Shown here in pieces: positions 1-64,000 of a stretch of 64,000 bases of DNA. The position numbers were made by a program, and so were the translations under genes. This DNA is from an uncultured Bacteroidota bacterium (GTDB lineage Bacteria > Bacteroidota > Bacteroidia > Bacteroidales > DTGW01): assembly GCA_963701015.1 (NCBI GenBank), contig OY969556.1:3628424-3692423 (forward strand), given 5' to 3'. Within the stretch, counting starts at the first letter, position 1. Every line of letters begins with the position of its first letter. The notes beneath the pieces were generated by a model. It saw only the letters and a list, made by a program, of their open reading frames with translations. It made no database searches and was not told the origin of the DNA.

Positions 1-49
1 GGTTAATGCTTTACAACGTGAGTTAAACGAATTGAAAAAAAACATCTAA
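1..49 (+). CDS. 3' end of a gene entering from upstream (...VNALQRELNELKKNI*); possibly lpxD by synteny
   Basis: Open frame 2-46 ending in TAA 47-49. Only 15 codons are visible, so identity rests solely on the usual Bacteroidota order lpxD - lpxC/fabZ - lpxA. Confidence 0.3.
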   Translation, partial: VNALQRELNELKKNI

Positions 50-176
50 GTAATAAAGAAGGCTCCTAATGCGATAAGAAAACAAAATTTGCATATTGAT
101 TACAATTGTTAATTGCGATTTTTTTAACTTGCGCAACATTTAATTTGACTTAAAGAAACTTAACTTATACATTTTA

Positions 177-1571
177 ATGGCCGAAAAACAAAAGACTCTG
201 GCAAAAGATGTCAGTCTAACCGGAAAGGGATTACACACCGGGCTTCATGTAAATTTAGTTATAAAACCAGCTGTAGCCAATCATGGAATACGTTTTATGC
301 GAATTGACCTGGACGAAAATCCAATCGTACATGCAATAGTAGATAATGTTGTGGATACTTCACGTGGGACCACGCTCGACGAAAATGGTGTGAGAATTGG
401 AACTATTGAACATTTGCTGGCAGCTATTACAGGACACCGGATTGATAATGCATTAATTGAAATTGACGGGCCTGAAGCTCCTATTCTCGACGGAAGTTCA
501 AAACCTATTTACGATGCTATTGAAGCAGCTGGAACAGTTGAACTTGAAGCTGACCGAAAATATTTTGAGCTAAAAGAACGTATTGAATTTATTGATATTG
601 ACAAAGGTATTGAAATTGTTGCTTTTCCTGACGATCACCTAAGTTTAACAGTTCAAATTGACTATAATTCAAAGGTTCTTGGAAACCAATATGCATCCAT
701 GAATTCCTTATCCGAATTTGGAAAAGAAATTTCACCTTGCCGTACATTTGTATTTCTGCATGAATTGGAACTTTTAGTTAAACATAATTTGATTAAAGGT
801 GGCGATGTTGACAATGCAATTATTATTGTTGACAGGCAAGTTACCCAGGAAGAGCTAGACCGTCTAGCCGGAATTTTCAATAAACCTAAAGTAAGTGTAC
901 AACCAGAGGGTGTTTTAAATAATATAGAATTAAGGTTTCGTAACGAACCGGCCAGGCACAAATTATTGGATATGATTGGTGATATTACTTTAGTTGGAAT
1001 GCCAATTAAAGCCAGAATTATTGCTTCCCGCCCGGGACATCATGCCAATACCGAGTTTGCCAAATTAATAAGGAAAACAATTAAGAAAGAAAATCTTAAA
1101 CCTGCTGTACCAAAATATTCACCCAATGAAACTCCTTTATTGGATGTAAACCAAATAATGAAAGTGCTTCCTCACAGGCCGCCATTTTTGCTTGTCGATA
1201 AAATTATAACCAAGGCAGATAACTTGATTGTTGGGGTTAAGAATGTTACCATGAACGAACCATTTTTCGTGGGACATTTTCCGCAAGAACCTGTTATGCC
1301 CGGTGTGCTTATTGTTGAAGCCATGGCACAATGCGGTGGAATATTAGCGCTTGGAAGTGTACCCGACCCTGAAAATTATTCGACTTATTTCTTAAAAATC
1401 GACAAGGTTAAATTTAAAAGAAAAGTTGTTCCCGGAGATACGCTTATATTCAAACTCGAATTGATTGAGCCTATACGAAGAGGAATAGTTACTATGTGGG
1501 CGCAGGCATTCGTTGGTGAAAATCTGGTAACTGAAGCCGAATTGTGTGCACAAATTGCAAAAAATAAATAA
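177..1571 (+). CDS. lpxC-fabZ: Bifunctional UDP-3-O-acyl-GlcNAc deacetylase / 3-hydroxyacyl-ACP dehydratase (LpxC-FabZ fusion)
   Basis: 464-aa ORF. N-terminal LpxC-like half (GLHTGLHV, GTIEHLLAA, PGHHANTEF) fused to a FabZ hot-dog half (LPHRPPFLLVD, GHFPQEPVMPGVL). This fusion is typical of Bacteroidota. Confidence 0.95.
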   Translation: MAEKQKTLAKDVSLTGKGLHTGLHVNLVIKPAVANHGIRFMRIDLDENPIVHAIVDNVVDTSRGTTLDENGVRIGTIEHLLAAITGHRIDNALIEIDGPEAPILDGSSKPIYDAIEAAGTVELEADRKYFELKERIEFIDIDKGIEIVAFPDDHLSLTVQIDYNSKVLGNQYASMNSLSEFGKEISPCRTFVFLHELELLVKHNLIKGGDVDNAIIIVDRQVTQEELDRLAGIFNKPKVSVQPEGVLNNIELRFRNEPARHKLLDMIGDITLVGMPIKARIIASRPGHHANTEFAKLIRKTIKKENLKPAVPKYSPNETPLLDVNQIMKVLPHRPPFLLVDKIITKADNLIVGVKNVTMNEPFFVGHFPQEPVMPGVLIVEAMAQCGGILALGSVPDPENYSTYFLKIDKVKFKRKVVPGDTLIFKLELIEPIRRGIVTMWAQAFVGENLVTEAELCAQIAKNK

Positions 1572-1592
1572 TATTACCCAAAATATTAAGTA

Positions 1593-2389
1593 ATGACTAA
1601 TCATCCTTTATCGAACGTTCACCCCGAAGCGAAAATTGGGGAAAATGTAGTTATTGAAGCTTTTGCAACTATTAACAAAGATGTAGAAATTGGCGACAAT
1701 TGCTGGATAGGCCAAATGCTGTGATTATGGAAGGTGCCAGACTTGGGAAAAATTGCAAAGTATTCCCGGGTGCGGTAATTGCAGCCATACCTCAGGATTT
1801 GAAATTTAAAGGTGAATATACTACCGTTGAAATTGGAGATAATACTACTATTCGTGAATGTGTAACTGTAAACCGTGGAACTGCAGCGCGTGGTAAAACA
1901 ACCATTGGCACAAATTGCCTTTTAATGGCCTATGTACATGTTGCGCATGATTGTGAAGTAGGCAATAACATTGTGTTGGTTAATAATGTAGGTTTGGCTG
2001 GTGAAGTTATTGTTGATGATTGGGCTATATTAGGTGGTGGAACTGTTGTTCACCAGTTTGTTCATATTGGTTGTCATGCATTTATTTCAGGAGCATCGAA
2101 AGTGAGTAAAGATGTACCGCCTTATGTAAAAGCTGCACGCGACCCATTGGCTTATGTTGGGCTTAATTCTCTTGGCTTACGCCGACGAGGATTTACAAAT
2201 GAAAAAATTAACGAAATCCAGGATATCTATAGAACAATTTTTCAAAAGGGGCTGAACTATTCTAATGCATGTGAATTTATTGAAACAAATATGAATGTAA
2301 CTCCTGAAAGAGACGAAATTGTTCAGTTTATACGTGGTTCAAAACGTGGTATTATGAAAGGTTATGATGCAGGCGATTCTGATGATTGA
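1593..2389 (+). pseudogene. lpxA: Acyl-ACP--UDP-GlcNAc O-acyltransferase LpxA, reading frame broken by an apparent 1-nt deletion near 1712-1714
   Basis: ATG 1593 gives MTNHPLSNVHPEAKIGENVVIEAFATINKDVEIGDNCWIG, then hits TGA at 1722-1724. The rest (PNAVIMEGARLGKNCKVFPGAVIAAIPQDLKF..., hexapeptide repeats) continues in the -1 frame to 2389. Confidence 0.85.
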
Positions 2390-2647
2390 CAAATCAATTT
2401 CACCCATAATATTTGAATTGACTTCTTGTCTATAACAATCCTTTTTTTGAAATAAATACAATTTCAAATCCCAGAATCGTTTGAAATTATACTTTCCAAA
2501 ATTTCAAAATTCTTGAAATAAAGACAATTTTCCTGAATAATTGACTTCCGAAAGATTTAAAGAACCTAATTAAAAATGCCAACTTCTCAAATATTTAAAG
2601 CCAGTTAGTGCAAAATAAATATCATTTTACATTTGACATATACTTAC

Positions 2648-2655
2648 TATCTTTG
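2648..2655 (+). promoter_or_regulatory. Bacteroidota-type -7 promoter box TATCTTTG (TAnnTTTG)
   Basis: Exact match to the TAnnTTTG consensus, about 57 nt upstream of the ATG at 2712. Confidence 0.4.
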
Positions 2656-2711
2656 TTTAAGGAATAAACTAAATCCGAAATAATGTATTTTGGATATTAT
2701 TTCCTGGAACT

Positions 2712-3335
2712 ATGATAAAATTTTTAAAAATTCCTATCGGTTGTTTGGTTTTCATTCTAATTTTTTCGGCAAAGCCTGATAATATTTGGGTAAAGCATCT
2801 CGATAAAAATGGGGTTCAAATATTTTTGCGTAATTGTGATAATTGTAATGCTAAAGAATTTAAAGCCCAGGCTATTATTAATGCCCCAATTAATAAAGTT
2901 TATGATTTATTGCTCGATTTCAGGAATTATCCAAAATGGATATATACCAACAGAAGTACTTTCCAAATTGAGAAAAAATCAGCCGATGAATACATTTATT
3001 ATACAATAATAAGCTGCCCAAGACCAACGCTCGACAGGGATTTAATTGTTGATTTCAAAACAGTAGAAAAATCGGATAACAGATATTATATTAAAACATC
3101 AACCCTTCCGACTTATATCAATGAAAAACCAAACATAGTGAGGGTTAAGGTTTTCAACGGGAGTTGGGAATTAAATAAAATATCGGATAATGAAACTCTT
3201 GTTACAACAACCAGCTATTCTGAACCAGGAGGTAAAGTTCCGTTATGGCTCATTAATACATTTATAATTACCGGACCATATAATACAATGCTTAAAATGC
3301 AGGAATTGCTTTCACCAAAACCAATAAAAAAATAG
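2712..3335 (+). CDS. Secreted START/SRPBCC-like lipid-binding domain protein
   Basis: 207 aa with an N-terminal signal-like segment. START-like pattern along the length (KAQAIINAPINKVYDLLLDFRNYPKW ... GSWELNKISDNETLVTTTSYSEPGGKVPLWLIN). Confidence 0.6.
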   Translation: MIKFLKIPIGCLVFILIFSAKPDNIWVKHLDKNGVQIFLRNCDNCNAKEFKAQAIINAPINKVYDLLLDFRNYPKWIYTNRSTFQIEKKSADEYIYYTIISCPRPTLDRDLIVDFKTVEKSDNRYYIKTSTLPTYINEKPNIVRVKVFNGSWELNKISDNETLVTTTSYSEPGGKVPLWLINTFIITGPYNTMLKMQELLSPKPIKK

Positions 3336-3396
3336 GCCATTTTTTTCTTACCAATCTTTTTCCCATTTTTACAAACTTTTAAAAAATAGAATAACG

Positions 3397-4050
3397 ATGA
3401 TAGATTTAATTAAGTATCTGATTGATTTTGTTTTGAACATTGATAAACATTTATTTGATATTGTTTCGAATTATAATACATGGACCTATTTAATTCTTTT
3501 TGCTATAATATTTTGTGAAACTGGTTTGGTTGTTACACCATTTTTACCTGGAGATTCATTACTTTTTGCAGCCGGGGCGATAGCTGCTGCAGGACTTTTA
3601 AATGTTGCAACTTTAATTTTTATAATTTTAATTGCAGCTGTACTTGGTGATAATTCAAATTATTTTATCGGCCGTTTTCTGGGACATAGAGTTTACGAAA
3701 AGAACTATCGGTTAATAAACAGAAAATCGCTTGATAAAACCCATAAATTTTACGAAAAACATGGAGGTAAAACTATTATAATAGCAAGGTTTATGCCCAT
3801 TATACGAACCTTCGCCCCATTTGTCGCCGGTGTTGGCACAATGAAATATCCACGTTTTTTTCTATTTAGTTTAGGTGGAAATATTTTATGGGTAAATTTG
3901 TTTATAGTTGCTGGTTATATGTTCGCCAACAACAATTTTGTAAAACATAATTTTTCAGTTGTAATAATTGCTATAATTGTGGTTTCTTTAATCCCTCCGG
4001 TTTATACATTTTTAAAACATTGGTTCGAATCACGAAAAGTAAAAAATTAA
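3397..4050 (+). CDS. dedA: DedA/VTT-family inner-membrane protein
   Basis: 217 aa, multi-TM. DedA signature stretches LPGDSLLFAAGAIAA, LGDNSNYFIGRFLG, HGGKTIIIARFMPIIRTFAPFVAGVG. Confidence 0.85.
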   Translation: MIDLIKYLIDFVLNIDKHLFDIVSNYNTWTYLILFAIIFCETGLVVTPFLPGDSLLFAAGAIAAAGLLNVATLIFIILIAAVLGDNSNYFIGRFLGHRVYEKNYRLINRKSLDKTHKFYEKHGGKTIIIARFMPIIRTFAPFVAGVGTMKYPRFFLFSLGGNILWVNLFIVAGYMFANNNFVKHNFSVVIIAIIVVSLIPPVYTFLKHWFESRKVKN

Positions 4051-4053
4051 CCT

Positions 4054-4809
4054 ATGTTCTTCATCCTTTCAAAAATATTTTACTTCCTTGTAACGCCAAT
4101 TTTCTGGATATTCCTATTCTTTCTGCTTGCATTATTTTTGAAAAATCAAAAAACGAAAAAATGGTTTTTGGTTTTAGGCATGCTGTTTTTATTATTTTTT
4201 ACAAACGATTATATCTTTAATCGTGTTTGCCAAAAATGGGAATTACCTGTAAAATCGGCAAACGAAGTAAAATGTAAATACGATTATGGTATTGTTTTGG
4301 GAGGTATGGCTTCAATAAATACAAGGACGAAAAAAATGAAAATTTCGGAATCTATTGACCGGATTTTACAAGCTATAATTTTATATAAACAAGGCCGTAT
4401 AAGGAAAATTGTTATAACAAGCGGATCAGGAAATGTATTCAACCAAAAAGAAAAAGAAGCAATTATATTGAAAGATTATTGTGTGAAGTTTGGAATTGAT
4501 TCCAGCGATATAATTATAGAATCAAATTCGAGAAATACGCATGAAAATGCACTATTTACGATGAAATTATTGCATTGCGAAAATACAAAAGTACTGCTTA
4601 TAACTTCGGCATATCACATGCGGCGCTCAGCCGGATGCTTTAAAAAGGCTGGTTATATATTCGATATATATCCAACCGATTCTTATGAGTTTTCCTATTT
4701 AGGACCTGATGATTATTTTATGCCCAATAGCCAACCGCTTGAAAAATGGGGTGTTCTGATTAAAGAATGGATTGGTTTTGAAGTATATAAAATTGTGGGA
4801 TATATTTAG
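4054..4809 (+). CDS. DUF218 (YdcF/ElyC/SanA-like) membrane-anchored protein
   Basis: 251 aa with N-terminal TM helices, then a DUF218-like core (GIVLGGM ... ITSGSG ... ITSAYHMRRS). Confidence 0.75.
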   Translation: MFFILSKIFYFLVTPIFWIFLFFLLALFLKNQKTKKWFLVLGMLFLLFFTNDYIFNRVCQKWELPVKSANEVKCKYDYGIVLGGMASINTRTKKMKISESIDRILQAIILYKQGRIRKIVITSGSGNVFNQKEKEAIILKDYCVKFGIDSSDIIIESNSRNTHENALFTMKLLHCENTKVLLITSAYHMRRSAGCFKKAGYIFDIYPTDSYEFSYLGPDDYFMPNSQPLEKWGVLIKEWIGFEVYKIVGYI

Positions 4810-4904
4810 AATTGGTTATTAGGTATTAGGTGTTAAAATCGTTTAATAAAATATAAATATTTTCATTGTTTCAATTCGTTTAAACTTTTTAAATCGTTAA
4901 TTGT

Positions 4905-6089
4905 TTAAAAGCTATATTTCAACCTGAAATAAACCATATTTAAATTCAATTCCTGGTTATTTATTTTACCGCCAAATTTTTGAGCAATAAGCGATGCATC
5001 GAGGTTTTGCGAAAGTGAATAGGTAAGTGAAGGTCCAATATAAAAACCTTTTATACCGGGCAAAAACATTCCGGCCAAACTTCCGGTCAATAGTGGTGTT
5101 ATAGGATAACTTGCCTGCATCAATATATTATGTTTAACAAACGAAAGGTTCTTAACGGTCAATGGCGCACTATATAGCGATTCAAATGAAAAAGTTTCTG
5201 GATATTTCGCACCATCATATAGATATTCGGCCAACAACGAAAATGAATTCCCAAATGTATAATTAAAAGAAATTGAAGCCAATAAAACCCCTGTAGTATC
5301 ACTAAACTTTTTCTCAGGCTGAAAATAACTGATTTCGCCTCTGAAAGCTAAACTTTGAATTGCACCACTCCAACCAAAACCAGCTACATAATCAGTTTGA
5401 TTAAGTGTCCCTGCCAAAAACTGAAAATCGTAATCGAAAGCATTGAACTTATATAAGGCTGCAGCAGTAACTTGTTTGTCGCGGTTCATTTTCACGGCCA
5501 GTTCAGTAGATGAAACTTCTGAATTATAATATTGAAGCCTCAACGCATCACTCCCGGGACGCTCGACATAATCAACATCGAAAAACGAATATGCATTAAA
5601 AATGTCGTTTGGATTCCATACCAAAGTTTGTCCCCAATTTATACGCTGCCGCCCCAGCGTTGCATGAAATTTTCCTTTTTCATAAGCTGCCCATAACCTA
5701 TCAATTGTTGAATTTAAAACATATGAATTACCATCAGCCATGTTTTTGGTCAAATCCATAAACCCATTATCAGTTGCAAAACTTGCTGCGGTTGCAGAAT
5801 TGTTTGTAACATTTTCTTCCATGGATAAACGGTTGCGCATTTCTAAAGCCATAGTTAAACCTTCAGTCGGAAAGAATTTAAAATTTAAACGATTATGGAT
5901 AAGGTCACTAATTGTCCATTGCTTGTTAATACTATCAAACATGGCGCTTTGCATATCACTGGTATAACCACCGATTGTAAATTTATCACTTTTATCCTGG
6001 GCATTTATAATAGTAAAATTTAATGCTAGAATTATCAAAATAAGCAAATGTGCCGATTTGCTAATTATATATTTAATTTTGTTTCTCAT
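4905..6089 (-). CDS. Putative outer-membrane beta-barrel (porin-like) protein, last gene of the ABC/LolA-like locus
   Basis: 394 aa with a signal peptide. Alternating beta-strand-like pattern and a C-terminal ...YFRLKYSF with terminal aromatic residue, as in OM barrels. Confidence 0.55.
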   Translation of the reverse strand: MRNKIKYIISKSAHLLILIILALNFTIINAQDKSDKFTIGGYTSDMQSAMFDSINKQWTISDLIHNRLNFKFFPTEGLTMALEMRNRLSMEENVTNNSATAASFATDNGFMDLTKNMADGNSYVLNSTIDRLWAAYEKGKFHATLGRQRINWGQTLVWNPNDIFNAYSFFDVDYVERPGSDALRLQYYNSEVSSTELAVKMNRDKQVTAAALYKFNAFDYDFQFLAGTLNQTDYVAGFGWSGAIQSLAFRGEISYFQPEKKFSDTTGVLLASISFNYTFGNSFSLLAEYLYDGAKYPETFSFESLYSAPLTVKNLSFVKHNILMQASYPITPLLTGSLAGMFLPGIKGFYIGPSLTYSLSQNLDASLIAQKFGGKINNQELNLNMVYFRLKYSF

Positions 6090-6123
6090 AGTAGAATATA
6101 CAAATAAATTATTTGATATTTTT

Positions 6124-6168
6124 CATTATCACATTGAATAATTAGCATATTGAATCATTATCTAATTA
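6124..6168 (-). repeat. Word-repeat spacer S1: three tandem ~16-nt units that begin on the stop codon of the ABC ATPase gene
   Basis: Plus strand reads CATTATCACATTGAAT|AATTAGCATATTGAAT|CATTATCTAATTA. The final TTA is the reverse-complement stop of 6166..6867. Confidence 0.7.
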
Positions 6169-6867
6169 TTTAGTTTCATCCGTTGAGACCTTCCCATCTA
6201 CAAGCGTTATAACACGCCTGGCTTTTTTCACAACCCTGGGATCATGGGTTGAAAATATAAAAGTAATATTTTCATCAATGTTGAGCTTTTCCATTATATC
6301 TAACAGTTTTTCTGCCGATTTTGAATCAAGGTTTGCCGTAGGTTCGTCAGCAAGAATAAACTTTGGTCGCGATGCCAACGCGCGTGCAACCGCGACCCTT
6401 TGTTGTTGACCGCCAGAAAGCTTTGCCGGACGACTGTTCATTCTATCTCCCAATCCAACTGCTTTAAGTAATTCAGCACTGCGTTCTTCCTTTTCTTTTT
6501 TCGGCCAGTTTTGCAAAAACATAATAAACTCAACATTTTCGCGTGCTGTTAAAACCGGAATAAGGTTATACGACTGAAATACAAATCCAATATTATGCAT
6601 TCTGAAATCAATTAATTTAGAACTTTTCAAAGCACCAATATTTACACTGTCAATTTTAATTTCACCAGAAGTTGGGAAATCAATCCCACCAACCATATTC
6701 AAAAATGTGGTTTTGCCTGAACCAGAAGGACCCACGACTGCTGTAAATTCGCCTTGCTCAAACGAAATATTCAGATTTTCCAAAGCAATTACTTCGTTGC
6801 CATTTTCATGGTAAACCTTTGTTAATGAATTGGTTTCAATTATTTTATTTTCTTTAGCTGTTTCCAT
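6166..6867 (-). CDS. ABC transporter ATP-binding protein (MacB/LolD-like)
   Basis: Walker A GPSGSGKTT, ABC signature LSGGQQQRV, Walker B FILADEPT. Confidence 0.95.
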   Translation of the reverse strand: METAKENKIIETNSLTKVYHENGNEVIALENLNISFEQGEFTAVVGPSGSGKTTFLNMVGGIDFPTSGEIKIDSVNIGALKSSKLIDFRMHNIGFVFQSYNLIPVLTARENVEFIMFLQNWPKKEKEERSAELLKAVGLGDRMNSRPAKLSGGQQQRVAVARALASRPKFILADEPTANLDSKSAEKLLDIMEKLNIDENITFIFSTHDPRVVKKARRVITLVDGKVSTDETK

Positions 6868-6889
6868 TATTATTATTTTTTAATTGACT

Positions 6890-6934
6890 CATTAGCACAT
6901 TAACAAATTAGCACATTGTTTCATTAGCTCATTA
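6890..6934 (-). repeat. Word-repeat spacer S2, paralogous to S1, beginning on the stop codon of the FtsX permease gene
   Basis: Plus strand reads CATTAGCACATTAACA|AATTAGCACATTGTTT|CATTAGCTCATTA. The final TTA is the reverse-complement stop of 6932..8233. Confidence 0.7.
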
Positions 6935-8233
6935 TAACTTTCTTATAGCTTCCGACGGGTTTAATTTTAATGCCTTTCGGGCAGGAACAACCGCTGATAT
7001 AACACCTGCAATAATTACCATAATTACAATTTTGATATAAACATTAATATCGATATATGGATAAACCATAGAATTAAATCCAAAGCCTGCCATTCCTGAT
7101 TCAAACATAGATAAGTCGATTCCATGTTTGCCAAAATAGCTAACCAGCAACCACGACAAAAACATCCCTACTGCTGAACCTGTTAACATTAACAAAATAG
7201 TCTCAAGCATAATCATTGAGAAAATTCTTAGCCGGTTCATTCCTATTGCCATTAACATTCCAATTTCACGAACCCTTTCCAATACTGCCATTAACATGGT
7301 ATTTATAATTCCAAAGCTTAGAGCTAAGAAAATAATACTCATAAAAATATACAATAAATAATTCATCATACCATTCATTAAATCAAGTTCAGGCATAATT
7401 TCCTTCCACGATTCAATGCTTAATTGGGAATTGTTGAATTTATTTTTTAATGTTGAAATTAGTGCGACACTCTTGTTATCATCATAAACCGAAATGGCAA
7501 TTTCATGCGCGGTTTGCCTTGAAACCCCTATAAGTTGAGCTAAATCAGACTTACGGACAAAAACACTCATTCCGTCGAAAGTTGAATTGCTTGTTTTAAA
7601 AATTCCTATAACTTTAAAAGCCGCAGTGGTAATATTTCCTGAAATGGATTGCATTGTAATAACTACCTTCGAATGTAACTTCAATTTCAGTTTTTCTGCA
7701 ATTTTTTCACCTATTAATATGCCGTTTTTCCTGTTATCTGTAAAATAATCCCCTTTTTTTATAAATTGATATATACCGGTTACTTGTTTTTCCTTTTGTG
7801 GATCAATGCCATTGAGCATAATTCCCTGACCTCCATTTGCTGAATTGATCATACAAACTAATTTTAAGCGCACTGTATAAGCCTTAATTTCACTACAAGT
7901 ATCCAGTGTTGAAATAATTTCAGGCATATCGAAAATGGTGTCGTTTATTTCTTTGTTGCCTTTAAACAGTGAATTATGAATTTGAATATTTGACACTTCA
8001 TTTCCAATAGCCATCTGTAAACGCTGAATAATCATCCCGTTCATGAACGAAGTGAACCCAACTCCGCCAATTACACCAAATACTATAGCAAATATTATAA
8101 TCAGGCTCCGGCTTTTATTCCGCCAAATATTTTTCCAGGACAGGGATAATAAGCCCCACCAGGCCTCCCCAAAGGGGAGGAGTTTAAGACCATGCTTAAT
8201 GGTTGGATTATTCATGTTATTTTGTGCTATCAT
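6932..8233 (-). CDS. ABC transporter permease, MacB-like periplasmic domain plus FtsX domain
   Basis: 433 aa with WKNIWRNKSRS N-terminal motif, a TM helix, a large periplasmic domain and a C-terminal 3-TM FtsX region. The N-terminal ~25 residues are encoded by a GC-rich hairpin element, so the true start is uncertain. Confidence 0.85.
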   Translation of the reverse strand: MIAQNNMNNPTIKHGLKLLPFGEAWWGLLSLSWKNIWRNKSRSLIIIFAIVFGVIGGVGFTSFMNGMIIQRLQMAIGNEVSNIQIHNSLFKGNKEINDTIFDMPEIISTLDTCSEIKAYTVRLKLVCMINSANGGQGIMLNGIDPQKEKQVTGIYQFIKKGDYFTDNRKNGILIGEKIAEKLKLKLHSKVVITMQSISGNITTAAFKVIGIFKTSNSTFDGMSVFVRKSDLAQLIGVSRQTAHEIAISVYDDNKSVALISTLKNKFNNSQLSIESWKEIMPELDLMNGMMNYLLYIFMSIIFLALSFGIINTMLMAVLERVREIGMLMAIGMNRLRIFSMIMLETILLMLTGSAVGMFLSWLLVSYFGKHGIDLSMFESGMAGFGFNSMVYPYIDINVYIKIVIMVIIAGVISAVVPARKALKLNPSEAIRKL

Positions 8234-8285
8234 AAATTTTTTATTTTTATTTACCCTACCTGACGGGGAAGGTCGGGTGGGGCTT
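8151..8285 (-). repeat. GC-rich structured element spanning the junction of the two permease genes
   Basis: AAGCCCCACC (8151-8160) is the exact reverse complement of GGTGGGGCTT (8276-8285). Inner hairpins are CCTCCCC-AAA-GGGGAGG (8164-8180) and CCCTACCT...AGGTCGGG (8254-8277, 7 of 8 pairs). It stands out against the AT-rich background. Confidence 0.6.
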
Positions 8286-8287
8286 TC

Positions 8288-9502
8288 TTATCTTCTCATT
8301 GCCTTTGTTATATCTAATTTATACAATGAATATAATGGAAACAGGAACACAATAATAATTATAGCAAATACAATATATACCTGTTGTATAATATAATCAA
8401 ACTGCCATGCTGTAGGTAAAATAGGTTCTAAGCCAAATGTTGAATAAGTATTCGCCATACTGGCAGACATACTTATAGGATGAAAATGAAAATAAGCAAC
8501 AATCGGAAGGCTAAACAGAAAACCAAAAAATAAACCCAGCAGACATATAAATATAAGTTCCATTGAAACCATTGAAACAAGTCTATGACGTTTCATCCCA
8601 ACAGTCATCATTATTCCAAACTCGTGTTGCCGTTCTGCTATCATCATTAAAACCGTTCCAAACACACCAAAGCCAACAATGAGGTATAACAATAAAATTA
8701 ATATCATGCTGCTACCCTGCTTGCTTATATATATCTGATAAAGTTCTACCAGCATTTCTTTCCACGACATTACTTCGAAATGATTAGGACCAATAACCTT
8801 ATTAATTTTCGAAACTATTTTATCCATATCTTGTGGATTGTTTAAATCAACTACCATTGAAGTAATCCTTCCCGGAGCTGAATAATAATCCTGGGCGACA
8901 GGAAGTGGCATAAAAACCATCTGGTTATCATACTCCGGTGCCGGAAGTTTCACAATGCCTATAATTCTATATATGCCATTGGCTCCCATGCCTTGATAAC
9001 CTTGACTTAGCAATACAATAGAATCATTTGTTTTCAGGTTAAGATATTTTGAAAGTCTTTCAGATAAAATTACGCCAGTGTCTATAAGGCTGAAATACCT
9101 GCCTGCCACAATTCTTTTGTCTAAGCCTGTAAATTCTTTTTCCAATAATGGATTAACCCCAACAGTAATAACACCTTTCGTTTTTTCACCGGTTGATGCT
9201 AGTGAAAACGATTCGAGGCGAGGAATTAACCCTTTAACCTGAGGAATTGATTTTATCTTTAGAAACGTGGGGTTGTCAGCAGCCATGCTGTAATCGAAGG
9301 TTTTATTGTCCCAGTATCCTTTATCATGAACCTGAACATAACCTGTATAGGAATGAAGAACACCATCAATAAGATTCAGCCACACACCCAGATTAAAGCC
9401 GCGCATTAAAATAGAAAAGAAAACAGCAAAAAATACCGAAGCCATTGTTATTAATGTTCGGCGCTTGTTCCGCCATAAGTTTCGCCAGGCTAATTTTATC
9501 AT
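8288..9502 (-). CDS. ABC transporter permease, MacB-like periplasmic domain plus FtsX domain
   Basis: Probable ATG at 9502 (MIKLAWRNLWRNKRRT...); the ORF track extends to a GTG at 9523. Same architecture as the neighbouring permease. Confidence 0.85.
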   Translation of the reverse strand: MIKLAWRNLWRNKRRTLITMASVFFAVFFSILMRGFNLGVWLNLIDGVLHSYTGYVQVHDKGYWDNKTFDYSMAADNPTFLKIKSIPQVKGLIPRLESFSLASTGEKTKGVITVGVNPLLEKEFTGLDKRIVAGRYFSLIDTGVILSERLSKYLNLKTNDSIVLLSQGYQGMGANGIYRIIGIVKLPAPEYDNQMVFMPLPVAQDYYSAPGRITSMVVDLNNPQDMDKIVSKINKVIGPNHFEVMSWKEMLVELYQIYISKQGSSMILILLLYLIVGFGVFGTVLMMIAERQHEFGIMMTVGMKRHRLVSMVSMELIFICLLGLFFGFLFSLPIVAYFHFHPISMSASMANTYSTFGLEPILPTAWQFDYIIQQVYIVFAIIIIVFLFPLYSLYKLDITKAMRR

Positions 9503-9541
9503 AGTAATTAGTGATTTGTGCACAGTGCTAAGTAAACCGTG

Positions 9542-9910
9542 CTATTTTTTAGACTTATAGTAATTTATTGTCCCGTTTATTAGTTTTTTACATTCAGTTA
9601 TAATCTCCAGCAATTCGTTCAATTCAGATTCATTAATGTATGTTTGATCAAAAGAAAGGTAAAGCTGTGTTTCCAATTCATATAATGAACCACGTGAGTA
9701 ATTGAGAAATTGAATTGTTTCATTTTTCTGCAACCGTCCAATTCCCTCTGCAATATTTGATGGGACAGAAACACATGATCTTCTCATTTGATTGGTCAAA
9801 CTATATATTTCTTCCTTTGGAAATTTTTTGGTAACGTTATACAACTTATTTACCAACAACCTGGATTTTTTCCAGACATCCATTTCAATATATGATTTAC
9901 TATTATCCAT
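9542..9910 (-). CDS. Four-helix-bundle protein (23S rRNA intervening-sequence protein family)
   Basis: 122 aa with family hallmarks LTNQMRRSCVSVPSNIAEG and SLYELETQL. Same strand as the host operon and wedged between its genes. Confidence 0.85.
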   Translation of the reverse strand: MDNSKSYIEMDVWKKSRLLVNKLYNVTKKFPKEEIYSLTNQMRRSCVSVPSNIAEGIGRLQKNETIQFLNYSRGSLYELETQLYLSFDQTYINESELNELLEIITECKKLINGTINYYKSKK

Positions 9911-9981
9911 TGCTATAATTATATTTTAAGATTTCTAAACTAAGTGCTCAGCACTAAGCACTATATTCTAGGCACTATACA

Positions 9982-10731
9982 CTACCTAATCTTCTTCATA
10001 TTTTGCTGTGAAAAGAAATCATCGCCAATAGGTTTGTTAAATATGGCTTTGTCAAAATCGACAATTGTTTTATTGCCCGGCTTATCTGCTGGAATAATTT
10101 CGAAATGTGATGGAATTTCCCTATCGCCCATTAACTTGATTTTAGAAGCTGATTCAGTCTTTACAAGTTGTGAATCTTCATCATAATATTCAGTTTTCAT
10201 TTGAAAATATCCTTTTTTGCTTATCCATTTTATTAGCGAACCCCAAACAATTGCTGCGTTTTCTTTGGGCACAAGTTTAATTTTGTAACATTCTTCGCCA
10301 TTGCACATTTCACTTCCAATTAAAGTCTGGTCATAATCGTCAACAATGGAAGCTGCTTTGAGTAAATCGTCATTTGTAAAATCTGAACCCATCCAGCCTT
10401 GCGACATCATTGATGGCGGTAATTTTATCATTCGCTGGATATTCGGCATCCAGTTCCATATTTCATTTTTGCGTTTCAAAAATGCCTGACCTTTTTCTTT
10501 GGCAGGTTCTGTTATTACAGCCAAACTATACTCACTTCCTTTTGCCCATGAATGAAATGCAATGGTACGTTCCCAGGTTGGGCGTACTATGCTCATTCGC
10601 ATATAACTTTCGTTGGTTTGACCCTGCATCAGGTCGTTAGCTTTTTTAACAATTTCTTTGGCCGATGGTTGTTGCGAAAAAGCTGCTATTGCTAAAAAAA
10701 TCAGGATGGATGAGATTTTCAAAAATTTCAT
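9982..10731 (-). CDS. LolA-like outer-membrane lipoprotein-sorting protein
   Basis: 249 aa with a signal peptide. The sequence pattern (...RMSIVRPTWERTIAFHSWAKG...FLKRKNEIWNWMPNIQRMIKLPPSMMSQGWMGSDFTNDDL...) matches the LolA_like family that usually accompanies FtsX/ABC pairs. Confidence 0.7.
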   Translation of the reverse strand: MKFLKISSILIFLAIAAFSQQPSAKEIVKKANDLMQGQTNESYMRMSIVRPTWERTIAFHSWAKGSEYSLAVITEPAKEKGQAFLKRKNEIWNWMPNIQRMIKLPPSMMSQGWMGSDFTNDDLLKAASIVDDYDQTLIGSEMCNGEECYKIKLVPKENAAIVWGSLIKWISKKGYFQMKTEYYDEDSQLVKTESASKIKLMGDREIPSHFEIIPADKPGNKTIVDFDKAIFNKPIGDDFFSQQNMKKIR

Positions 10732-10751
10732 AACTATATATTTTTCAATAA

Positions 10752-11243
10752 TTACTTAAAATGCACATATCCAAATAAAATTACACTCCAAAAACAAATA
10801 ATAATTGCCAACCCTATTAAAAGTACAATCATGTTTTTAATCCTGTAGCGGATTGAAATGATTAATTCTTTTGTTTTCTTATTTATATAGAAATGGCTAA
10901 TGGCCAAAAGGTTTATTATTATTGCCAATAACGGTAATACTAAAAATACCAAAGGAATAAGCCATAACAAATAAGTTTCATGGTCAGTTTTAGCCATTAT
11001 GTTTTGAAAAGTAGCAGGGAAATCGATACTTAAAAAGAAATGTAGCTTTAAGTAAATGACAAGAACCACTAAGGCTGGTACAAGAATAAAAATAGTCCCG
11101 ATCCGTGATGATTTCCGCGCACTCATAATACTTATTTTCATCATTTCCTGATGCTTTACAAAATCCGTTTCGGGGGCATCCAGGTTCTCCATTTTTTGTT
11201 CAAAATCGTTTTTCATAGCATTGAATTTTATTCTATAATGCAA
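10752..11243 (-). CDS. Multi-pass membrane protein downstream of the ECF sigma gene (possible anti-sigma partner)
   Basis: 163 aa: a cytoplasmic N-terminus followed by about 4 TM helices, 8 nt after the sigma gene. No recognisable zinc anti-sigma motif. Confidence 0.4.
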   Translation of the reverse strand: MHYRIKFNAMKNDFEQKMENLDAPETDFVKHQEMMKISIMSARKSSRIGTIFILVPALVVLVIYLKLHFFLSIDFPATFQNIMAKTDHETYLLWLIPLVFLVLPLLAIIINLLAISHFYINKKTKELIISIRYRIKNMIVLLIGLAIIICFWSVILFGYVHFK

Positions 11244-11251
11244 AAAATAAA

Positions 11252-11824
11252 TTAGGTTGCACTTTCAAATAAAATTTTGAGTTTTTCGAGCCCTCTTGAA
11301 ACAAGTGACTTTATTGTACCTTCTTTTTTATTAAGAATTTCAGCAATTTCAAGAATTGATTTTTTTTCAAAATAACGTAGAGCAATCACTTCCTGATATT
11401 TAATATCCATCTTTTTCAGACATTGCTGTACTTTCGCAAAATCTTCATCCATCTGCATTTCCTTTTCCAGCAATTGTTTTTCGCTTTGCGATTCTTCAAA
11501 ATCAATAAATTTTTCAGCCGGTATTGAGGAAATATCCTGTAAAAATTTTGCTGTTTTATTTTTCCGGTAATAATAATTTACTTCGTTCGTGGCAATGCGG
11601 TAAAGCCATGTAAGAACTGAAATATCTTTCCACACAAACGACTCGATTTTCAAGTATGCCTTTAAAAAAGTATCAGCGGCAATGTCGCGTGAAATATCAT
11701 AGTCGCCTATACGTTTGAAAATATAATTAAATATACTTTTATAATAGGCATCAAATAATTTCCCAAATAACTCGGGATTATTTTTAATTTGCTTCACCAG
11801 TTGTTTTTCTACTGCCAGTTCCAT
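11252..11824 (-). CDS. ECF-type RNA polymerase sigma-70 family factor
   Basis: 190 aa. Region 2-like (DIAADTFLKAYLKIESF, WLYRIATNEV) and region 4-like (VIALRYFEKKSILEIAEILNKKEGTIKSLVSRGLEKLK) segments. Confidence 0.85.
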   Translation of the reverse strand: MELAVEKQLVKQIKNNPELFGKLFDAYYKSIFNYIFKRIGDYDISRDIAADTFLKAYLKIESFVWKDISVLTWLYRIATNEVNYYYRKNKTAKFLQDISSIPAEKFIDFEESQSEKQLLEKEMQMDEDFAKVQQCLKKMDIKYQEVIALRYFEKKSILEIAEILNKKEGTIKSLVSRGLEKLKILFESAT

Positions 11825-11848
11825 CTAATTCAATTTGATAATGTGCTG

Positions 11849-11903
11849 ATTTGCTAATTTAAAAATTAACGCCCTATTACTTATTCCTTTTAAATTAGCA
11901 AAT
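11849..11903 (-). repeat. Hairpin spacer between tetR and the sigma gene, built from facing word units
   Basis: ATTTGCTAATTT (11849-11860) is the exact reverse complement of AAATTAGCAAAT (11892-11903), with a 31-nt loop. Outer GCTGA/TCAGC extension with a bulge. Confidence 0.6.
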
Positions 11904-11926
11904 TGGCATATTAAATAATCAGCAAA

Positions 11927-12529
11927 TTAATATATTGGTTTTTCAAGTCCTTTCAAAATTTTATCAACTATTTTTTCATCATCAAAATTTGGTGTAGATT
12001 GTATTATATTGATCATTAAACCATCCATAACCGAATTGGTATGAATGGCATCGGCTTTGGGATTTTTTGAACCATTCTTTTTATAATATTTTTCCAATAA
12101 ATCGAATTGCGAAATCATCATATTTTTATAATCCTTGTAAATAATTTCAGTGACTCCCGGTTGAAAAGCCAATGCAAAATACAATCTCCAAAAGTGTAAA
12201 TTGCTCCTCATGATTTCGAAAACTTTTTTAAAGATTTTACGAAATTGGATTGAAGTAAGCATCTCATCAGAAAGGCCTTTATCTAAAAGCTCATTAAATA
12301 TGTCGAAAAAATCTTTGAAACCATGATTTATGACAGCCTTTAAAAGTTCTTCCTTACTTTCGAAATAATTGTAGAGCAAACCTTTGGCAATTCCGGCATG
12401 TTGGGCTATCATACTTATGGACGCACCATGATAACCATAAGTTGCAAAAATCTCCAAAGCAGTTTCGAGGATCAACTCCCTTTTTTCCTGCTTTATTTCT
12501 TCAAATTGTACTTTCGTTTTTGGAGACAT
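11927..12529 (-). CDS. TetR/AcrR-family transcriptional regulator
   Basis: 200 aa with an N-terminal HTH (ALEIFATYGYHGASISMIAQHAGIAKGLLYNYFESKEEL). Confidence 0.9.
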   Translation of the reverse strand: MSPKTKVQFEEIKQEKRELILETALEIFATYGYHGASISMIAQHAGIAKGLLYNYFESKEELLKAVINHGFKDFFDIFNELLDKGLSDEMLTSIQFRKIFKKVFEIMRSNLHFWRLYFALAFQPGVTEIIYKDYKNMMISQFDLLEKYYKKNGSKNPKADAIHTNSVMDGLMINIIQSTPNFDDEKIVDKILKGLEKPIY

Positions 12530-12584
12530 ACTTTATTTAAATTTTAGAACCATGAATCAAGAACCAAGAAAATTAGTTAATTTT

Positions 12585-12606
12585 TTTGACTGAACGTTCG
12601 GTCAAA
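12585..12606. promoter_or_regulatory. 22-bp near-perfect palindrome, candidate TetR operator
   Basis: TTTGACTGAACGTTCGGTCAAA. Half-sites match 8 of 9 around a central AACGTT, 56-77 nt upstream of the tetR start. Confidence 0.5.
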
Positions 12607-12610
12607 GATA
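12603..12610 (-). promoter_or_regulatory. -7 promoter box TATCTTTG for the tetR-led operon, overlapping the palindrome
   Basis: The reverse complement of CAAAGATA matches TAnnTTTG and shares 4 nt with the operator half-site. Confidence 0.45.
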
Positions 12611-12655
12611 AAAATAAATTTTGTTTTAAAAAATGAATAAATAATATTTTTAAAA

Positions 12656-13438
12656 TTATTTCACAACAAGTTCGTAATAACGGTGCAGTATCATTGTATC
12701 GCCATTTTTTGTGCGGAATTTGGCAATTATACTTAACCTCTTTTTATTCATTCTTCCATTTGAAACAGGATATTCGAGTGTTGATACCCCATTAATTATA
12801 GGTATTTTAAAAGCATTGTCGGGCAAATACTTTCCATCAATCAATTCATCATTAAATATTTCAACTCTGTCAACTTCATCAGACGAGATGCTGATTTTTA
12901 AAATAATTTTACTTATAAAACCATGCTCGATTGATTGCTGAATTAAAATTTTTGGTTGATCTGTTATTAATTTACCTTCCTTGTCATATTCTTTTAAACC
13001 AATTGAAGGTTTGCCCATTTTGTAATAATTTTCGGCCTTAAGTTTCCCGTTTGGCCAATAGGTCTTGATTACTCCATCAACCCGGCCTTTTACATAATTG
13101 CTTTCGCGGAACAACATACCTTCTAAATAATACTGTGTTACCGGGCCACATTGGGTGTCATTCTTAAAGAACCCCTTTAACACAGGTTTTCCAATTTCAC
13201 TATTATAATTAATTAGCCAACCTTCACGTTTATCATCAACATATTGAACCGTTGACATTAATCGTCCATGTTCATCGTAATATTTAGTAGTTCCGTTACG
13301 CTTGCCATCTTTAACAGGAGTTTCTGATTTAATATTGCCATTGGGATAATATTCACTTTCGATATTTTTATTGGAATGGTTCCAAAAATTGCATGATACC
13401 AAGGTTGATAAAAAGAAAATTAATCTTAAATTTTTCAT
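12656..13438 (-). CDS. MORN-repeat (YwqK-like) lipoprotein
   Basis: 260 aa with lipobox LVSC. Repeated YYPNGxxK/..G...G...YY..G.L motifs (YYPNGNIKSETPVKDGKRNGTTKYYDEHGRL, KTYWPNGKLKAENYYKMGKP). Confidence 0.6.
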   Translation of the reverse strand: MKNLRLIFFLSTLVSCNFWNHSNKNIESEYYPNGNIKSETPVKDGKRNGTTKYYDEHGRLMSTVQYVDDKREGWLINYNSEIGKPVLKGFFKNDTQCGPVTQYYLEGMLFRESNYVKGRVDGVIKTYWPNGKLKAENYYKMGKPSIGLKEYDKEGKLITDQPKILIQQSIEHGFISKIILKISISSDEVDRVEIFNDELIDGKYLPDNAFKIPIINGVSTLEYPVSNGRMNKKRLSIIAKFRTKNGDTMILHRYYELVVK

Positions 13439-13521
13439 AGTGAATTGAATTGATATTCGAAGTTACAAGGTTTTTTTCTGAAATTATAAGAAATTAACTG
13501 TTTCTATTTAAATAATCCATT

Positions 13522-13529
13522 TAATTTTG
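13522..13529 (+). promoter_or_regulatory. -7 promoter box TAATTTTG
   Basis: TAnnTTTG match 20 nt upstream of the coaD ATG. Confidence 0.35.
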
Positions 13530-13548
13530 AAAATATAAATCATGCAGA

Positions 13549-14025
13549 ATGGAACGTATTGCAATATTCCCCGGATCGTTCGACCCATTTACAATCGGGC
13601 ACGAATCAATAGTTAAAAGAGCGCTGCCGCTTTTCGACAGCATAATAATTGCCATTGGCACCAATACAAATAAAACTGACTTTTTCCCTTTCGAAAAACG
13701 ATTGGAATGGATTAATGAAGTTTTTGAATTGGATGAAAAGATTACAGTTCAAGGTTATTCAGGGCTTACCATAGACTTTTGCAAAAAAGTAAATGCTAAA
13801 TATATAATCCGTGGCTTACGCACATCGGCCGATTTTGAATACGAACGCGCAATTGCCCAAATGAACAAGGCTATGGATGCGAGTATCGAAACTATATTTA
13901 TACTTACCGAACCAGAACATTCGGCTGTAAATTCAACCATTGTGCGCGATATAATCAGACATGGCGGCGATGCAAGCAAATTTTTACCCAATAGCCGCGA
14001 TTTAAAAAATTATAAAATTCACTAA
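13549..14025 (+). CDS. coaD: Phosphopantetheine adenylyltransferase
   Basis: 158 aa, nucleotidyltransferase motif FPGSFDPFTIGHESIV, full-length CoaD-like. Confidence 0.95.
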   Translation: MERIAIFPGSFDPFTIGHESIVKRALPLFDSIIIAIGTNTNKTDFFPFEKRLEWINEVFELDEKITVQGYSGLTIDFCKKVNAKYIIRGLRTSADFEYERAIAQMNKAMDASIETIFILTEPEHSAVNSTIVRDIIRHGGDASKFLPNSRDLKNYKIH

Positions 14026-14035
14026 AACAAAAAAA

Positions 14036-15448
14036 TTGAAAAGTTATCAATTCCTCATTTTTGCATTGTTCCTATTTTGCCCTTCATTAGTAAAAAGTCA
14101 GGTAACATTAACTGGCTCCAACTTAACTTATGCAGGTTCCGACCTTGTTTTCAAAATAAATTCCGATCCATTTACTGGTGATGAAACTGAAATAGGCAGG
14201 TGTAAAGTTGATTCCAATGGTAATTTTTCAGTTGTTTTACCAATAAAGGAACCAACTTATATATTTTCACATCTTGGAATATACTTAGGTTATATGGTTG
14301 CAGAACCAGAAAAAAAATACTTTGTATCAATCCCTGATAAAACTGATAAAACTGAAGCCAATATGCTTAATCCATTTTTTGAAGAAAAGGCTTTTCAGTT
14401 CAAAATAAAAAACCAGGATACAACAGACCTGAATGTACTTATCAAATCATTTGATAATATTTTTAAACCAGATATTGATTCAATCGCCAAACACATATAT
14501 GACCGGAATATAAAAAAACTTATAGATAGTACTGTAATTAATTTACAGAAATTGAGCGAAAATTCAAACGATTACTATTATACGCAGTATGTTAAATACA
14601 ATATAGGATATTTAAAAACACTCACTTATTTACAAAAATCAAAATCAATTTCAAAAGAATATTTTGAACATAGCCCCATATTATACAATAATAATGCTTA
14701 TTTAACGCTGTTCAACCAAATCTTTACCCGGTATTTCTATTTTTTTGGACGCACTACCAAAGGGCAACAAATATATTCCGATATCAATTCATTAAAAAGT
14801 TATTCGAGATTGAATAATACCTTATTAAATGATAGTGTTTTGCAAAACGACACTTTGCGTGAACTGGTTATATTGAAAAATATACATGATGAATTTTATG
14901 CAGCCAACTTTTCGCGGTCGGGATTATTGGCAATACTGGATTCATTAACCGCAACGACCAAAATTGAAAGCCATAAACTTATAGCATCGAATATCCGAAA
15001 AAAAATAACCCGATTAATGCAAGGCTACGAACCTCCCCAATTTTCGTTATATGACAAAGACGGGAACCTTGTTTCACTCTCGGATTTAAAAGGGAAATAT
15101 GTATATCTCAACTTTTGCACCTGTAACAGTTATTCGTGTATTAAAGAATTTGATTTATTAAAAAAGCTTGCCATAAAATATAAAGACTATAAGTTGGTTA
15201 TTGTTACCATTGCTATTGACGAATCGCGCGAGCAAATGGCAAACTATGTAAATAAATCGAAGCTCAACTGGTTGTTTTTATATTATGGCAACCAGCCCGA
15301 TATTTTAAAAACTTATGATATAAGGGCATTCCCCACTTACTACTTAATTGGCCCCGACGGAAAATTGATTATGTCGCCGGCGCCTTCGCCAGGCGAGAAT
15401 TTTGAATTGCAACTTTTCAATATAATGCGCTCACGTGGCAATGTTTAG
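14036..15448 (+). CDS. Secreted protein with a C-terminal TlpA/AhpC-like thioredoxin-fold domain
   Basis: 470 aa, TTG start, signal peptide. C-terminal region (FSLYDKDGNLVSLSDLKGKYVYLNFCTCNSYSC...RAFPTYYLIGPDGKL) resembles TlpA-like oxidoreductases, but the active site reads CTCNSYSC instead of CxxC. Confidence 0.6.
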   Translation: MKSYQFLIFALFLFCPSLVKSQVTLTGSNLTYAGSDLVFKINSDPFTGDETEIGRCKVDSNGNFSVVLPIKEPTYIFSHLGIYLGYMVAEPEKKYFVSIPDKTDKTEANMLNPFFEEKAFQFKIKNQDTTDLNVLIKSFDNIFKPDIDSIAKHIYDRNIKKLIDSTVINLQKLSENSNDYYYTQYVKYNIGYLKTLTYLQKSKSISKEYFEHSPILYNNNAYLTLFNQIFTRYFYFFGRTTKGQQIYSDINSLKSYSRLNNTLLNDSVLQNDTLRELVILKNIHDEFYAANFSRSGLLAILDSLTATTKIESHKLIASNIRKKITRLMQGYEPPQFSLYDKDGNLVSLSDLKGKYVYLNFCTCNSYSCIKEFDLLKKLAIKYKDYKLVIVTIAIDESREQMANYVNKSKLNWLFLYYGNQPDILKTYDIRAFPTYYLIGPDGKLIMSPAPSPGENFELQLFNIMRSRGNV

Positions 15449-15519
15449 AAATTTTCTAACGCCCCCGATTTGGATTTTAAACATTATATTCAATATCTTT
15501 ATAAAGTAAAAATCATTCA

Positions 15520-15887
15520 ATTTTAATACTCTGAGGGTTTGCAAAAACTGGTATTTAATATCGTTTTGGTTCCTATCTCATTCTTTAACATACAGGCCAT
15601 GCAGGGAGTAAGATTGATTCGCTTTTGACAGCTTTAAAGAATGAAAATAATGATACATCAAAACTTCAAACTTTGTCTAATTTTGGCGATATATACTTTT
15701 AGAAATATTCCGAATCATCGCAATTTTTTTATAAAAAGGCTTTAGAATTAACCGAAAATATTACACTTAATTTAAAAGTCAATAAAACTTTTCGTTGAAA
15801 ATTCTTTCATTAAAAGCAAAATCCTTTAATTACGTAGGTAAGTATTATGATATTAAAGGTGAGTATAGTAAGATTCTAAAATAATAA
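15520..15887 (+). pseudogene. Decayed N-terminal fragment of a TPR-type sensor/regulator gene
   Basis: Pieces such as SKIDSLLTALKNENNDTSKLQTLSNFGDIYF*KYSESSQFFYKKALELTENIT and NYVGKYYDIKGEYSKILK are readable only across in-frame stops (TAG 15700-15702, a later TGA) and frame changes. Confidence 0.5.
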
Positions 15888-16077
15888 AGAAACTAATTTC
15901 AAGCAAAGTTTAGTGAGATAATTAAATAATATTTGAATTTAACTAACATCAAAAAAATAAAGAATTAGTGTTGCGCTACTATTTTATAAAATAAAATATA
16001 ATTTTTTATCCTAAATAATTAAATCAATCACTTTTTTCAGATCAATTCAATTAATGTCTATAATCTTGTAAGTTAAA

Positions 16078-16115
16078 ATAAAAAATCTCTTGTAATTTTC
16101 ATATTTACAAGAGAT
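16078..16115 (-). terminator. Intrinsic terminator downstream of tRNA-Gln
   Basis: ATCTCTTGTAA (16085-16095) pairs with TTACAAGAGAT (16105-16115). On the minus strand the stem is followed by a T-run, 15 nt after the tRNA 3' end. Confidence 0.65.
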
Positions 16116-16130
16116 TAACAATTTAAAATG

Positions 16131-16201
16131 TTGACCTACCAGGATTCGAACCTGGACTGACAGAACCAAAATCTGCTGTGCTACCGTTACACAATAGGTC
16201 A
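16131..16201 (-). tRNA. tRNA-Gln (anticodon TTG)
   Basis: Minus strand reads TGACCTA-TT-GTGT-AACGGTA-GCAC-A-GCAGA-TTTTGGT-TCTGT-CAGTC-CAGGT-TCGAATC-CTGGT... closing with TAGGTCA-A. This gives a cloverleaf with a 7-bp acceptor stem, a GTTCGAATC T-loop and TTG in the anticodon loop. Confidence 0.9.
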
Positions 16202-16223
16202 GTACCTGATTTTTTAAGCAGTG

Positions 16224-16231
16224 CAAATTTA
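16224..16231 (-). promoter_or_regulatory. -7 promoter box TAAATTTG for tRNA-Gln
   Basis: TAnnTTTG match on the minus strand, 23 nt upstream of the tRNA 5' end. Confidence 0.4.
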
Positions 16232-16365
16232 TAAAAATTTATTTCTCTTCAGCAATTTTTATTCTAAACAATATTATTTCCTTTAAAAAAATAAATTTCT
16301 TTTCACAAAAATCCTTCAAACTACTCCTTTTATTAAAGTTCAACCTAATCAGAATTTAAACAATA

Positions 16366-16373
16366 TACTTTTG
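16366..16373 (+). promoter_or_regulatory. -7 promoter box TACTTTTG
   Basis: TAnnTTTG match about 55 nt upstream of the ATG at 16429. Confidence 0.4.
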
Positions 16374-16428
16374 CAAAGTATTTAAAATATTTGGTTAACT
16401 TTATTAAAGCACTTTAATTCTTATAAAT

Positions 16429-16959
16429 ATGTCAGGGAAACTAAAATCAATATTTAATCTGAAACTATTACTAATCACATGTTTAATGTGGACTTTTATT
16501 GGAAAATGTTTTAGCCAGGATGAAAAGTTTAAAGCGCTTTTCATTTATAATTTTACAAAATATATTGAATGGCCATCAATTCCATCGAATGATTTTAAAA
16601 TTGCTGTTCTTGGAAATACAACCCTATTAAAAGAATTAGAAGGTGTTGCATTAAAAATGAAAGTTGGACAACATCCCATAGTTGTTACTTCAGCAAATAC
16701 ATCAGCTGATATTAACGATTGCCAAATAGTTTTCATTTCGCAAAATAAAATTGCCCAACTTACCAACACGGTCACTTTAGCGAAAATTAAAAATATTCTT
16801 GTAATAACGGATTCTCCAAATTCATCCGAACATGGGTCGGCCATCAATTTTGTGTCAAAAAATGGCAGTCTTAAGTTTGAAATATCCAAATCAAATATTG
16901 AAAGTGAAGGACTGAAAGTAAATTCTAGTCTTTTATTATTAGGCATTGAAGTTAAATAG
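16429..16959 (+). CDS. YfiR-like periplasmic protein (DUF4154 family)
   Basis: 176 aa with a signal peptide. Pattern FKALFIYNFTKYIEWPS...FKIAVLG...ILVITD is typical of DUF4154/YfiR. Overlaps the start region of the downstream receptor gene. Confidence 0.6.
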   Translation: MSGKLKSIFNLKLLLITCLMWTFIGKCFSQDEKFKALFIYNFTKYIEWPSIPSNDFKIAVLGNTTLLKELEGVALKMKVGQHPIVVTSANTSADINDCQIVFISQNKIAQLTNTVTLAKIKNILVITDSPNSSEHGSAINFVSKNGSLKFEISKSNIESEGLKVNSSLLLLGIEVK

Positions 16960-16984
16960 TTTAATTTTTCTTAAAAATAATTTT

Positions 16985-19048
16985 ATGAACCGCTTGATAC
17001 TATTCTGTTTAATTGTTTCCCTTTTATCTGTAAATTATATAAGTATTTCTGCTCAGGAAAAGAAAAGTCAAATTGAATCGATGACAAGGGATGAAATTTT
17101 ACAAATGAGCACCGATCAGCTTTTAGCTTTACCATTTGAAGATTTACTTACATTGGCCAATAAACTAGGTGTTAGTATAGATGAATTACTAAAAATGCAA
17201 ACAGCAGTGGCATCAAAAACTGAATTAACTACACGCGAAACGCCAGGAATTGTTTCAATTGTTACATCTGAAGAAATTAGAAACTCAGGGGCACGCGATA
17301 TAATAGATGTATTAAAACTTGTTCCGGGATTCGATTTTGAATATGATGTGGATGGAGTGATTGGTGTAGGTTTTCGTGGAAGTTGGGTGCATGAAGGCAA
17401 AGCTCTTATATTATTAGACGGGCAAATGATGAATGATTTGGTTTATTATAATACCCCTTTTGGAAATCATTTTGATGTTACTCAAATTAAAAAAATTGAA
17501 ATTGTACGCGGCCCCGGTTCTGCAATTTATGGCGGAAATGCCGAATTGTGTGTAATTAACATTATTACAAAAAGTGGTAAGGATATAAATGGAGTTGCGG
17601 TTTCTGCAACTTATGGTCAGTTGCCCGATAATTTTGGCCGAATAAATGAAAGTGTAATGGCAGGTGCAAAAGAAGGTAAATGGGATTTTGCCTTAAAAAC
17701 TTTTATAGGTGATGCTAATAGAAGTAATAGTAAATACGCAACGAATCCAGATTCAGGTAACCAACCTTATATTCAGAATTTTGCGAAAAGTGGAAGTAAA
17801 ATTGAAACTCAAAATATAAACCTGTCTGCTAAAAGAGAAGATTTATCATTTCAATTTATTTATGATAATTATAATTCTCAAACATTAGCTGATACAGCAT
17901 TAACAATGAATAATTTTAAAAATATTGCTTCATCATTAAAATATGATATTAAAATCAACGATAAGTTTACGCTTACTCCACTTTTAAGCTACCAATACAG
18001 TCATCCATATAATGATACTAATCTTTCGTCGCGCGATTATGTTGTGCAACGCTATAAAGGAGGAATTTCAATGAATTATGATGCTTCAGCAAATATAAAT
18101 ATTATTGGAGGTGCTGAGTTTTATACTGATAATGGTAAAATTACTGACAATATTTTCGGTTCGCATAATTTACAACTAAACAACCTGGCCTTATATCTGC
18201 AAGGTTTATGGAAAGTAAATCACTTTAATATAGTTTTAGGAGGCCGGGCTGAAAATAATAATATATATGGAAGTGCTTTTGTACCTCGATTTGGTATTAC
18301 AAGGGTAATAAACAATTTTCACTTTAAAATCCTTGCAAGCGAAGCATTTCGTTCGCCATCAGTTGGTAATATTGATGTTAGTGATAATTTAAAAGTTGAA
18401 AAAACTACAGTTATAGAAGCGGAAGTTGGTTACAAAATTAATGACAATATGTTTATAACCGGCAATATATATGATATATCAATTAAAAATCCTATCGTTT
18501 ACTACGATGATGGTAACCAGTCAGCAATTCCGATAACAGACTGGGGTTATACAAATGCTTCAAAACAAGGTAGCGATGGTATTGAGCTAGAATATAGGTA
18601 CAAATATACTTGGGGATTTTCTACAATAAATTATTCATATTATACTGATAAATGGAAATCAATTCCTGATTATTATCAGGCTGAAGGGCACCCAAATGAT
18701 ATTCTCGGCTTTCCACAAAACAAATTAACTTTATTAAGTAGCTTTAATTTAAGCAATAATATCTATTTAACACCTTCATTTGTATATTCCAGCTCACGAT
18801 TTGGGTATATACAGGATGCAGAATGGAATACTGTAGTAAAGGAATATTCACCTTCATTTATTTTAAACCTCAACTTATCATTCAACAATGTGCTAACAAA
18901 AGGTTTAAATCTTGATTTGGGAGCTTTTAATATTTTAAATGACAAATCAGAATATATTCAGCCATATAATGGAGGATATCCACCTTATCCTGGCAGAGAA
19001 AGGGAAATAGTTGCACGTTTATCTTATAATTTTAAGTTAAATCAATAA
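16985..19048 (+). CDS. TonB-dependent outer-membrane receptor
   Basis: Probable ATG 16985 (MNRLILFCLIVSLLSV...; the track start at 16946 overlaps the upstream gene). Plug-like region (TTRETPGIVSIVTSEEIRNSGARDIIDVLKLVPG, IEIVRGPGSAIYGGNA) followed by a long beta-barrel region. Confidence 0.85.
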   Translation: MNRLILFCLIVSLLSVNYISISAQEKKSQIESMTRDEILQMSTDQLLALPFEDLLTLANKLGVSIDELLKMQTAVASKTELTTRETPGIVSIVTSEEIRNSGARDIIDVLKLVPGFDFEYDVDGVIGVGFRGSWVHEGKALILLDGQMMNDLVYYNTPFGNHFDVTQIKKIEIVRGPGSAIYGGNAELCVINIITKSGKDINGVAVSATYGQLPDNFGRINESVMAGAKEGKWDFALKTFIGDANRSNSKYATNPDSGNQPYIQNFAKSGSKIETQNINLSAKREDLSFQFIYDNYNSQTLADTALTMNNFKNIASSLKYDIKINDKFTLTPLLSYQYSHPYNDTNLSSRDYVVQRYKGGISMNYDASANINIIGGAEFYTDNGKITDNIFGSHNLQLNNLALYLQGLWKVNHFNIVLGGRAENNNIYGSAFVPRFGITRVINNFHFKILASEAFRSPSVGNIDVSDNLKVEKTTVIEAEVGYKINDNMFITGNIYDISIKNPIVYYDDGNQSAIPITDWGYTNASKQGSDGIELEYRYKYTWGFSTINYSYYTDKWKSIPDYYQAEGHPNDILGFPQNKLTLLSSFNLSNNIYLTPSFVYSSSRFGYIQDAEWNTVVKEYSPSFILNLNLSFNNVLTKGLNLDLGAFNILNDKSEYIQPYNGGYPPYPGREREIVARLSYNFKLNQ

Positions 19049-19107
19049 TATTATAAAACTATTGATATTTGCCTATTTTTATCTTATAATTCTGGCAAAA
19101 TATAATC

Positions 19108-20769
19108 TTATTTCAAAAGTTGAATTATAGGTTTTCCCTGGCAAGCATTTGGATTAGCAATATCAAGGAACATAGATATCGTTGGGGCAATATCCGTCAT
19201 ATCTATAGGTTCGTAAATTGTTTGCCTTGCAATTCGCCAGCCATAAAATATTAGCGGCACATGTGTATCATAACTATATCCAGAATTATGACCGGTTGAC
19301 GAATCGTTATATTCTGTCCAGCCTGGTTCGAGGTTAATTAATATATCGCCCGAACGTTTCTGGTTATAACTATTTTGCATTTTCTGAAATATACCGCTCG
19401 AATAGTTTGTGTTTTGCAACATACTTGATGTTACTACATTGGTAACACCCGAAAACTGAAGTATAAACTGGGCAACATCATTCTGGAAATTTTCAAGTGA
19501 TAGTTTTGAATCCTGAATTAATGTGTGGTTTAAAAACAATTGCTGTTTACTGTAATATTTAACCCAGTCGCCTTTTCCATAAGTAACATTCAAATAACTT
19601 TTTAATAATGCTACCATTTGTCCCTGATTGAAATATCCTGCAGGAATCCCCAAATCGTTCATATATTTGGGGCTATATACAGCACCATGATTTGATGTAA
19701 GGTAAACCAACATATTCCCTTTACCAATATAACTGTCCAAAAAATCTAACAAATGCTCAATTTCTTTGTCCAATCTTAGGTAAGCATCTTCCATTTCAAT
19801 AGAGGATAAACCGAAAGCCTGACTAATATATTCAGTTGAAGCAAAATCAACACATAAATAATCGGTATAATTACCTTTCCCCAACTTTTGGTTCACTATA
19901 GTATAAATAGCAAAATCCTTTGTAATGTTATTCCCAAAAGGTGTGTATTTTAATAAATTATAATCACGTTTCCCATCTATTTTAAGTGACATAACTCCTA
20001 AATCGTAAGGAAATGTTTTCTGATCTTTCAAGCCTTCTTCATAACGGTTGTTATCCGGAAGGCAATCATTATAAAGACTATCGGGTAATAATTTTGTCCA
20101 TTTTTCAGTTGTATAAGTTGCTGCAAGTTTTTTATCATTGAATTCCTTTACCCACGATGGTAATTCTTTTATATAAGCCGAACTGGTAACAAAACCACCG
20201 GTATTTGTGTCGAACCAATAAGCACCATCGGCAATATGTCCGGCCGATAATATAGCAGAACTTGCATCAAGGCTGATTGCATAAACCTTCGACATTTTAT
20301 AAGTAGCTAGTTTTAATTCATCACCTAAAGTTGAACCTAATAATTTAGAAGCTGAATATTTGCCACAATCGGAATTTGGATCACCATCAAGGCATTGAAC
20401 AGTATCGTCATCAACACAATTTACAATTTTGTCTGACAGACTAATATACCATTTGTCTGAAACAATACCATGAACGGAAGGATTTGCACCGGTTGAAATG
20501 GTTGCAAAACCACAATTCGACTGTGTATTGAAGTAATTGAAATTTGCATTTTTACAAAAACTACCTTCGTTAACCAATCGTTTAAAACCATTATTGCCAT
20601 ATTTGTTCCAATACTTCATAAGATAATCGTAACGCATTTGGTCAATTACAATACCTATAACAAGTTTTGGTTTTTCCGAAGGAATTTGTGAATAATTTTG
20701 TGAGAAGGAAGAAATATTAAAAAGACTAAAACAGAAAATAATGGAAAATATCTTTAAGTTTAACTTCAT
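19108..20769 (-). CDS. PafA-like alkaline phosphatase / nucleotide pyrophosphatase-phosphodiesterase family protein
   Basis: Probable ATG 20769 (MKLNLKIFSII..., signal peptide). KPKLVIGIVIDQMRYDYL and GHNSGYSYDTHVPLIFYG resemble the alkaline-phosphatase superfamily metal and catalytic regions. Confidence 0.75.
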   Translation of the reverse strand: MKLNLKIFSIIFCFSLFNISSFSQNYSQIPSEKPKLVIGIVIDQMRYDYLMKYWNKYGNNGFKRLVNEGSFCKNANFNYFNTQSNCGFATISTGANPSVHGIVSDKWYISLSDKIVNCVDDDTVQCLDGDPNSDCGKYSASKLLGSTLGDELKLATYKMSKVYAISLDASSAILSAGHIADGAYWFDTNTGGFVTSSAYIKELPSWVKEFNDKKLAATYTTEKWTKLLPDSLYNDCLPDNNRYEEGLKDQKTFPYDLGVMSLKIDGKRDYNLLKYTPFGNNITKDFAIYTIVNQKLGKGNYTDYLCVDFASTEYISQAFGLSSIEMEDAYLRLDKEIEHLLDFLDSYIGKGNMLVYLTSNHGAVYSPKYMNDLGIPAGYFNQGQMVALLKSYLNVTYGKGDWVKYYSKQQLFLNHTLIQDSKLSLENFQNDVAQFILQFSGVTNVVTSSMLQNTNYSSGIFQKMQNSYNQKRSGDILINLEPGWTEYNDSSTGHNSGYSYDTHVPLIFYGWRIARQTIYEPIDMTDIAPTISMFLDIANPNACQGKPIIQLLK

Positions 20770-20890
20770 TACAGTCATCATCAATTTGCATTTTGGCAAA
20801 TATAGAAATGATTTTGAAATTAAACTGTTTACTTAATACGACAGTAATAGAGTTTTTAGTAAATTTAAATTATGTTTTTGCATTATTTAA

Positions 20891-21896
20891 TTAGCTTTTC
20901 AATGGTTTCATTTCCCTGAAATATTTCATAAACTGAACCCTTTCAAAAGCTGCGGCATTATTCGATTGTGCCTGGCTTAATTTTCCCTTAAAATCATTAA
21001 TTGTTTTAAATTCCTTATCGGTCCATCCATTCCGTAAGGTCTTTCAACATGGTTGCGATTGCAATTGGCCCTTGTTTATAAATTGCTGAAGTAACCTGCA
21101 CAGCATCAGCTCCGGCAAGTAATTGTTTAATCACAGCTTTTCCATCGTGAATGCCGGTTGAAGCAGCTAAACTACATTTTACACGTTGTGCCATAATAGC
21201 AATCCAACGTAACGAAATACCAATATCACCGGGAGAACTTAGCACAAAACCAGTAGTAGTTTCCAAAGTTTCTATGTCGAAATCGGGAGAATAAAATCGA
21301 TTAAATAAAACTAACCCATTTATACCACTTTCCGATAATTTTTTTAGCATTGCACCTAAGTTTGAAAAGTAATAGCTGACCTTTACTGAAATTGGAATTT
21401 TTATGTTCTTTCTAACATCGTTAATAATATCAAAATACATTTTTTCGTTATCCGATGCAGAATGGTTTAAATCAGAGGGCAAAATAAATAAGTTTAGTTC
21501 AAGTGCATCGGCTCCTGCTGCTTCAATTCGTTTTGGGAAATAAGTCCATTGACCAACCGATAAACAATTGATACTAGCAAAAACCGGAATTTTTAATTCT
21601 TTTTTGGCATCTGAAATAAGTTGTAAATATTCATCAGGCGATTCTTTTGGGGCATCAAGGTATTCATAATAATCAACAGTTTCGGGATACATGAACAAAT
21701 CGGAATTCATTTTTGTGAAATTTGTTTCCAATTCCTGTAAAATTTCTTCCTCAAAAAGTGATTTTAAAACAACTGCCCCGGCTCCAAATTTTTCAATATT
21801 TCTTAAACTGTCAAGATTATCTGTAAGTCCACTGCTTCCAGCAATAATTGGATTTTTGAGCTTTAGCCCCAAATAATTTGTACTTAAATCAGCCAT
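20891..21896 (-). pseudogene. Dihydroorotate dehydrogenase-like (PyrD family) TIM-barrel protein, C-terminus displaced by an apparent 1-nt insertion near 21017
   Basis: The main frame ends ...LTEWMDR* at 21015-21017. The next frame continues directly as KEFKTINDFKGKLSQAQSNNAAAFERVQFMKYFREMKPLKS* to 20891, restoring a typical ~334-aa length. Confidence 0.75.
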
Positions 21897-22007
21897 ATGA
21901 TTTTTAAATTTAATTCAATATTATATAAAGATAACAATTTAACGCCATTCTGGTTTAGCTTTCAAAGAATTTTATAATTTCGTGCTCTGTTGTTTTAACA
22001 TTTATCA

Positions 22008-24662
22008 ATGATGAAAAATTTTATTCCGGTTATAATAATTATTACAATTGTTTTTTCGTGTAATACTCATAAAAATTTTGAAAATATTCCCGTTCAACTC
22101 ACCTGCGAATCAGATACAAACACAATGGGTATTGAAATTCCTAATCCGGCTTTTGGATGGCAGTTATCTGATACTTCTAATGGAGTTGTCCAAGGTGCTT
22201 ACCAGATATTAGTGGCTTCAAATGAAAACCTGTTAGACGAGCAAAAAGCTGATTTATGGAATTCGGGAAAAATTGTTTCAGGAAATTCTCAATTTGTTTT
22301 TTATTCCGGGAAACCTTTGGAACCCATGAAACAATATTTTTGGAAAGTTCAGGTTTGGGATACCACCGGAAAATTATCAGGATACAGTAAACCAAGCTGG
22401 TTCGAAACAGGATTAATGAACAGCAAATGGAAAGCTTCCTGGATTAAACCTTCGGAAAATTTAAAAGAAAATTACTCAGTTTTATACAGACATGAATTTT
22501 CGACAAATAAAAAAATAAATAAAGCCACTGTATATGCATCTGGTGTTGGTTCATACGTTATATACATTAACGGAAAACGATTAAGAACAGAACATTTGGC
22601 ACCTGGTTATACAGTTTTTGATAAGCAAGTATTATATCAAATATACGATGCCACAAGTTATTTGAATGAAGCCGAAAATGCCATAGGTTCTATTGTATCA
22701 AATTTTTGGAACAATCTTGAAAATTCGAACTTAGCTGCCAGTCTTCAGTTTATTATGCAAATGAAAATTGAATATACCGATGGTAGTATATCATGGATTT
22801 GCACAGATAAATCATGGAAATCAGGCATCTCTCCGGTTGTTAAATGTGATTACGATAATGGCGAAATATTTAATGCAACTTTATATTCCGAAAATTGGTG
22901 CAAACCAAAATTCAACGATAAAAAGTGGCTCCCAGTATCAATTTCAAAAAATAAAATAAAATTAACTCATTCCTTTTTAAAACCAATTGAGGTAATGGAG
23001 AATATCAGCCCTTTGAAAATTTTAAAAAAAGATGGGAATATATATCTATTTGATTTTGGTCAGGAAATGTGCGGATGGATTAGCCTTCAGGAAAAATTTA
23101 AAAAAGGAACTGAAATAAAAATCAAATATATTTCGGAAAATCAGATAAATACTATTAAAGATTTTGCTACTGATGAATTTATATCAGATGGGAAACTGTC
23201 AATATGGGAACCTGAATTTGCCTATCATAAATTCCGTTATGTTGAAATTTCTGGTCTTGATTCAAAACCTTCAGAAAAAACAATAATTGCAAAATTGGCC
23301 TATCCCGCCATTAATGTTACCGGACAATTTTCATGTTCAAATAAATTTTTAAATAAAATAAATGAAGTTATTGAACATACAGGCCGAAATAATTTAGCAA
23401 CAATGTTAACTTCCCTTCCTGAAACTACGTCACGAACAGCATCCCCGGTAAATGCACAGGCTTATGCAGCTTATGCATTATACCATTATAAAATGGGCAT
23501 AGCTTTTGAAAAATATACAAATGATTTGAAAGATTTACAAGGAAAATCAGGTCGTTTGAACCTGCTTCAAAATAATGCAAAATGTACAAATTCTCCAGGT
23601 TGGGGTGAAGTAATTTTGGTTGTTCCCTGGAAAACCTATTTATTTACAGGCGATAGAAGAGTTTTAGAAATTAATTATTTAGCTATGAAAGCTTGGCATA
23701 GTTCACAGCAACACGAAAGTGATGCACAATCACCTCCATATATGCATAATGTTGAAGGATTAGGTGATTTATTTGCACTCGATAGTACATCTACAAAACC
23801 AATTGGTTCAGCATATTATTATTATGCTTCAACATTAATGAACAAAATTACGGATGCAATGGGCAATCCTGACGATGCAACTTCATATATGGAATTGGCT
23901 GGTTTTACGAAAGACCAATATAACCAAAGTTATTTAACTTATCATACATCGCGTTATTGGGCAAAAACCGAAACCGCTCATATAATACCTATGGCTGTTG
24001 GATTAACACCATTATCCTATGTTCAGAAAATAACCCGGTTCATTGCTTCTGATATTCATAAAAGAAATGACCATTCATCCACTGGTGTGCTTTCTACCCA
24101 ATTTTTATTGCCATTGCTCAGTGAAAACGATGAAAATGAACTTGCTTATAAATTAATTTCACAAACTACCAAACCTTCATTGGGGTATGAAGTTAAAAAC
24201 GGTGCCACTGAAATTTGGGGATCGTGGGATAAGAATATTGACTCGCCCTACCAGCTCGCATTTGCTTCGGAAGGAGAATGGTTGTATGCGTATTTAGTTG
24301 GTATCAATCCTGATGCAAAATATCCTGGATTCAAGCATAATATAATTCAACCAAATCCGGTTAAAGATTTGAAATGGGCCGAAGCTTCGATAAATACAGA
24401 ATATGGACTTTTAAAAGTAAAATGGGAAAAATTAGCTGAAGTTTTAACTCTAAGCATAATAATCCCGGCTAATACATCCTCAACAATATTGATTCCAGTT
24501 GAAAATTCAAAAACAGCTGATATTATTTTTAATAATTTTGAAATAGTGAAAAAAGGTAAAAAGACCAGTCAGTGTCCAAGTTACATAAAATTCAGGGGAT
24601 TTAATGCAAAAATGGCAGTCTTTGAGGTTGGGAGCGGGAAATATAAATTTATTGCAAAATAA
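22008..24662 (+). CDS. Alpha-L-rhamnosidase (GH78) lipoprotein
   Basis: 884 aa with lipobox VFSC. N-terminal rhamnosidase pattern (AYQILVASNENLL...LWNSGKIVSGNSQFVFYSGKPLEPMKQYFWKVQVWD) and length fit GH78. Confidence 0.8.
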   Translation: MMKNFIPVIIIITIVFSCNTHKNFENIPVQLTCESDTNTMGIEIPNPAFGWQLSDTSNGVVQGAYQILVASNENLLDEQKADLWNSGKIVSGNSQFVFYSGKPLEPMKQYFWKVQVWDTTGKLSGYSKPSWFETGLMNSKWKASWIKPSENLKENYSVLYRHEFSTNKKINKATVYASGVGSYVIYINGKRLRTEHLAPGYTVFDKQVLYQIYDATSYLNEAENAIGSIVSNFWNNLENSNLAASLQFIMQMKIEYTDGSISWICTDKSWKSGISPVVKCDYDNGEIFNATLYSENWCKPKFNDKKWLPVSISKNKIKLTHSFLKPIEVMENISPLKILKKDGNIYLFDFGQEMCGWISLQEKFKKGTEIKIKYISENQINTIKDFATDEFISDGKLSIWEPEFAYHKFRYVEISGLDSKPSEKTIIAKLAYPAINVTGQFSCSNKFLNKINEVIEHTGRNNLATMLTSLPETTSRTASPVNAQAYAAYALYHYKMGIAFEKYTNDLKDLQGKSGRLNLLQNNAKCTNSPGWGEVILVVPWKTYLFTGDRRVLEINYLAMKAWHSSQQHESDAQSPPYMHNVEGLGDLFALDSTSTKPIGSAYYYYASTLMNKITDAMGNPDDATSYMELAGFTKDQYNQSYLTYHTSRYWAKTETAHIIPMAVGLTPLSYVQKITRFIASDIHKRNDHSSTGVLSTQFLLPLLSENDENELAYKLISQTTKPSLGYEVKNGATEIWGSWDKNIDSPYQLAFASEGEWLYAYLVGINPDAKYPGFKHNIIQPNPVKDLKWAEASINTEYGLLKVKWEKLAEVLTLSIIIPANTSSTILIPVENSKTADIIFNNFEIVKKGKKTSQCPSYIKFRGFNAKMAVFEVGSGKYKFIAK

Positions 24663-24734
24663 CATCTGATTAACTCAATATTATTTTTAGAAAATTAACT
24701 TTGTAACTATATATTTTTTATAAAAAATCATGCA

Positions 24735-25787
24735 ATGTTTAAAAGATCTATTTCTATAATTATTATAATTATTACTTTGTTCGTCCATGCATTTGGTACA
24801 AATAATGTTCCTGAACCAGCTTATCACGCTAAAAAAGCTTTAACACCTCCTGTAATTGATGGTTTGCCAAACGATTTGTGTTGGACTTTGGTAGATTGGG
24901 CTCCAATTGATCAGGTTTGGCTTGGCAGTGCAACAACTGCGGATGATTTCACTGGTTCATTTAAAGTAGTTTGGACACAGGACAGGCTTTATGTATTAAT
25001 GAAATTTACGCGGGAAATGATAAACGACCATTATCCATCAAATAATATGGGTGATATTTATGATTATGATTGTGCCGAAATTTTTATAGATGAAGATCAT
25101 TCCGGAGGTTTATATTCACTCCAAAACACTTCAAACTGTTTCAATGCATTTGGATATCATATGACAATCCGTGATAGTGTTTATGATTTTGGGAATAAAG
25201 CCCAGGGTTGGTATTGCTATAACCAGGATATTAAGCTTGCAGTAGATAGCAGCGCTGGAAATCATACTTATTATTGGGAAGTTGAAATGAAATTGTTTGC
25301 AAATAATTATGTTTATTTGGGAAATAACACTCCCGTTACATTAACTGCCGGTAAAACTATGGGCTTCTCTACTGCTTATAATATTAATGATGGCGGTACT
25401 ACACGCAAAGCAATGTTTGGTTCGCATTATATTTCCGGATCGGATAAAAATATCAGCTATTATAATGCTTCTGCATTAGGAGTATTAATTTTAGACGGCG
25501 ATTCTGTTTCAACCTCTAATATTAATACAAGTTCAGTTGGTAATTTTAGTTGCTATCCAAATCCGGTAAAAGGAATTTTACATATTAATTTAACAGGAAT
25601 ATCAACCGGGCAAACTAATATTCAGTTATATGATATAACAGGCAAAAATATTAAGTCAACCGAAATCGAAAATAAAGGTTCAATATTAAATTATAATTTG
25701 AATTTATCGTCACTTCAACAAGGAATATATTTTATTCGATTAACCAATGACCAACAGAATTATATACAAAAATTAATTGTACAATAA
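24735..25787 (+). CDS. CBM9/DOMON-like sugar-binding protein with T9SS C-terminal sorting domain
   Basis: 350 aa with a signal peptide. KALTPPVIDGLPNDLCW...DRLYVLMKF...CAEIFIDEDHSGG is CBM9-like. C-terminal ...YPNPVKGILHINL...GIYFIRLTNDQQNYIQKLIVQ is a type A T9SS CTD. Confidence 0.65.
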   Translation: MFKRSISIIIIIITLFVHAFGTNNVPEPAYHAKKALTPPVIDGLPNDLCWTLVDWAPIDQVWLGSATTADDFTGSFKVVWTQDRLYVLMKFTREMINDHYPSNNMGDIYDYDCAEIFIDEDHSGGLYSLQNTSNCFNAFGYHMTIRDSVYDFGNKAQGWYCYNQDIKLAVDSSAGNHTYYWEVEMKLFANNYVYLGNNTPVTLTAGKTMGFSTAYNINDGGTTRKAMFGSHYISGSDKNISYYNASALGVLILDGDSVSTSNINTSSVGNFSCYPNPVKGILHINLTGISTGQTNIQLYDITGKNIKSTEIENKGSILNYNLNLSSLQQGIYFIRLTNDQQNYIQKLIVQ

Positions 25788-25795
25788 CAAATTGG

Positions 25796-26353
25796 TTATA
25801 ACCATGAAATTATAAATTCTGTAATATTTTGATTTTTAGCTAATGATTTAGTTATTTCAACTTTTACACTTTTGCAACCCGATTTTTCGAGAGCCCTTTC
25901 CATCCAGCCTGCAATATTATGCTCAACAATTTCTTCAGGTTCAGGAAATTTTGTGATATGTAAAACCAAACCATTTTTTGAAGCATTTAAAACAACAATT
26001 TCTGAGGGTTGAAAATAAGTAGTAAAAACCCTTCCGGCACGTTCCATAATATATTTTGGAGAACCTAACTGGATAAAAAATTTATAAACGCCGGTCAAAG
26101 CCAAATCAGCACTAAAACGACCCATTGTACGCGCTGTTTGAATATCATCACCATTATAAAACACTTTACTTATGGTTTTCATTGGGATAACCAAACTATC
26201 CTGAATTGGATACCAATTATTTGTAAATATTAAGCCGCCCATTATTTTTTTTGAACTTTCCGGTAAAGCATCCAACCATTCTTTGTATTTTAGAGGGAAT
26301 TGTTTTTGAACAAATTCAGGAATTGATTTTACTGCAGTACCTTTAATTTCCAT
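25796..26353 (-). CDS. Uncharacterised 185-aa protein, tandem paralog A (resembles the DUF2378 / H-NOX-associated-like fold family)
   Basis: Clean ORF. The C-terminal pattern RAGRVFTTYFQPSE...HITKFPEP...IAGWMERALEKSGCKSVKVEITKS...EFIISW recalls DUF2378 as I remember it; not verified by search. Confidence 0.4.
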   Translation of the reverse strand: MEIKGTAVKSIPEFVQKQFPLKYKEWLDALPESSKKIMGGLIFTNNWYPIQDSLVIPMKTISKVFYNGDDIQTARTMGRFSADLALTGVYKFFIQLGSPKYIMERAGRVFTTYFQPSEIVVLNASKNGLVLHITKFPEPEEIVEHNIAGWMERALEKSGCKSVKVEITKSLAKNQNITEFIISWL

Positions 26354-26430
26354 AATTACAAATGCTTTAAATTTGAAATTCTTTGAAAATTAAAATTACA
26401 ACATAAAAGTATAAATGCGCATAAACTTTA

Positions 26431-26994
26431 TTACACATTTATCCATGAAATTATAAATTCAGTAATATTATCACTTTTTGCAAGTGATTTTGTAATTTCA
26501 ATTTTTATATTCTTACAACCTGATTTTTCAAGAGCAAGTTCCATCCAACCGGCAATATCATATTCAATAATTTTATCGGGTTCAGGAAATTTAGTAATAT
26601 GAAATATCAGGCCGTTTTTTGAAACATTTAAAACTGCTACCTCTGAAGGTTGAAAATAAGTTGTAAAAACCCTTCCAGCCCTTTCAATAATATATCGGGG
26701 GGAACCAAATTGGATGAAAAATTTATATATTCCTGATAAAGCCGATTCGGCATGAAACCTACCCATCAATTTTGCTGTCTTTTCATCATCGCCAGAATAA
26801 TAAACTTTGCTAATTGTTTTCATAGGAATTACCAACCCATCATTTAATTGATACCAATTGTTGGAAAAAATTACTCCCTTGAAAAGTTTTCGAGAAATTT
26901 CAGGAAGTTCCTCCAACCATTCATTTTGCCGGATTGGGAAATTTTTTTGTACAAATTCAGGTATAGATTTTAATGCAATCCCTTTAATTTCCAT
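26431..26994 (-). CDS. Uncharacterised 187-aa protein, tandem paralog B of 25796..26353
   Basis: Collinear with paralog A and shares long identical runs (MEIKG, KSIPEFVQK, LVIPMKTISKV, ERAGRVFTTYFQPSE, HITKFPEP, NITEFIISW). Confidence 0.4.
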   Translation of the reverse strand: MEIKGIALKSIPEFVQKNFPIRQNEWLEELPEISRKLFKGVIFSNNWYQLNDGLVIPMKTISKVYYSGDDEKTAKLMGRFHAESALSGIYKFFIQFGSPRYIIERAGRVFTTYFQPSEVAVLNVSKNGLIFHITKFPEPDKIIEYDIAGWMELALEKSGCKNIKIEITKSLAKSDNITEFIISWINV

Positions 26995-27209
26995 GCGTGT
27001 GTTTATTCAAATTTATTTTCCATAAAATTAAATTGTAATGCAACTTTAATCAAGTTTTTAATTTGAAAAATTAAACTTATTTAACAACAATTTGTTTTAT
27101 TGCAAACTAAATTCCACGAAAACAAGGATTCAATTCTCATTTGTCATTTGGTAATTTTACAATAAAGATTAGCAACTCTTAATATCCAAAATTTAAAATT
27201 ATTAAAATT

Positions 27210-28247
27210 ATGAAAAAATTACTTTTTACCCTCGTTACTTGCATTGGTTTGTTTACAACAATAAATGCAAAAGTTTACACTGTTAGCAATAACTCTAATG
27301 CGCCTGCACAATATAGCGATATTACTCCCGCTATAACTGCAGCATCTTCTGGTGATACAATTTATATCCAAGGCTCTCCAAATACTTACAGTACTACAAC
27401 TTATATTGTAAATAAAAAACTCACTTTAATAGGAGCTGGATATGATGTTAACAATACTGATTTTAAATATACTACGAATATTAATTATCTCAATTTTGAT
27501 TCTGCAGCAATCGTTTCTGCTGGCGGAGTTAGTGGCGCAAAATTAATAGGTTTAAATTTATATAGTATTAGTTTTGGCACAAACCATGTTAATAATGTTA
27601 CCATTGACAGATGTTATGTACAATCTATTACAGTGGGTGGCAATAACTGGATTATTAAAGACAGTTATATTACTTCTACGATAAGTGGATATTATGTTGC
27701 CACTAACTTAACCGTAACCAATAATATTTTTGTAGGTGGGTATTTAGTTAATATGAACTTAAATTCAATTTATGTAACGAATAATCTTTTTCTTAATAAT
27801 TCAAATTATGATTTAACTTCTTCAAGCCTTGCAAATGTTAACAATAACATATTTTATAATAATACTGCAGGTAAATGTGCAACTTGTTTGTATAATAACA
27901 ATATAGCTTACTATACCTCTGCAGTTTCATTTCCTGGTAGTGGTACTGGAAACTATGTTCAAAGTGACCCTTTGTTTGTGGTTTCTTCGCCAGCACTTCC
28001 TATCCCTGGAACAAGTATTGCATATGCATCTATTAAAAGTTATAATTGGACCTTGCAACCTTCTTCAGTAGGTCATTTACACAGCGGTGATGGAACTGAC
28101 TGTGGTATTTATGGAGGGCTATATCCATGGTCAAATTTTACAGGTCAGTCAAATATTCCTTTAGTACAATCTTTTATAATTCAAAATCCTGTTGTTCAAT
28201 CGAATGGCACATTAAATATTACTGTTAAGGCAAAGAAAATGCAATAA
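27210..28247 (+). CDS. Secreted parallel beta-helix repeat protein
   Basis: 345 aa with a signal peptide. Asn-rich repeats of about 22 residues (VTNNIFVGG, VTNNLFLNN, VNNNIFYNN, YNNNIAYY) are typical of right-handed beta-helices. Confidence 0.5.
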   Translation: MKKLLFTLVTCIGLFTTINAKVYTVSNNSNAPAQYSDITPAITAASSGDTIYIQGSPNTYSTTTYIVNKKLTLIGAGYDVNNTDFKYTTNINYLNFDSAAIVSAGGVSGAKLIGLNLYSISFGTNHVNNVTIDRCYVQSITVGGNNWIIKDSYITSTISGYYVATNLTVTNNIFVGGYLVNMNLNSIYVTNNLFLNNSNYDLTSSSLANVNNNIFYNNTAGKCATCLYNNNIAYYTSAVSFPGSGTGNYVQSDPLFVVSSPALPIPGTSIAYASIKSYNWTLQPSSVGHLHSGDGTDCGIYGGLYPWSNFTGQSNIPLVQSFIIQNPVVQSNGTLNITVKAKKMQ

Positions 28248-28270
28248 TATAACCCCAAATAACTAAAAAT

Positions 28271-31200
28271 ATGAAAAAAATTGTAAGGCTAAGAACCTAT
28301 ATATTGTTCGCCTTGCTGGGGTTATCGACATATTCTTTGGCGCAAACTTCAATAATGCATGCTGAATATTTTTTTGACACTGATCCTGGAGTTGGAAAAG
28401 GAACAGCATTAACAATTACGCCAAACGATAGTATAAATTTAAATAAAAGTATAACCCTATCAGGTCTTAGCATTGGCCCTCACGAAATTTTTATTCGGTT
28501 TCAGAATAGTGGAAATTCCTGGAGCCTTTCTGAATCGCGATGGTTTAATGTAGTTGCAACACCAACATTCCCTTCGTATCAAATTACCGGAGGTGAATAT
28601 TTCTTTGATACTGATCCTGGCGTTGGAAAAGGAACTCCTATCGTCACAGGCACTTTAGATTCAGTATCAATCAATCCAAGTATTCCAATAACATCATTAC
28701 CAGTAGGCCCGCACAATTTATTTTGCAGGTTTAAGAATTCTAATGGAACATGGGGTGATTTTGATACCAAATCATTCGTAGTAATGAGCATTTCAAATAG
28801 TACATCAGCTAAATTGAATTATGGTGAGTATTTTATTGATTCTGATCCAGGGATGGGTAAAGCCACACCAATTACCTTTGTAAAAACCGACTCTTTAAAA
28901 TCTAATTTTGCAATTAATTTAGGCACTGGTTTAACAAATGGAGTACATAATATAACAATCCGTTTAAGAGATTCTATTGGAAAATGGACTCTGGCTGAAT
29001 CGAGGTTTTTCAATGTACTTCCAGCACCTGAAAAAACTGCTCCACTTGCTTCACTTGAATTCTTTTACGATAAGGATCCAGGCGTAGGTAATGGTTTTGT
29101 GCTACAATCTTTAGGTAATAAGGATTCAATAAATATAAATGCCCAGGCTTTGGTAAATAGCAGTTTAACCAGTGGTTCCCATATAATAATGATAAGGGCA
29201 AAAGATTCAATTGGTCGCTATAGTATGGTTAATGCAAAACAATTTTACATTTGCTCGGTTTTCCCTGTTGCCAACTTTACTGCAACATATGTGAGTTTCG
29301 ACAGCACAGTTAGCTTTACAAGCCAAACTACCGGAGCAGATGCTAATACTCAATATTATTGGGATTTTAATGGTGATGGTGCAAATGATAATTCTTTCCA
29401 AAATCCTGATTATAAATATACAAATCCAGGAGTTTATAATGTAAGGTTAATTACAACAAATGGAGGCGTTTGCGGTGATACCATTATTAAAAAAGTTATA
29501 GCAACAAATGATACCTGCCATTTAACTTCAGCATTTATTTTTCAACCGAAAGTAACTTCCAACGAAGTTGATTTTCAGGATCAATCATCTGGCAGTATTG
29601 GCTCGTATTACTGGGATTTTGGGGATGGATTTACTTCTACCCAGAAGAACCCTATCCATATTTATAAATTAGCCGGAAATTATCAGGTTAGTCTCGCCAT
29701 TAAAAATGGAAGTAACTCATGTACCGACTTTTCTTCTAAGGTAATTACAGTGGGTACAAGTGGTTGCCAGGCATCGTTTACAGATATTGTAGATACTACA
29801 AAAGCCGCATTTACAAATAATTCTTTGGGTGGTAGTGATTTAAGGTACTTCTGGTTCTTTGGTGATGGAAGTTATTCATTGGATGAAAACCCTTCGCATG
29901 TGTTCGCCAATAATGCTGAATACAATGTTTCTCTTACCATTTCGAAAGCTGATGGAACATGTAGCAGTCAAACAAATAAATATATTCAAATTGGTCAGGT
30001 AAAATGTAATGCTTCATTCACCTATTTTGTCGATTCTACTTCCAATTTGGTATATTTTTCTGATCAAATAGTTGGCCCTTCAACAAATCTGTTCTGGTCA
30101 TTTGGTGATGGTAAAAATTCGGTTCAAAATAATCCTACTCATGCTTATGCTCATCCGGGCTATTATACGGTTGGGTTAAATACTTTCAATGCAAATAATT
30201 ATTGTATGGATTATTACGAACAAACAATTTTGGTTGGTAATGCTAACAATGATTGTGTAGCTGATTTCATTTACCAGGCTGATACAACTTCAGGCAAAGT
30301 CAATTTTTATGACGCTTCTAAAGGTGATATTATTGGATATATTTGGAATTTTGGTGATAGTTATGAACTAGCCCAAAAGAACCCACAATATACATATGCT
30401 CCGGCAGGATATAAAAATGTTTGCTTAACGGTTGTAAATAGTAATGCTATTACCAGCTTCAAATGTAAACCAGTTTATTCTGGCCCAAATCCGATAAGGA
30501 ATTGTAAAGCCGATTTTACTTATACTATTGATTCGGCAAGTAATCATGGATACTTTAATGACTTATCGGTTGGCTTAAGCCCAACAAGTAGTGACAATAC
30601 TTGGAATTGGGATTTAGGAAATGGTATTAAAGCAACTACTCAAAACGGTGATATAACTTATGGTTCAAGTGGATATTATATTGTGAGTTTACGTGTTTCA
30701 AATTCAATCACCGGATGTTCTTCAAAAGCCATTAAAATTGTTGGTATTGGTAATACAAACAGGCCAATTAAAGCTGGATACGGATACGACGTAAAAACTT
30801 CGGGTACAAAAGCTGATGGTTATCCGGTTGATTTCACCGGAGCAGGAGTTGGTGACCATGCCAGGTTGCGCTGGGACTTTGGTGATTCCACAAGTTCGAG
30901 TAATTCCGACACAACTACCCTTACTCCAACACATTATTTCACCTTACCTGGCACCTATAATGTTTGTCTTACAATTGAAAACCAATTGACCGGTGATTCA
31001 GATGTATACTGTGAAAATGTTTCTACAAAAGTTTCATGTACGAATGATATTACACCACCTACAGTATATTGTAAAAACATAATTATTGGATTAAATGCTG
31101 CAGGTCAGGCTAATATAACACCGCAAATGGTTGATAGCTTAAGCTATGATAATTGTAGTAGTACTATAAAGTTGTCATTGGATAAAACAACATTTACGCA

Positions 31201-31573
31201 AGCCAATCTGGGCAATAACACTGTTAAATTAACAGTCACTGATAGTTCAAACAATGTTAGTTATTGCAATGCAAATGTATTGGTAACAAAGGGAACATTT
31301 ATTGCCCAAACTGTAATTCAGGATTTCAATATTTGGCCAAATCCAACAACCGATAATACAAATATCAGATATGTATTGAGTAAATCATCTTCAATAGAAA
31401 TATCAGTTGTTGATTTGCAAGGTAAAGTTGTTGACAATATTCTTCAAGCCAATAGAAATGCAGGTGAATATACATTTGTATGGAATAGCTCAAACATTGC
31501 CAAAGGCACTTATATTATAACCTTCAAAGGAAATGATGGAGTAATTGGTCGTAAAATGCTTATAAAACAATAA
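28271..31573 (+). CDS. Giant T9SS-secreted surface protein: four 77-aa N-terminal repeats, multiple PKD-like domains, a HYR-like domain and a T9SS CTD
   Basis: 1100 aa. Repeated ...FxFGDGxxSxxxNPxHxY... PKD signatures occur about 7 times. DITPPTVYC...DNCS is HYR-like. C-terminal WPNPTTDNTNIRY...GTYIITFKGNDGVIGRKMLIKQ is a type A CTD. Confidence 0.8.
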   Translation: MKKIVRLRTYILFALLGLSTYSLAQTSIMHAEYFFDTDPGVGKGTALTITPNDSINLNKSITLSGLSIGPHEIFIRFQNSGNSWSLSESRWFNVVATPTFPSYQITGGEYFFDTDPGVGKGTPIVTGTLDSVSINPSIPITSLPVGPHNLFCRFKNSNGTWGDFDTKSFVVMSISNSTSAKLNYGEYFIDSDPGMGKATPITFVKTDSLKSNFAINLGTGLTNGVHNITIRLRDSIGKWTLAESRFFNVLPAPEKTAPLASLEFFYDKDPGVGNGFVLQSLGNKDSININAQALVNSSLTSGSHIIMIRAKDSIGRYSMVNAKQFYICSVFPVANFTATYVSFDSTVSFTSQTTGADANTQYYWDFNGDGANDNSFQNPDYKYTNPGVYNVRLITTNGGVCGDTIIKKVIATNDTCHLTSAFIFQPKVTSNEVDFQDQSSGSIGSYYWDFGDGFTSTQKNPIHIYKLAGNYQVSLAIKNGSNSCTDFSSKVITVGTSGCQASFTDIVDTTKAAFTNNSLGGSDLRYFWFFGDGSYSLDENPSHVFANNAEYNVSLTISKADGTCSSQTNKYIQIGQVKCNASFTYFVDSTSNLVYFSDQIVGPSTNLFWSFGDGKNSVQNNPTHAYAHPGYYTVGLNTFNANNYCMDYYEQTILVGNANNDCVADFIYQADTTSGKVNFYDASKGDIIGYIWNFGDSYELAQKNPQYTYAPAGYKNVCLTVVNSNAITSFKCKPVYSGPNPIRNCKADFTYTIDSASNHGYFNDLSVGLSPTSSDNTWNWDLGNGIKATTQNGDITYGSSGYYIVSLRVSNSITGCSSKAIKIVGIGNTNRPIKAGYGYDVKTSGTKADGYPVDFTGAGVGDHARLRWDFGDSTSSSNSDTTTLTPTHYFTLPGTYNVCLTIENQLTGDSDVYCENVSTKVSCTNDITPPTVYCKNIIIGLNAAGQANITPQMVDSLSYDNCSSTIKLSLDKTTFTQANLGNNTVKLTVTDSSNNVSYCNANVLVTKGTFIAQTVIQDFNIWPNPTTDNTNIRYVLSKSSSIEISVVDLQGKVVDNILQANRNAGEYTFVWNSSNIAKGTYIITFKGNDGVIGRKMLIKQ
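28355..29280 (+). repeat. Four tandem 231-nt (77-aa) coding repeats with core EYF(F/I/Y)DxDPGxGxG
   Basis: The GAA/GAG codon of the EYF core recurs at 28364, 28595, 28826 and 29057, an exact 231-nt spacing. Confidence 0.85.
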
Positions 31574-31674
31574 AGATTAATGTTATGAAGAAATATTGTA
31601 ATAAAAATTTGATGATTGGGATATGGTTTTCTCCTGGTCAGTATTAGAGTGCTAATTTTTATTGAATATTAATT

Positions 31675-31711
31675 AAAGCTGCCAGTCCAAAAGAGGAATG
31701 GCAGCTTTTTT
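31675..31711 (+). terminator. Intrinsic terminator after the adhesin gene
   Basis: AAAGCTGCCA (31675-31684) pairs with TGGCAGCTTT (31699-31708) and is followed by a T-run. Confidence 0.7.
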
Positions 31712-31874
31712 CTTGAAAAAATAATATTGATAAATAAGTTTTAACCTTGAATCACTGGATTTGAAAACATATATAATTATACTTTTCAATTTATATTCTT
31801 CATTTTCCGTATCCCATTCATCGTTTTCCGTTTTCCAGTGTTCGTTCTAAGTTTTTTATTTTAGTTTATTCCAT

Positions 31875-31882
31875 TACTTTTG
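31875..31882 (+). promoter_or_regulatory. -7 promoter box TACTTTTG for mutA
   Basis: TAnnTTTG match 25 nt upstream of the ATG at 31907. It lies inside the ORF-track N-terminal extension, which argues for the 31907 start. Confidence 0.45.
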
Positions 31883-31906
31883 CGAATTGTTTTTTCACCA
31901 TTAACT

Positions 31907-33778
31907 ATGGCTGCAATGGAAAATAATAAATTATTCAATGAATTTCCGCCTGTTTCTTCTGAAAAATGGGAAGAAATTATCCAAGAAGATCTTAAAGGCG
32001 CTGACTACAACAAGAAACTTGTATGGAAAACAAATGAAGGAATACAGGTTAAACCTTACTACCGCTCAGGCGATATTGAAAAGTTAAGCCATTTAAAATC
32101 GGTTCCTAATGAATTCCCCTATGTCCGTGGAAATTTTGAAACCGGGAACAATTGGGAAATCCGTCAGGATGTTATTGTTTATAATATTGAACAGGCTAAT
32201 GCCGATGCAATAGAAGCCTTAAATAAAGGTGCATCGTCGATATGTTTCATGTCAGTGGAAAAAATAAATACCCAGGACGATTTTTCGAAATTGCTTAAAA
32301 ATATTCATTTTGGGTGCATCAACTTTAATATCAATTCATGCAGAAATGCCCCGAAATTCTTTAATTTTTTAGTTGAAGAAACAAAAATAAAGGCTTATGA
32401 TATTGCTTTAATGAAAGGTTCTATTGGATTTAATCCGTTGGGGATACTCACAAATTCAGGAAATTGGATCAATTCAGAAGAAGAAGATTTTAAAACTGCT
32501 ATAAATTATATAGAATTTGCTGCTAAAGCTTTGCCATATTACAGGGTTTTAAATGTAAATGGAAATAATTTTCAGGAATCAGGATCGTCAATTGTCCAGG
32601 AAGTTGCATTTTCATTGGCAATGGCAAATGAATACTTGTCAAAACTTACTGAATCAGGGCTTACCGTTGATACAATTGCCGCACGGATACAATTCAATTT
32701 GGCGACTAGTAGCAATTACTTTTTCGAAATAGCTAAAATTCGTGCTTTCCGATTATTATGGGCAAAAATTGTTGAAGCTTACCATCCAAAATCTGAGCAA
32801 TCGGCCAGGACATTTATTCATAGCACCACAGCAAAATGGAATATGGCTGTATATGATGCCTATGTTAATATACTCCGCTCAACAACCGAAACAATGAGCG
32901 CAGCTATTGGCGGAGCCGATTCAATATCAGTTAAAGCATTTGATGCTGTGTATAACAAACAAAATAGTTTTTCAAACCGCATAGCGCGAAATACTCAAAT
33001 TATTTTAAAGGAAGAAGCGTACTTTGAACATATTGTTGATCCGGCAGCCGGTTCATATTATATTGAAAATCTAACAGACAGTATTGCTGCAGAAGCATGG
33101 AAGTTGTTTCAAATTGTCGAATCCAATGGTGGTTATAGCAAAAGTTTTTTAAAGGGATTAATTCAATCCGAGATTGAAAAAGTAGCACAGAAGCAATTAA
33201 ACGATTTTACAAGCCGAAAGACTACAATATTAGGCGTTAACCAATATCCTAATTTTAATGAACAAGTTTTAAAAAATATTGACAGCGAAGTGTTTGAATA
33301 TTCTCAAAATATTGCTTCAACTACTATCGCAAAACCTTTAAAGAGGTTCCGTTTGGCTGAAATATTTGAAGAAGTCCGTTTAAAAACCGAAAAAAACGGC
33401 CAAAGGCCAAAAGTGTTTATGCTTACTATTGGCAACCTGGCAATGCGTTTGGCAAGATCACAATTTTCGAGCAACTTTTTTGCTGTTGCCGGATTTGAGG
33501 TTATTGACAACAATGGTTTTAAAACCGTTGATGATGGAGTTAAAGCAGCATTTACGGCAAATGCCGATATAATTGTTTTGTGTTCAAGTGATGATGAATA
33601 TCTTGCATTTGCACCTGAAGCTTTTGAAAAAATAGGCAACAAGGCCATTTTTGTAGTTGCTGGCACTCCTGCATGTTCGGAAGACCTTAAATCGAAAGGA
33701 ATTAAAAATTTCATCAATGTGAAATCGAATATTCTTGAAACACTGAAGGAATACCAGAAATTGCTTCAAATTGTATAG
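31907..33778 (+). CDS. mutA: Methylmalonyl-CoA mutase small (beta) subunit
   Basis: About 623 aa from MAAMENNKLF. Mutase-like core ([48 protein letters not shown]) but lacks the DxHxxG B12 motif, as expected for the small subunit. Confidence 0.85.
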   Translation: MAAMENNKLFNEFPPVSSEKWEEIIQEDLKGADYNKKLVWKTNEGIQVKPYYRSGDIEKLSHLKSVPNEFPYVRGNFETGNNWEIRQDVIVYNIEQANADAIEALNKGASSICFMSVEKINTQDDFSKLLKNIHFGCINFNINSCRNAPKFFNFLVEETKIKAYDIALMKGSIGFNPLGILTNSGNWINSEEEDFKTAINYIEFAAKALPYYRVLNVNGNNFQESGSSIVQEVAFSLAMANEYLSKLTESGLTVDTIAARIQFNLATSSNYFFEIAKIRAFRLLWAKIVEAYHPKSEQSARTFIHSTTAKWNMAVYDAYVNILRSTTETMSAAIGGADSISVKAFDAVYNKQNSFSNRIARNTQIILKEEAYFEHIVDPAAGSYYIENLTDSIAAEAWKLFQIVESNGGYSKSFLKGLIQSEIEKVAQKQLNDFTSRKTTILGVNQYPNFNEQVLKNIDSEVFEYSQNIASTTIAKPLKRFRLAEIFEEVRLKTEKNGQRPKVFMLTIGNLAMRLARSQFSSNFFAVAGFEVIDNNGFKTVDDGVKAAFTANADIIVLCSSDDEYLAFAPEAFEKIGNKAIFVVAGTPACSEDLKSKGIKNFINVKSNILETLKEYQKLLQIV

Positions 33779-34199
33779 AATAAAGAACAAGGAACAAAGA
33801 TGCACAATTTTCGAAATTTACATATTTGGGATAAAGCCAGGTTAATTGTAAAAGAAAGCTATCAATTAACAGATAAATTTCCTCAAACTGAAATTTGGGG
33901 ACTTACAAATCAAATTCGAAGAGCATCTATATCAGTGTCCTCCAATATTGCAGAAGGTTCTGGTAAAAGTTCTAACAAAGATTTTACCCGTTTTCTCGAA
34001 ATAGCTATTTCTTCTTGTTTTGAATTAGAAACTCAATTTATTCTTGCATTTGATTTAGGATATATTTTGGAAACCGAAATGTCAGGCATTTGTAATTCAT
34101 TACAAGAAGAACTAAAAATGATATATAATTTTATTCAAACATTACAAATAAAAAATTAAGTGAACATTCTTTACTCTTTGTTCCTTGTTCTTTATTCTA
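33776..34199 (+). repeat. IVS-like cassette: a perfect 25-bp inverted repeat bracketing the four-helix-bundle gene
   Basis: TAGAATAAAGAACAAGGAACAAAGA (33776-33800) is the exact reverse complement of TCTTTGTTCCTTGTTCTTTATTCTA (34175-34199). Confidence 0.9.
33800..34159 (+). CDS. Four-helix-bundle protein (23S rRNA intervening-sequence protein family)
   Basis: 119 aa with LTNQIRRASISVSSNIAEG and CFELETQF hallmarks. Paralog of 9542..9910. Confidence 0.85.
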   Translation: MHNFRNLHIWDKARLIVKESYQLTDKFPQTEIWGLTNQIRRASISVSSNIAEGSGKSSNKDFTRFLEIAISSCFELETQFILAFDLGYILETEMSGICNSLQEELKMIYNFIQTLQIKN

Positions 34200-34211
34200 A
34201 CTTATTATGGT

Positions 34212-36350
34212 ATGAAACCCGATTTTTCAAAAATTGATTTTAAAAATACTAAAGTTTCGGAAAAGAAAATTGATTCCGCAACAACTTGGCAAACAGCTGA
34301 ACAAATTGCTGTTAAACCTGTATATACAGCTACCGATTTGGAAAACATGGAGCATTTAAATTATGCTGCAGGCATAGCGCCATTTTTACGTGGCCCATAT
34401 AGCACAATGTACGTCATGCGCCCATGGACAATTCGCCAATATGCAGGGTTTTCAACTGCCGAAGAAAGCAATGCCTTTTATCGCCGTAACCTGGCATCGG
34501 GACAAAAAGGTCTTTCTGTTGCATTCGACCTGGCAACACATCGTGGATACGATAGTGACCATCCGCGCGTAGTTGGAGATGTTGGAAAAGCTGGTGTTGC
34601 CATTGACAGTGTTGAAGACATGAAAATTCTTTTCGACCAAATCCCTCTCAATAAAATGTCGGTTTCAATGACAATGAATGGCGCTGTATTGCCTGTACTG
34701 GCATTTTATATTGTAGCTGCTATGGAGCAAGGTGCTAAATTAGAAGAATTAACAGGCACAATCCAAAACGATATTTTGAAAGAGTTCATGGTTCGCAACA
34801 CATACATCTATCCTCCTGAAATGAGTATGCGCATCATTGCAGATATTTTTGAATATACATCTAAGTTCATGCCTAAATTCAACAGTATAAGTATTTCAGG
34901 GTATCATATGCAGGAAGCCGGTGCAACTGCCGATATTGAACTTGCCTATACTTTAGCTGACGGTTTAGAATATCTTAGAACAGGAACAAAAGCAGGTATT
35001 AAAATTGATGACTTCGCTCCTCGCCTATCGTTCTTTTGGGCAATTGGCATGAACCACTTTATGGAAATTGCCAAAATGAGGGCTGCACGATTACTTTGGG
35101 CTAAAATCGTTAATAAATTCGAACCTAAAAACCAAAAATCACTTGCCCTGCGGACACATTCGCAAACATCGGGATGGAGTTTAACGGAACAAGATCCATT
35201 TAATAACATTGCTCGTACCTGTATTGAAGCTATGGCTGCTGCCTTAGGCCATACGCAAAGTTTGCATACCAATGCTTTAGATGAAGCTATTGCCTTGCCT
35301 ACTGATTTTTCTGCTCGTATTGCCCGTAACACACAAATATATTTGCAGGAAGAAACCAATATTTGTAAAGTAGTTGATCCATGGGCAGGTTCATATTATG
35401 TAGAAAGCCTTACACACGAATTGGTTCATAAAGCATGGAAGCTAATAGAGGAAGTTGAAGAACTAGGTGGAATGTCAAAAGCAATTGAGACCGGTTTGCC
35501 AAAAATGAGGATTGAGGAAGCAGCTGCTCGAAAACAAGGCCGCATTGATAGTGGTAGAGATACAATTGTGGGTGTCAATAAATTCCGATTGGAAAAAGAA
35601 GACCCTATTGAAACGCTCGAAGTTGATAATACTGCCGTACGTGATTCGCAAATTAAACGTTTGCAAAGAATAAAAACTGAACGAAACAACGCTGAAGTTG
35701 AAACTGCTTTAAATGCCATTACAAATGCAGCAAAATCGGGCAATGAAAATTTGCTGTCACTTTCTGTTGTAGCAGCCCAAAAACGTGCTACCTTAGGCGA
35801 AATTTCAGATGCAATTGAAAAAATTTCAGGAAGATATAAAGCCGTGATTAGAACAATTTCTGGAGTATATAGTAGCGAAAGCAAAGACGATGAAGATTTC
35901 AAAAAAGCAAAAGAATTATGCGAACAATTTGCAAAGACTGAAGGTCGTCAACCACGTATTATGATTGCCAAAATGGGACAAGATGGTCACGACCGTGGCG
36001 CAAAAGTGGTAGCAACCGGTTATGCCGATTTGGGCTTTGATGTTGACATGGGTCCGCTCTTTCAAACTCCTGCAGAGGCAGCAAAGCAAGCAGTTGAAAA
36101 CGATGTACATGTTTTAGGCGTTTCATCATTGGCTGCCGGACATAAAACATTAGTTCCACAGGTAATTGAAGAACTTCGTAATCTTGGGCGTCAGGATATT
36201 ATGGTAATTGCAGGTGGTGTTATTCCAGCTCAGGACTATGATTATTTATACAAAGCCGGAGTTGTTGCAATTTTTGGCCCGGGAACTTCCGTATCTAAAG
36301 CCGGGAGAAAAATATTGGAAATATTAATTGAAACCTCAAAAGAAGATTAA
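34212..36350 (+). CDS. mutB: Methylmalonyl-CoA mutase large (alpha) subunit
   Basis: About 712 aa from [53 protein letters not shown] and the C-terminal B12-binding motif [12 protein letters not shown] (DxHxxG). Confidence 0.95.
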
Positions 36351-36384
36351 AAATTAAAAAATAACCAGAACTAATCAAATTATC

Positions 36385-37485
36385 ATGAAAATTAAAGACT
36401 TTAAATTGAAATTTGAATATTCGATTTTAATCGCGTTAATATCAATTTCAGGGAAATCGAATGCACAAAGCAAAATTGTCAATTCTTCAAACCCTAACTT
36501 ATATTATGAAGGAAGGATAAAATATGATAAAGATGCCGCCGAGCTTATTTGGCCAGGATCTTCGGTAACAGTTAATTTTGAAGGTACAAGTATTTCAGCA
36601 ATTTTGAAAGATGCGGACACTGCAAGTTATTATAATATAATATTAGATGATTCTATAATTACAAAAATTCACCCTGATACTTTACAACATATCTATTTAC
36701 TTGCTTCAGCTTTATCAGATAAAAAACATAAAATAGAACTATTCAAGCTTACTGATTGGGATTTGGGCAAAACAAAATTTTATGGTTTTGAAGTACCTGA
36801 AAATACAAAAGTACTTTCTGCAAATCCATCAAGAAAAAGGAAAATAGAATTTTATGGCAACTCCATTACCTCTGGATATGCAATGGAGGATTATACCGGT
36901 CATGATTCATGGCATGGGTATTTTGAAGATAATTATTTGTCGTATGCTGCTATTACTGCAAGACATTTTAATGCACAATATCACTGCATTTCTAAAAGTG
37001 GTATAGGAATTATGGTAAGTTGGTTTCCGCTCATTATGCCAGAAATGTATGATAGATTGGATCCAACCGATTCAACTTTGATATGGGACTTCAACCGATA
37101 TACTCCGGATGTTGTAGTTGTAAATTTATTCCAGAACGATTCATGGATAGTAAAATTGCCTGAAAATGCCGAATTCAAACACCGATTTGGAACAATTGCT
37201 CCTGATTCTGAAAAAATTATTGCATCCTACAAAAATTTTATACTTCTTTTGCGTTCAAAATATCCAAAAGCAAATATTATTTGTTCGCTTGGGAGTATGG
37301 ATGCAACCCGACACGGTTCACCATGGCCCGGATATATTCAATCAGCAATTGAACAATTGAATGACAAAAAAATTTATGCTCATTTTTTCGATTATAAAAA
37401 TACCGATGGACATCCTAAAGTAGCCGAACAGGAAGTAATGGCAAAAAGTTTGATTGAATTTATTGATAAAAATATAAAGTGGTAA
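36385..37485 (+). CDS. SGNH/GDSL hydrolase with N-terminal beta-sandwich domain (CE2-like carbohydrate esterase)
   Basis: 366 aa with a signal peptide. Block I YGNSITSGY, block III NLFQNDSW, block V DGHP. Confidence 0.6.
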   Translation: MKIKDFKLKFEYSILIALISISGKSNAQSKIVNSSNPNLYYEGRIKYDKDAAELIWPGSSVTVNFEGTSISAILKDADTASYYNIILDDSIITKIHPDTLQHIYLLASALSDKKHKIELFKLTDWDLGKTKFYGFEVPENTKVLSANPSRKRKIEFYGNSITSGYAMEDYTGHDSWHGYFEDNYLSYAAITARHFNAQYHCISKSGIGIMVSWFPLIMPEMYDRLDPTDSTLIWDFNRYTPDVVVVNLFQNDSWIVKLPENAEFKHRFGTIAPDSEKIIASYKNFILLLRSKYPKANIICSLGSMDATRHGSPWPGYIQSAIEQLNDKKIYAHFFDYKNTDGHPKVAEQEVMAKSLIEFIDKNIKW

Positions 37486-37500
37486 TACCTTGTTACAGAA

Positions 37501-37533
37501 AAAAGCCGTAAATGATATTTTTTTACGGCTTTT
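37501..37533. terminator. Bidirectional intrinsic terminator between convergent genes
   Basis: AAAAGCCGTAAA (37501-37512) pairs with TTTACGGCTTTT (37522-37533), with A/T runs on both sides. Confidence 0.7.
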
Positions 37534-37552
37534 TAAATTTTATATATAAACC

Positions 37553-37972
37553 TTATTTTTTATCAGGAGCGGGTGTGGCTGGTTTTGGTATAACCGTACC
37601 ATTAATTTTCAGAACTTGTACTGAAGGATCTCCATCGGAAGTTACAGTAATTTGTTTTTGAAAACCACCAGGTCTGTTTGCAGGGTTATAGGTAACTTTT
37701 ATTTCGCCCTTTTTACCAGGTAAAATTGGTTCTCTTGGCCAATCAGGTGTAGTACAACCACAGGAGGCCTGAACATTTTTTAAAATTAAAGGATCTGTTC
37801 CTTCATTTGTAAAATCAAAAACAAAAGTGGCGGGACCATCTGCTTCTTTAATCTGGCCAAAATCATGGCTTTCAGTCACAAATACAGCTTTACCTTTCTT
37901 TTGAACGGTCTGGCAGAATAAACTTCCGGCTATAAATGCCAGAATCATAGTTGTTGTAATAAACTTTTTCAT
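37553..37972 (-). CDS. DUF1573 domain-containing secreted protein
   Basis: 139 aa with a signal peptide. HDFGQIKEADGPATFVFDFTNEGTDPLILKNVQASCGCTTPDWPREPILPGKKGEIKVTYN is the characteristic DUF1573 pattern. Confidence 0.8.
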   Translation of the reverse strand: MKKFITTTMILAFIAGSLFCQTVQKKGKAVFVTESHDFGQIKEADGPATFVFDFTNEGTDPLILKNVQASCGCTTPDWPREPILPGKKGEIKVTYNPANRPGGFQKQITVTSDGDPSVQVLKINGTVIPKPATPAPDKK

Positions 37973-38214
37973 ACTATTATTTTAATGATTAGTTATTATA
38001 TAAATTAAAATTCTTAATAATTGTTCAACATTAACATAAGCGAAGTTAAAATATTCAATTAAAACTTCATAGTAATATGTCTAGTTTTAAACTTTTTTAA
38101 GTGATCAAACTTGAATATAATTGAAGCATTAACAAATATTTGCATTGTAATTTTTTGAAAAAAATTGAATAGTACTAAGAATATGATTTTAAAGGCTTTT
38201 TGAAAAATTAAAGT

Positions 38215-38694
38215 TTATTCTTCTAATAATTCTCCAATTACCTCCAGAATAATATCATTTTCAAATCCGCGGCTGGCAGCAAATCTGTAAAGTTTACCTT
38301 TCAATTCATAATTTGAAGCTTTGGGCAAGCTTCGGAGCTTTTTTGAAAGCTCATCATGCAATATTTTTCTGCATTCATCATCCGAAATACTTTCAAGCGC
38401 TTCATGAATAATAACTTCGGGAATATGTTTTTGCTTTAAACCATAGGATATTTTATATTTTCCCCATTTGTTAAACTTAGTGTGGTCATTTACAAATGCA
38501 GATGCATACCTATGTTCATCAATATATTTTTCTTTTACCAAATGATGAATAATATCATCAACTATACTCGTTGGTAAATTGTAATCGTTAAGCTTTTCAC
38601 GGGCATCAGCTATACATCGTTCTTCCCTACTGCAATAGTGGGTTAATAAAGACAATGCTTCATTTTTTGATATTGAATTTTGCCCTTCGGCCAT
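38215..38694 (-). CDS. recX: RecX-family regulatory protein
   Basis: 159 aa, helical-repeat pattern (ALSLLTHYCSREERCIADAREKL..., YIDEHRYASAFVNDHTKFNKWGKYKISYGLKQKHI). Confidence 0.7.
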   Translation of the reverse strand: MAEGQNSISKNEALSLLTHYCSREERCIADAREKLNDYNLPTSIVDDIIHHLVKEKYIDEHRYASAFVNDHTKFNKWGKYKISYGLKQKHIPEVIIHEALESISDDECRKILHDELSKKLRSLPKASNYELKGKLYRFAASRGFENDIILEVIGELLEE

Positions 38695-38766
38695 GGGATT
38701 TGTTCTTTTATTGGAAAAGTCAGAAAAACCGCTACCTATACAAATATAAATATATTTTTTTTTAAT

Positions 38767-39699
38767 TTAGGCCATTTTCCTAATCTTTTCTAATTCCGGG
38801 TTCTCGCCTTTTTTGAACAATTTTATTTGTGCCCTTAACATACGTGTTTTTCCCTGTAAATCTTGCTTAACCTGAATACTCCTGTATCCTTTTAATGTTA
38901 GCATTTCAATAATCTCTTTTTCAAAACGAGGATTTATTTCGAAATACAAAAAACCACCCCATTCAAGTTTTATTCGTGCAAAATCGGCAATTGCCCTATA
39001 AAAAATGAGAGGATCGCTGTCCTCAACAAAAATCGCCTGATGTGGCTCAAATTCCAAAACATTTTTTAGCATGTTTGCACTCTCGCTTTTACAAACGTAT
39101 GGGGGATTGCTTACAATTAAATCATAACAATCTTTAAATTTATCAGATCCTTCAGCATTGTGGCCTTTTAAAATATCATAATGAAAAAAATTAACAATAC
39201 TTTCATTCATATATGAGTTTTCTTCAGCAATTTCAAGTGCTTCGTCAGATATGTCAATACCATCGGTTTGTGAATGCACCATTAGTTTATCTAATGCAAT
39301 AGCAAGGCAACCGGTTCCGGTTCCAATATCAAGAATTTTATTTTCATTAAACTTATGCGTTTTGATAATCCAGTCTGCAAGTTCTTCAGTTTCAGGCCTT
39401 GGAATTAATACTGCAGATGTAACACGCAAACGCAAACTAAGAAATTGTGTTGTTCCGAGGACATATTGAATTGGTTTAAATAGTTTCAATTCCTCAATAA
39501 TTTGCTTAATTTGCATTACAATTTCATCTGAAATCTCCATTTGAGGTTTTAAATGAAAATCAATTGGCCGAATAGTAGTTATTCTGTCAAATATAATTCG
39601 CCTTATGCTTTTATATTCATCTTCGGGATACAATGAACCGATTTGTTCCTGCATGTATTGTAAAACATCGGCTAATTTTAAATTTGTATCGCTCATCAT
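38767..39699 (-). CDS. prmC: Release-factor glutamine N5-methyltransferase
   Basis: 310 aa with SAM motif ILDIGTGTGCLAI and catalytic NPPY (IVSNPPYV). Confidence 0.9.
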   Translation of the reverse strand: MMSDTNLKLADVLQYMQEQIGSLYPEDEYKSIRRIIFDRITTIRPIDFHLKPQMEISDEIVMQIKQIIEELKLFKPIQYVLGTTQFLSLRLRVTSAVLIPRPETEELADWIIKTHKFNENKILDIGTGTGCLAIALDKLMVHSQTDGIDISDEALEIAEENSYMNESIVNFFHYDILKGHNAEGSDKFKDCYDLIVSNPPYVCKSESANMLKNVLEFEPHQAIFVEDSDPLIFYRAIADFARIKLEWGGFLYFEINPRFEKEIIEMLTLKGYRSIQVKQDLQGKTRMLRAQIKLFKKGENPELEKIRKMA

Positions 39700-39733
39700 T
39701 TGAATTTAAAATTTAAACGAAGATATAATAAAA

Positions 39734-40783
39734 ATGGATTCAAAAAATGAGATATATCATCAAAGATGTATTGATTTAGCAAAAAATGGCTTGGGAAGGG
39801 TTGCTCCAAACCCGCTGGTTGGCGCTGTAATTGTAGCAGACAATAAAATTATAGGTGAAGGCTATCATGCAAATTATGGTGGCGCACATGCTGAAGTTGT
39901 TGCTGTAAATTCCGTAAAAGATAAAAACCTGCTCAAAAATTCAACTTTATATGTTAATCTTGAACCCTGTTCTCATTTTGGTAAAACGCCTCCATGCGCT
40001 GATTTAATTATTGAAAATAAAATTCCACATGTTGTAATTGGCCATGCCGATCCATATCCAAAAGTTGCAGGAAGAGGGATTGAAAGAATGAAAAATGCTG
40101 GAATTAATGTTGAAATTGGACTTTTAGAGAAAGAATGTCGTGAATTAAATAAAAGATTTTTAACTTTTCATGAAAAGTTACGACCCTACATAATCTTAAA
40201 ATGGGCTGAAAGTGCCGATGGTTTTATTGATTTCTCACGCAATCCTAAAATTGAACATACGCCTGCTGCAATTACCGATGAAACTACCAGAACATTAGTA
40301 CACAAATGGAGAACTGAAGAACAAGCTATTTTAATAGGCACGAATACTGCTCTGTATGATAACCCAAAACTAAACGCCCGTGAATTTGCGGGTAAAAATC
40401 CTGTTAGAATGGTATTAGACCGTTCACTTTACTTACCAAAGGACCTTCATTTATTTGATAAAACAATAAAAACCGTTGTATTTACCGAAAAGGATGCCGT
40501 AAGCCAAAAAAATATCGAATTTGTTAAAACCAATTTTCATTATATAGTTGACCAGATTTTAAATTATTGTTATTGTAATAGCATTCAATCAATTATAGTT
40601 GAAGGAGGTTCGCAATTGCTTAAAACCTTTATAACAATGGAAATGTGGGACGAAGCTGGAATTTTTAAATCGCAACAATTCCTTGGATCTGGGGTAAAAG
40701 CGCCTGAATTTAATAAAATTTCAAACAAACAGGCTAGTTTAAGCAATTCTACTTTATATTATTATCAGAATAGTTACATATAA
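39734..40783 (+). CDS. ribD: Bifunctional riboflavin biosynthesis deaminase/reductase
   Basis: 349 aa with zinc deaminase motifs HAEVVA and PCSHFGKTPPC, then a reductase half (ILKWAESADGFI...). Confidence 0.9.
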   Translation: MDSKNEIYHQRCIDLAKNGLGRVAPNPLVGAVIVADNKIIGEGYHANYGGAHAEVVAVNSVKDKNLLKNSTLYVNLEPCSHFGKTPPCADLIIENKIPHVVIGHADPYPKVAGRGIERMKNAGINVEIGLLEKECRELNKRFLTFHEKLRPYIILKWAESADGFIDFSRNPKIEHTPAAITDETTRTLVHKWRTEEQAILIGTNTALYDNPKLNAREFAGKNPVRMVLDRSLYLPKDLHLFDKTIKTVVFTEKDAVSQKNIEFVKTNFHYIVDQILNYCYCNSIQSIIVEGGSQLLKTFITMEMWDEAGIFKSQQFLGSGVKAPEFNKISNKQASLSNSTLYYYQNSYI

Positions 40784-40914
40784 AAGTCAATAATAATTAA
40801 CAATTTTTTCGATTTTTATTTATAAAAGTTAAATTTTGTAATTCCTGTTTAAAACTTCTGGTGATTGGTTAATATCCTAAAAGTAATTTATTGGCATCCC
40901 TAATATTAGGTATA

Positions 40915-40922
40915 TATTTTTG
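40915..40922 (+). promoter_or_regulatory. -7 promoter box TATTTTTG upstream of the His-rich small ORF
   Basis: TAnnTTTG match about 79 nt upstream of the ATG at 41001. Confidence 0.35.
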
Positions 40923-41000
40923 CTTGTGAATTAAAACTTTTACTAGTTAAGTTAAGCAGATCATCAATTCGTCAGTTCAAATTTAAAAATTATTGAAACA

Positions 41001-41243
41001 ATGGAAGAAATAAACGAACATCATGATAAAATCCAAAAACATCACGATGAACTTCAAAAACACCACGATTTAATTGAAAGACACCATAAATTACTTGAGC
41101 AGCACCACAAACAGTATGGTTATAAAAATAGTACAATTAAAGAAAGCCATGATAATTTAAAAGATAATCATGAAGATTTAAAAGAAGATCATAAGAATCT
41201 GAAAGATCATCATGAAGAAATTAAAAAGAAAAATGAAAATTAA
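41001..41243 (+). CDS. Small histidine-heptad coiled-coil protein (80 aa)
   Basis: HHDKIQK HHDELQK HHDLIER HHKLLEQ HHKQ ... SHDNLKD NHEDLKE DHKNLKD HHEEIKK: two blocks of four 7-residue repeats, each starting with His pairs. Has its own promoter-like box. Confidence 0.55.
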   Translation: MEEINEHHDKIQKHHDELQKHHDLIERHHKLLEQHHKQYGYKNSTIKESHDNLKDNHEDLKEDHKNLKDHHEEIKKKNEN

Positions 41244-41257
41244 TAAGACAATATGCC

Positions 41258-41312
41258 AATGTGCTAATTTGTCAATGATTCAATATGTCTTTAGCTAATG
41301 TGCCAATTAGTC
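41258..41312 (+). repeat. Word-repeat spacer following the His-rich ORF stop
   Basis: AATGTGCTAATTTGTC|AATGATTCAATATGTC|TTTAGCTAATGTGCC|AATTAGTC. Same core (AATGTGCTAAT) as spacers S1/S2 read in gene sense. Confidence 0.6.
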
Positions 41313-41425
41313 TATTATTCAATAATTCAATTTCATAGGTTAGCAGAAATATTTAATAGTTTCCTTTTGGGGGATATTCATTCAATGTACATTTATAAAT
41401 ATTCTTTTACATTATTTAATAGACA

Positions 41426-41454
41426 CATTTGCACATTGAATCATTAGCGAATTA
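41426..41454 (-). repeat. Word-repeat spacer starting on the purN stop codon
   Basis: Plus strand CATTTGCACATTGAAT|CATTAGCGAATTA, with the final TTA being the purN stop. Collinear with the last two units of S1/S2. Confidence 0.6.
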
Positions 41455-42015
41455 AATAATAATATTTTCAATAACCTTTGGATAGTGTTCATATTCAAGT
41501 TGATGAATTTTGTTTGCCAGGGTTTCAGCAGTATCATTATTTTCAACTTTGCATTTTGCCTGAAGAATAACCTTACCTTTATCATATTCTTCATTTACAT
41601 AATGAATAGTAATTCCTGATTCCTTTTCCTTATTTTCAATTACAGCCTGATGAACATTCATTCCATACATTCCTTTTCCACCAAACTTCGGTAACAAAGC
41701 TGGATGAATATTTAATATTTTATTGTCGTATTTTTTAAGTAAATAATTTGGTACAAGCCACATAAATCCTGCCAAAACAATGTAATCAATATGTTCTTCC
41801 TCCAAAACATTTGCAATTTCATTTGAATTGTAAAATTGTTCGCGGTTAAAATTTATACCTTTAATATTATATTGTTTTGCCCTTTCTAAAACAAAAGCAT
41901 TTTTATTATTACTTAATATTAATTTAACAGGATAAATATTTTTAGCATTAAAATACTCAATAATGGCTTTTGCATTTGTACCTGAACCAGAAGCAAAAAT
42001 TGCTATATTATTCAT
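41452..42015 (-). CDS. purN: Phosphoribosylglycinamide formyltransferase
   Basis: Probable ATG 42015 (MNNIAIFASGSGTNA...). LAGFMWLVP and NIHPALLPKFGG motifs. Confidence 0.9.
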   Translation of the reverse strand: MNNIAIFASGSGTNAKAIIEYFNAKNIYPVKLILSNNKNAFVLERAKQYNIKGINFNREQFYNSNEIANVLEEEHIDYIVLAGFMWLVPNYLLKKYDNKILNIHPALLPKFGGKGMYGMNVHQAVIENKEKESGITIHYVNEEYDKGKVILQAKCKVENNDTAETLANKIHQLEYEHYPKVIENIII

Positions 42016-42217
42016 AATTAAATATATAAGCGTATTGATGGTTAAACAAAAAAATTGCAAACGTAAATAAAATAACAATACGAATACCTCTAAAAATAAA
42101 AAAAAGATTACACTATCAACAATTTTATTAAAATTGTTTGATTAATTTTTTAGAAATACTTTTCTTTGCACGGTTAAATTTGAATCAAAATTTATTAATT
42201 AATTAAATTTTAAAGTT

Positions 42218-42454
42218 ATGTCGGATATTGCCGCAAGAGTAAAAGCTATCATCGTAGACAAATTAGGTGTTGACGAAAATGAAGTTACACCTGAAGCAAG
42301 CTTCACAAATGATTTGGGAGCTGACTCTCTTGACACTGTTGAGCTGATAATGGAATTCGAAAAAGAATTCAACATTGCCATACCAGATGACCAGGCTGAA
42401 AATATTGGTACTGTAGGAGAAGCAATTAAGTTTATCGAAGCTAACGTAAAATAA
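42218..42454 (+). CDS. acpP: Acyl carrier protein
   Basis: 78 aa with phosphopantetheine site [11 protein letters not shown]. Confidence 0.95.
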
Positions 42455-42473
42455 TCAGTAACGTTTTCATTTC

Positions 42474-43721
42474 ATGGAATTAAAAAGGGTTGTAGTTACT
42501 GGGCTAGGTGCAATAACACCAATTGGTAAAACGGTTGAAGAATATTGGCAAAGTCTTTCAAATGGTCAGGGCGGGGCAGGTTTAATAACCCGTTTTGATG
42601 CCACTAAATTTAAAACCAGGTTTGCCTGCGAAGTAAAGAATTACGATCCGGGAACATATTTTGACAGGAAGGAAGCAAAAAAGCTTGATCCGTATGCACA
42701 ATTTGCTTTGATAGCAGCAGACGAGGCCATGAAAGACAGTGGCCTCGACTTATCTAAAATTAATTGCGACAAAGCAGGTGTTATTATTGCATCAGGAATT
42801 GGGGGTATTGACACTTTTATGCAGGAAGTTAAAGCTTATGTATTGGGTGATGGTACTCCAAAAATTAGCCCTTTCTTCGTTCCAAAAATGATTTGTGATA
42901 TTGCTGCAGGTCATATTTCCATGAAATATGGGTTCAGAGGCCCAAATTATGCAACAGTTTCAGCCTGTGCTTCCTCAACCCATGCATTAGTTGATGCTTT
43001 AACTTACATTCGATTAGGAAAAGCAAATTTATTTGTAGTTGGTGGCTCCGAAGCTGCCATAAATGAAGCTGCTATGGGAGGTTTTAATTCCATGCAAGCT
43101 TTATCTACAAATAATGAAAATTATGCAACTGCCTCACGTCCTTTTGACTTGACCCGTGATGGTTTTGTAATGGGTGAAGGTTCGGGAATTCTTATTTTTG
43201 AAGAACTTGAACATGCATTACAACGTGGTGCTAAAATTTATGCTGAAGTTGCCGGTGGCGGAATGTCAGCAGATGCTTATCATCTTACAGCGCCGCATCC
43301 TGAAGGGCTTGGTGCAATTTTAGTTATGAAAAACACTTTAGAAGATGCCAATCTGAAAGCTGAAGAGGTTGATTATGTAAATGTTCATGGAACTGCAACA
43401 CCACTCGGTGATATTGCCGAAACTAAGGCAATTAAGGTCGTTTTTGGTGAGCATGCTTACAACCTAAATATTAGTTCGACTAAGTCTATGACTGGTCATT
43501 TGCTTGGTGCTACAGGCGCTATTGAATCTATAGCATCAGTGTTGGCTATTAAAAATGGAATTATTCCTCCAACAATTAACCATACTACAATTGATCCTGC
43601 AATTGACCCACGGTTAAATTTAACTTTAAACAAAGCCCAAAAACGGGACATTAAAGTAGCCTTAAGCAATACATTTGGTTTTGGTGGTCACAATTCATCA
43701 ATTATTTTCAAAAAATATTGA
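42474..43721 (+). CDS. fabF: Beta-ketoacyl-ACP synthase II
   Basis: 415 aa with active-site region ATVSACASSTHAL, His motifs NVHGTATPLGD and KSMTGHLLGATG, and C-terminal NTFGFGGHN. Confidence 0.95.
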   Translation: MELKRVVVTGLGAITPIGKTVEEYWQSLSNGQGGAGLITRFDATKFKTRFACEVKNYDPGTYFDRKEAKKLDPYAQFALIAADEAMKDSGLDLSKINCDKAGVIIASGIGGIDTFMQEVKAYVLGDGTPKISPFFVPKMICDIAAGHISMKYGFRGPNYATVSACASSTHALVDALTYIRLGKANLFVVGGSEAAINEAAMGGFNSMQALSTNNENYATASRPFDLTRDGFVMGEGSGILIFEELEHALQRGAKIYAEVAGGGMSADAYHLTAPHPEGLGAILVMKNTLEDANLKAEEVDYVNVHGTATPLGDIAETKAIKVVFGEHAYNLNISSTKSMTGHLLGATGAIESIASVLAIKNGIIPPTINHTTIDPAIDPRLNLTLNKAQKRDIKVALSNTFGFGGHNSSIIFKKY

Positions 43722-44443
43722 TAGGTTTTGGATTCATAAGGTTTCTGTTTACATCAAATAAAAAGTACAACAAAAAACTTATTGAACTTTTAGGATTTTT
43801 TCCTAGGAACAGGAAAATATATGATTTGGCATTTGTACACCGATCTGCTTCTGTAATTTTACCCGATGGTTCCATTGTAAATAATGAAAGGCTTGAATTC
43901 TTAGGTGATGCAGTACTTGACGCAGTAATTGCCGATTATCTTTTCTCAAAATACCCCAACAACGACGAAGGGTTTCTGTCTAAAATGCGTTCGAAAATTG
44001 TTAAACGCAAACATCTTAATACTTTAGCCGATAAAATTGGTATTGAACAATTTATTGTTTCAAATTCCATTAACCAAAATGGTGGAAAATATATTTACGG
44101 GAATGCACTTGAAGCATTAATAGGCGCCATATATATTGATAAAGGTTATGATATTTCCCGTAAATTCATAATTAATAAAATGCTCGAATCAAATATAAAT
44201 TTAAGTGAATTAGAACATAAAGAGACTGATTTCAAAAGCCGGATGATTGAATGGTCGCAAAAAAGCCGTACCGAAATTAGTTTTGAGAATCAGGAAGAAT
44301 ACCCAATAAACGAACATACACCAATTTTTATTTCACGAATTATTGTAGCCGATAAAATTTTAGGGCAAGGGAAAGGATTTTCAAAAAAAGAAGCTGAACA
44401 AAATGCTGCTGAACAAGCATTTAAATCTATTCTGCCTTCTTGA
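43718..44443 (+). CDS. rnc: Ribonuclease III
   Basis: 241 aa, TTG start overlapping the fabF stop. Catalytic signature ERLEFLGDAVLD and a C-terminal dsRBD (GKGFSKKEAEQNAAEQA). Confidence 0.9.
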   Translation: MIGFGFIRFLFTSNKKYNKKLIELLGFFPRNRKIYDLAFVHRSASVILPDGSIVNNERLEFLGDAVLDAVIADYLFSKYPNNDEGFLSKMRSKIVKRKHLNTLADKIGIEQFIVSNSINQNGGKYIYGNALEALIGAIYIDKGYDISRKFIINKMLESNINLSELEHKETDFKSRMIEWSQKSRTEISFENQEEYPINEHTPIFISRIIVADKILGQGKGFSKKEAEQNAAEQAFKSILPS

Positions 44444-44610
44444 ATAAAATACCTTTAACTTCATAGAATATTCAAAAAAGAAAGTAATTTTACATTTCTT
44501 GAAAAAATATTTTTTATATACATAACTATCTTGTAATTAATTTATTACAAACTGTGTTATTGTATTAAGTACGGTTAGATGAGAATTTTGAAATATAATT
44601 TAAAATATCT

Positions 44611-46654
44611 ATGGAAAATAAAATTGTAAACAAAGCGGCAGATAATATTAGAATATTAGCTGCATCAATGGTAGAAAAGGCAAAATCAGGGCATCCGGGC
44701 GGAGCAATGGGTGGTGCTGATTTTATAAATATTTTATATACTGAATTTTTACGTTATGATCCATCAGATATGGCTTGGCATATGCGTGACAGGTTTTTTC
44801 TCGATCCAGGACATATGTCACCAATGCTATATGCGCAACTTACCTTAACCGGAAACTATAATTTAGAAGAACTTAAAAATTTTCGTCAATGGGGTAGCCC
44901 AACACCAGGGCATCCCGAAGTTGATATAAAAAGAGGCATTGAGAATACTTCATGGACCATTAGGTCAAGGACATACAATGGCTGTAGGAGCTGCTATTGC
45001 CGAAAGATTTCTAACAACAAGGTTTGGTGAATGGATGGCCCACAAAACCTATACTTATATATCAGATGGCGGGGTTCAGGAAGAAATTTCACAAGCTGCC
45101 GGACGTATCGCAGGTTTTCTTGGCCTAAGCAATTTAATTATGTTCTACGATTCTAACGACATTCAGCTTTCAACCGAAACAAATGTTGTTACAAGCGAAG
45201 ATACTGCCAAAAAATATGAAGCTTGGGGTTGGCGCGTAACTACTATTGATGGAAATAATGCCGATCAAATTCGTTCAGCACTTAAAAATGCCAATGAAGA
45301 AAAAGAAAAGCCTACTCTTATTATCGGTAAAACAATAATGGGCAAAGGCGCGGTTAAAGATGACGGATCGAATTATGAACGGAAATGTGCAACACATGGA
45401 ATGCCTTTGAGTGAATCTGGTGCATCTTTTGCTAAATCAATAATTAATTTAGGAGGGAATCCTGAAGATCCTTTTGTAATTTTTCCGGAAGTTGCTGAGC
45501 TTTATAAATTAGCCAAAGAAAAGAAAACTAAAATTGCTGCAGAACTAAAAGCTAAACAACAGGAATGGGCTAAAGCAAATCCTGAATTAGCAAAAAAATT
45601 AGATCAATTTTATTCAGGTAAATTCCCTACCTTAAAATTTGAAGAAATTATTCAAAAAGAAGGCATTGCAACACGTGCAGCTTCATCAACCGTTCTTGAG
45701 TTTTTGGCAAAGAATGTTGAAAATTTAATTATTTCATCAGCCGATTTGGCAAACAGTGATAAGACCGATGGCTATTTAAAACACAAAAAAGCTTTTGCTA
45801 AAGGCGATTTTTCAGGAGCATTTTTGCAGGCTGGAGTAAGTGAATTAACTATGGCTGTAATATGTAATGGAATTGCACTACATGGTGGCTTATGGGTTGC
45901 TTGTGGAACGTTTTTTGTATTTTCGGATTATATGAAACCTGCAGTTCGATTGGCTGCATTGATGCAATTACCCGTAAAATACATTTGGACTCATGATGCA
46001 TTTCGTGTAGGAGAAGATGGGCCAACCCATCAACCGGTTGAACAGGAAGCTCAACTTCGTTTAATGGAACACTTGAAAAACCATCATGGTAAAAATAGTG
46101 TACTTGTATTGCGGCCTGCAGATGCAGCTGAAGCCACTGTTGCCTGGAAACTGGCACTTGAAAATAATCAAACCCCCACCGCTTTAATACTTTCTCGTCA
46201 AAACATAAAAGACTTACCTGTAAAAGCAGATTCTACAAGATATGCCGATGCATTACAAGCAACTAAAGGAGCATACATAGTTGTAGATTCTGTTGGAACA
46301 CCTGATGTAGTTTTAGTAGCAAGTGGATCGGAAGTTTCAACATTAATTTCTGGCGCAGAAAAACTTATAGCCGAAAAAGGATTAAAAATTCGTGTAGTAT
46401 CAGTAATTTCTGAAGGACTATTCCGAAACCAACCAGTTGAATACCAAAAATCTGTAATTCCTGATAATTTGCCTATTTTTGGTTTAACTGCAGGTCTACC
46501 AGTTACATTGCTTGGTTTGGTTGGATGCAAAGGTAAAATTTGGGGACTCGATCATTTTGGATATTCAGCTCCGGCAAAAGTTTTAGATGAAAAATTTGGT
46601 TTTACCGGTGAAAACGTATTTAAACAAGTTTCTGAATATTTAGGGCTAAAATAA
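44611..46654 (+). pseudogene. tkt: Transketolase, reading frame broken by an apparent 1-nt insertion near 44953
   Basis: Frame 1 reads ...GHPEVDIKRGIENTS, then nonsense to 45030. Frame 2 resumes at GPLGQGHTMAVGAAIAERF... and runs to 46654. Deleting one base in ACTTCA-T-GGACCA restores GIENTSGPLGQGH. Confidence 0.9.
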
Positions 46655-46677
46655 TTTTAAGACAAATAATAGCAAAT

Positions 46678-46708
46678 AAAGCCAGGAATTGATTATGTTT
46701 CTGGCTTT
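46678..46708. terminator. Hairpin between convergent tkt and glycosyltransferase genes
   Basis: AAAGCCAG (46678-46685) pairs with CTGGCTTT (46701-46708), with T-rich sequence after it. Confidence 0.45.
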
Positions 46709-46714
46709 ATCTTT

Positions 46715-47833
46715 TTATAAGGTTTTTACAAAATCTAAAATTGAAGTTGCAAAATTTCCCCATGAAAGCTCTTCTTTCAGATTTATTATATTTTCTTTAA
46801 AGGAATCTTCTAAACTGCTTGAAAAATATTGATTTATTTTCGAAGCAATTTCATTTGCATTGCAATGATTAACAATTAAACCTGTTTTCATATCTTCGAT
46901 ACTTTCTTTCAAACCTCCAACATCCGTAGCTATTAAAGGCACATTAAAATGATATGCTATTGACGTTATGCCACTTTGTGTAGCTGATTTATAGGGCAAA
47001 ACACAAACATCGGCAGCTGAGAAGAAATAAGGCACACGGTTATCGGCTATATAATCGTTAAAAACATAAATATTGGCTTTGTTCCTGGTGTTTAAAATTT
47101 GTAAAAAATATTTGTCAAAACTTCCATAGGTTTCACCTGCAATTACTAATTGATATGAATCATCCAATTTGTTAAAAGCATCAATTAAAATATCCAATCC
47201 TTTATAATCGCGAATAAACCCAAAAAATAATAATGCTTTCTTATTAGTCGGTAAATTCAATATCTTTCGTGCTTCCGCTTTTTCAAACCTTTTTCCAAAA
47301 TGATTATACAATGGATGTTCTCTTTTAATATAGCGTGCTTTTGGTTTAAGTGAAAGCAGGTCGTTTTGAACAACTTCGCTCATAGCAACAAATCCATTGT
47401 TTTGTCTTAAAAAAAACTTGGTAAATGAGCTATCGAAAAATCGTTTTTCATGCGGAATAACATTATCTAAAATGGTAATAATTTTCGTTTTTTTGGGAAT
47501 CAACATCGCAACTGTTCCTAAGGATGGGCCAAAGTAGGACATCCAAAATTTCATAATTAAAATATCCGGATCAAATTTTTGAATTGATTTAGCTGTTTTA
47601 TACCATGAAAATGGATTTAATGTATCAAGAATTTCTAATGCGGGAACTGCATCTGCAGTTTCATCATCGGTTACCATTTGGGTTTTCCCCGGAAATAAAA
47701 ATTCAGGATATTGTCGTGTAAAGGTAAATGCTTTTATTTCATGTTCTTTTTCAAATTCCCTGAAAAGAGAAGCATTAAATTGTGCAATTCCTCCGCGATA
47801 GGGATAAAAAGTTGAAAGGTAAGCAATACGCAT
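46715..47833 (-). CDS. Glycosyltransferase, GT4-like (GT-B fold)
   Basis: Probable ATG 47833 (MRIAYLSTFYPYRGGIAQF...). C-terminal sugar-donor region (ADVCVLPYKSATQSGITSIAYHFNVPLIATDVGGLKESIEDMKTGLIV). Confidence 0.75.
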   Translation of the reverse strand: MRIAYLSTFYPYRGGIAQFNASLFREFEKEHEIKAFTFTRQYPEFLFPGKTQMVTDDETADAVPALEILDTLNPFSWYKTAKSIQKFDPDILIMKFWMSYFGPSLGTVAMLIPKKTKIITILDNVIPHEKRFFDSSFTKFFLRQNNGFVAMSEVVQNDLLSLKPKARYIKREHPLYNHFGKRFEKAEARKILNLPTNKKALLFFGFIRDYKGLDILIDAFNKLDDSYQLVIAGETYGSFDKYFLQILNTRNKANIYVFNDYIADNRVPYFFSAADVCVLPYKSATQSGITSIAYHFNVPLIATDVGGLKESIEDMKTGLIVNHCNANEIASKINQYFSSSLEDSFKENIINLKEELSWGNFATSILDFVKTL

Positions 47834-47892
47834 AAATTTAATTTTAGAGTCAAGAATCAAGAGTCAGGTACAATGAACAAATTATTGTATTC

Positions 47893-48984
47893 TTATTTAC
47901 TTTGAAGTAGTTTTTTGATATTTTCAAAAACTATATCTTCCGAAATGTCAAGCATACAACTTCGATCGCGCTTACAGGTATTGCCGTAATAGCAATCGCA
48001 ACCTGAAGTTGGTTCGACTATTATACCATTATTATATAGGTAAAATTCATTTCGGTTAAAAATGTTATTCATTAAAACCATTGGTATTTTTAGGGCAGTA
48101 ACTATATGCATCATCATTGAAACCTGGGTAACAACCAAATCGCAATTTGATGTTAAAGCCATAAATTCTTTTAAGGAATAATGCCCCGGATAATAAGCAC
48201 CGCTTTCTTTAGCCAAAAATAAATTATTACTGTCTTCAGCAGCTCCTCCTAAAAGAACAGGATAGAAATTATGATTAATTAAAAGCTTAATTAATTTTAT
48301 CCAATAATCATTTGGCCATAAACGGGTTGTCCAACGTGCCCCGCAACCGGTATTTAAACCAATAACATATTTATTTTCTGCTTTACTTTTTAAGCTTTTC
48401 CATTTATCAGCCAAATCCTTTTCTATATTTAAAACATAAGGCTCATCATCAAATTTCAAATGACATATCTCAAAAATTTCTTCAAGGTAATTTTTAGTAT
48501 TTTCTTTCGAAATATTATCAAACAAGCCGGTAATAAGCTTATGTTCGGCATTGGGTGTGGCAATTCCCAAATGGTGATTTTCCCAAATATACCCATATTT
48601 TTCAGTAGCAGTTACATCTTTAAGCAAACTGCAAGCTTCAGTTTCCTTATCGAGGTTAATGGCAATATCAAACTTCATATTTTGAATTGCATATACCGAT
48701 GCAAAATCAAATTTATAAATTGTATTAACATGGTTTGCAGGCACAACATCAGGAGAATGGGTCAACCAGGAAATATGACAATTGGGATAAAGTTTACGAT
48801 AACGTACTAATAAAGGTGTAGTTCGTATTACATCACCAATTGCACCTAATTTAATAATGAGAATTCTTTTACTTATTGGAATGTACTCATCACAACTTGA
48901 ACAAATTTTATTTCGCAACTTATTTGGGTTGCAAGGAATATGCCCTTTAAAATATATACAATCAAACTTTACTTTTTCTATCAT
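47893..48984 (-). CDS. Glycosyltransferase family 9 (heptosyltransferase-like) with Cys-rich terminal extensions
   Basis: 363 aa. ILIIKLGAIGDVIRTTPLL and VIGLNTGCGARW...PVLLGG are typical of GT9. Extra cysteine clusters at the N-terminus (C9, C18, C28, C31) and the C-terminus (CDCYYGNTCKRDRSC). Confidence 0.65.
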   Translation of the reverse strand: MIEKVKFDCIYFKGHIPCNPNKLRNKICSSCDEYIPISKRILIIKLGAIGDVIRTTPLLVRYRKLYPNCHISWLTHSPDVVPANHVNTIYKFDFASVYAIQNMKFDIAINLDKETEACSLLKDVTATEKYGYIWENHHLGIATPNAEHKLITGLFDNISKENTKNYLEEIFEICHLKFDDEPYVLNIEKDLADKWKSLKSKAENKYVIGLNTGCGARWTTRLWPNDYWIKLIKLLINHNFYPVLLGGAAEDSNNLFLAKESGAYYPGHYSLKEFMALTSNCDLVVTQVSMMMHIVTALKIPMVLMNNIFNRNEFYLYNNGIIVEPTSGCDCYYGNTCKRDRSCMLDISEDIVFENIKKLLQSK

Positions 48985-49152
48985 TCACTTACTATATAAT
49001 ATGGCAAAGCTAATGGTTCGATTACGAATTTGCAAAAACAAAAAAGGTTTTTAGACTGAAATCTAGTTGAAATTCAGATGATTTTTAAAAAAATGGGAGA
49101 ATTCTTAATTAAATAGTTAATGAAAAGGGTAATAATGCAAGTCAATTTTTAT

Positions 49153-50007
49153 TTACCATCCTCCAAAAGTGCTAAAACTTTCTTTTATAAAATGCGATTT
49201 AGCCCTGATAATTAAAACAGGAATTGGCGATTTGCTAATCATTTGTTGTGCTTCACCACCAATTATAAAATCTGTAATGCTTTCACCGCTTTCGTTTATA
49301 ATTGAAATTAATTCAGCGCCAACATTTTCAGAATACTTTAAAACCTGGTTAATTGGGTTATTCCCAATTAAGGAACCTGTAACATAAGGAATGTCCTTCG
49401 ATTTTAAATAATTACATATTTGAGCTGAATAAGCAGCTAAACGATTAACTATTCGCTTACTGTTTGATGAAGTTACCGTTACCACATGTACTTCGGCATT
49501 GAATAATTGAGCCAGCATTGATGTATAAACAACTTTTTGACGTGACTCAACAACAAAATCTATTGGCAAAACAATTTTTGAAATTGAATTAGGTACAGGT
49601 AGCTGACGAATAGTAATAACAGGACGTGAAGTTGCTGAAACCATTCTATAAGCATTACTTCCAATAAATAATTCTTCGAAACCCGATGCGCCATGTGTTG
49701 ATGCAACAATTAAACTATCGCTAAAAGCTTCGGCCTGACTAACAATTTCCTGATATACTTTTCCTTTTTTAATTATATATGTAAGTTCTGAACCATTTGG
49801 AATAGAATTTTTGTACTTATCCAAAAGTTTTTTAAAATTTTTTTCAGCATTTCTGTTTTCTTCATCCGTTATACTCGGAACATCTGATTTTTTTAAAACA
49901 TATACCATCTGTATTTTCACAGGAGTATGCTTAGCAATTAATATCGCCAAATCAAGACCTTTATATGCATCAGTTGAAAAATCTAGAGGTACAATGATAT
50001 TTTTCAT
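49153..50007 (-). CDS. Tandem-domain universal stress protein (UspA family)
   Basis: Probable ATG 50007 (MKNIIVPLDFS...). Two Usp-like halves (IVPLDFS.../ILPIDFV..., STHGASGFEELFIGSNA). Confidence 0.75.
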   Translation of the reverse strand: MKNIIVPLDFSTDAYKGLDLAILIAKHTPVKIQMVYVLKKSDVPSITDEENRNAEKNFKKLLDKYKNSIPNGSELTYIIKKGKVYQEIVSQAEAFSDSLIVASTHGASGFEELFIGSNAYRMVSATSRPVITIRQLPVPNSISKIVLPIDFVVESRQKVVYTSMLAQLFNAEVHVVTVTSSNSKRIVNRLAAYSAQICNYLKSKDIPYVTGSLIGNNPINQVLKYSENVGAELISIINESGESITDFIIGGEAQQMISKSPIPVLIIRAKSHFIKESFSTFGGW

Positions 50008-50287
50008 TTCAACAGAAATAACTTTTTTTTCCACTTTTAAGTACATTTATTCATTAGCTAAAATAATGAAAATAAATTAAAAAAAAGATTTAACTTCATA
50101 ATTCAATGGATTAAGTGTAAATTCATTTTTTTTTAGCGTTAAATAAATTCTAATTTGAATTCTAAAGTTCGATTTTAACTAAAAAATTTAAAGAATTTTC
50201 CCGCAATCGAATTAAATGAGAAAAAATGTGTTATTTATTAGCGTAAGTGTAAATTATACATTTTATATTAATTTTCTACTTAATGTC

Positions 50288-50324
50288 AAATCGACATTTC
50301 AAAAATTTTGTGAAATGTTGATTT
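50288..50324. promoter_or_regulatory. 37-bp near-perfect palindrome upstream of the susC promoter
   Basis: AAATCGACATTTC (50288-50300) versus GAAATGTTGATTT (50312-50324), 12 of 13 complementary, around an AAAATTTT-containing centre. Confidence 0.4.
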
Positions 50325-50361
50325 TACAAGGAAAAGATGAATATTTTTTAAAGTTCTTTTA

Positions 50362-50369
50362 TATATTTG
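50362..50369 (+). promoter_or_regulatory. -7 promoter box TATATTTG for susC
   Basis: TAnnTTTG match 68 nt upstream of the ATG at 50437. Confidence 0.45.
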
Positions 50370-50436
50370 GTCAAAATTTTTAATTTATTAACAACTTAAC
50401 TATAATAAACATTACTTAACATTAAACTAACAGCTT

Positions 50437-53400
50437 ATGATGAAAAAGTTAACATTTTTAATCGTTTTCCTGTTTAGTCTTACGCAAATTTTTGCACAAG
50501 ATAGAACTATTACAGGAAGTGTGGTTGACGAAACCGGAGCAACAATGCCCGGTGCAACAGTTTCTCTTAAAGGAACCCAAAAAGGTACAGTTACTGATAT
50601 TAATGGCAAATATTCCATTACAGTACCTGAATCAGGTTCGATATTAGTTATTTCTTATGTTGGATATGCTCCAAAAGAAGTTCCTGTTGGTGAAAGCAAT
50701 ACAATTGATGTAAATTTAAGTGCCGACGTAAAATCGCTTGATCAGATTGTTGTTGTAGGATATGGTGTTCAGAAGAAAAGTCTGGTAACCGGTGCAATTT
50801 CAAAAATTGATGCCAAAGAACTTTCCGAAGCTCCGGTTCAAAGAGTTGACGAAGCTTTACAAGGCAAAACAGCAGGGGTTTTTATGGCACAATCTTCCGG
50901 TTCACCTGGTAGTGGAATGAACATTAAAATTCGTGGTGTTAGTTCAAATGGTACCAATGGTCCTCTTTTCATTGTAGATGGTGTTAAAACAGGTTCCATA
51001 GATTATTTATCACCTAGTGACATTGAATCGATGGAAGTACTTAAAGATGGTGCATCCTCTGCAATTTATGGTACTGAAGGGGGTAATGGGGTTATTATAA
51101 TTACTACAAAAAAAGGTACAAAAGGAAATACACAGGTAAATTATTCTATGAACTACGGCATACAACAAGTATCACATCAAATACCTGTTATGAATGCCCA
51201 ACAGTTTATTGATTATCAGAAACAGGCTTATCGCTGGGAACATTTAAAAAATGCAAGTGATTCAACCAGGAATTTAAAGAACTATCAAAATTGGAATTCA
51301 TATTTCGCTGGAACTAATATGGAAGCTCAACAAGTTGATACAACTGGCGCAGGTATAAATTGGCAAAACCAGATATTCCAAAAAGCACCAGTTGTTGAAC
51401 ATAACTTATCATTTAGTGGTGGTAATGATAATGGTAGTTATTTTTTAAGTGCCGGTTATCTTAATCAAAATGGTATAGTTGGAGGTTCACAAAGCAATTA
51501 TACCCGTTATTCTTTCCATTTTAATGGTGAAGAAAAGGTGAAAAAATGGCTGACTGTTGGAAGCAATGTTTCCTATACAAAATCATTACGACATGTTTTA
51601 AATGAATCGAATGAATTTGGCGGAATTGTTACCGATGCTATATTCTTTGATCCTACGGTTCCGATTCATTACGGTAAAGATACTACCAGCCTTCCCGGAT
51701 TTGTTCAGGGAAATTCAACAGCAGAAAATAATTTAATTAAGAATAAAAATGGTGAATTTTATGGCCTTTCAAAATACACTTCAGGTGAAGCCGCAAACCC
51801 ATTGGCACAAATAGCAAATACCTATAATACTCAAAGTATTGATAAAGTTTTAGGTGATATTCATGCTGATGTGAATATTCTTAAAAGCCTTAAGTTCACG
51901 ACCAGGCTAGCTATGGATTATTCATTGGAATACGATGATATTTTCTCTCCTACTTATTATTATAACGGACAAAATTCTGTAACAAATGATACTTTAAGTT
52001 CAGTTCAAAATAAGTATATAAAATATTATAAGTATGCTTTTGACAACTTCTTTACTTATAATCAGACCTTTGGTGAACATGGCATTGATGCTACTTTAGG
52101 TTGTACTTACGAAAATTACAGACCCCAATACATTGATGTTACTGGTTATTTGGTTCCAGAAAATAATTACAATTTTGCTTATTTATATGATACTAATAAC
52201 GGTTTGGCAAATCATATTCCAAAAGTTAGTGGTGGTTTGGGAACTTCAACCGATGCTCAATATGGTCAGGAATATGCAAATATTCAACAATCGTATTTTG
52301 GGCGTTTAAATTATAATTATTCTGAAAAATATTTGGTTGAAGCTACTATAAGACGAGATGGATCATCATTATTTGGAACAGCGAACAGATTTGTTGTTTT
52401 CCCATCATTCTCACTGGGATGGAATATTGGTAAAGAAGATTTCCTGAAGGACAATGCTTCATTCCTGAATAATGCCAAGTTACGTTTTAGCTGGGGACAA
52501 AACGGTAGTGACCAAGCTCTGTATGCGTATGCATATACTTCATTAATGACCAATGGACATAATTATACCGATGCAAATGGTAATAATCTTGCTGGTTCAG
52601 TTCCTTTAAATCCTGGTAATGCTACATTGCAATGGGAAACCAGCCAGCAATTAGATGGTGGGATTGATTTAGCTATGTTAAACAATAAGGTAACATTTTC
52701 AGCCGATTATTATGATAAGCAAACAAAAGGCCAGTTAGCTACAAACAATCAGGTTCCATACTATTTAGGGTATAACACAATCCCTTATGTAAATAGCGGG
52801 AATGTTGATAATAAAGGGATTGAACTTGAATTGGGCTATCGTGAATCAGAAGGTGATTTTAAATATTCAATCAATGCAAACGCTTCATTTGTTAAAAATA
52901 AAGTTACAGCTTATGGTGATTCAGGAGCTTACCAAATGGGATCAAATGTTGGAACCCAAGGTTCAGTTGCCCGTTATCAGGCTGGACAAGCTGCATGGTA
53001 TTTTTATGGTTACCAGGCTGATGGAATTTTCCAAACTTCACAGGAAGTTCAAAATTACAACGTTGGTATAGTGAATGGAAAGGTTTTGACTGATGCAAAC
53101 GGTAACCCAATTATTAACCCAACCGATGCTCAAATAGGAACCGGGAAAAGAAAATTGATACAACCAACTGCTGTTGCAGGAGACGTAAAGTATGCTGATT
53201 TAAATAAAGATGGTTCAATATCAACTGCTGATGAAACAAATATTGGAACGCCATGGCCGGCAATGACCTATGGTCTGAATTTAGCTTGCGAATATAAAGG
53301 ATTCGATTTCAGTGCATTTTTCCAGGGTGTTGAAGGAAATAAAATTTTCTTTGCTGTAACTCGCTCTGACAGGACAAATTATAATAAGCCTGAATTCTAT

Positions 53401-53751
53401 TATAGCAATGCATGGAACGGACCAAATTCAGGAGGATCGATGCCCAGGGCAACCATTGATAATTCACCTGCCAACAATTATTACAGTTCCTTAAATGTTT
53501 ATAATGGTAGTTATTTACGATTAAAAAATATTACACTTGGATATACGCTACCTGTTGATTTAACTAAGAAAATTGGAATCAGCAAATTCAGGATTTATAC
53601 TTCAGCTCTTAATTTATTGACATTTACAAAATATCCGGGATCGGATCCTGAAATTGGACAAGATACTAATGGCAATCAGGCTTTTGGTATTGACAGGGGA
53701 TTATACCCATCATCAAAGACATTTAATTTTGGTGTAAATGTTACATTTTAA
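50437..53751 (+). CDS. susC: SusC/RagA-family TonB-linked outer-membrane transporter
   Basis: 1104 aa. N-terminal carboxypeptidase-regulatory-like domain (ITGSVVDETGATMPGATVSLKGTQKGTVTDINGKYSI), a plug (IESMEVLKDGASSAIYGTEGGNGVIIITTKKG) and C-terminal ...FNFGVNVTF. Confidence 0.9.
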   Translation: MMKKLTFLIVFLFSLTQIFAQDRTITGSVVDETGATMPGATVSLKGTQKGTVTDINGKYSITVPESGSILVISYVGYAPKEVPVGESNTIDVNLSADVKSLDQIVVVGYGVQKKSLVTGAISKIDAKELSEAPVQRVDEALQGKTAGVFMAQSSGSPGSGMNIKIRGVSSNGTNGPLFIVDGVKTGSIDYLSPSDIESMEVLKDGASSAIYGTEGGNGVIIITTKKGTKGNTQVNYSMNYGIQQVSHQIPVMNAQQFIDYQKQAYRWEHLKNASDSTRNLKNYQNWNSYFAGTNMEAQQVDTTGAGINWQNQIFQKAPVVEHNLSFSGGNDNGSYFLSAGYLNQNGIVGGSQSNYTRYSFHFNGEEKVKKWLTVGSNVSYTKSLRHVLNESNEFGGIVTDAIFFDPTVPIHYGKDTTSLPGFVQGNSTAENNLIKNKNGEFYGLSKYTSGEAANPLAQIANTYNTQSIDKVLGDIHADVNILKSLKFTTRLAMDYSLEYDDIFSPTYYYNGQNSVTNDTLSSVQNKYIKYYKYAFDNFFTYNQTFGEHGIDATLGCTYENYRPQYIDVTGYLVPENNYNFAYLYDTNNGLANHIPKVSGGLGTSTDAQYGQEYANIQQSYFGRLNYNYSEKYLVEATIRRDGSSLFGTANRFVVFPSFSLGWNIGKEDFLKDNASFLNNAKLRFSWGQNGSDQALYAYAYTSLMTNGHNYTDANGNNLAGSVPLNPGNATLQWETSQQLDGGIDLAMLNNKVTFSADYYDKQTKGQLATNNQVPYYLGYNTIPYVNSGNVDNKGIELELGYRESEGDFKYSINANASFVKNKVTAYGDSGAYQMGSNVGTQGSVARYQAGQAAWYFYGYQADGIFQTSQEVQNYNVGIVNGKVLTDANGNPIINPTDAQIGTGKRKLIQPTAVAGDVKYADLNKDGSISTADETNIGTPWPAMTYGLNLACEYKGFDFSAFFQGVEGNKIFFAVTRSDRTNYNKPEFYYSNAWNGPNSGGSMPRATIDNSPANNYYSSLNVYNGSYLRLKNITLGYTLPVDLTKKIGISKFRIYTSALNLLTFTKYPGSDPEIGQDTNGNQAFGIDRGLYPSSKTFNFGVNVTF

Positions 53752-53773
53752 TTTAATTTGAAAAAAGACGCGT

Positions 53774-55381
53774 ATGAAAACAAAAAAAATATTATTATGT
53801 ATGCTGGCATTTATATCAATGATGTATGCCTGCAAAGAAAAAGATTTGGATATAAATTCCACCCGACAAAATGCAAGTACATATTATCAATATGACGACC
53901 ATTTACAAAATGCAATTGAAGGTGCATACTCATGGCTGCAATTGGAATCGCAGAGATGGGGCGCCAATGGTTGGCTTTGGGGTTCACTTGCCGGAGATGA
54001 AGCTTTTACCGGTGGAGGAAGTGCAGTTGACCAACTTGGATACCAGGAAACCAATACACATACTTTAACTCCCGATGCTCCTGATATTACTGCTTTTTGG
54101 CAAACATTTTTCCAGGGAATTAACAGTTGTAATGAAATTTTACTCAATGTTGATTCTACAAGAGATGCAGCATCGCAACAAGCGTATGCTCAAGGCGAAT
54201 TTCTGGAAGCATTTTACTATTTTTACATGGCAAGAGCATATGGTGGTTTACCAAATTTAGTTGCATTAAAAACTACGCCTTCAACCCAGGTTAAAAGGTC
54301 AACCTTAGATGAAACTTATTCTTTTATTGAAAAATTATTAATTAGTTCAATTAGTAATGGAATACAACAGCGCACCAATGGTGTTGACCCTGCAAACGGA
54401 TGGGCAACTTTAGGAAGCGCTGAAGCTTTATTAGGGAAAGTTTATATGTATCATGCCACTTATATTGACGAAAGTGGAACACAGCATAATAACAAACAGT
54501 ATTATACTTTGGCAATTAAATATTTATCGTTGGTTGCTAGTGATCCTAATTATTCTTTAGATCCTGAATTTTGGCATGTATTCAGCCCAATCAATCGTCA
54601 TGGTATTGAATCGATTTTTGAAGTGAATTTTTCAATACAATCCAATCCAAATGCATCAGGAGATGCATTGCCAACCCTTTGCGGTCCTCGCACTGTTGCT
54701 AACCAACAAATAAATGATACCATTCAATATGGCTGGGGTTTCAATGCCCCTCGTATGGCGTTGGTTGAATTGTTTAAAAGCGAAAATGATATGGTGAGGT
54801 ACGATGCAACTATTTTAGATACTGCATCATTACAGGCTATACACGATTTGTGGTTGGGAAAACACGATGTTTTAAACTGGGACATACATACCCCAAAAGA
54901 AACAGAAGGAGGATTTTTTGGCAAGAAAAAATATTCCGATGTTCGTACAATTGCATCAGCCTATGGCACAAATTCGAACCCTGCAATATATTTAAGGCTT
55001 GCCGATGTTTATCTTTTATTGGCCGAAGCTTACAATTTAACCGGTGATGATGCAAATGCCCAAACGTATTTAAATAAAGTTCGTGCAAGGGTTGGAAGAG
55101 CTGCTTCCTCTTCAACGGGGGCTGCTTTGCTTGCAGATATTAAACTTGAAAGACATTTGGAACTTGCTTTGGAAGGTGATAGATTTTTCGACCTGGTTCG
55201 TTGGGGCGATGCCAGTACGGTTTTAGTTGCTAACCCATTGTTGCCAACTATTATTGATTATAACGATCAAAATATTGGTTCGGGACCAAAAGCTATTAAT
55301 CATGGGCTTTTTCCAATTCCACTTTCTGAAATTAGCAGAACATCAGGCTCTTTAGTACTAACGCAAAACCCTGGTTATTAG
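53774..55381 (+). CDS. susD: SusD/RagB-family nutrient-binding lipoprotein
   Basis: 535 aa with lipobox MYAC, immediately after susC. C-terminal RHLELALEGDRFFDLVRWG signature. Confidence 0.85.
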   Translation: MKTKKILLCMLAFISMMYACKEKDLDINSTRQNASTYYQYDDHLQNAIEGAYSWLQLESQRWGANGWLWGSLAGDEAFTGGGSAVDQLGYQETNTHTLTPDAPDITAFWQTFFQGINSCNEILLNVDSTRDAASQQAYAQGEFLEAFYYFYMARAYGGLPNLVALKTTPSTQVKRSTLDETYSFIEKLLISSISNGIQQRTNGVDPANGWATLGSAEALLGKVYMYHATYIDESGTQHNNKQYYTLAIKYLSLVASDPNYSLDPEFWHVFSPINRHGIESIFEVNFSIQSNPNASGDALPTLCGPRTVANQQINDTIQYGWGFNAPRMALVELFKSENDMVRYDATILDTASLQAIHDLWLGKHDVLNWDIHTPKETEGGFFGKKKYSDVRTIASAYGTNSNPAIYLRLADVYLLLAEAYNLTGDDANAQTYLNKVRARVGRAASSSTGAALLADIKLERHLELALEGDRFFDLVRWGDASTVLVANPLLPTIIDYNDQNIGSGPKAINHGLFPIPLSEISRTSGSLVLTQNPGY

Positions 55382-55399
55382 TACTTTAAAGAATATTTG

Positions 55400-55463
55400 A
55401 AATTGCTTCAAATTCTATTATTGACTGTTTCTAAGCAATATAAAAAATTTGAAGCAATTTTTT
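55400..55463 (+). terminator. Long hairpin with T-run between susD and the next gene (terminator or attenuator)
   Basis: AAATTGCTTCAAATT (55400-55414) is the exact reverse complement of AATTTGAAGCAATTT (55446-55460), with a 31-nt loop, followed by TTT. Confidence 0.5.
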
Positions 55464-55526
55464 AACGCAAAAAATTTTGTTAGTTATAAAAATTCATTTT
55501 ATATTAGCATATAATTTAGAATTATG

Positions 55527-55534
55527 TATTTTTG
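55527..55534 (+). promoter_or_regulatory. -7 promoter box TATTTTTG
   Basis: TAnnTTTG match 31 nt upstream of the ATG at 55565. It overlaps the ORF-track TTG start at 55532, which argues for the 55565 start. Confidence 0.4.
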
Positions 55535-55564
55535 AACTTAATTATTAACTTAAATTATTCGATT

Positions 55565-56572
55565 ATGAAGAAATTACTTTTACTATGTGCAGGAGCTGTA
55601 GTGGCAACATCTATGTCATTTGCAGGTTTAACACCAGCTCTTACTGTAAATCCAACTACCGGAACTGTTGTACCTGATGGTACAGTTGCTACTGATGGTA
55701 CTGAAGCCTGGACAGCAACCTGGACAACACTTACTGATGCAAAAGCTGCTAATACAACCAGTGGTATGACAGCTAAATTCCAGATTACTTATAACCAAAA
55801 GTATTTGTGGGTAGCTTTGGAACAAGACAACAACACCGAAGTTGACTCATCATACTTAGATGACCCATGGCAGAGAGATTGTTTTGAAGTTATGATTGGT
55901 ATGGATACCAATGATTTTTATAACAATGGTAAATACAAAGAAGGTGACTTACAGTTCAGGATGGACAGAGGTCCTTCAGGTATTCAATCACCTTTTGTTG
56001 ATTCACTAGATCAGTCAAGTGGTAAGACCAAAGCGGTTGATCCATTTTGTTTAAGTGATGCAGGTGCTGTTGCACAAAACAATGCTGATTTTAAAGTTGG
56101 CCAAACCGATGCTGGAACTGGTTTTACACAAGAATGGCAATTCCCCTGGAAAGGTTTAGTTGCTACAATGAAAGATTCAGGTAAATTCTTAGGCAACTAT
56201 TTCAAAATGGAAATGCAGGGTGCTGATTGTACAACTCCTGGTAAAAATGCTGGTAGAAGCCAACAACAGTTTTGGCATAACAATTCAGATAATGAATACC
56301 AGGATACAAGAACATTTTCTTTGGTTTATTTATCAGAAAAAGTTGGTGTAAATACAGTTAATCCTGTATCTAATACATTTAAAGTATATCCTTCAGTAAC
56401 ATCTGATGTATTGAAATTTTCACAAACTGTGAACAATGCTATTATTTACAATGCTGCTGGTCAGGAAGTTGAAGTTTTAAGAAATGTAAACCAGGTTAAT
56501 GTAAGTGATTACAATGCTGGTGTATATTTTGTTAAAGCTGGTAACCAAACTGCAAGATTTATCAAAAGATAA
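55565..56572 (+). CDS. CBM9/DOMON-like sugar-binding protein with T9SS C-terminal sorting domain
   Basis: About 335 aa from MKKLLLLCAGAVV. KFQITYNQKYLWVALEQ...DCFEVMIGMD is CBM9-like. C-terminal FKVYPSVTSDVLKF...GVYFVKAGNQTARFIKR is a T9SS CTD. Confidence 0.6.
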   Translation: MKKLLLLCAGAVVATSMSFAGLTPALTVNPTTGTVVPDGTVATDGTEAWTATWTTLTDAKAANTTSGMTAKFQITYNQKYLWVALEQDNNTEVDSSYLDDPWQRDCFEVMIGMDTNDFYNNGKYKEGDLQFRMDRGPSGIQSPFVDSLDQSSGKTKAVDPFCLSDAGAVAQNNADFKVGQTDAGTGFTQEWQFPWKGLVATMKDSGKFLGNYFKMEMQGADCTTPGKNAGRSQQQFWHNNSDNEYQDTRTFSLVYLSEKVGVNTVNPVSNTFKVYPSVTSDVLKFSQTVNNAIIYNAAGQEVEVLRNVNQVNVSDYNAGVYFVKAGNQTARFIKR

Positions 56573-56589
56573 TTAGCAAATTAATTATA

Positions 56590-56619
56590 AAAAAGCTGCC
56601 AAATGGCAGCTTTTTTTTT
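56590..56619 (+). terminator. Intrinsic terminator
   Basis: AAAAA-GCTGCC-AAAT-GGCAGC-TTTTTTTTT. Confidence 0.75.
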
Positions 56620-56814
56620 ACCCAATTGCGAATAATTATTTATTGTGTTCAATTCAAAATTTCAAATTTTAACTCTACAATCACTTTTACTTACTTTAAA
56701 AACTATTACCTGAATTTTTCATATTTTAGTTATTTTTGAAAATCATTTAAACTTTTCAATTCTTATTGATTACAATAAGGATGCAATATTTTCATTATAT
56801 AATTTATCCAACTG

Positions 56815-59073
56815 ATGAAATCAGATATTTCTACAAAAAAGGATGTTTCAAAAATAAGTGCCTTCCGTAACACACTGTTAAATGCTATTCTGGTACTTAT
56901 TCCAATATTAATACTGGTAGTTTTTGAATTATTTCTAAGAATGGTAAATTATGGCGATGATTTACGATTATTTATCCCTTCTAAAGTTCACACTGGTTAT
57001 TTAGAAATTAACCAGAAAGTTGGCAAACGATATTTTACCAAATTGGGAAACACAAAACCAGCCTATGATATTTTTCTAAAAAATAAACCCGATAGCTGTT
57101 ATCGCATATTTGTAATGGGAGGTTCAGCTGCCATGGGCTTTCCTTTCGAAATTGGAAATTCATTTTCAAGAATTTTGACCAGCCAATTGCAGGACGCTTT
57201 CCCTCATAAAAAAATTGAAATAATTAATACTGCAATGGCGGCAGTTAATAGTTATACATTATTAGATTTAACCGATGAAATACTTGCTCAAAAACCAGAT
57301 GCAATTGTTATTTATGCCGGGCATAACGAATATTACGGAGCACTTGGCGTAGGATCGGTTGAAAATGGTGGAAATTTCAGATGGTTAAAAATGCTTCATT
57401 TAAAACTAATACATCTAAGAACTTACCAGTTAATTCAACATATAATAGCTTCTATAACCAGGAAATTTTCACCCGAAGCCCAAATAAAAAGCACTGAAAC
57501 ATTAATGGCTCGTATAGTTAAAGACAAAGAAATTATATATGGTTCAAAGCTTTATAACGATGGAATTGAACAATTTAGTGAAAACATTAATGCAATTCTT
57601 ACTAAAGCAAAAAAGGCTGGAGTAACAGTGCTTATAAGCGATTTAGTAAGCAATATTCATGATACCAAACCATTTAAATCAGTTGCAACACAAAAATTTC
57701 CAAAAGCCGAAGATGTATTTGAAAATGCACAAAAACTTGAAAAGTCGGGAGATTATGAAAATGCCAAAAAAGAATATTATTTGGCAAAAGACTTGGATTG
57801 CATACGCTTTAGGGCATCCGAAGATTTAAATAAAGCCATCATAGAACTTGGCAAAAAAAATAATGCGATTATAGTTCCAATGGAATATAATTTTGAAAAA
57901 AAATCACCTCATGGATTTATAGGTGATAATTTAATGTTGGAGCATTTGCATTGCAATATTGATGGCTATTTTTTAATGGCAGATGTATTTTTTAATGCAT
58001 TTCGACATGCCAAATTAATAGATAAAAATTGGGATACAACACTAATTAAACCTTCAAAATATTACAGGGATAACTGGGGATTCACTCCTTTAGACAGTTT
58101 GGTTGGCGATTTGATTATTAAAAAATTAAAAGATGGATGGCCATTTAAGTCAGATGCAACCATGAATTTGTTTAAGTTCACTTATAAGCCTAAATCCTAT
58201 GAAGATTCTATTGCTTTGAACTGCATTAAATATGCCAATGTAAGAATTGACAAAATGCACGAAAAAATGGCCTTGCATTATGCAAAACAAGGTAAATATT
58301 ATAGCGCATTTAAGGAAGATTATTCTTTAATTAAATGCTATCCGTTTAATAGTGATTTGTATATTGACGGTTCCGATTACCTTTTAAGGGCAAATGAAAA
58401 ACAAAAAGCCTGTGAGCTTTTAAAAACAATGCCAGGATTAGATACAACATATTATGCACTTGCTAAATTGGGCGAAATTTATCTGGATCTGAAACAATAC
58501 AAAAATGCTGTTACCTATTTGGAAAAAGCACTAAAATTTACAAAACAGAAAGATGCTAAAGAACCTTTTTTGGTGCTTATGTATAATGCATATACAGGAG
58601 TTGGTAATAAAGATATGGCCAACCAAATATTGAAAAGAATAAAAAAGATTAATCCTAATTTTACTTTGTCCGAAGCCAATTCAGCCAATATAGGAATTGT
58701 TGTTTTATCTGCAACAGCAATAAATTATATTGATATGGCCAAAAAATCTGATTCCGAAGGAAATTATGATAATGCACTTGAATTATTATATAAAGCGAAT
58801 AGAATAAAAGAAAGTCCATATATTAATTTTCTCATCGGGAATATTTTATTTGAGAAAAAAGATATAAATGCCCTTTACTATTACGAAAAAGTATATCCTG
58901 AAACTCCGAAAGACCCGGATTTACTACGAAAATTGAGCTTTCTGTACATCATGCAAGGAAATAAAGTGAAAGCGCTAAAAATGCGCAATGAATTAAATGA
59001 AGTTGTTACAGATAAAACCATCATCAATAATTTAACAAATTTAATAGCAAAAATGAAAAACACTAAAAAGTAA
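56815..59073 (+). CDS. Membrane-anchored SGNH-like hydrolase/acyltransferase domain protein with C-terminal TPR repeats
   Basis: 752 aa with an N-terminal TM helix. SGNH-like blocks (RIFVMGGSAAMG, VIYAGHNEYYG, LEHLHCNIDGY). The C-terminal half has TPR-like repeats (GKYYSAFKEDYSLIK, GEIYLDLKQYKNAVTYLEKALK, GNYDNALELLYKA). Confidence 0.5.
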   Translation: MKSDISTKKDVSKISAFRNTLLNAILVLIPILILVVFELFLRMVNYGDDLRLFIPSKVHTGYLEINQKVGKRYFTKLGNTKPAYDIFLKNKPDSCYRIFVMGGSAAMGFPFEIGNSFSRILTSQLQDAFPHKKIEIINTAMAAVNSYTLLDLTDEILAQKPDAIVIYAGHNEYYGALGVGSVENGGNFRWLKMLHLKLIHLRTYQLIQHIIASITRKFSPEAQIKSTETLMARIVKDKEIIYGSKLYNDGIEQFSENINAILTKAKKAGVTVLISDLVSNIHDTKPFKSVATQKFPKAEDVFENAQKLEKSGDYENAKKEYYLAKDLDCIRFRASEDLNKAIIELGKKNNAIIVPMEYNFEKKSPHGFIGDNLMLEHLHCNIDGYFLMADVFFNAFRHAKLIDKNWDTTLIKPSKYYRDNWGFTPLDSLVGDLIIKKLKDGWPFKSDATMNLFKFTYKPKSYEDSIALNCIKYANVRIDKMHEKMALHYAKQGKYYSAFKEDYSLIKCYPFNSDLYIDGSDYLLRANEKQKACELLKTMPGLDTTYYALAKLGEIYLDLKQYKNAVTYLEKALKFTKQKDAKEPFLVLMYNAYTGVGNKDMANQILKRIKKINPNFTLSEANSANIGIVVLSATAINYIDMAKKSDSEGNYDNALELLYKANRIKESPYINFLIGNILFEKKDINALYYYEKVYPETPKDPDLLRKLSFLYIMQGNKVKALKMRNELNEVVTDKTIINNLTNLIAKMKNTKK

Positions 59074-59259
59074 ATTAGGTTGTTCATTACATTGTCATTG
59101 CGCCAGTATATTTCATTTATTTCGAAAATATTTAGGACTAAAATAGTTGTAGCAATTTCAATTTAAAATACCTATTTTAGTCAATATTTTTAGCCTTTTG
59201 TTAAAGCAATAACTATAAATATTTAATTAAACAGCTTATAGGTAATTAACAAATATATT

Positions 59260-61116
59260 ATGAAGAATTTTAATATATCAAATACCAAATGGGCAATAAT
59301 TTTAGCCTATATAACTTTAATCTTCCTTTATTTATTATATGTTGTACAACCTGAACTATACTATCATTTACAACAACCCGGATTTAATTCGAATTGGAAT
59401 TTCTTTAAAGAATTTTATATTTATCCCGGTGGAATTGTTCAATATTTTGCCAATTTTTTATCTCAATTTTTCATATTCGGATGGGCAGGATCACTCATAA
59501 TTATTTATATAGCTATTTCATTAATGTCATTCTTTTACAAAATTTTAAATTCGTATAAAAAATCAGATTACAATTATATATTGATGTTCATTCCTTTTAT
59601 AGTATTGGTTGCTTTGATGAATGATTATAATTTCCCTTTTGTTGTTTCTATTAAATTACTTTTTGTATTTATATCGATAAATATTTTTAATTATGCTATA
59701 AATAAGAAATTAAATCATTATACAATATATTTGATATTGTCTCCGATTTTATATTACTTAACAGGAAGTGGATTTTTCCTTATTTTTTCAATAACTGCAA
59801 TCATTTCAGCATTTATTTTATATAATAATATGCGCAGTAACTTACTTTTTATAATCACATCGTTGTTATATACAATAATTATAGATTATATTTCATTTAA
59901 ATTTATTTTTAATATTTCACCTGCCAATACATATTTTTCATTCCTGCCTGACGATTTTGCAATTTATTTTAAATATGAACCTGGCTATTTGTTCTATATA
60001 TTTTGTTATACACTTCCAGTAATGGCTCTGATATATTTTATTTATTTCAGAATAATTAAAAAATCCACGGATACAATATCGGTCAATTTTAAAGGATCTT
60101 CAAATTTGCTAATAACTTCAATATTATCAATATTTCTAATATTAGCATCTGTATTGCTTCATTATATTACATTTAATCAACATAAAAAAAATGTTATCCT
60201 TGCCGATTATTATTGTTATAACAATGACTGGGACAAAACAATTAGCTTAGCAAAATCTGATCCACAATATGATTTATTTATAAACTTTAATTACAACCGT
60301 GCAATAGATAACTCAGGTCATTATTTAGATTCATTTTTTGACTATCCGCAAAAAATTGGAATGGACATACTCAATCCTGATAAAATAAATGTGCCACAAT
60401 TAGCAATGATTACAAGCGATTATTACTATGATTTAGGTTATGTAAGCGAAGCACAGCATTGGGCTTATGAAGCCCAAACAAGTAATCCTTATGATGTTAG
60501 GGTCCTAAAACGATTAGTAATTACAAACCTTATATATAATAATATTATTGGTGCTAAAAAGTATTTAAATTTGTTAAAAGGGAATTTATTTACTGGCGAT
60601 TTTGTAAATAAATATATGCCATATATAAATGATACTTCGTTAATTACAAAAGATAAAGAAATATCTGAAAAAAGATTGATTATGCCAATAACTGGTACAC
60701 TATCTAAATCACTTACAATAAGATTTAATGAATTAATTAATAAGAATGAAAATAATAAAAAAGCTTTTGAACACCTGCAAATATCATATTTATTAGATTC
60801 AAAGCTTGAACCATTTATGCACAATTTATTACAAGCCACCAAATTTTATAATAATTTACCAAAATTATATGAGCAGGCAATTTTATCGTATATATATGTA
60901 ACTGATCCCAGGTTATTGCAAAATTTTAAGATAAACCGTGAAAGTTTTGATACATTTTCCGACTTTGTTAAAATTTTACAATCAAGTAATCATAATTTAA
61001 AATCGGCCAAAATATCCCTTGATAAATATAAAAATACTTATATGTATTATGTTATGTTTTTAAGTCCAAAAGTTACTAAAGTAGTATTGATTAAAAGAGG
61101 TGATCCAAATTTATAA
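59260..61116 (+). CDS. Large polytopic membrane protein with soluble TPR-like C-terminal half (resembles the Bacteroidota DUF6057 family)
   Basis: 618 aa. About 10 hydrophobic helices in the first ~300 residues, then a helical-repeat region (YYCYNNDWDKTISLAK, YYYDLGYVSEAQHWAYEA). The DUF6057 assignment is from memory, not a search. Confidence 0.45.
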   Translation: MKNFNISNTKWAIILAYITLIFLYLLYVVQPELYYHLQQPGFNSNWNFFKEFYIYPGGIVQYFANFLSQFFIFGWAGSLIIIYIAISLMSFFYKILNSYKKSDYNYILMFIPFIVLVALMNDYNFPFVVSIKLLFVFISINIFNYAINKKLNHYTIYLILSPILYYLTGSGFFLIFSITAIISAFILYNNMRSNLLFIITSLLYTIIIDYISFKFIFNISPANTYFSFLPDDFAIYFKYEPGYLFYIFCYTLPVMALIYFIYFRIIKKSTDTISVNFKGSSNLLITSILSIFLILASVLLHYITFNQHKKNVILADYYCYNNDWDKTISLAKSDPQYDLFINFNYNRAIDNSGHYLDSFFDYPQKIGMDILNPDKINVPQLAMITSDYYYDLGYVSEAQHWAYEAQTSNPYDVRVLKRLVITNLIYNNIIGAKKYLNLLKGNLFTGDFVNKYMPYINDTSLITKDKEISEKRLIMPITGTLSKSLTIRFNELINKNENNKKAFEHLQISYLLDSKLEPFMHNLLQATKFYNNLPKLYEQAILSYIYVTDPRLLQNFKINRESFDTFSDFVKILQSSNHNLKSAKISLDKYKNTYMYYVMFLSPKVTKVVLIKRGDPNL

Positions 61117-61127
61117 CACAACAAATC

Positions 61128-62615
61128 ATGAACAAAAAATATAAATTCAAATTACTGGTATTAGCTTTATTTGCGCTAATATTAAGTAATTGCAGCAAGA
61201 CCATAAAGGAATATTCGATTGTAAATAAACTCCCTTTAATTTTCCCTGATTATAATAATGTAGTAATTCCGCCCAATATAGCTCCTTTAAATTTTTATAT
61301 CAATGATTCGTCTATTAATTATCATGTTGAAATATATTCGAAAAATGGAGCTAAGCTAACAATTGACCAATCGTCGCCAAAAATTGAAATACCAATTGAA
61401 AAATGGCATAATTTAATTGAAAATAATAAAGGCAATAATTTATATATAGATATATTTTCAAAAAATAAAAATTGGATAAAATATAAATCCATTGTAGATA
61501 GTATTGCCAGTGAACCAGTCGATAGTTATTTGGCTTACAGATTAATAAATAATGCCTATATATTTTGGAAAAAAATGGGCATATATCAACGTAATTTGGA
61601 AAACTTTGATGAATCGCCAATATATGTAAATAATACAACCAGAAACGGATGCGTAAATTGCCACTCATTTTGTAATGGAAATCCAAATAAAATGTCGATG
61701 CATTTCAGAGATGTACAGGCTGGAACAATGATATTTTCGGATAAAAAACTTGAAAGGCTTAATACTAAAACAAAGCAAACTATTTCTCCATTTGTATATC
61801 CATCTTGGCATCCAAGTGGCAATTATGTTGCTTATTCAATAAATAAAATAAATTTGTTTTTCACTTCAAATCCAACTTCATTAAGTGAAGTGTCTGATTT
61901 AATTTCGGATATTGTTGTTTATGATGTAAGAAAAAATACTATAATAACATCTCCAAAAATTTGTACTACCAGCAGAGAAAATCTCCCAACCTGGTCTCCT
62001 GACGGAAAATGGTTATATTATATAAGTGCTCCTGCTGTAAAAAAAGGAAACGATAATAGCAGATTAAATGTAAAATACAGCTTACTACGCATATCGTTTG
62101 ATACTACAAATAATTCATGGGGAAATGTTGATACTGTTTTATCATCACGTCAAACTGGTATGAGTATTACATTTCCAATTATATCTCCCGACGGCAGATA
62201 TCTTCTTTTTGGAATGATGGACCATGGTTATTTCGCTGTCTTCGATAAAAATAGTGACATTTATATTTTAGACTTGCAAACAAAACAATACCGAAAATTA
62301 AATTTAAACAGCAATAGTACGGATAGTTATCATGTTTGGTCACAAAATGGAAGATGGATTGTTTTTAGCAGTAAACGACTTGATAATATTTTTTCACGTC
62401 CATTCTTTTCTTATTTCGATAAAAATGGAAAAGAACATAAACCATTTCTTATGCCTCAGGAAGATCCATTATTTTATGATTCTTTTATGAAAAATTATAA
62501 CCGACCAGAATTAGTAACCGGGAAAATAAATTTAAATCCTCGTCAGATAAGAGATTTAATTTATAGTCCAGCCAAAGATGTTACTTTCGATTCTATTAAC
62601 TATGAAAATAATTAA
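61128..62615 (+). CDS. Lipoprotein with a single CXXCH heme-binding motif and a TolB/PD40-like beta-propeller
   Basis: 495 aa with lipobox LSNC. CVNCH is encoded at 61650-61664. Propeller-type repeats WSPDGKWLYYIS, ISPDGRYLLFG, WSQNGRWIVFSS. Confidence 0.5.
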   Translation: MNKKYKFKLLVLALFALILSNCSKTIKEYSIVNKLPLIFPDYNNVVIPPNIAPLNFYINDSSINYHVEIYSKNGAKLTIDQSSPKIEIPIEKWHNLIENNKGNNLYIDIFSKNKNWIKYKSIVDSIASEPVDSYLAYRLINNAYIFWKKMGIYQRNLENFDESPIYVNNTTRNGCVNCHSFCNGNPNKMSMHFRDVQAGTMIFSDKKLERLNTKTKQTISPFVYPSWHPSGNYVAYSINKINLFFTSNPTSLSEVSDLISDIVVYDVRKNTIITSPKICTTSRENLPTWSPDGKWLYYISAPAVKKGNDNSRLNVKYSLLRISFDTTNNSWGNVDTVLSSRQTGMSITFPIISPDGRYLLFGMMDHGYFAVFDKNSDIYILDLQTKQYRKLNLNSNSTDSYHVWSQNGRWIVFSSKRLDNIFSRPFFSYFDKNGKEHKPFLMPQEDPLFYDSFMKNYNRPELVTGKINLNPRQIRDLIYSPAKDVTFDSINYENN

Positions 62616-62621
62616 AATAAA

Positions 62622-64000
62622 TTGAAGAAATTTACACTTATTATAATACTGAACTTAGTAGGTTTTATAAGCATTATAGCAGTTACAAATCCATTTTTGC
62701 ATAGCTCAGGAACCAAAATAATAAATGGCTCAGGCAACGAAGAGGTCTTAAATGCTGTCAATTTTGGGAATTGGATGGTAATGGAAGGTTATATGATGAA
62801 TACTTCAGATTTCGCTTCTACTCAACATGAAATTAAACAAAGAATTGAATCATTAATTGGAGACTCACTTACAAATGTTTTCTATAAAGCCTGGCTATGG
62901 GATTATATATCCCAAACTGATATTGATTCATTAAAAAAATGGGGATATAATTCAATTCGTATTCCAATCCATTATGAATATTTTGCAACACTTGGTTCTC
63001 CAACACAATGGGATAGTTTAGGATTTACAATTTTAGACAGCTTAGTAAAATGGTGCAAAAAAGATAGTATATATGCCATAATTGATTTACATGCTGCTCC
63101 TGGTGGGCAAGGGCAAAATGCTTCAATATCCGATTATGATTCTACCAAATATTCACTTTGGCAAAGCCCAACCGACAAAAGTTTAACAATTGCTTTATGG
63201 ACAAAAATTGCAACACGATACTCCCATGAAAAATTTGTTGGTGGTTACGACCTGATTAACGAACCTAATTGGTCATTGCCAAATAATACTGATTTGCGAA
63301 ATTTATATGGAAGTATAACTACAGCGATTCGCCAGGTAGATACAAGTCATATAATATTTATCGAAGGAAATTGGTTTGCAACCGACTTTACAGGATTAAC
63401 GCCTGCCTGGGATAAAAATATGGTATATAGTTTTCACAAGTACTGGTCACATAATAACCAGGCAACCATTCAATGGATGTTGGATATTCGGAATAAAAAT
63501 AATACACCAATTTGGTGCGGTGAAACAGGAGAAAATAGCAATTACCATTTCACTAATGAAATGGAATTATTTAATAAATTTGATATTGGTACATCATTCT
63601 GGCCATACAAAAAGTTTGAAAGTATAAACTCATTGGTCTCTTCAAAATGGCCTTATGGATACTCTCAGCTACTAAATTATTGGCAAAAAGGATCGAATAT
63701 GCCATCAAAAATTGAAGCATTTAATACGCTTATGCAATTGGCTGAGAGCAGAAAAATACAAAATTGCAAAACCAATCGTGATGTTTTATATGCGCTATTT
63801 CAACAACCCGGAAATAGAAAAACACAGCCTTTCGCCCCAAATATTATTCCTGGAGCTATTGCTGCTACAGATTTTGATTTAGGAACTTACCTAAATTCAT
63901 ATAAAAATACTCCTATTGAAAATCTTCAATCCGATTCAGCTTATTCTGCATGGAATTCAGGATGGGCTTATAGAAATGATGCAGTAAGTATTGAAGCATG
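62622..64000 (+). CDS. GH5 glycoside hydrolase (cellulase/mannanase-type), 3' end outside the window
   Basis: Not in the ORF track because it has no stop in the window. TTG 62622 gives MKKFTLIIILNLVGF..., open to 64000. GH5 catalytic motifs DLINEPNW (acid/base) and WCGETGEN (nucleophile). Confidence 0.8.
   Translation, partial: MKKFTLIIILNLVGFISIIAVTNPFLHSSGTKIINGSGNEEVLNAVNFGNWMVMEGYMMNTSDFASTQHEIKQRIESLIGDSLTNVFYKAWLWDYISQTDIDSLKKWGYNSIRIPIHYEYFATLGSPTQWDSLGFTILDSLVKWCKKDSIYAIIDLHAAPGGQGQNASISDYDSTKYSLWQSPTDKSLTIALWTKIATRYSHEKFVGGYDLINEPNWSLPNNTDLRNLYGSITTAIRQVDTSHIIFIEGNWFATDFTGLTPAWDKNMVYSFHKYWSHNNQATIQWMLDIRNKNNTPIWCGETGENSNYHFTNEMELFNKFDIGTSFWPYKKFESINSLVSSKWPYGYSQLLNYWQKGSNMPSKIEAFNTLMQLAESRKIQNCKTNRDVLYALFQQPGNRKTQPFAPNIIPGAIAATDFDLGTYLNSYKNTPIENLQSDSAYSAWNSGWAYRNDAVSIEA

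Follow-up and report, generated by a model that had tools for sequence, protein, structure and literature searches.

A widespread DUF6057 and propeller lipoprotein gene pair with a candidate heme c motif in a Bacteroidota glycan-utilisation locus

Several described systems come close to parts of the locus that we report here. TolB of the Tol-Pal system is a periplasmic protein in which an N-terminal domain is followed by a six-bladed PD40 propeller, and its operon further encodes inner-membrane partners and a TPR protein (CpoB/YbgF). Periplasmic propellers with a heme c or metal site are found in thiocyanate dehydrogenase and in the cytochrome cd1 nitrite reductase NirS, which combines a separate helical cytochrome c domain with an eight-bladed propeller that holds heme d1. 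In proteins exported by the Sec route, heme c attachment is classically marked by an exact CXXCH. Cytochrome f, part of the b6f complex, shows that a c-type cytochrome can be built mainly of beta-sheet; its heme-binding motif is C-A-N-C-H, and neither a His nor a Met side chain provides the sixth ligand. There is also precedent for dedicated heme lyases and chaperones that are encoded beside their substrates. Among glycan enzymes, the TMTC and PMT_2-TPR type GT-Cs have a polytopic membrane domain followed by TPRs on the non-cytoplasmic side, and SGNH blocks with conserved Ser, Asn, Asp/Glu and His residues are shared by carbohydrate esterases and AlgX/AlgJ-type O-acetyltransferases.

Locus layout and the SGNH-TPR gene

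The window (the whole stretch of 64,000 nucleotides that was analysed, from an uncultured Bacteroidota bacterium) contains a glycan-utilisation locus, all features of which are on the + strand. It begins with a SusC-like TonB-dependent transporter (50437..53751; Pfam CarbopepD_reg_2, Plug, TonB_dep_Rec_b-barrel), followed by a SusD-like lipoprotein (53774..55381; SusD_RagB E 1.3e-36, SusD-like_3) and a CBM9 protein with a T9SS C-terminal sorting domain (55532..56572; CBM9_1 E 4.7e-10, Por_Secre_tail E 1.6e-6). An intrinsic terminator lies 3' of the CBM9 gene (56589..56619; hairpin AGCTGCC-AAAT-GGCAGCT then T9), with a folding energy of -16.8 kcal/mol (z = -5.3) that was equalled by 0 of 200 shuffles. 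Three open reading frames come next: gene 1 (56815..59073, 752 aa), gene 2 (59260..61116, 618 aa), and gene 3 (61128..62615, 495 aa), separated by gaps of 186 nt and 11 nt. The reading frame of the GH5 glycoside hydrolase gene that follows (62622..64000; Pfam Cellulase E 4e-29; cut by the window end) has a possible TTG start 6 nt past the gene 3 stop codon, and genes 2 and 3 are apparently co-transcribed with it behind SusC/SusD. A first-pass annotation had described this arrangement of three consecutive genes between a terminator and a GH5 gene, and we found it exactly so.

Gene 1 has a single hydrophobic helix, read from the translation, at about residues 20-41 (56872..56937). Since Lys/Arg-rich residues precede this membrane anchor, the N-terminus is predicted to be cytoplasmic by the positive-inside rule. 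An SGNH domain (about residues 95-395; 57097..57999) is followed by a TPR region (about residues 470-750; 58222..59064) with profile matches to PDB TPR proteins and with Pfam matches (TPR_19, TPR_8 and others) that fall between residues 520 and 730. The single anchor, the SGNH-like blocks and the TPRs had all been noticed in the first reading of the sequence, and the blocks quoted there correspond to SGNH blocks I, III and V. The match to Lipase_GDSL_2 in Pfam was weak (26.3 bits, under the cutoff of 32.9). Of the key residues, which are Ser104 (57124-57126), the G-H-N-E block at 169-172, Glu376 and His379 (57949-57951), Ser104 is conserved in 85/86 family members, and Asn171, Asp/Glu376 and His379 are each conserved in 86/86; the invariant columns of the domain were also seen in alignment A4. 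The sole solved SGNH match in a profile search was the acetyl xylan esterase 4oap (E 4e-5). Gene 1 shares with this enzyme and with AlgX/AlgJ the four SGNH blocks and their catalytic residues, and likewise would face the periplasm in a glycan-rich neighbourhood. It differs from them in a ~200-residue insert between blocks III and V, in its membrane anchor and ~280-residue TPR tail and, with regard to AlgX/AlgJ, in lacking an alginate, Pel or cellulose synthase context. An earlier comparison of gene 1 with the AlgX, AlgK, PelB and BcsC parts of exopolysaccharide machines was not supported, as the similarity was generic to TPRs (e.g. PgaA 22.5 bits, cutoff 366.65) and the neighbourhood holds neither a synthase nor a porin. 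Gene 1 is best described as a separate SGNH esterase of the periplasm, anchored in the membrane, that has a TPR tail and is predicted to be catalytically competent. Its family is large (more than 2534 homologs) and its usual place is after a T9SS-secreted, often CBM9-containing, protein: the upstream neighbour carried a T9SS C-terminal domain in 21/52 cases and a CBM9 in 10/52. The gene upstream of gene 1 in the window is of the type that is usual for the family.

Genes 2 and 3 as a conserved pair

The conserved, widespread and uncharacterised unit at this locus is the pair of genes 2 and 3, and not the trio. In 71/80 loci (79 pairs), gene 2 immediately preceded gene 3 on the same strand, with gaps of -8 to 110 nt in annotated contigs, whereas gene 1 was adjacent in only 4/80 loci when gene 3 served as bait. 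With gene 1 as bait, the pair was near gene 1 relatives in only 5/80 loci. Of the three-gene unit that had been proposed for this locus, the part formed by genes 2 and 3 thus withstood the synteny test and the inclusion of gene 1 did not. Relatives of gene 3 are encoded by at least 597 reference genomes, which belong to Bacteroidota, KSB1, Latescibacterota, Calditrichota, WOR-3 and Planctomycetota, and its N-terminal/CXXCH region matched 1117 clusters (50% identity), nearly all with the same layout of ~500 aa. Arrays of up to five tandem pairs were found, and in most of these the copies are old (gene 2 identity 23-39%). Pairwise identities of gene 2 and gene 3 were correlated with r = 0.84, a value that is inflated by shared phylogeny, and nearest neighbours agreed in 52/79 cases. 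There were also orphan gene 3 copies (L015, L020, L011), and one locus (L066) had four gene 2 copies and one gene 3. Neither gene had an HMM match that assigns it to a known pathway, and no paper or known system matching the pair was found in the literature or among named systems, in line with the first-pass view that these genes do not belong to a system that could be named.

Gene 2 matched Pfam DUF6057 (PF19529) over its full length (E 5.5e-91, 306.6 bits). In its AlphaFold model (pLDDT 90.4), about nine to ten membrane helices extend up to residue 304 (residues 1-304; 59260..60171; topology inferred from loop charge) and are followed by an all-helical TPR-like domain that is predicted to be periplasmic (residues 307-606; 60178..61077), much as had been anticipated from the sequence. 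The latter domain has conserved polar residues (N346, Q364, R472, N499, E504) and gave only generic TPR matches in a fold search. In the conservation tables, no conserved charged, His or Cys residue was found in the membrane domain, where Gln69 is the only conserved polar residue. We also considered gene 2 as a GT-C transferase, which had been suggested from its architecture. The resemblance to TMTC and PMT_2-TPR type GT-Cs includes, besides the order of domains, two short helices in the first external loop, but this loop in gene 2 has no conserved Asp or Glu. Glu32 is E in 32/63 and 12/89 sequences. Because there was in addition no GT-C match in Pfam, and none of the PDB structures matched by Foldseek was a GT-C enzyme, this candidate was rejected. 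As the membrane part has no catalytic signature, gene 2 is most likely a membrane anchor and docking partner rather than an enzyme.

Gene 3 has a Sec-type lipoprotein signal peptide with a conserved cysteine (Cys22; 61191..61193), which is invariant in alignment A1 and at least 90% conserved in A3. The protein probably faces the periplasm, because the acidic surface-export signal is absent after the lipid-modified cysteine. Its AlphaFold model (pLDDT 95.1) consists of a beta-sandwich and a six-bladed propeller of the TolB/tricorn type, the latter consistent with its Pfam PD40 match and with the labels Tricorn_N and Tricorn_2nd on its homologs. TolB was the top fold match (E 2.8e-13), with the structures 4pwz, 6pnv and 7mx5 as the best structural matches (E ~3e-13, TM 0.42-0.54). 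Gene 3 differs from TolB in being a lipoprotein, in its N-terminal beta-sandwich and in its invariant CXXCH. It scores 42 bits with the TolB model (cutoff 343) and has no tolQRA or pal genes adjacent to it, and a genome has several diverged copies of it, each partnered by a DUF6057 protein of its own. NirS and thiocyanate dehydrogenase were also among the fold matches (E 1e-7 to 1e-6), but here the similarity is to propellers in general (TM ~0.3), and the gene 3 motif lies within the beta-rich body and not in a separate cytochrome c domain as in NirS.

Glycan-related genes are frequent but not obligatory neighbours of the pair. Its immediate flanks include CBM9, GH5, GH3 and SusC/D genes; the order SusC-SusD-gene 2-gene 3-GH3-GH3 is kept in six loci (L054, L057, L060, L061, L074, L078), L051 has SusC-SusD-gene 1-gene 2-gene 3, and GH5 is the immediate downstream neighbour in 3/59 other cases. 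A SusC gene was present within 10 kb in 20/80 pair loci and in 9/80 control loci, which corresponds to ~1.6-fold per Mb with an imperfect control. The most specific recurrent neighbour was a cytoplasmic FkbO/Hyg5-like protein (15/80 loci vs 2/80 controls). The pair is also carried by phyla without SusC/D and occurs in non-glycan contexts (L164-L167), with MauE/DoxX and ferrochelatase genes nearby in L164-L166. Because operon-like positions inside SusC/D loci recur, a role of the pair in glycan use is plausible, although not universal.

The candidate heme-attachment site of gene 3

Residues 175-179 of gene 3 form the motif C-V-N-C-H (61650..61664), a candidate site for covalent heme c attachment, which is accompanied by His192-x-Arg194 (61701..61709). 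The lipoprotein signal, the single CVNCH and the PD40/TolB-like propeller had all been pointed out before, and conservation of the motif, like that of the SGNH residues of gene 1, could now be confirmed. C-x-N-C-H was present in 96/96 gene 3 copies (80 loci), and all 71 full-length cluster representatives had exactly one CXXCH. The expected chance of finding a CXXCH in a protein of 495 aa is about 1 in 1000, as estimated from residue frequencies, and the presence of the motif in every homolog examined indicates that it is not a chance occurrence. Arg194 was likewise found in 96/96 copies, but 7 copies have Q, A, G or S in place of His192, so that there is no obvious universal second axial ligand. 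Genes for ResB (PF05140) and CcsA (PF01578) adjoin the pair in 3/80 loci (L018, L029, L036) in two different arrangements, two of these loci being from related MAGs, and none were found in 80 control loci; within the window itself, no cytochrome c maturation gene was found. Gene 3 matched no cytochrome c family in Pfam even at E <= 10, and the AlphaFold model places its CXXCH on a predicted beta-strand within the body of the propeller rather than in a cytochrome c domain made of helices. This strand assignment is weak evidence, because AlphaFold models the protein without cofactors. Cytochrome f offers a beta-rich precedent with Asn at the third motif position, but it is not a propeller and has no detectable homology to gene 3. 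Gene 3 is probably a c-type cytochrome.

Alternative readings and a proposed role

We considered whether the motif might serve a purpose other than heme attachment. The C-x-N-C-H...H-x-R residues could bind a metal (e.g. Zn, Fe or Cu at a Cys/His site), act as a redox-active pair of cysteines or form a catalytic surface on the propeller. Gene 3 would then be a lipoprotein with a TolB-like binding or scaffold function, and the two genes together a structural tether or chaperone in the envelope instead of an electron-transfer module. His192 and Arg194 lie on the strand next to that of the motif, and a regular hairpin would, going by secondary structure, put C175, N177, H179, H192 and R194 on one face and C178 on the opposite one. 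In addition, the C-x2-C-x13-H spacing resembles zinc-binding spacings, no cytochrome c family matches gene 3, and its best fold match is the non-redox TolB. We nonetheless regard this possibility as unlikely, given the invariant exact CXXCH in a Sec-exported protein, the ResB/CcsA genes found beside the pair in three loci and in none of the controls, the loss in seven copies of the His192 that a Cys2His2-type site would need, and the small weight of the local strand assignment. If heme is attached, gene 2 could be a dedicated specificity factor for this step and not a stable partner, comparable to the TPR proteins CcmI/NrfG or to substrate-dedicated CcsBA isoenzymes. It is a membrane protein with a predicted periplasmic TPR domain encoded right before a CXXCH protein, as in the precedents mentioned above, and CcsBA genes do adjoin the pair in places. 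This seems very improbable to us, however: gene 2 has about nine helices, lacks both a WWD motif and a conserved histidine, and showed no homology to either Ccm or Ccs proteins; a chaperone would not usually duplicate and diverge in strict one-to-one step with every paralog; and where ResB/CcsA are adjacent, gene 2 is there as well.

The link to glycans can also be questioned. The pair might be a periplasmic cytochrome unit, quinone-linked or otherwise respiratory or detoxifying, whose position at SusC/D genes is incidental in genomes rich in such loci. Its presence in phyla without SusC/D and in non-glycan contexts, the low SusC enrichment, the FkbO/Hyg5-like neighbour, and the MauE/DoxX, ferrochelatase and CcsBA genes near some copies all fit this idea. 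It is set against the operon-like insertion between SusD and GH3 genes that is conserved in several lineages, the tight GH5 linkage here and in three other loci, the many diverged paralogs, which fit substrate diversification, and a gene 2 membrane domain in which Gln69 is the only conserved polar residue that might suggest a quinone site. We consider it quite unlikely. Even less credence can be given to a three-gene envelope module, in which the SGNH-TPR protein, the heme-motif lipoprotein and a TPR-tailed, GT-C-like transferase would jointly modify or secrete glycans, much as the alginate, Pel and cellulose machines do. Although the three genes lie side by side on the same strand at this locus, the order CBM9-gene 1-gene 2-gene 3 recurs in a few relatives (including L051 and L144), and gene 1 is a credible esterase, this reading is largely refuted by the reciprocal synteny tests. 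Gene 2 moreover failed the GT-C tests, no polysaccharide synthase, co-polymerase or TPR-porin is nearby, and the matches to PgaA, PrsT and BcsC were TPR-only and far under their cutoffs.

The explanation that we tentatively prefer, with a probability of roughly 0.45, is that genes 2 and 3 are a two-gene cassette for a membrane-tethered periplasmic heme-propeller module, and that gene 1 is a separate component. In this model, gene 2 would be an inner-membrane protein that exposes a TPR-like solenoid of 300 residues to the periplasm, and gene 3 a Sec-exported periplasmic lipoprotein with a C-x-N-C-H...R signature that is read as covalent c-type heme. Gene order and co-divergence suggest that the two proteins may form a cognate one-to-one complex, which would carry out redox or heme-dependent chemistry in the periplasm. 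Bacteria keep several diverged copies of the pair, those of Bacteroidota often inside glycan-utilisation loci. For the bacterium studied here, the apparent co-transcription of the pair with the GH5 gene behind SusC/SusD suggests an accessory role in the handling of imported glycan.

Gene order and conservation of the gene pair

The three genes of interest lie on the + strand and encode an SGNH-TPR protein (gene 1; 56815-59073, 752 aa), a DUF6057 membrane protein (gene 2; 59260-61116, 618 aa) and a propeller lipoprotein with a CXXCH motif (gene 3; 61128-62615, 495 aa). The gaps of 186 and 11 nt reported in the first-pass annotation were recovered, as were the SusC/D-GH5 flanks and a terminator downstream of the CBM9 gene. 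This terminator is an AGCTGCC-AAAT-GGCAGCT hairpin followed by a T9 run (56589-56619; -16.8 kcal/mol, z = -5.3 when folded against shuffled sequences). The flanks consist of a SusC-like gene (50437-53751), a SusD-like gene (53774-55381), a gene encoding CBM9 together with a T9SS sorting domain (55532-56572), and a GH5 gene that extends past the window end. Since the GH5 reading frame can start at a TTG codon (62622) only 6 nt past the gene 3 stop codon, genes 2 and 3 and the GH5 gene look like a single transcription unit. The 186 nt separating gene 1 from gene 2 lack significant structure (z -1.0), and searches of the intergenic regions for known RNA elements returned only sub-threshold matches, on the terminator hairpin. 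Over the 9 kb that precede SusC in the window, no PUL-type transcriptional regulator turned up. The region upstream of the SusC/D locus (41452-50046) encodes housekeeping and envelope functions, namely a formyltransferase, KAS II, RNase III and a transketolase, glycosyltransferases of families GT4 and GT9, and a tandem universal stress protein.

Scanning one genome per species with the gene 3 alignment yielded relatives in at least 597 genomes from six phyla (Bacteroidota, KSB1, Latescibacterota, Calditrichota, WOR-3 and Planctomycetota), of which the best 80 gene 3 loci were surveyed in detail. In 71 of these 80 loci gene 2 immediately precedes gene 3 in the same orientation, amounting to 79 pairs, and four of the nine remaining loci were contig ends. 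The pair also occurs in tandem arrays of up to five copies (L058) or three (L076), and several MAGs carry two separate pair loci each. Pairwise identities of gene 2 and gene 3 were strongly correlated (r = 0.84 over 3073 comparisons), with nearest neighbours agreeing for 52 of 79 pairs. The tandem copies are old in most arrays (23-39% identity for gene 2); those in L032 and L070 are much closer. Variant arrangements were also encountered: L066 has four DUF6057 genes and then just one gene 3, and in L015, L020 and L011 gene 3 has no DUF6057 gene beside it.

The first-pass annotation had treated all three genes as one module, a view that the gene order in other genomes did not bear out. Compared with the 71/80 for genes 2 and 3, gene 1 adjoined the pair in only 4 of the 80 gene 3 loci (L051, L006, L070 and L073), and in the reciprocal test, with gene 1 as bait in metagenomes, only 5 of 80 loci had the pair or part of it within 10 kb. 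Two gene 1 homologs, chosen for sharing contigs with the pair, showed the order CBM9-gene 1-gene 2-gene 3 and a convergent arrangement of CBM9, gene 1, gene 3 and gene 2. Among the gene 1 baited loci (L081-L161), a gene with a T9SS C-terminal domain was located directly upstream on the same strand in 21 of 52 cases, and in 10 of 52 it also encoded a CBM9 domain. The window repeats this order, with the CBM9/T9SS gene and the strong terminator preceding gene 1. Because of the low adjacency in both directions and this usual upstream gene, we regard the trio not as a fixed module but as a juxtaposition of two units, both of which recur in glycan-rich neighbourhoods. The unit to study is thereby corrected to two genes, and gene 1 belongs with T9SS-secreted CBM9 proteins.

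Features of gene 1 itself are in line with the catalytic blocks noticed earlier. At its N-terminus the protein carries an anchor helix that follows residues rich in Lys and Arg, and its TPR tail is recognised by Pfam. The match of the window protein to Lipase_GDSL_2 was weak (26.3 bits, below the 32.9 gathering cutoff), and precomputed annotation assigns PF13472 or PF00657 to many homologs. The sequence blocks quoted in the first-pass annotation proved to be SGNH blocks I, III and V, and the residues that mark SGNH/GDSL enzymes are kept: the block I Ser (Ser104, 85/86), the oxyanion Asn of block III (Asn171, 86/86) and the Asp/Glu-x-x-His of block V (Asp/Glu376 and His379, both 86/86). When the family profile was compared with solved structures, the sole SGNH relative was the acetyl xylan esterase 4oap (E 4e-5) and the remaining matches were TPR proteins. 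From these sequence features we conclude that gene 1 is a credible candidate for an active, membrane-anchored periplasmic esterase, and its recurrent gene order suggests a functional link with a secreted carbohydrate-binding protein. The analogy to exopolysaccharide modification and secretion machines (AlgX/J, AlgK, PelB, PgaA, BcsC) was dropped, since the likeness was confined to the TPR region, with scores far below the cutoffs (PgaA 22.5 bits, cutoff 366.65; PrsT 30 bits, cutoff 312.2), and the gene context was wrong. Neighbours of 80 gene 1 family members comprised genes for T9SS cargo, carbamoyltransferase, symporter and TonB-dependent receptor proteins, and no polysaccharide synthases. 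A carbamoyltransferase with a C-terminal membrane region was present in 15 of 80 gene 1 baited loci and a sodium:solute symporter in 11 of 80, both frequently directly adjoining the gene 1 relative (L149:2158-4416, L092:181-2085 and similar).

The DUF6057 protein and the putative heme motif of its partner

Over its full length gene 2 belongs to DUF6057, a catalogued Pfam domain of unknown function (PF19529; 306.6 bits, cutoff 29.8; positions 8-568 of the 569-position profile). Its AlphaFold model (pLDDT 90.4, pTM 0.89) consists of membrane helices up to residue 304 followed by an all-helical repeat domain (307-606). Judging by loop charge, the protein probably has nine helices in an N-in topology, so that its repeat domain would be periplasmic. 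In Foldseek searches of the PDB nothing but generic TPR proteins was matched (E >= 0.07), and a sequence profile found no relative there. Gene 2 had been likened to GT-C-type transferases, in which the catalytic acid sits where the first periplasmic loop begins. Glu32, which occupies this place, is a glutamate in just 32 of the 63 aligned gene 2 sequences and in 12 of the 89 copies from genomes; the membrane part (residues 1-304) conserves no acidic or basic residue, no His and no Cys, and no GT-C family (PMT, ArnT, STT3/PglB and others) was matched by HMM or by fold. All conserved polar residues (N346, Q364, R472, N499 and E504) fall in the predicted periplasmic domain. The protein therefore fails as a GT-C enzyme and resembles an anchoring or docking protein instead. 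A heme-handling role was set aside as well, since both a WWD motif and a conserved His are absent.

Gene 3 has a lipoprotein signal with a conserved Cys22 and no twin-arginine motif, a highly conserved N-terminal segment (IFPDY...PPNIAPLNF), and PD40 repeats. Its model (pLDDT 95.1) shows a beta-sandwich followed by a six-bladed propeller, for which TolB was the top structural match (E about 3e-13, TM 0.42-0.54), ahead of S9-peptidase and tricorn propellers and of NirS and thiocyanate dehydrogenase as generic propeller matches. Fold is all that gene 3 has in common with TolB of the Tol-Pal system: it scored 42 bits against the TIGR02800 cutoff of 343.15, and the neighbours of the pair are not tol or pal genes. 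The PF26549 and PF26550 labels on gene 3 homologs were discarded as a functional clue, being the plain propeller domains Tricorn_N and Tricorn_2nd.

The first-pass annotation had proposed checking conservation of the CXXCH motif, and this turned out to be complete: C-x-N-C-H was found in 96 of 96 gene 3 copies from the 80 loci and six phyla. Arg194 was equally invariant (96/96), and His192 was replaced in 7 copies. Searched exhaustively, the N-terminal part of gene 3 matched 1117 clusters (50% identity), almost all of which share one layout of ~500 aa, and exactly one CXXCH was present in 71 of 71 full-length representatives. Two relatives differ in layout: one of 694 aa (P0393) has an extra C-terminal TPR-like tail, and in one of 563 aa (P0383) the gene 3 part is joined to a piece of an asparaginyl-tRNA synthetase, probably through chimeric assembly.

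Gene 3 combines a conserved CXXCH with Sec export, as expected of a c-type cytochrome, and we consider it somewhat more likely than not that it carries heme c. In three loci the pair is directly adjoined by genes for the System II cytochrome c synthase, ResB (PF05140) and CcsA (PF01578), with an FkbO-like gene alongside (L018:3447-5484, L029:5827-7892 and L036:11511-13948). These genes occur in two different arrangements and in 0 of 80 control loci; the chance expectation for the flanks covered is ~0.3-0.4, roughly estimated by allowing about one ResB/CcsA locus to a 4-Mb genome, and related MAGs supplied two of the three loci. The 64-kb window contains no cytochrome c maturation genes. What counts against heme is that the CXXCH lies in a predicted beta-strand of the propeller body, and that neither Pfam (E <= 10) nor NCBIfam (E <= 0.1) assigned gene 3 to a cytochrome c family. 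These same observations favour the main rival, in which the motif is a non-heme metal or cysteine site or part of a scaffold. We judge this rival unlikely, given the invariance of C-x-N-C-H and the ResB/CcsA genes found beside the pair and in none of the controls.

Genomic neighbourhoods of the pair

The immediate flanks of the pair are heterogeneous, with glycan utilisation and an FkbO/Hyg5-like neighbour as recurrent themes. Six loci (L054, L057, L060, L061, L074 and L078) share the order SusC-SusD-gene 2-gene 3-GH3-GH3 with short gaps, and L051 reads SusC-SusD-gene 1-gene 2-gene 3. Genes directly downstream of the pair encode CBM9/T9SS proteins, GH5, GH3 and CBM6, and GH26, GH94, GH29 and GH39 genes lie near it in annotated contigs. 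SusC was present within 10 kb in 20 of 80 pair loci versus 9 of 80 controls, an enrichment of only about 1.6-fold per Mb, and because of this comparison SusC proximity was downgraded as evidence for a glycan role. Some contexts of the pair are unrelated to glycans.

A cytoplasmic FkbO/Hyg5-like protein of ~395 aa was encoded near the pair in 15 of 80 loci (L003, L009, L011, L012, L018, L024, L029, L036, L063, L064, L066, L071, L076, L079 and L080, and also in the further contig L167) from Bacteroidota, KSB1, Latescibacterota, Calditrichota and Planctomycetota, versus 2 of 80 controls. It combines PF21168 with an L-PSP domain and is a distant relative of the FkbO/Hyg5 chorismatases (TIGR04444, 55-128 bits against a cutoff of 325); the window contains no such gene. 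In one Bacteroidales lineage (L164-L166) the order is DUF1599, MauE/DoxX, a 348-371 aa protein, DUF6057, gene 3, YitT, Ppnp and ferrochelatase. The MauE/DoxX and ferrochelatase genes hint at redox or heme functions, in loci related by descent. Just upstream of the pair in L036 (5984-7905), genes for a MoxR-type AAA ATPase and DUF58/vWA proteins resemble the start of the Bacteroides aerotolerance (Bat) operon.

A possible tethered complex and its significance

Our overall reading, to which we assign a probability of roughly 0.45, is that the two proteins form a tethered heme-propeller complex. The periplasmic TPR-like domain of gene 2 would dock the gene 3 lipoprotein, whose invariant, extended N-terminal segment is a plausible TPR ligand. 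Docking would tether the heme-bearing propeller at the inner membrane, the heme would give the complex an electron-transfer or other heme-dependent function, and diverged copies of the pair may serve different loci. What the data show directly is the pairing, its distribution, the co-divergence, the motif conservation and the folds; heme attachment, the complex itself, the topology and a part in glycan handling are inferences.

Other explanations seem less attractive. The pair could be a redox module with no connection to glycans, as its non-glycan contexts and the modest SusC enrichment would suggest; we hold this to be quite unlikely, since the SusC-SusD-gene 2-gene 3-GH3-GH3 order is kept in six loci. 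That gene 2 is a dedicated maturation factor is very unlikely in view of the missing WWD motif and His. Least credible of all is the originally proposed three-gene, GT-C-like module, against which both the adjacency counts and the GT-C comparisons speak.

The pair shares its general logic with membrane-tethered periplasmic cytochromes and with propeller redox enzymes, and is a member of neither. It differs from described c-type cytochromes in that the motif of gene 3 sits in the propeller body and no described cytochrome c domain family matches. HMM searches for known pathways gave only DUF6057 and generic propeller labels for genes 2 and 3. An anti-phage defence system was likewise rejected for the three genes, as the PADLOC models matched no system, with a generic TPR match for gene 1 (E 9e-4) and none for genes 2 and 3. 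The comparisons with TolB, GT-C enzymes, cytochrome c domains, exopolysaccharide machines and defence systems all came out negative. Literature searches gave no paper on DUF6057, on the PF26549 and PF26550 domains, on CXXCH propeller lipoproteins of Bacteroidetes, or on cytochrome c and PD40 proteins in polysaccharide utilisation. We rate the system as a putative membrane-anchored periplasmic cytochrome module, with the propeller context and the partner as its unprecedented parts.

Polysaccharide utilisation loci are among the best-studied systems of Bacteroidota and, to our knowledge, are currently thought to act purely by hydrolysis and lysis. Still, a DUF6057/heme-motif cassette lies unexplained within several such loci, and its family spans at least 597 reference genomes and six phyla. 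A bolder and rather doubtful proposal is that gene 3 represents a class of c-type cytochromes not described so far, with heme directly on a TolB-type propeller lipoprotein and each copy locked to its own DUF6057 partner. Diversified copies in anaerobic glycan degraders of Bacteroidota and allied phyla might then perform redox chemistry on imported glycans inside PULs, or couple it to the membrane quinone pool. Should the heme be confirmed, the pair would provide a new structural setting for heme c, in a propeller instead of a helical domain, as well as the first functional partner for DUF6057 and a periplasmic redox step in largely anaerobic glycan degraders. Parabacteroides species, among them P. 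distasonis and P. hominis (loci L072 and L068), carry the pair adjoining SusC/D genes, and the question is therefore genetically testable. Altogether, the pair represents a widespread, strongly constrained and experimentally tractable family.
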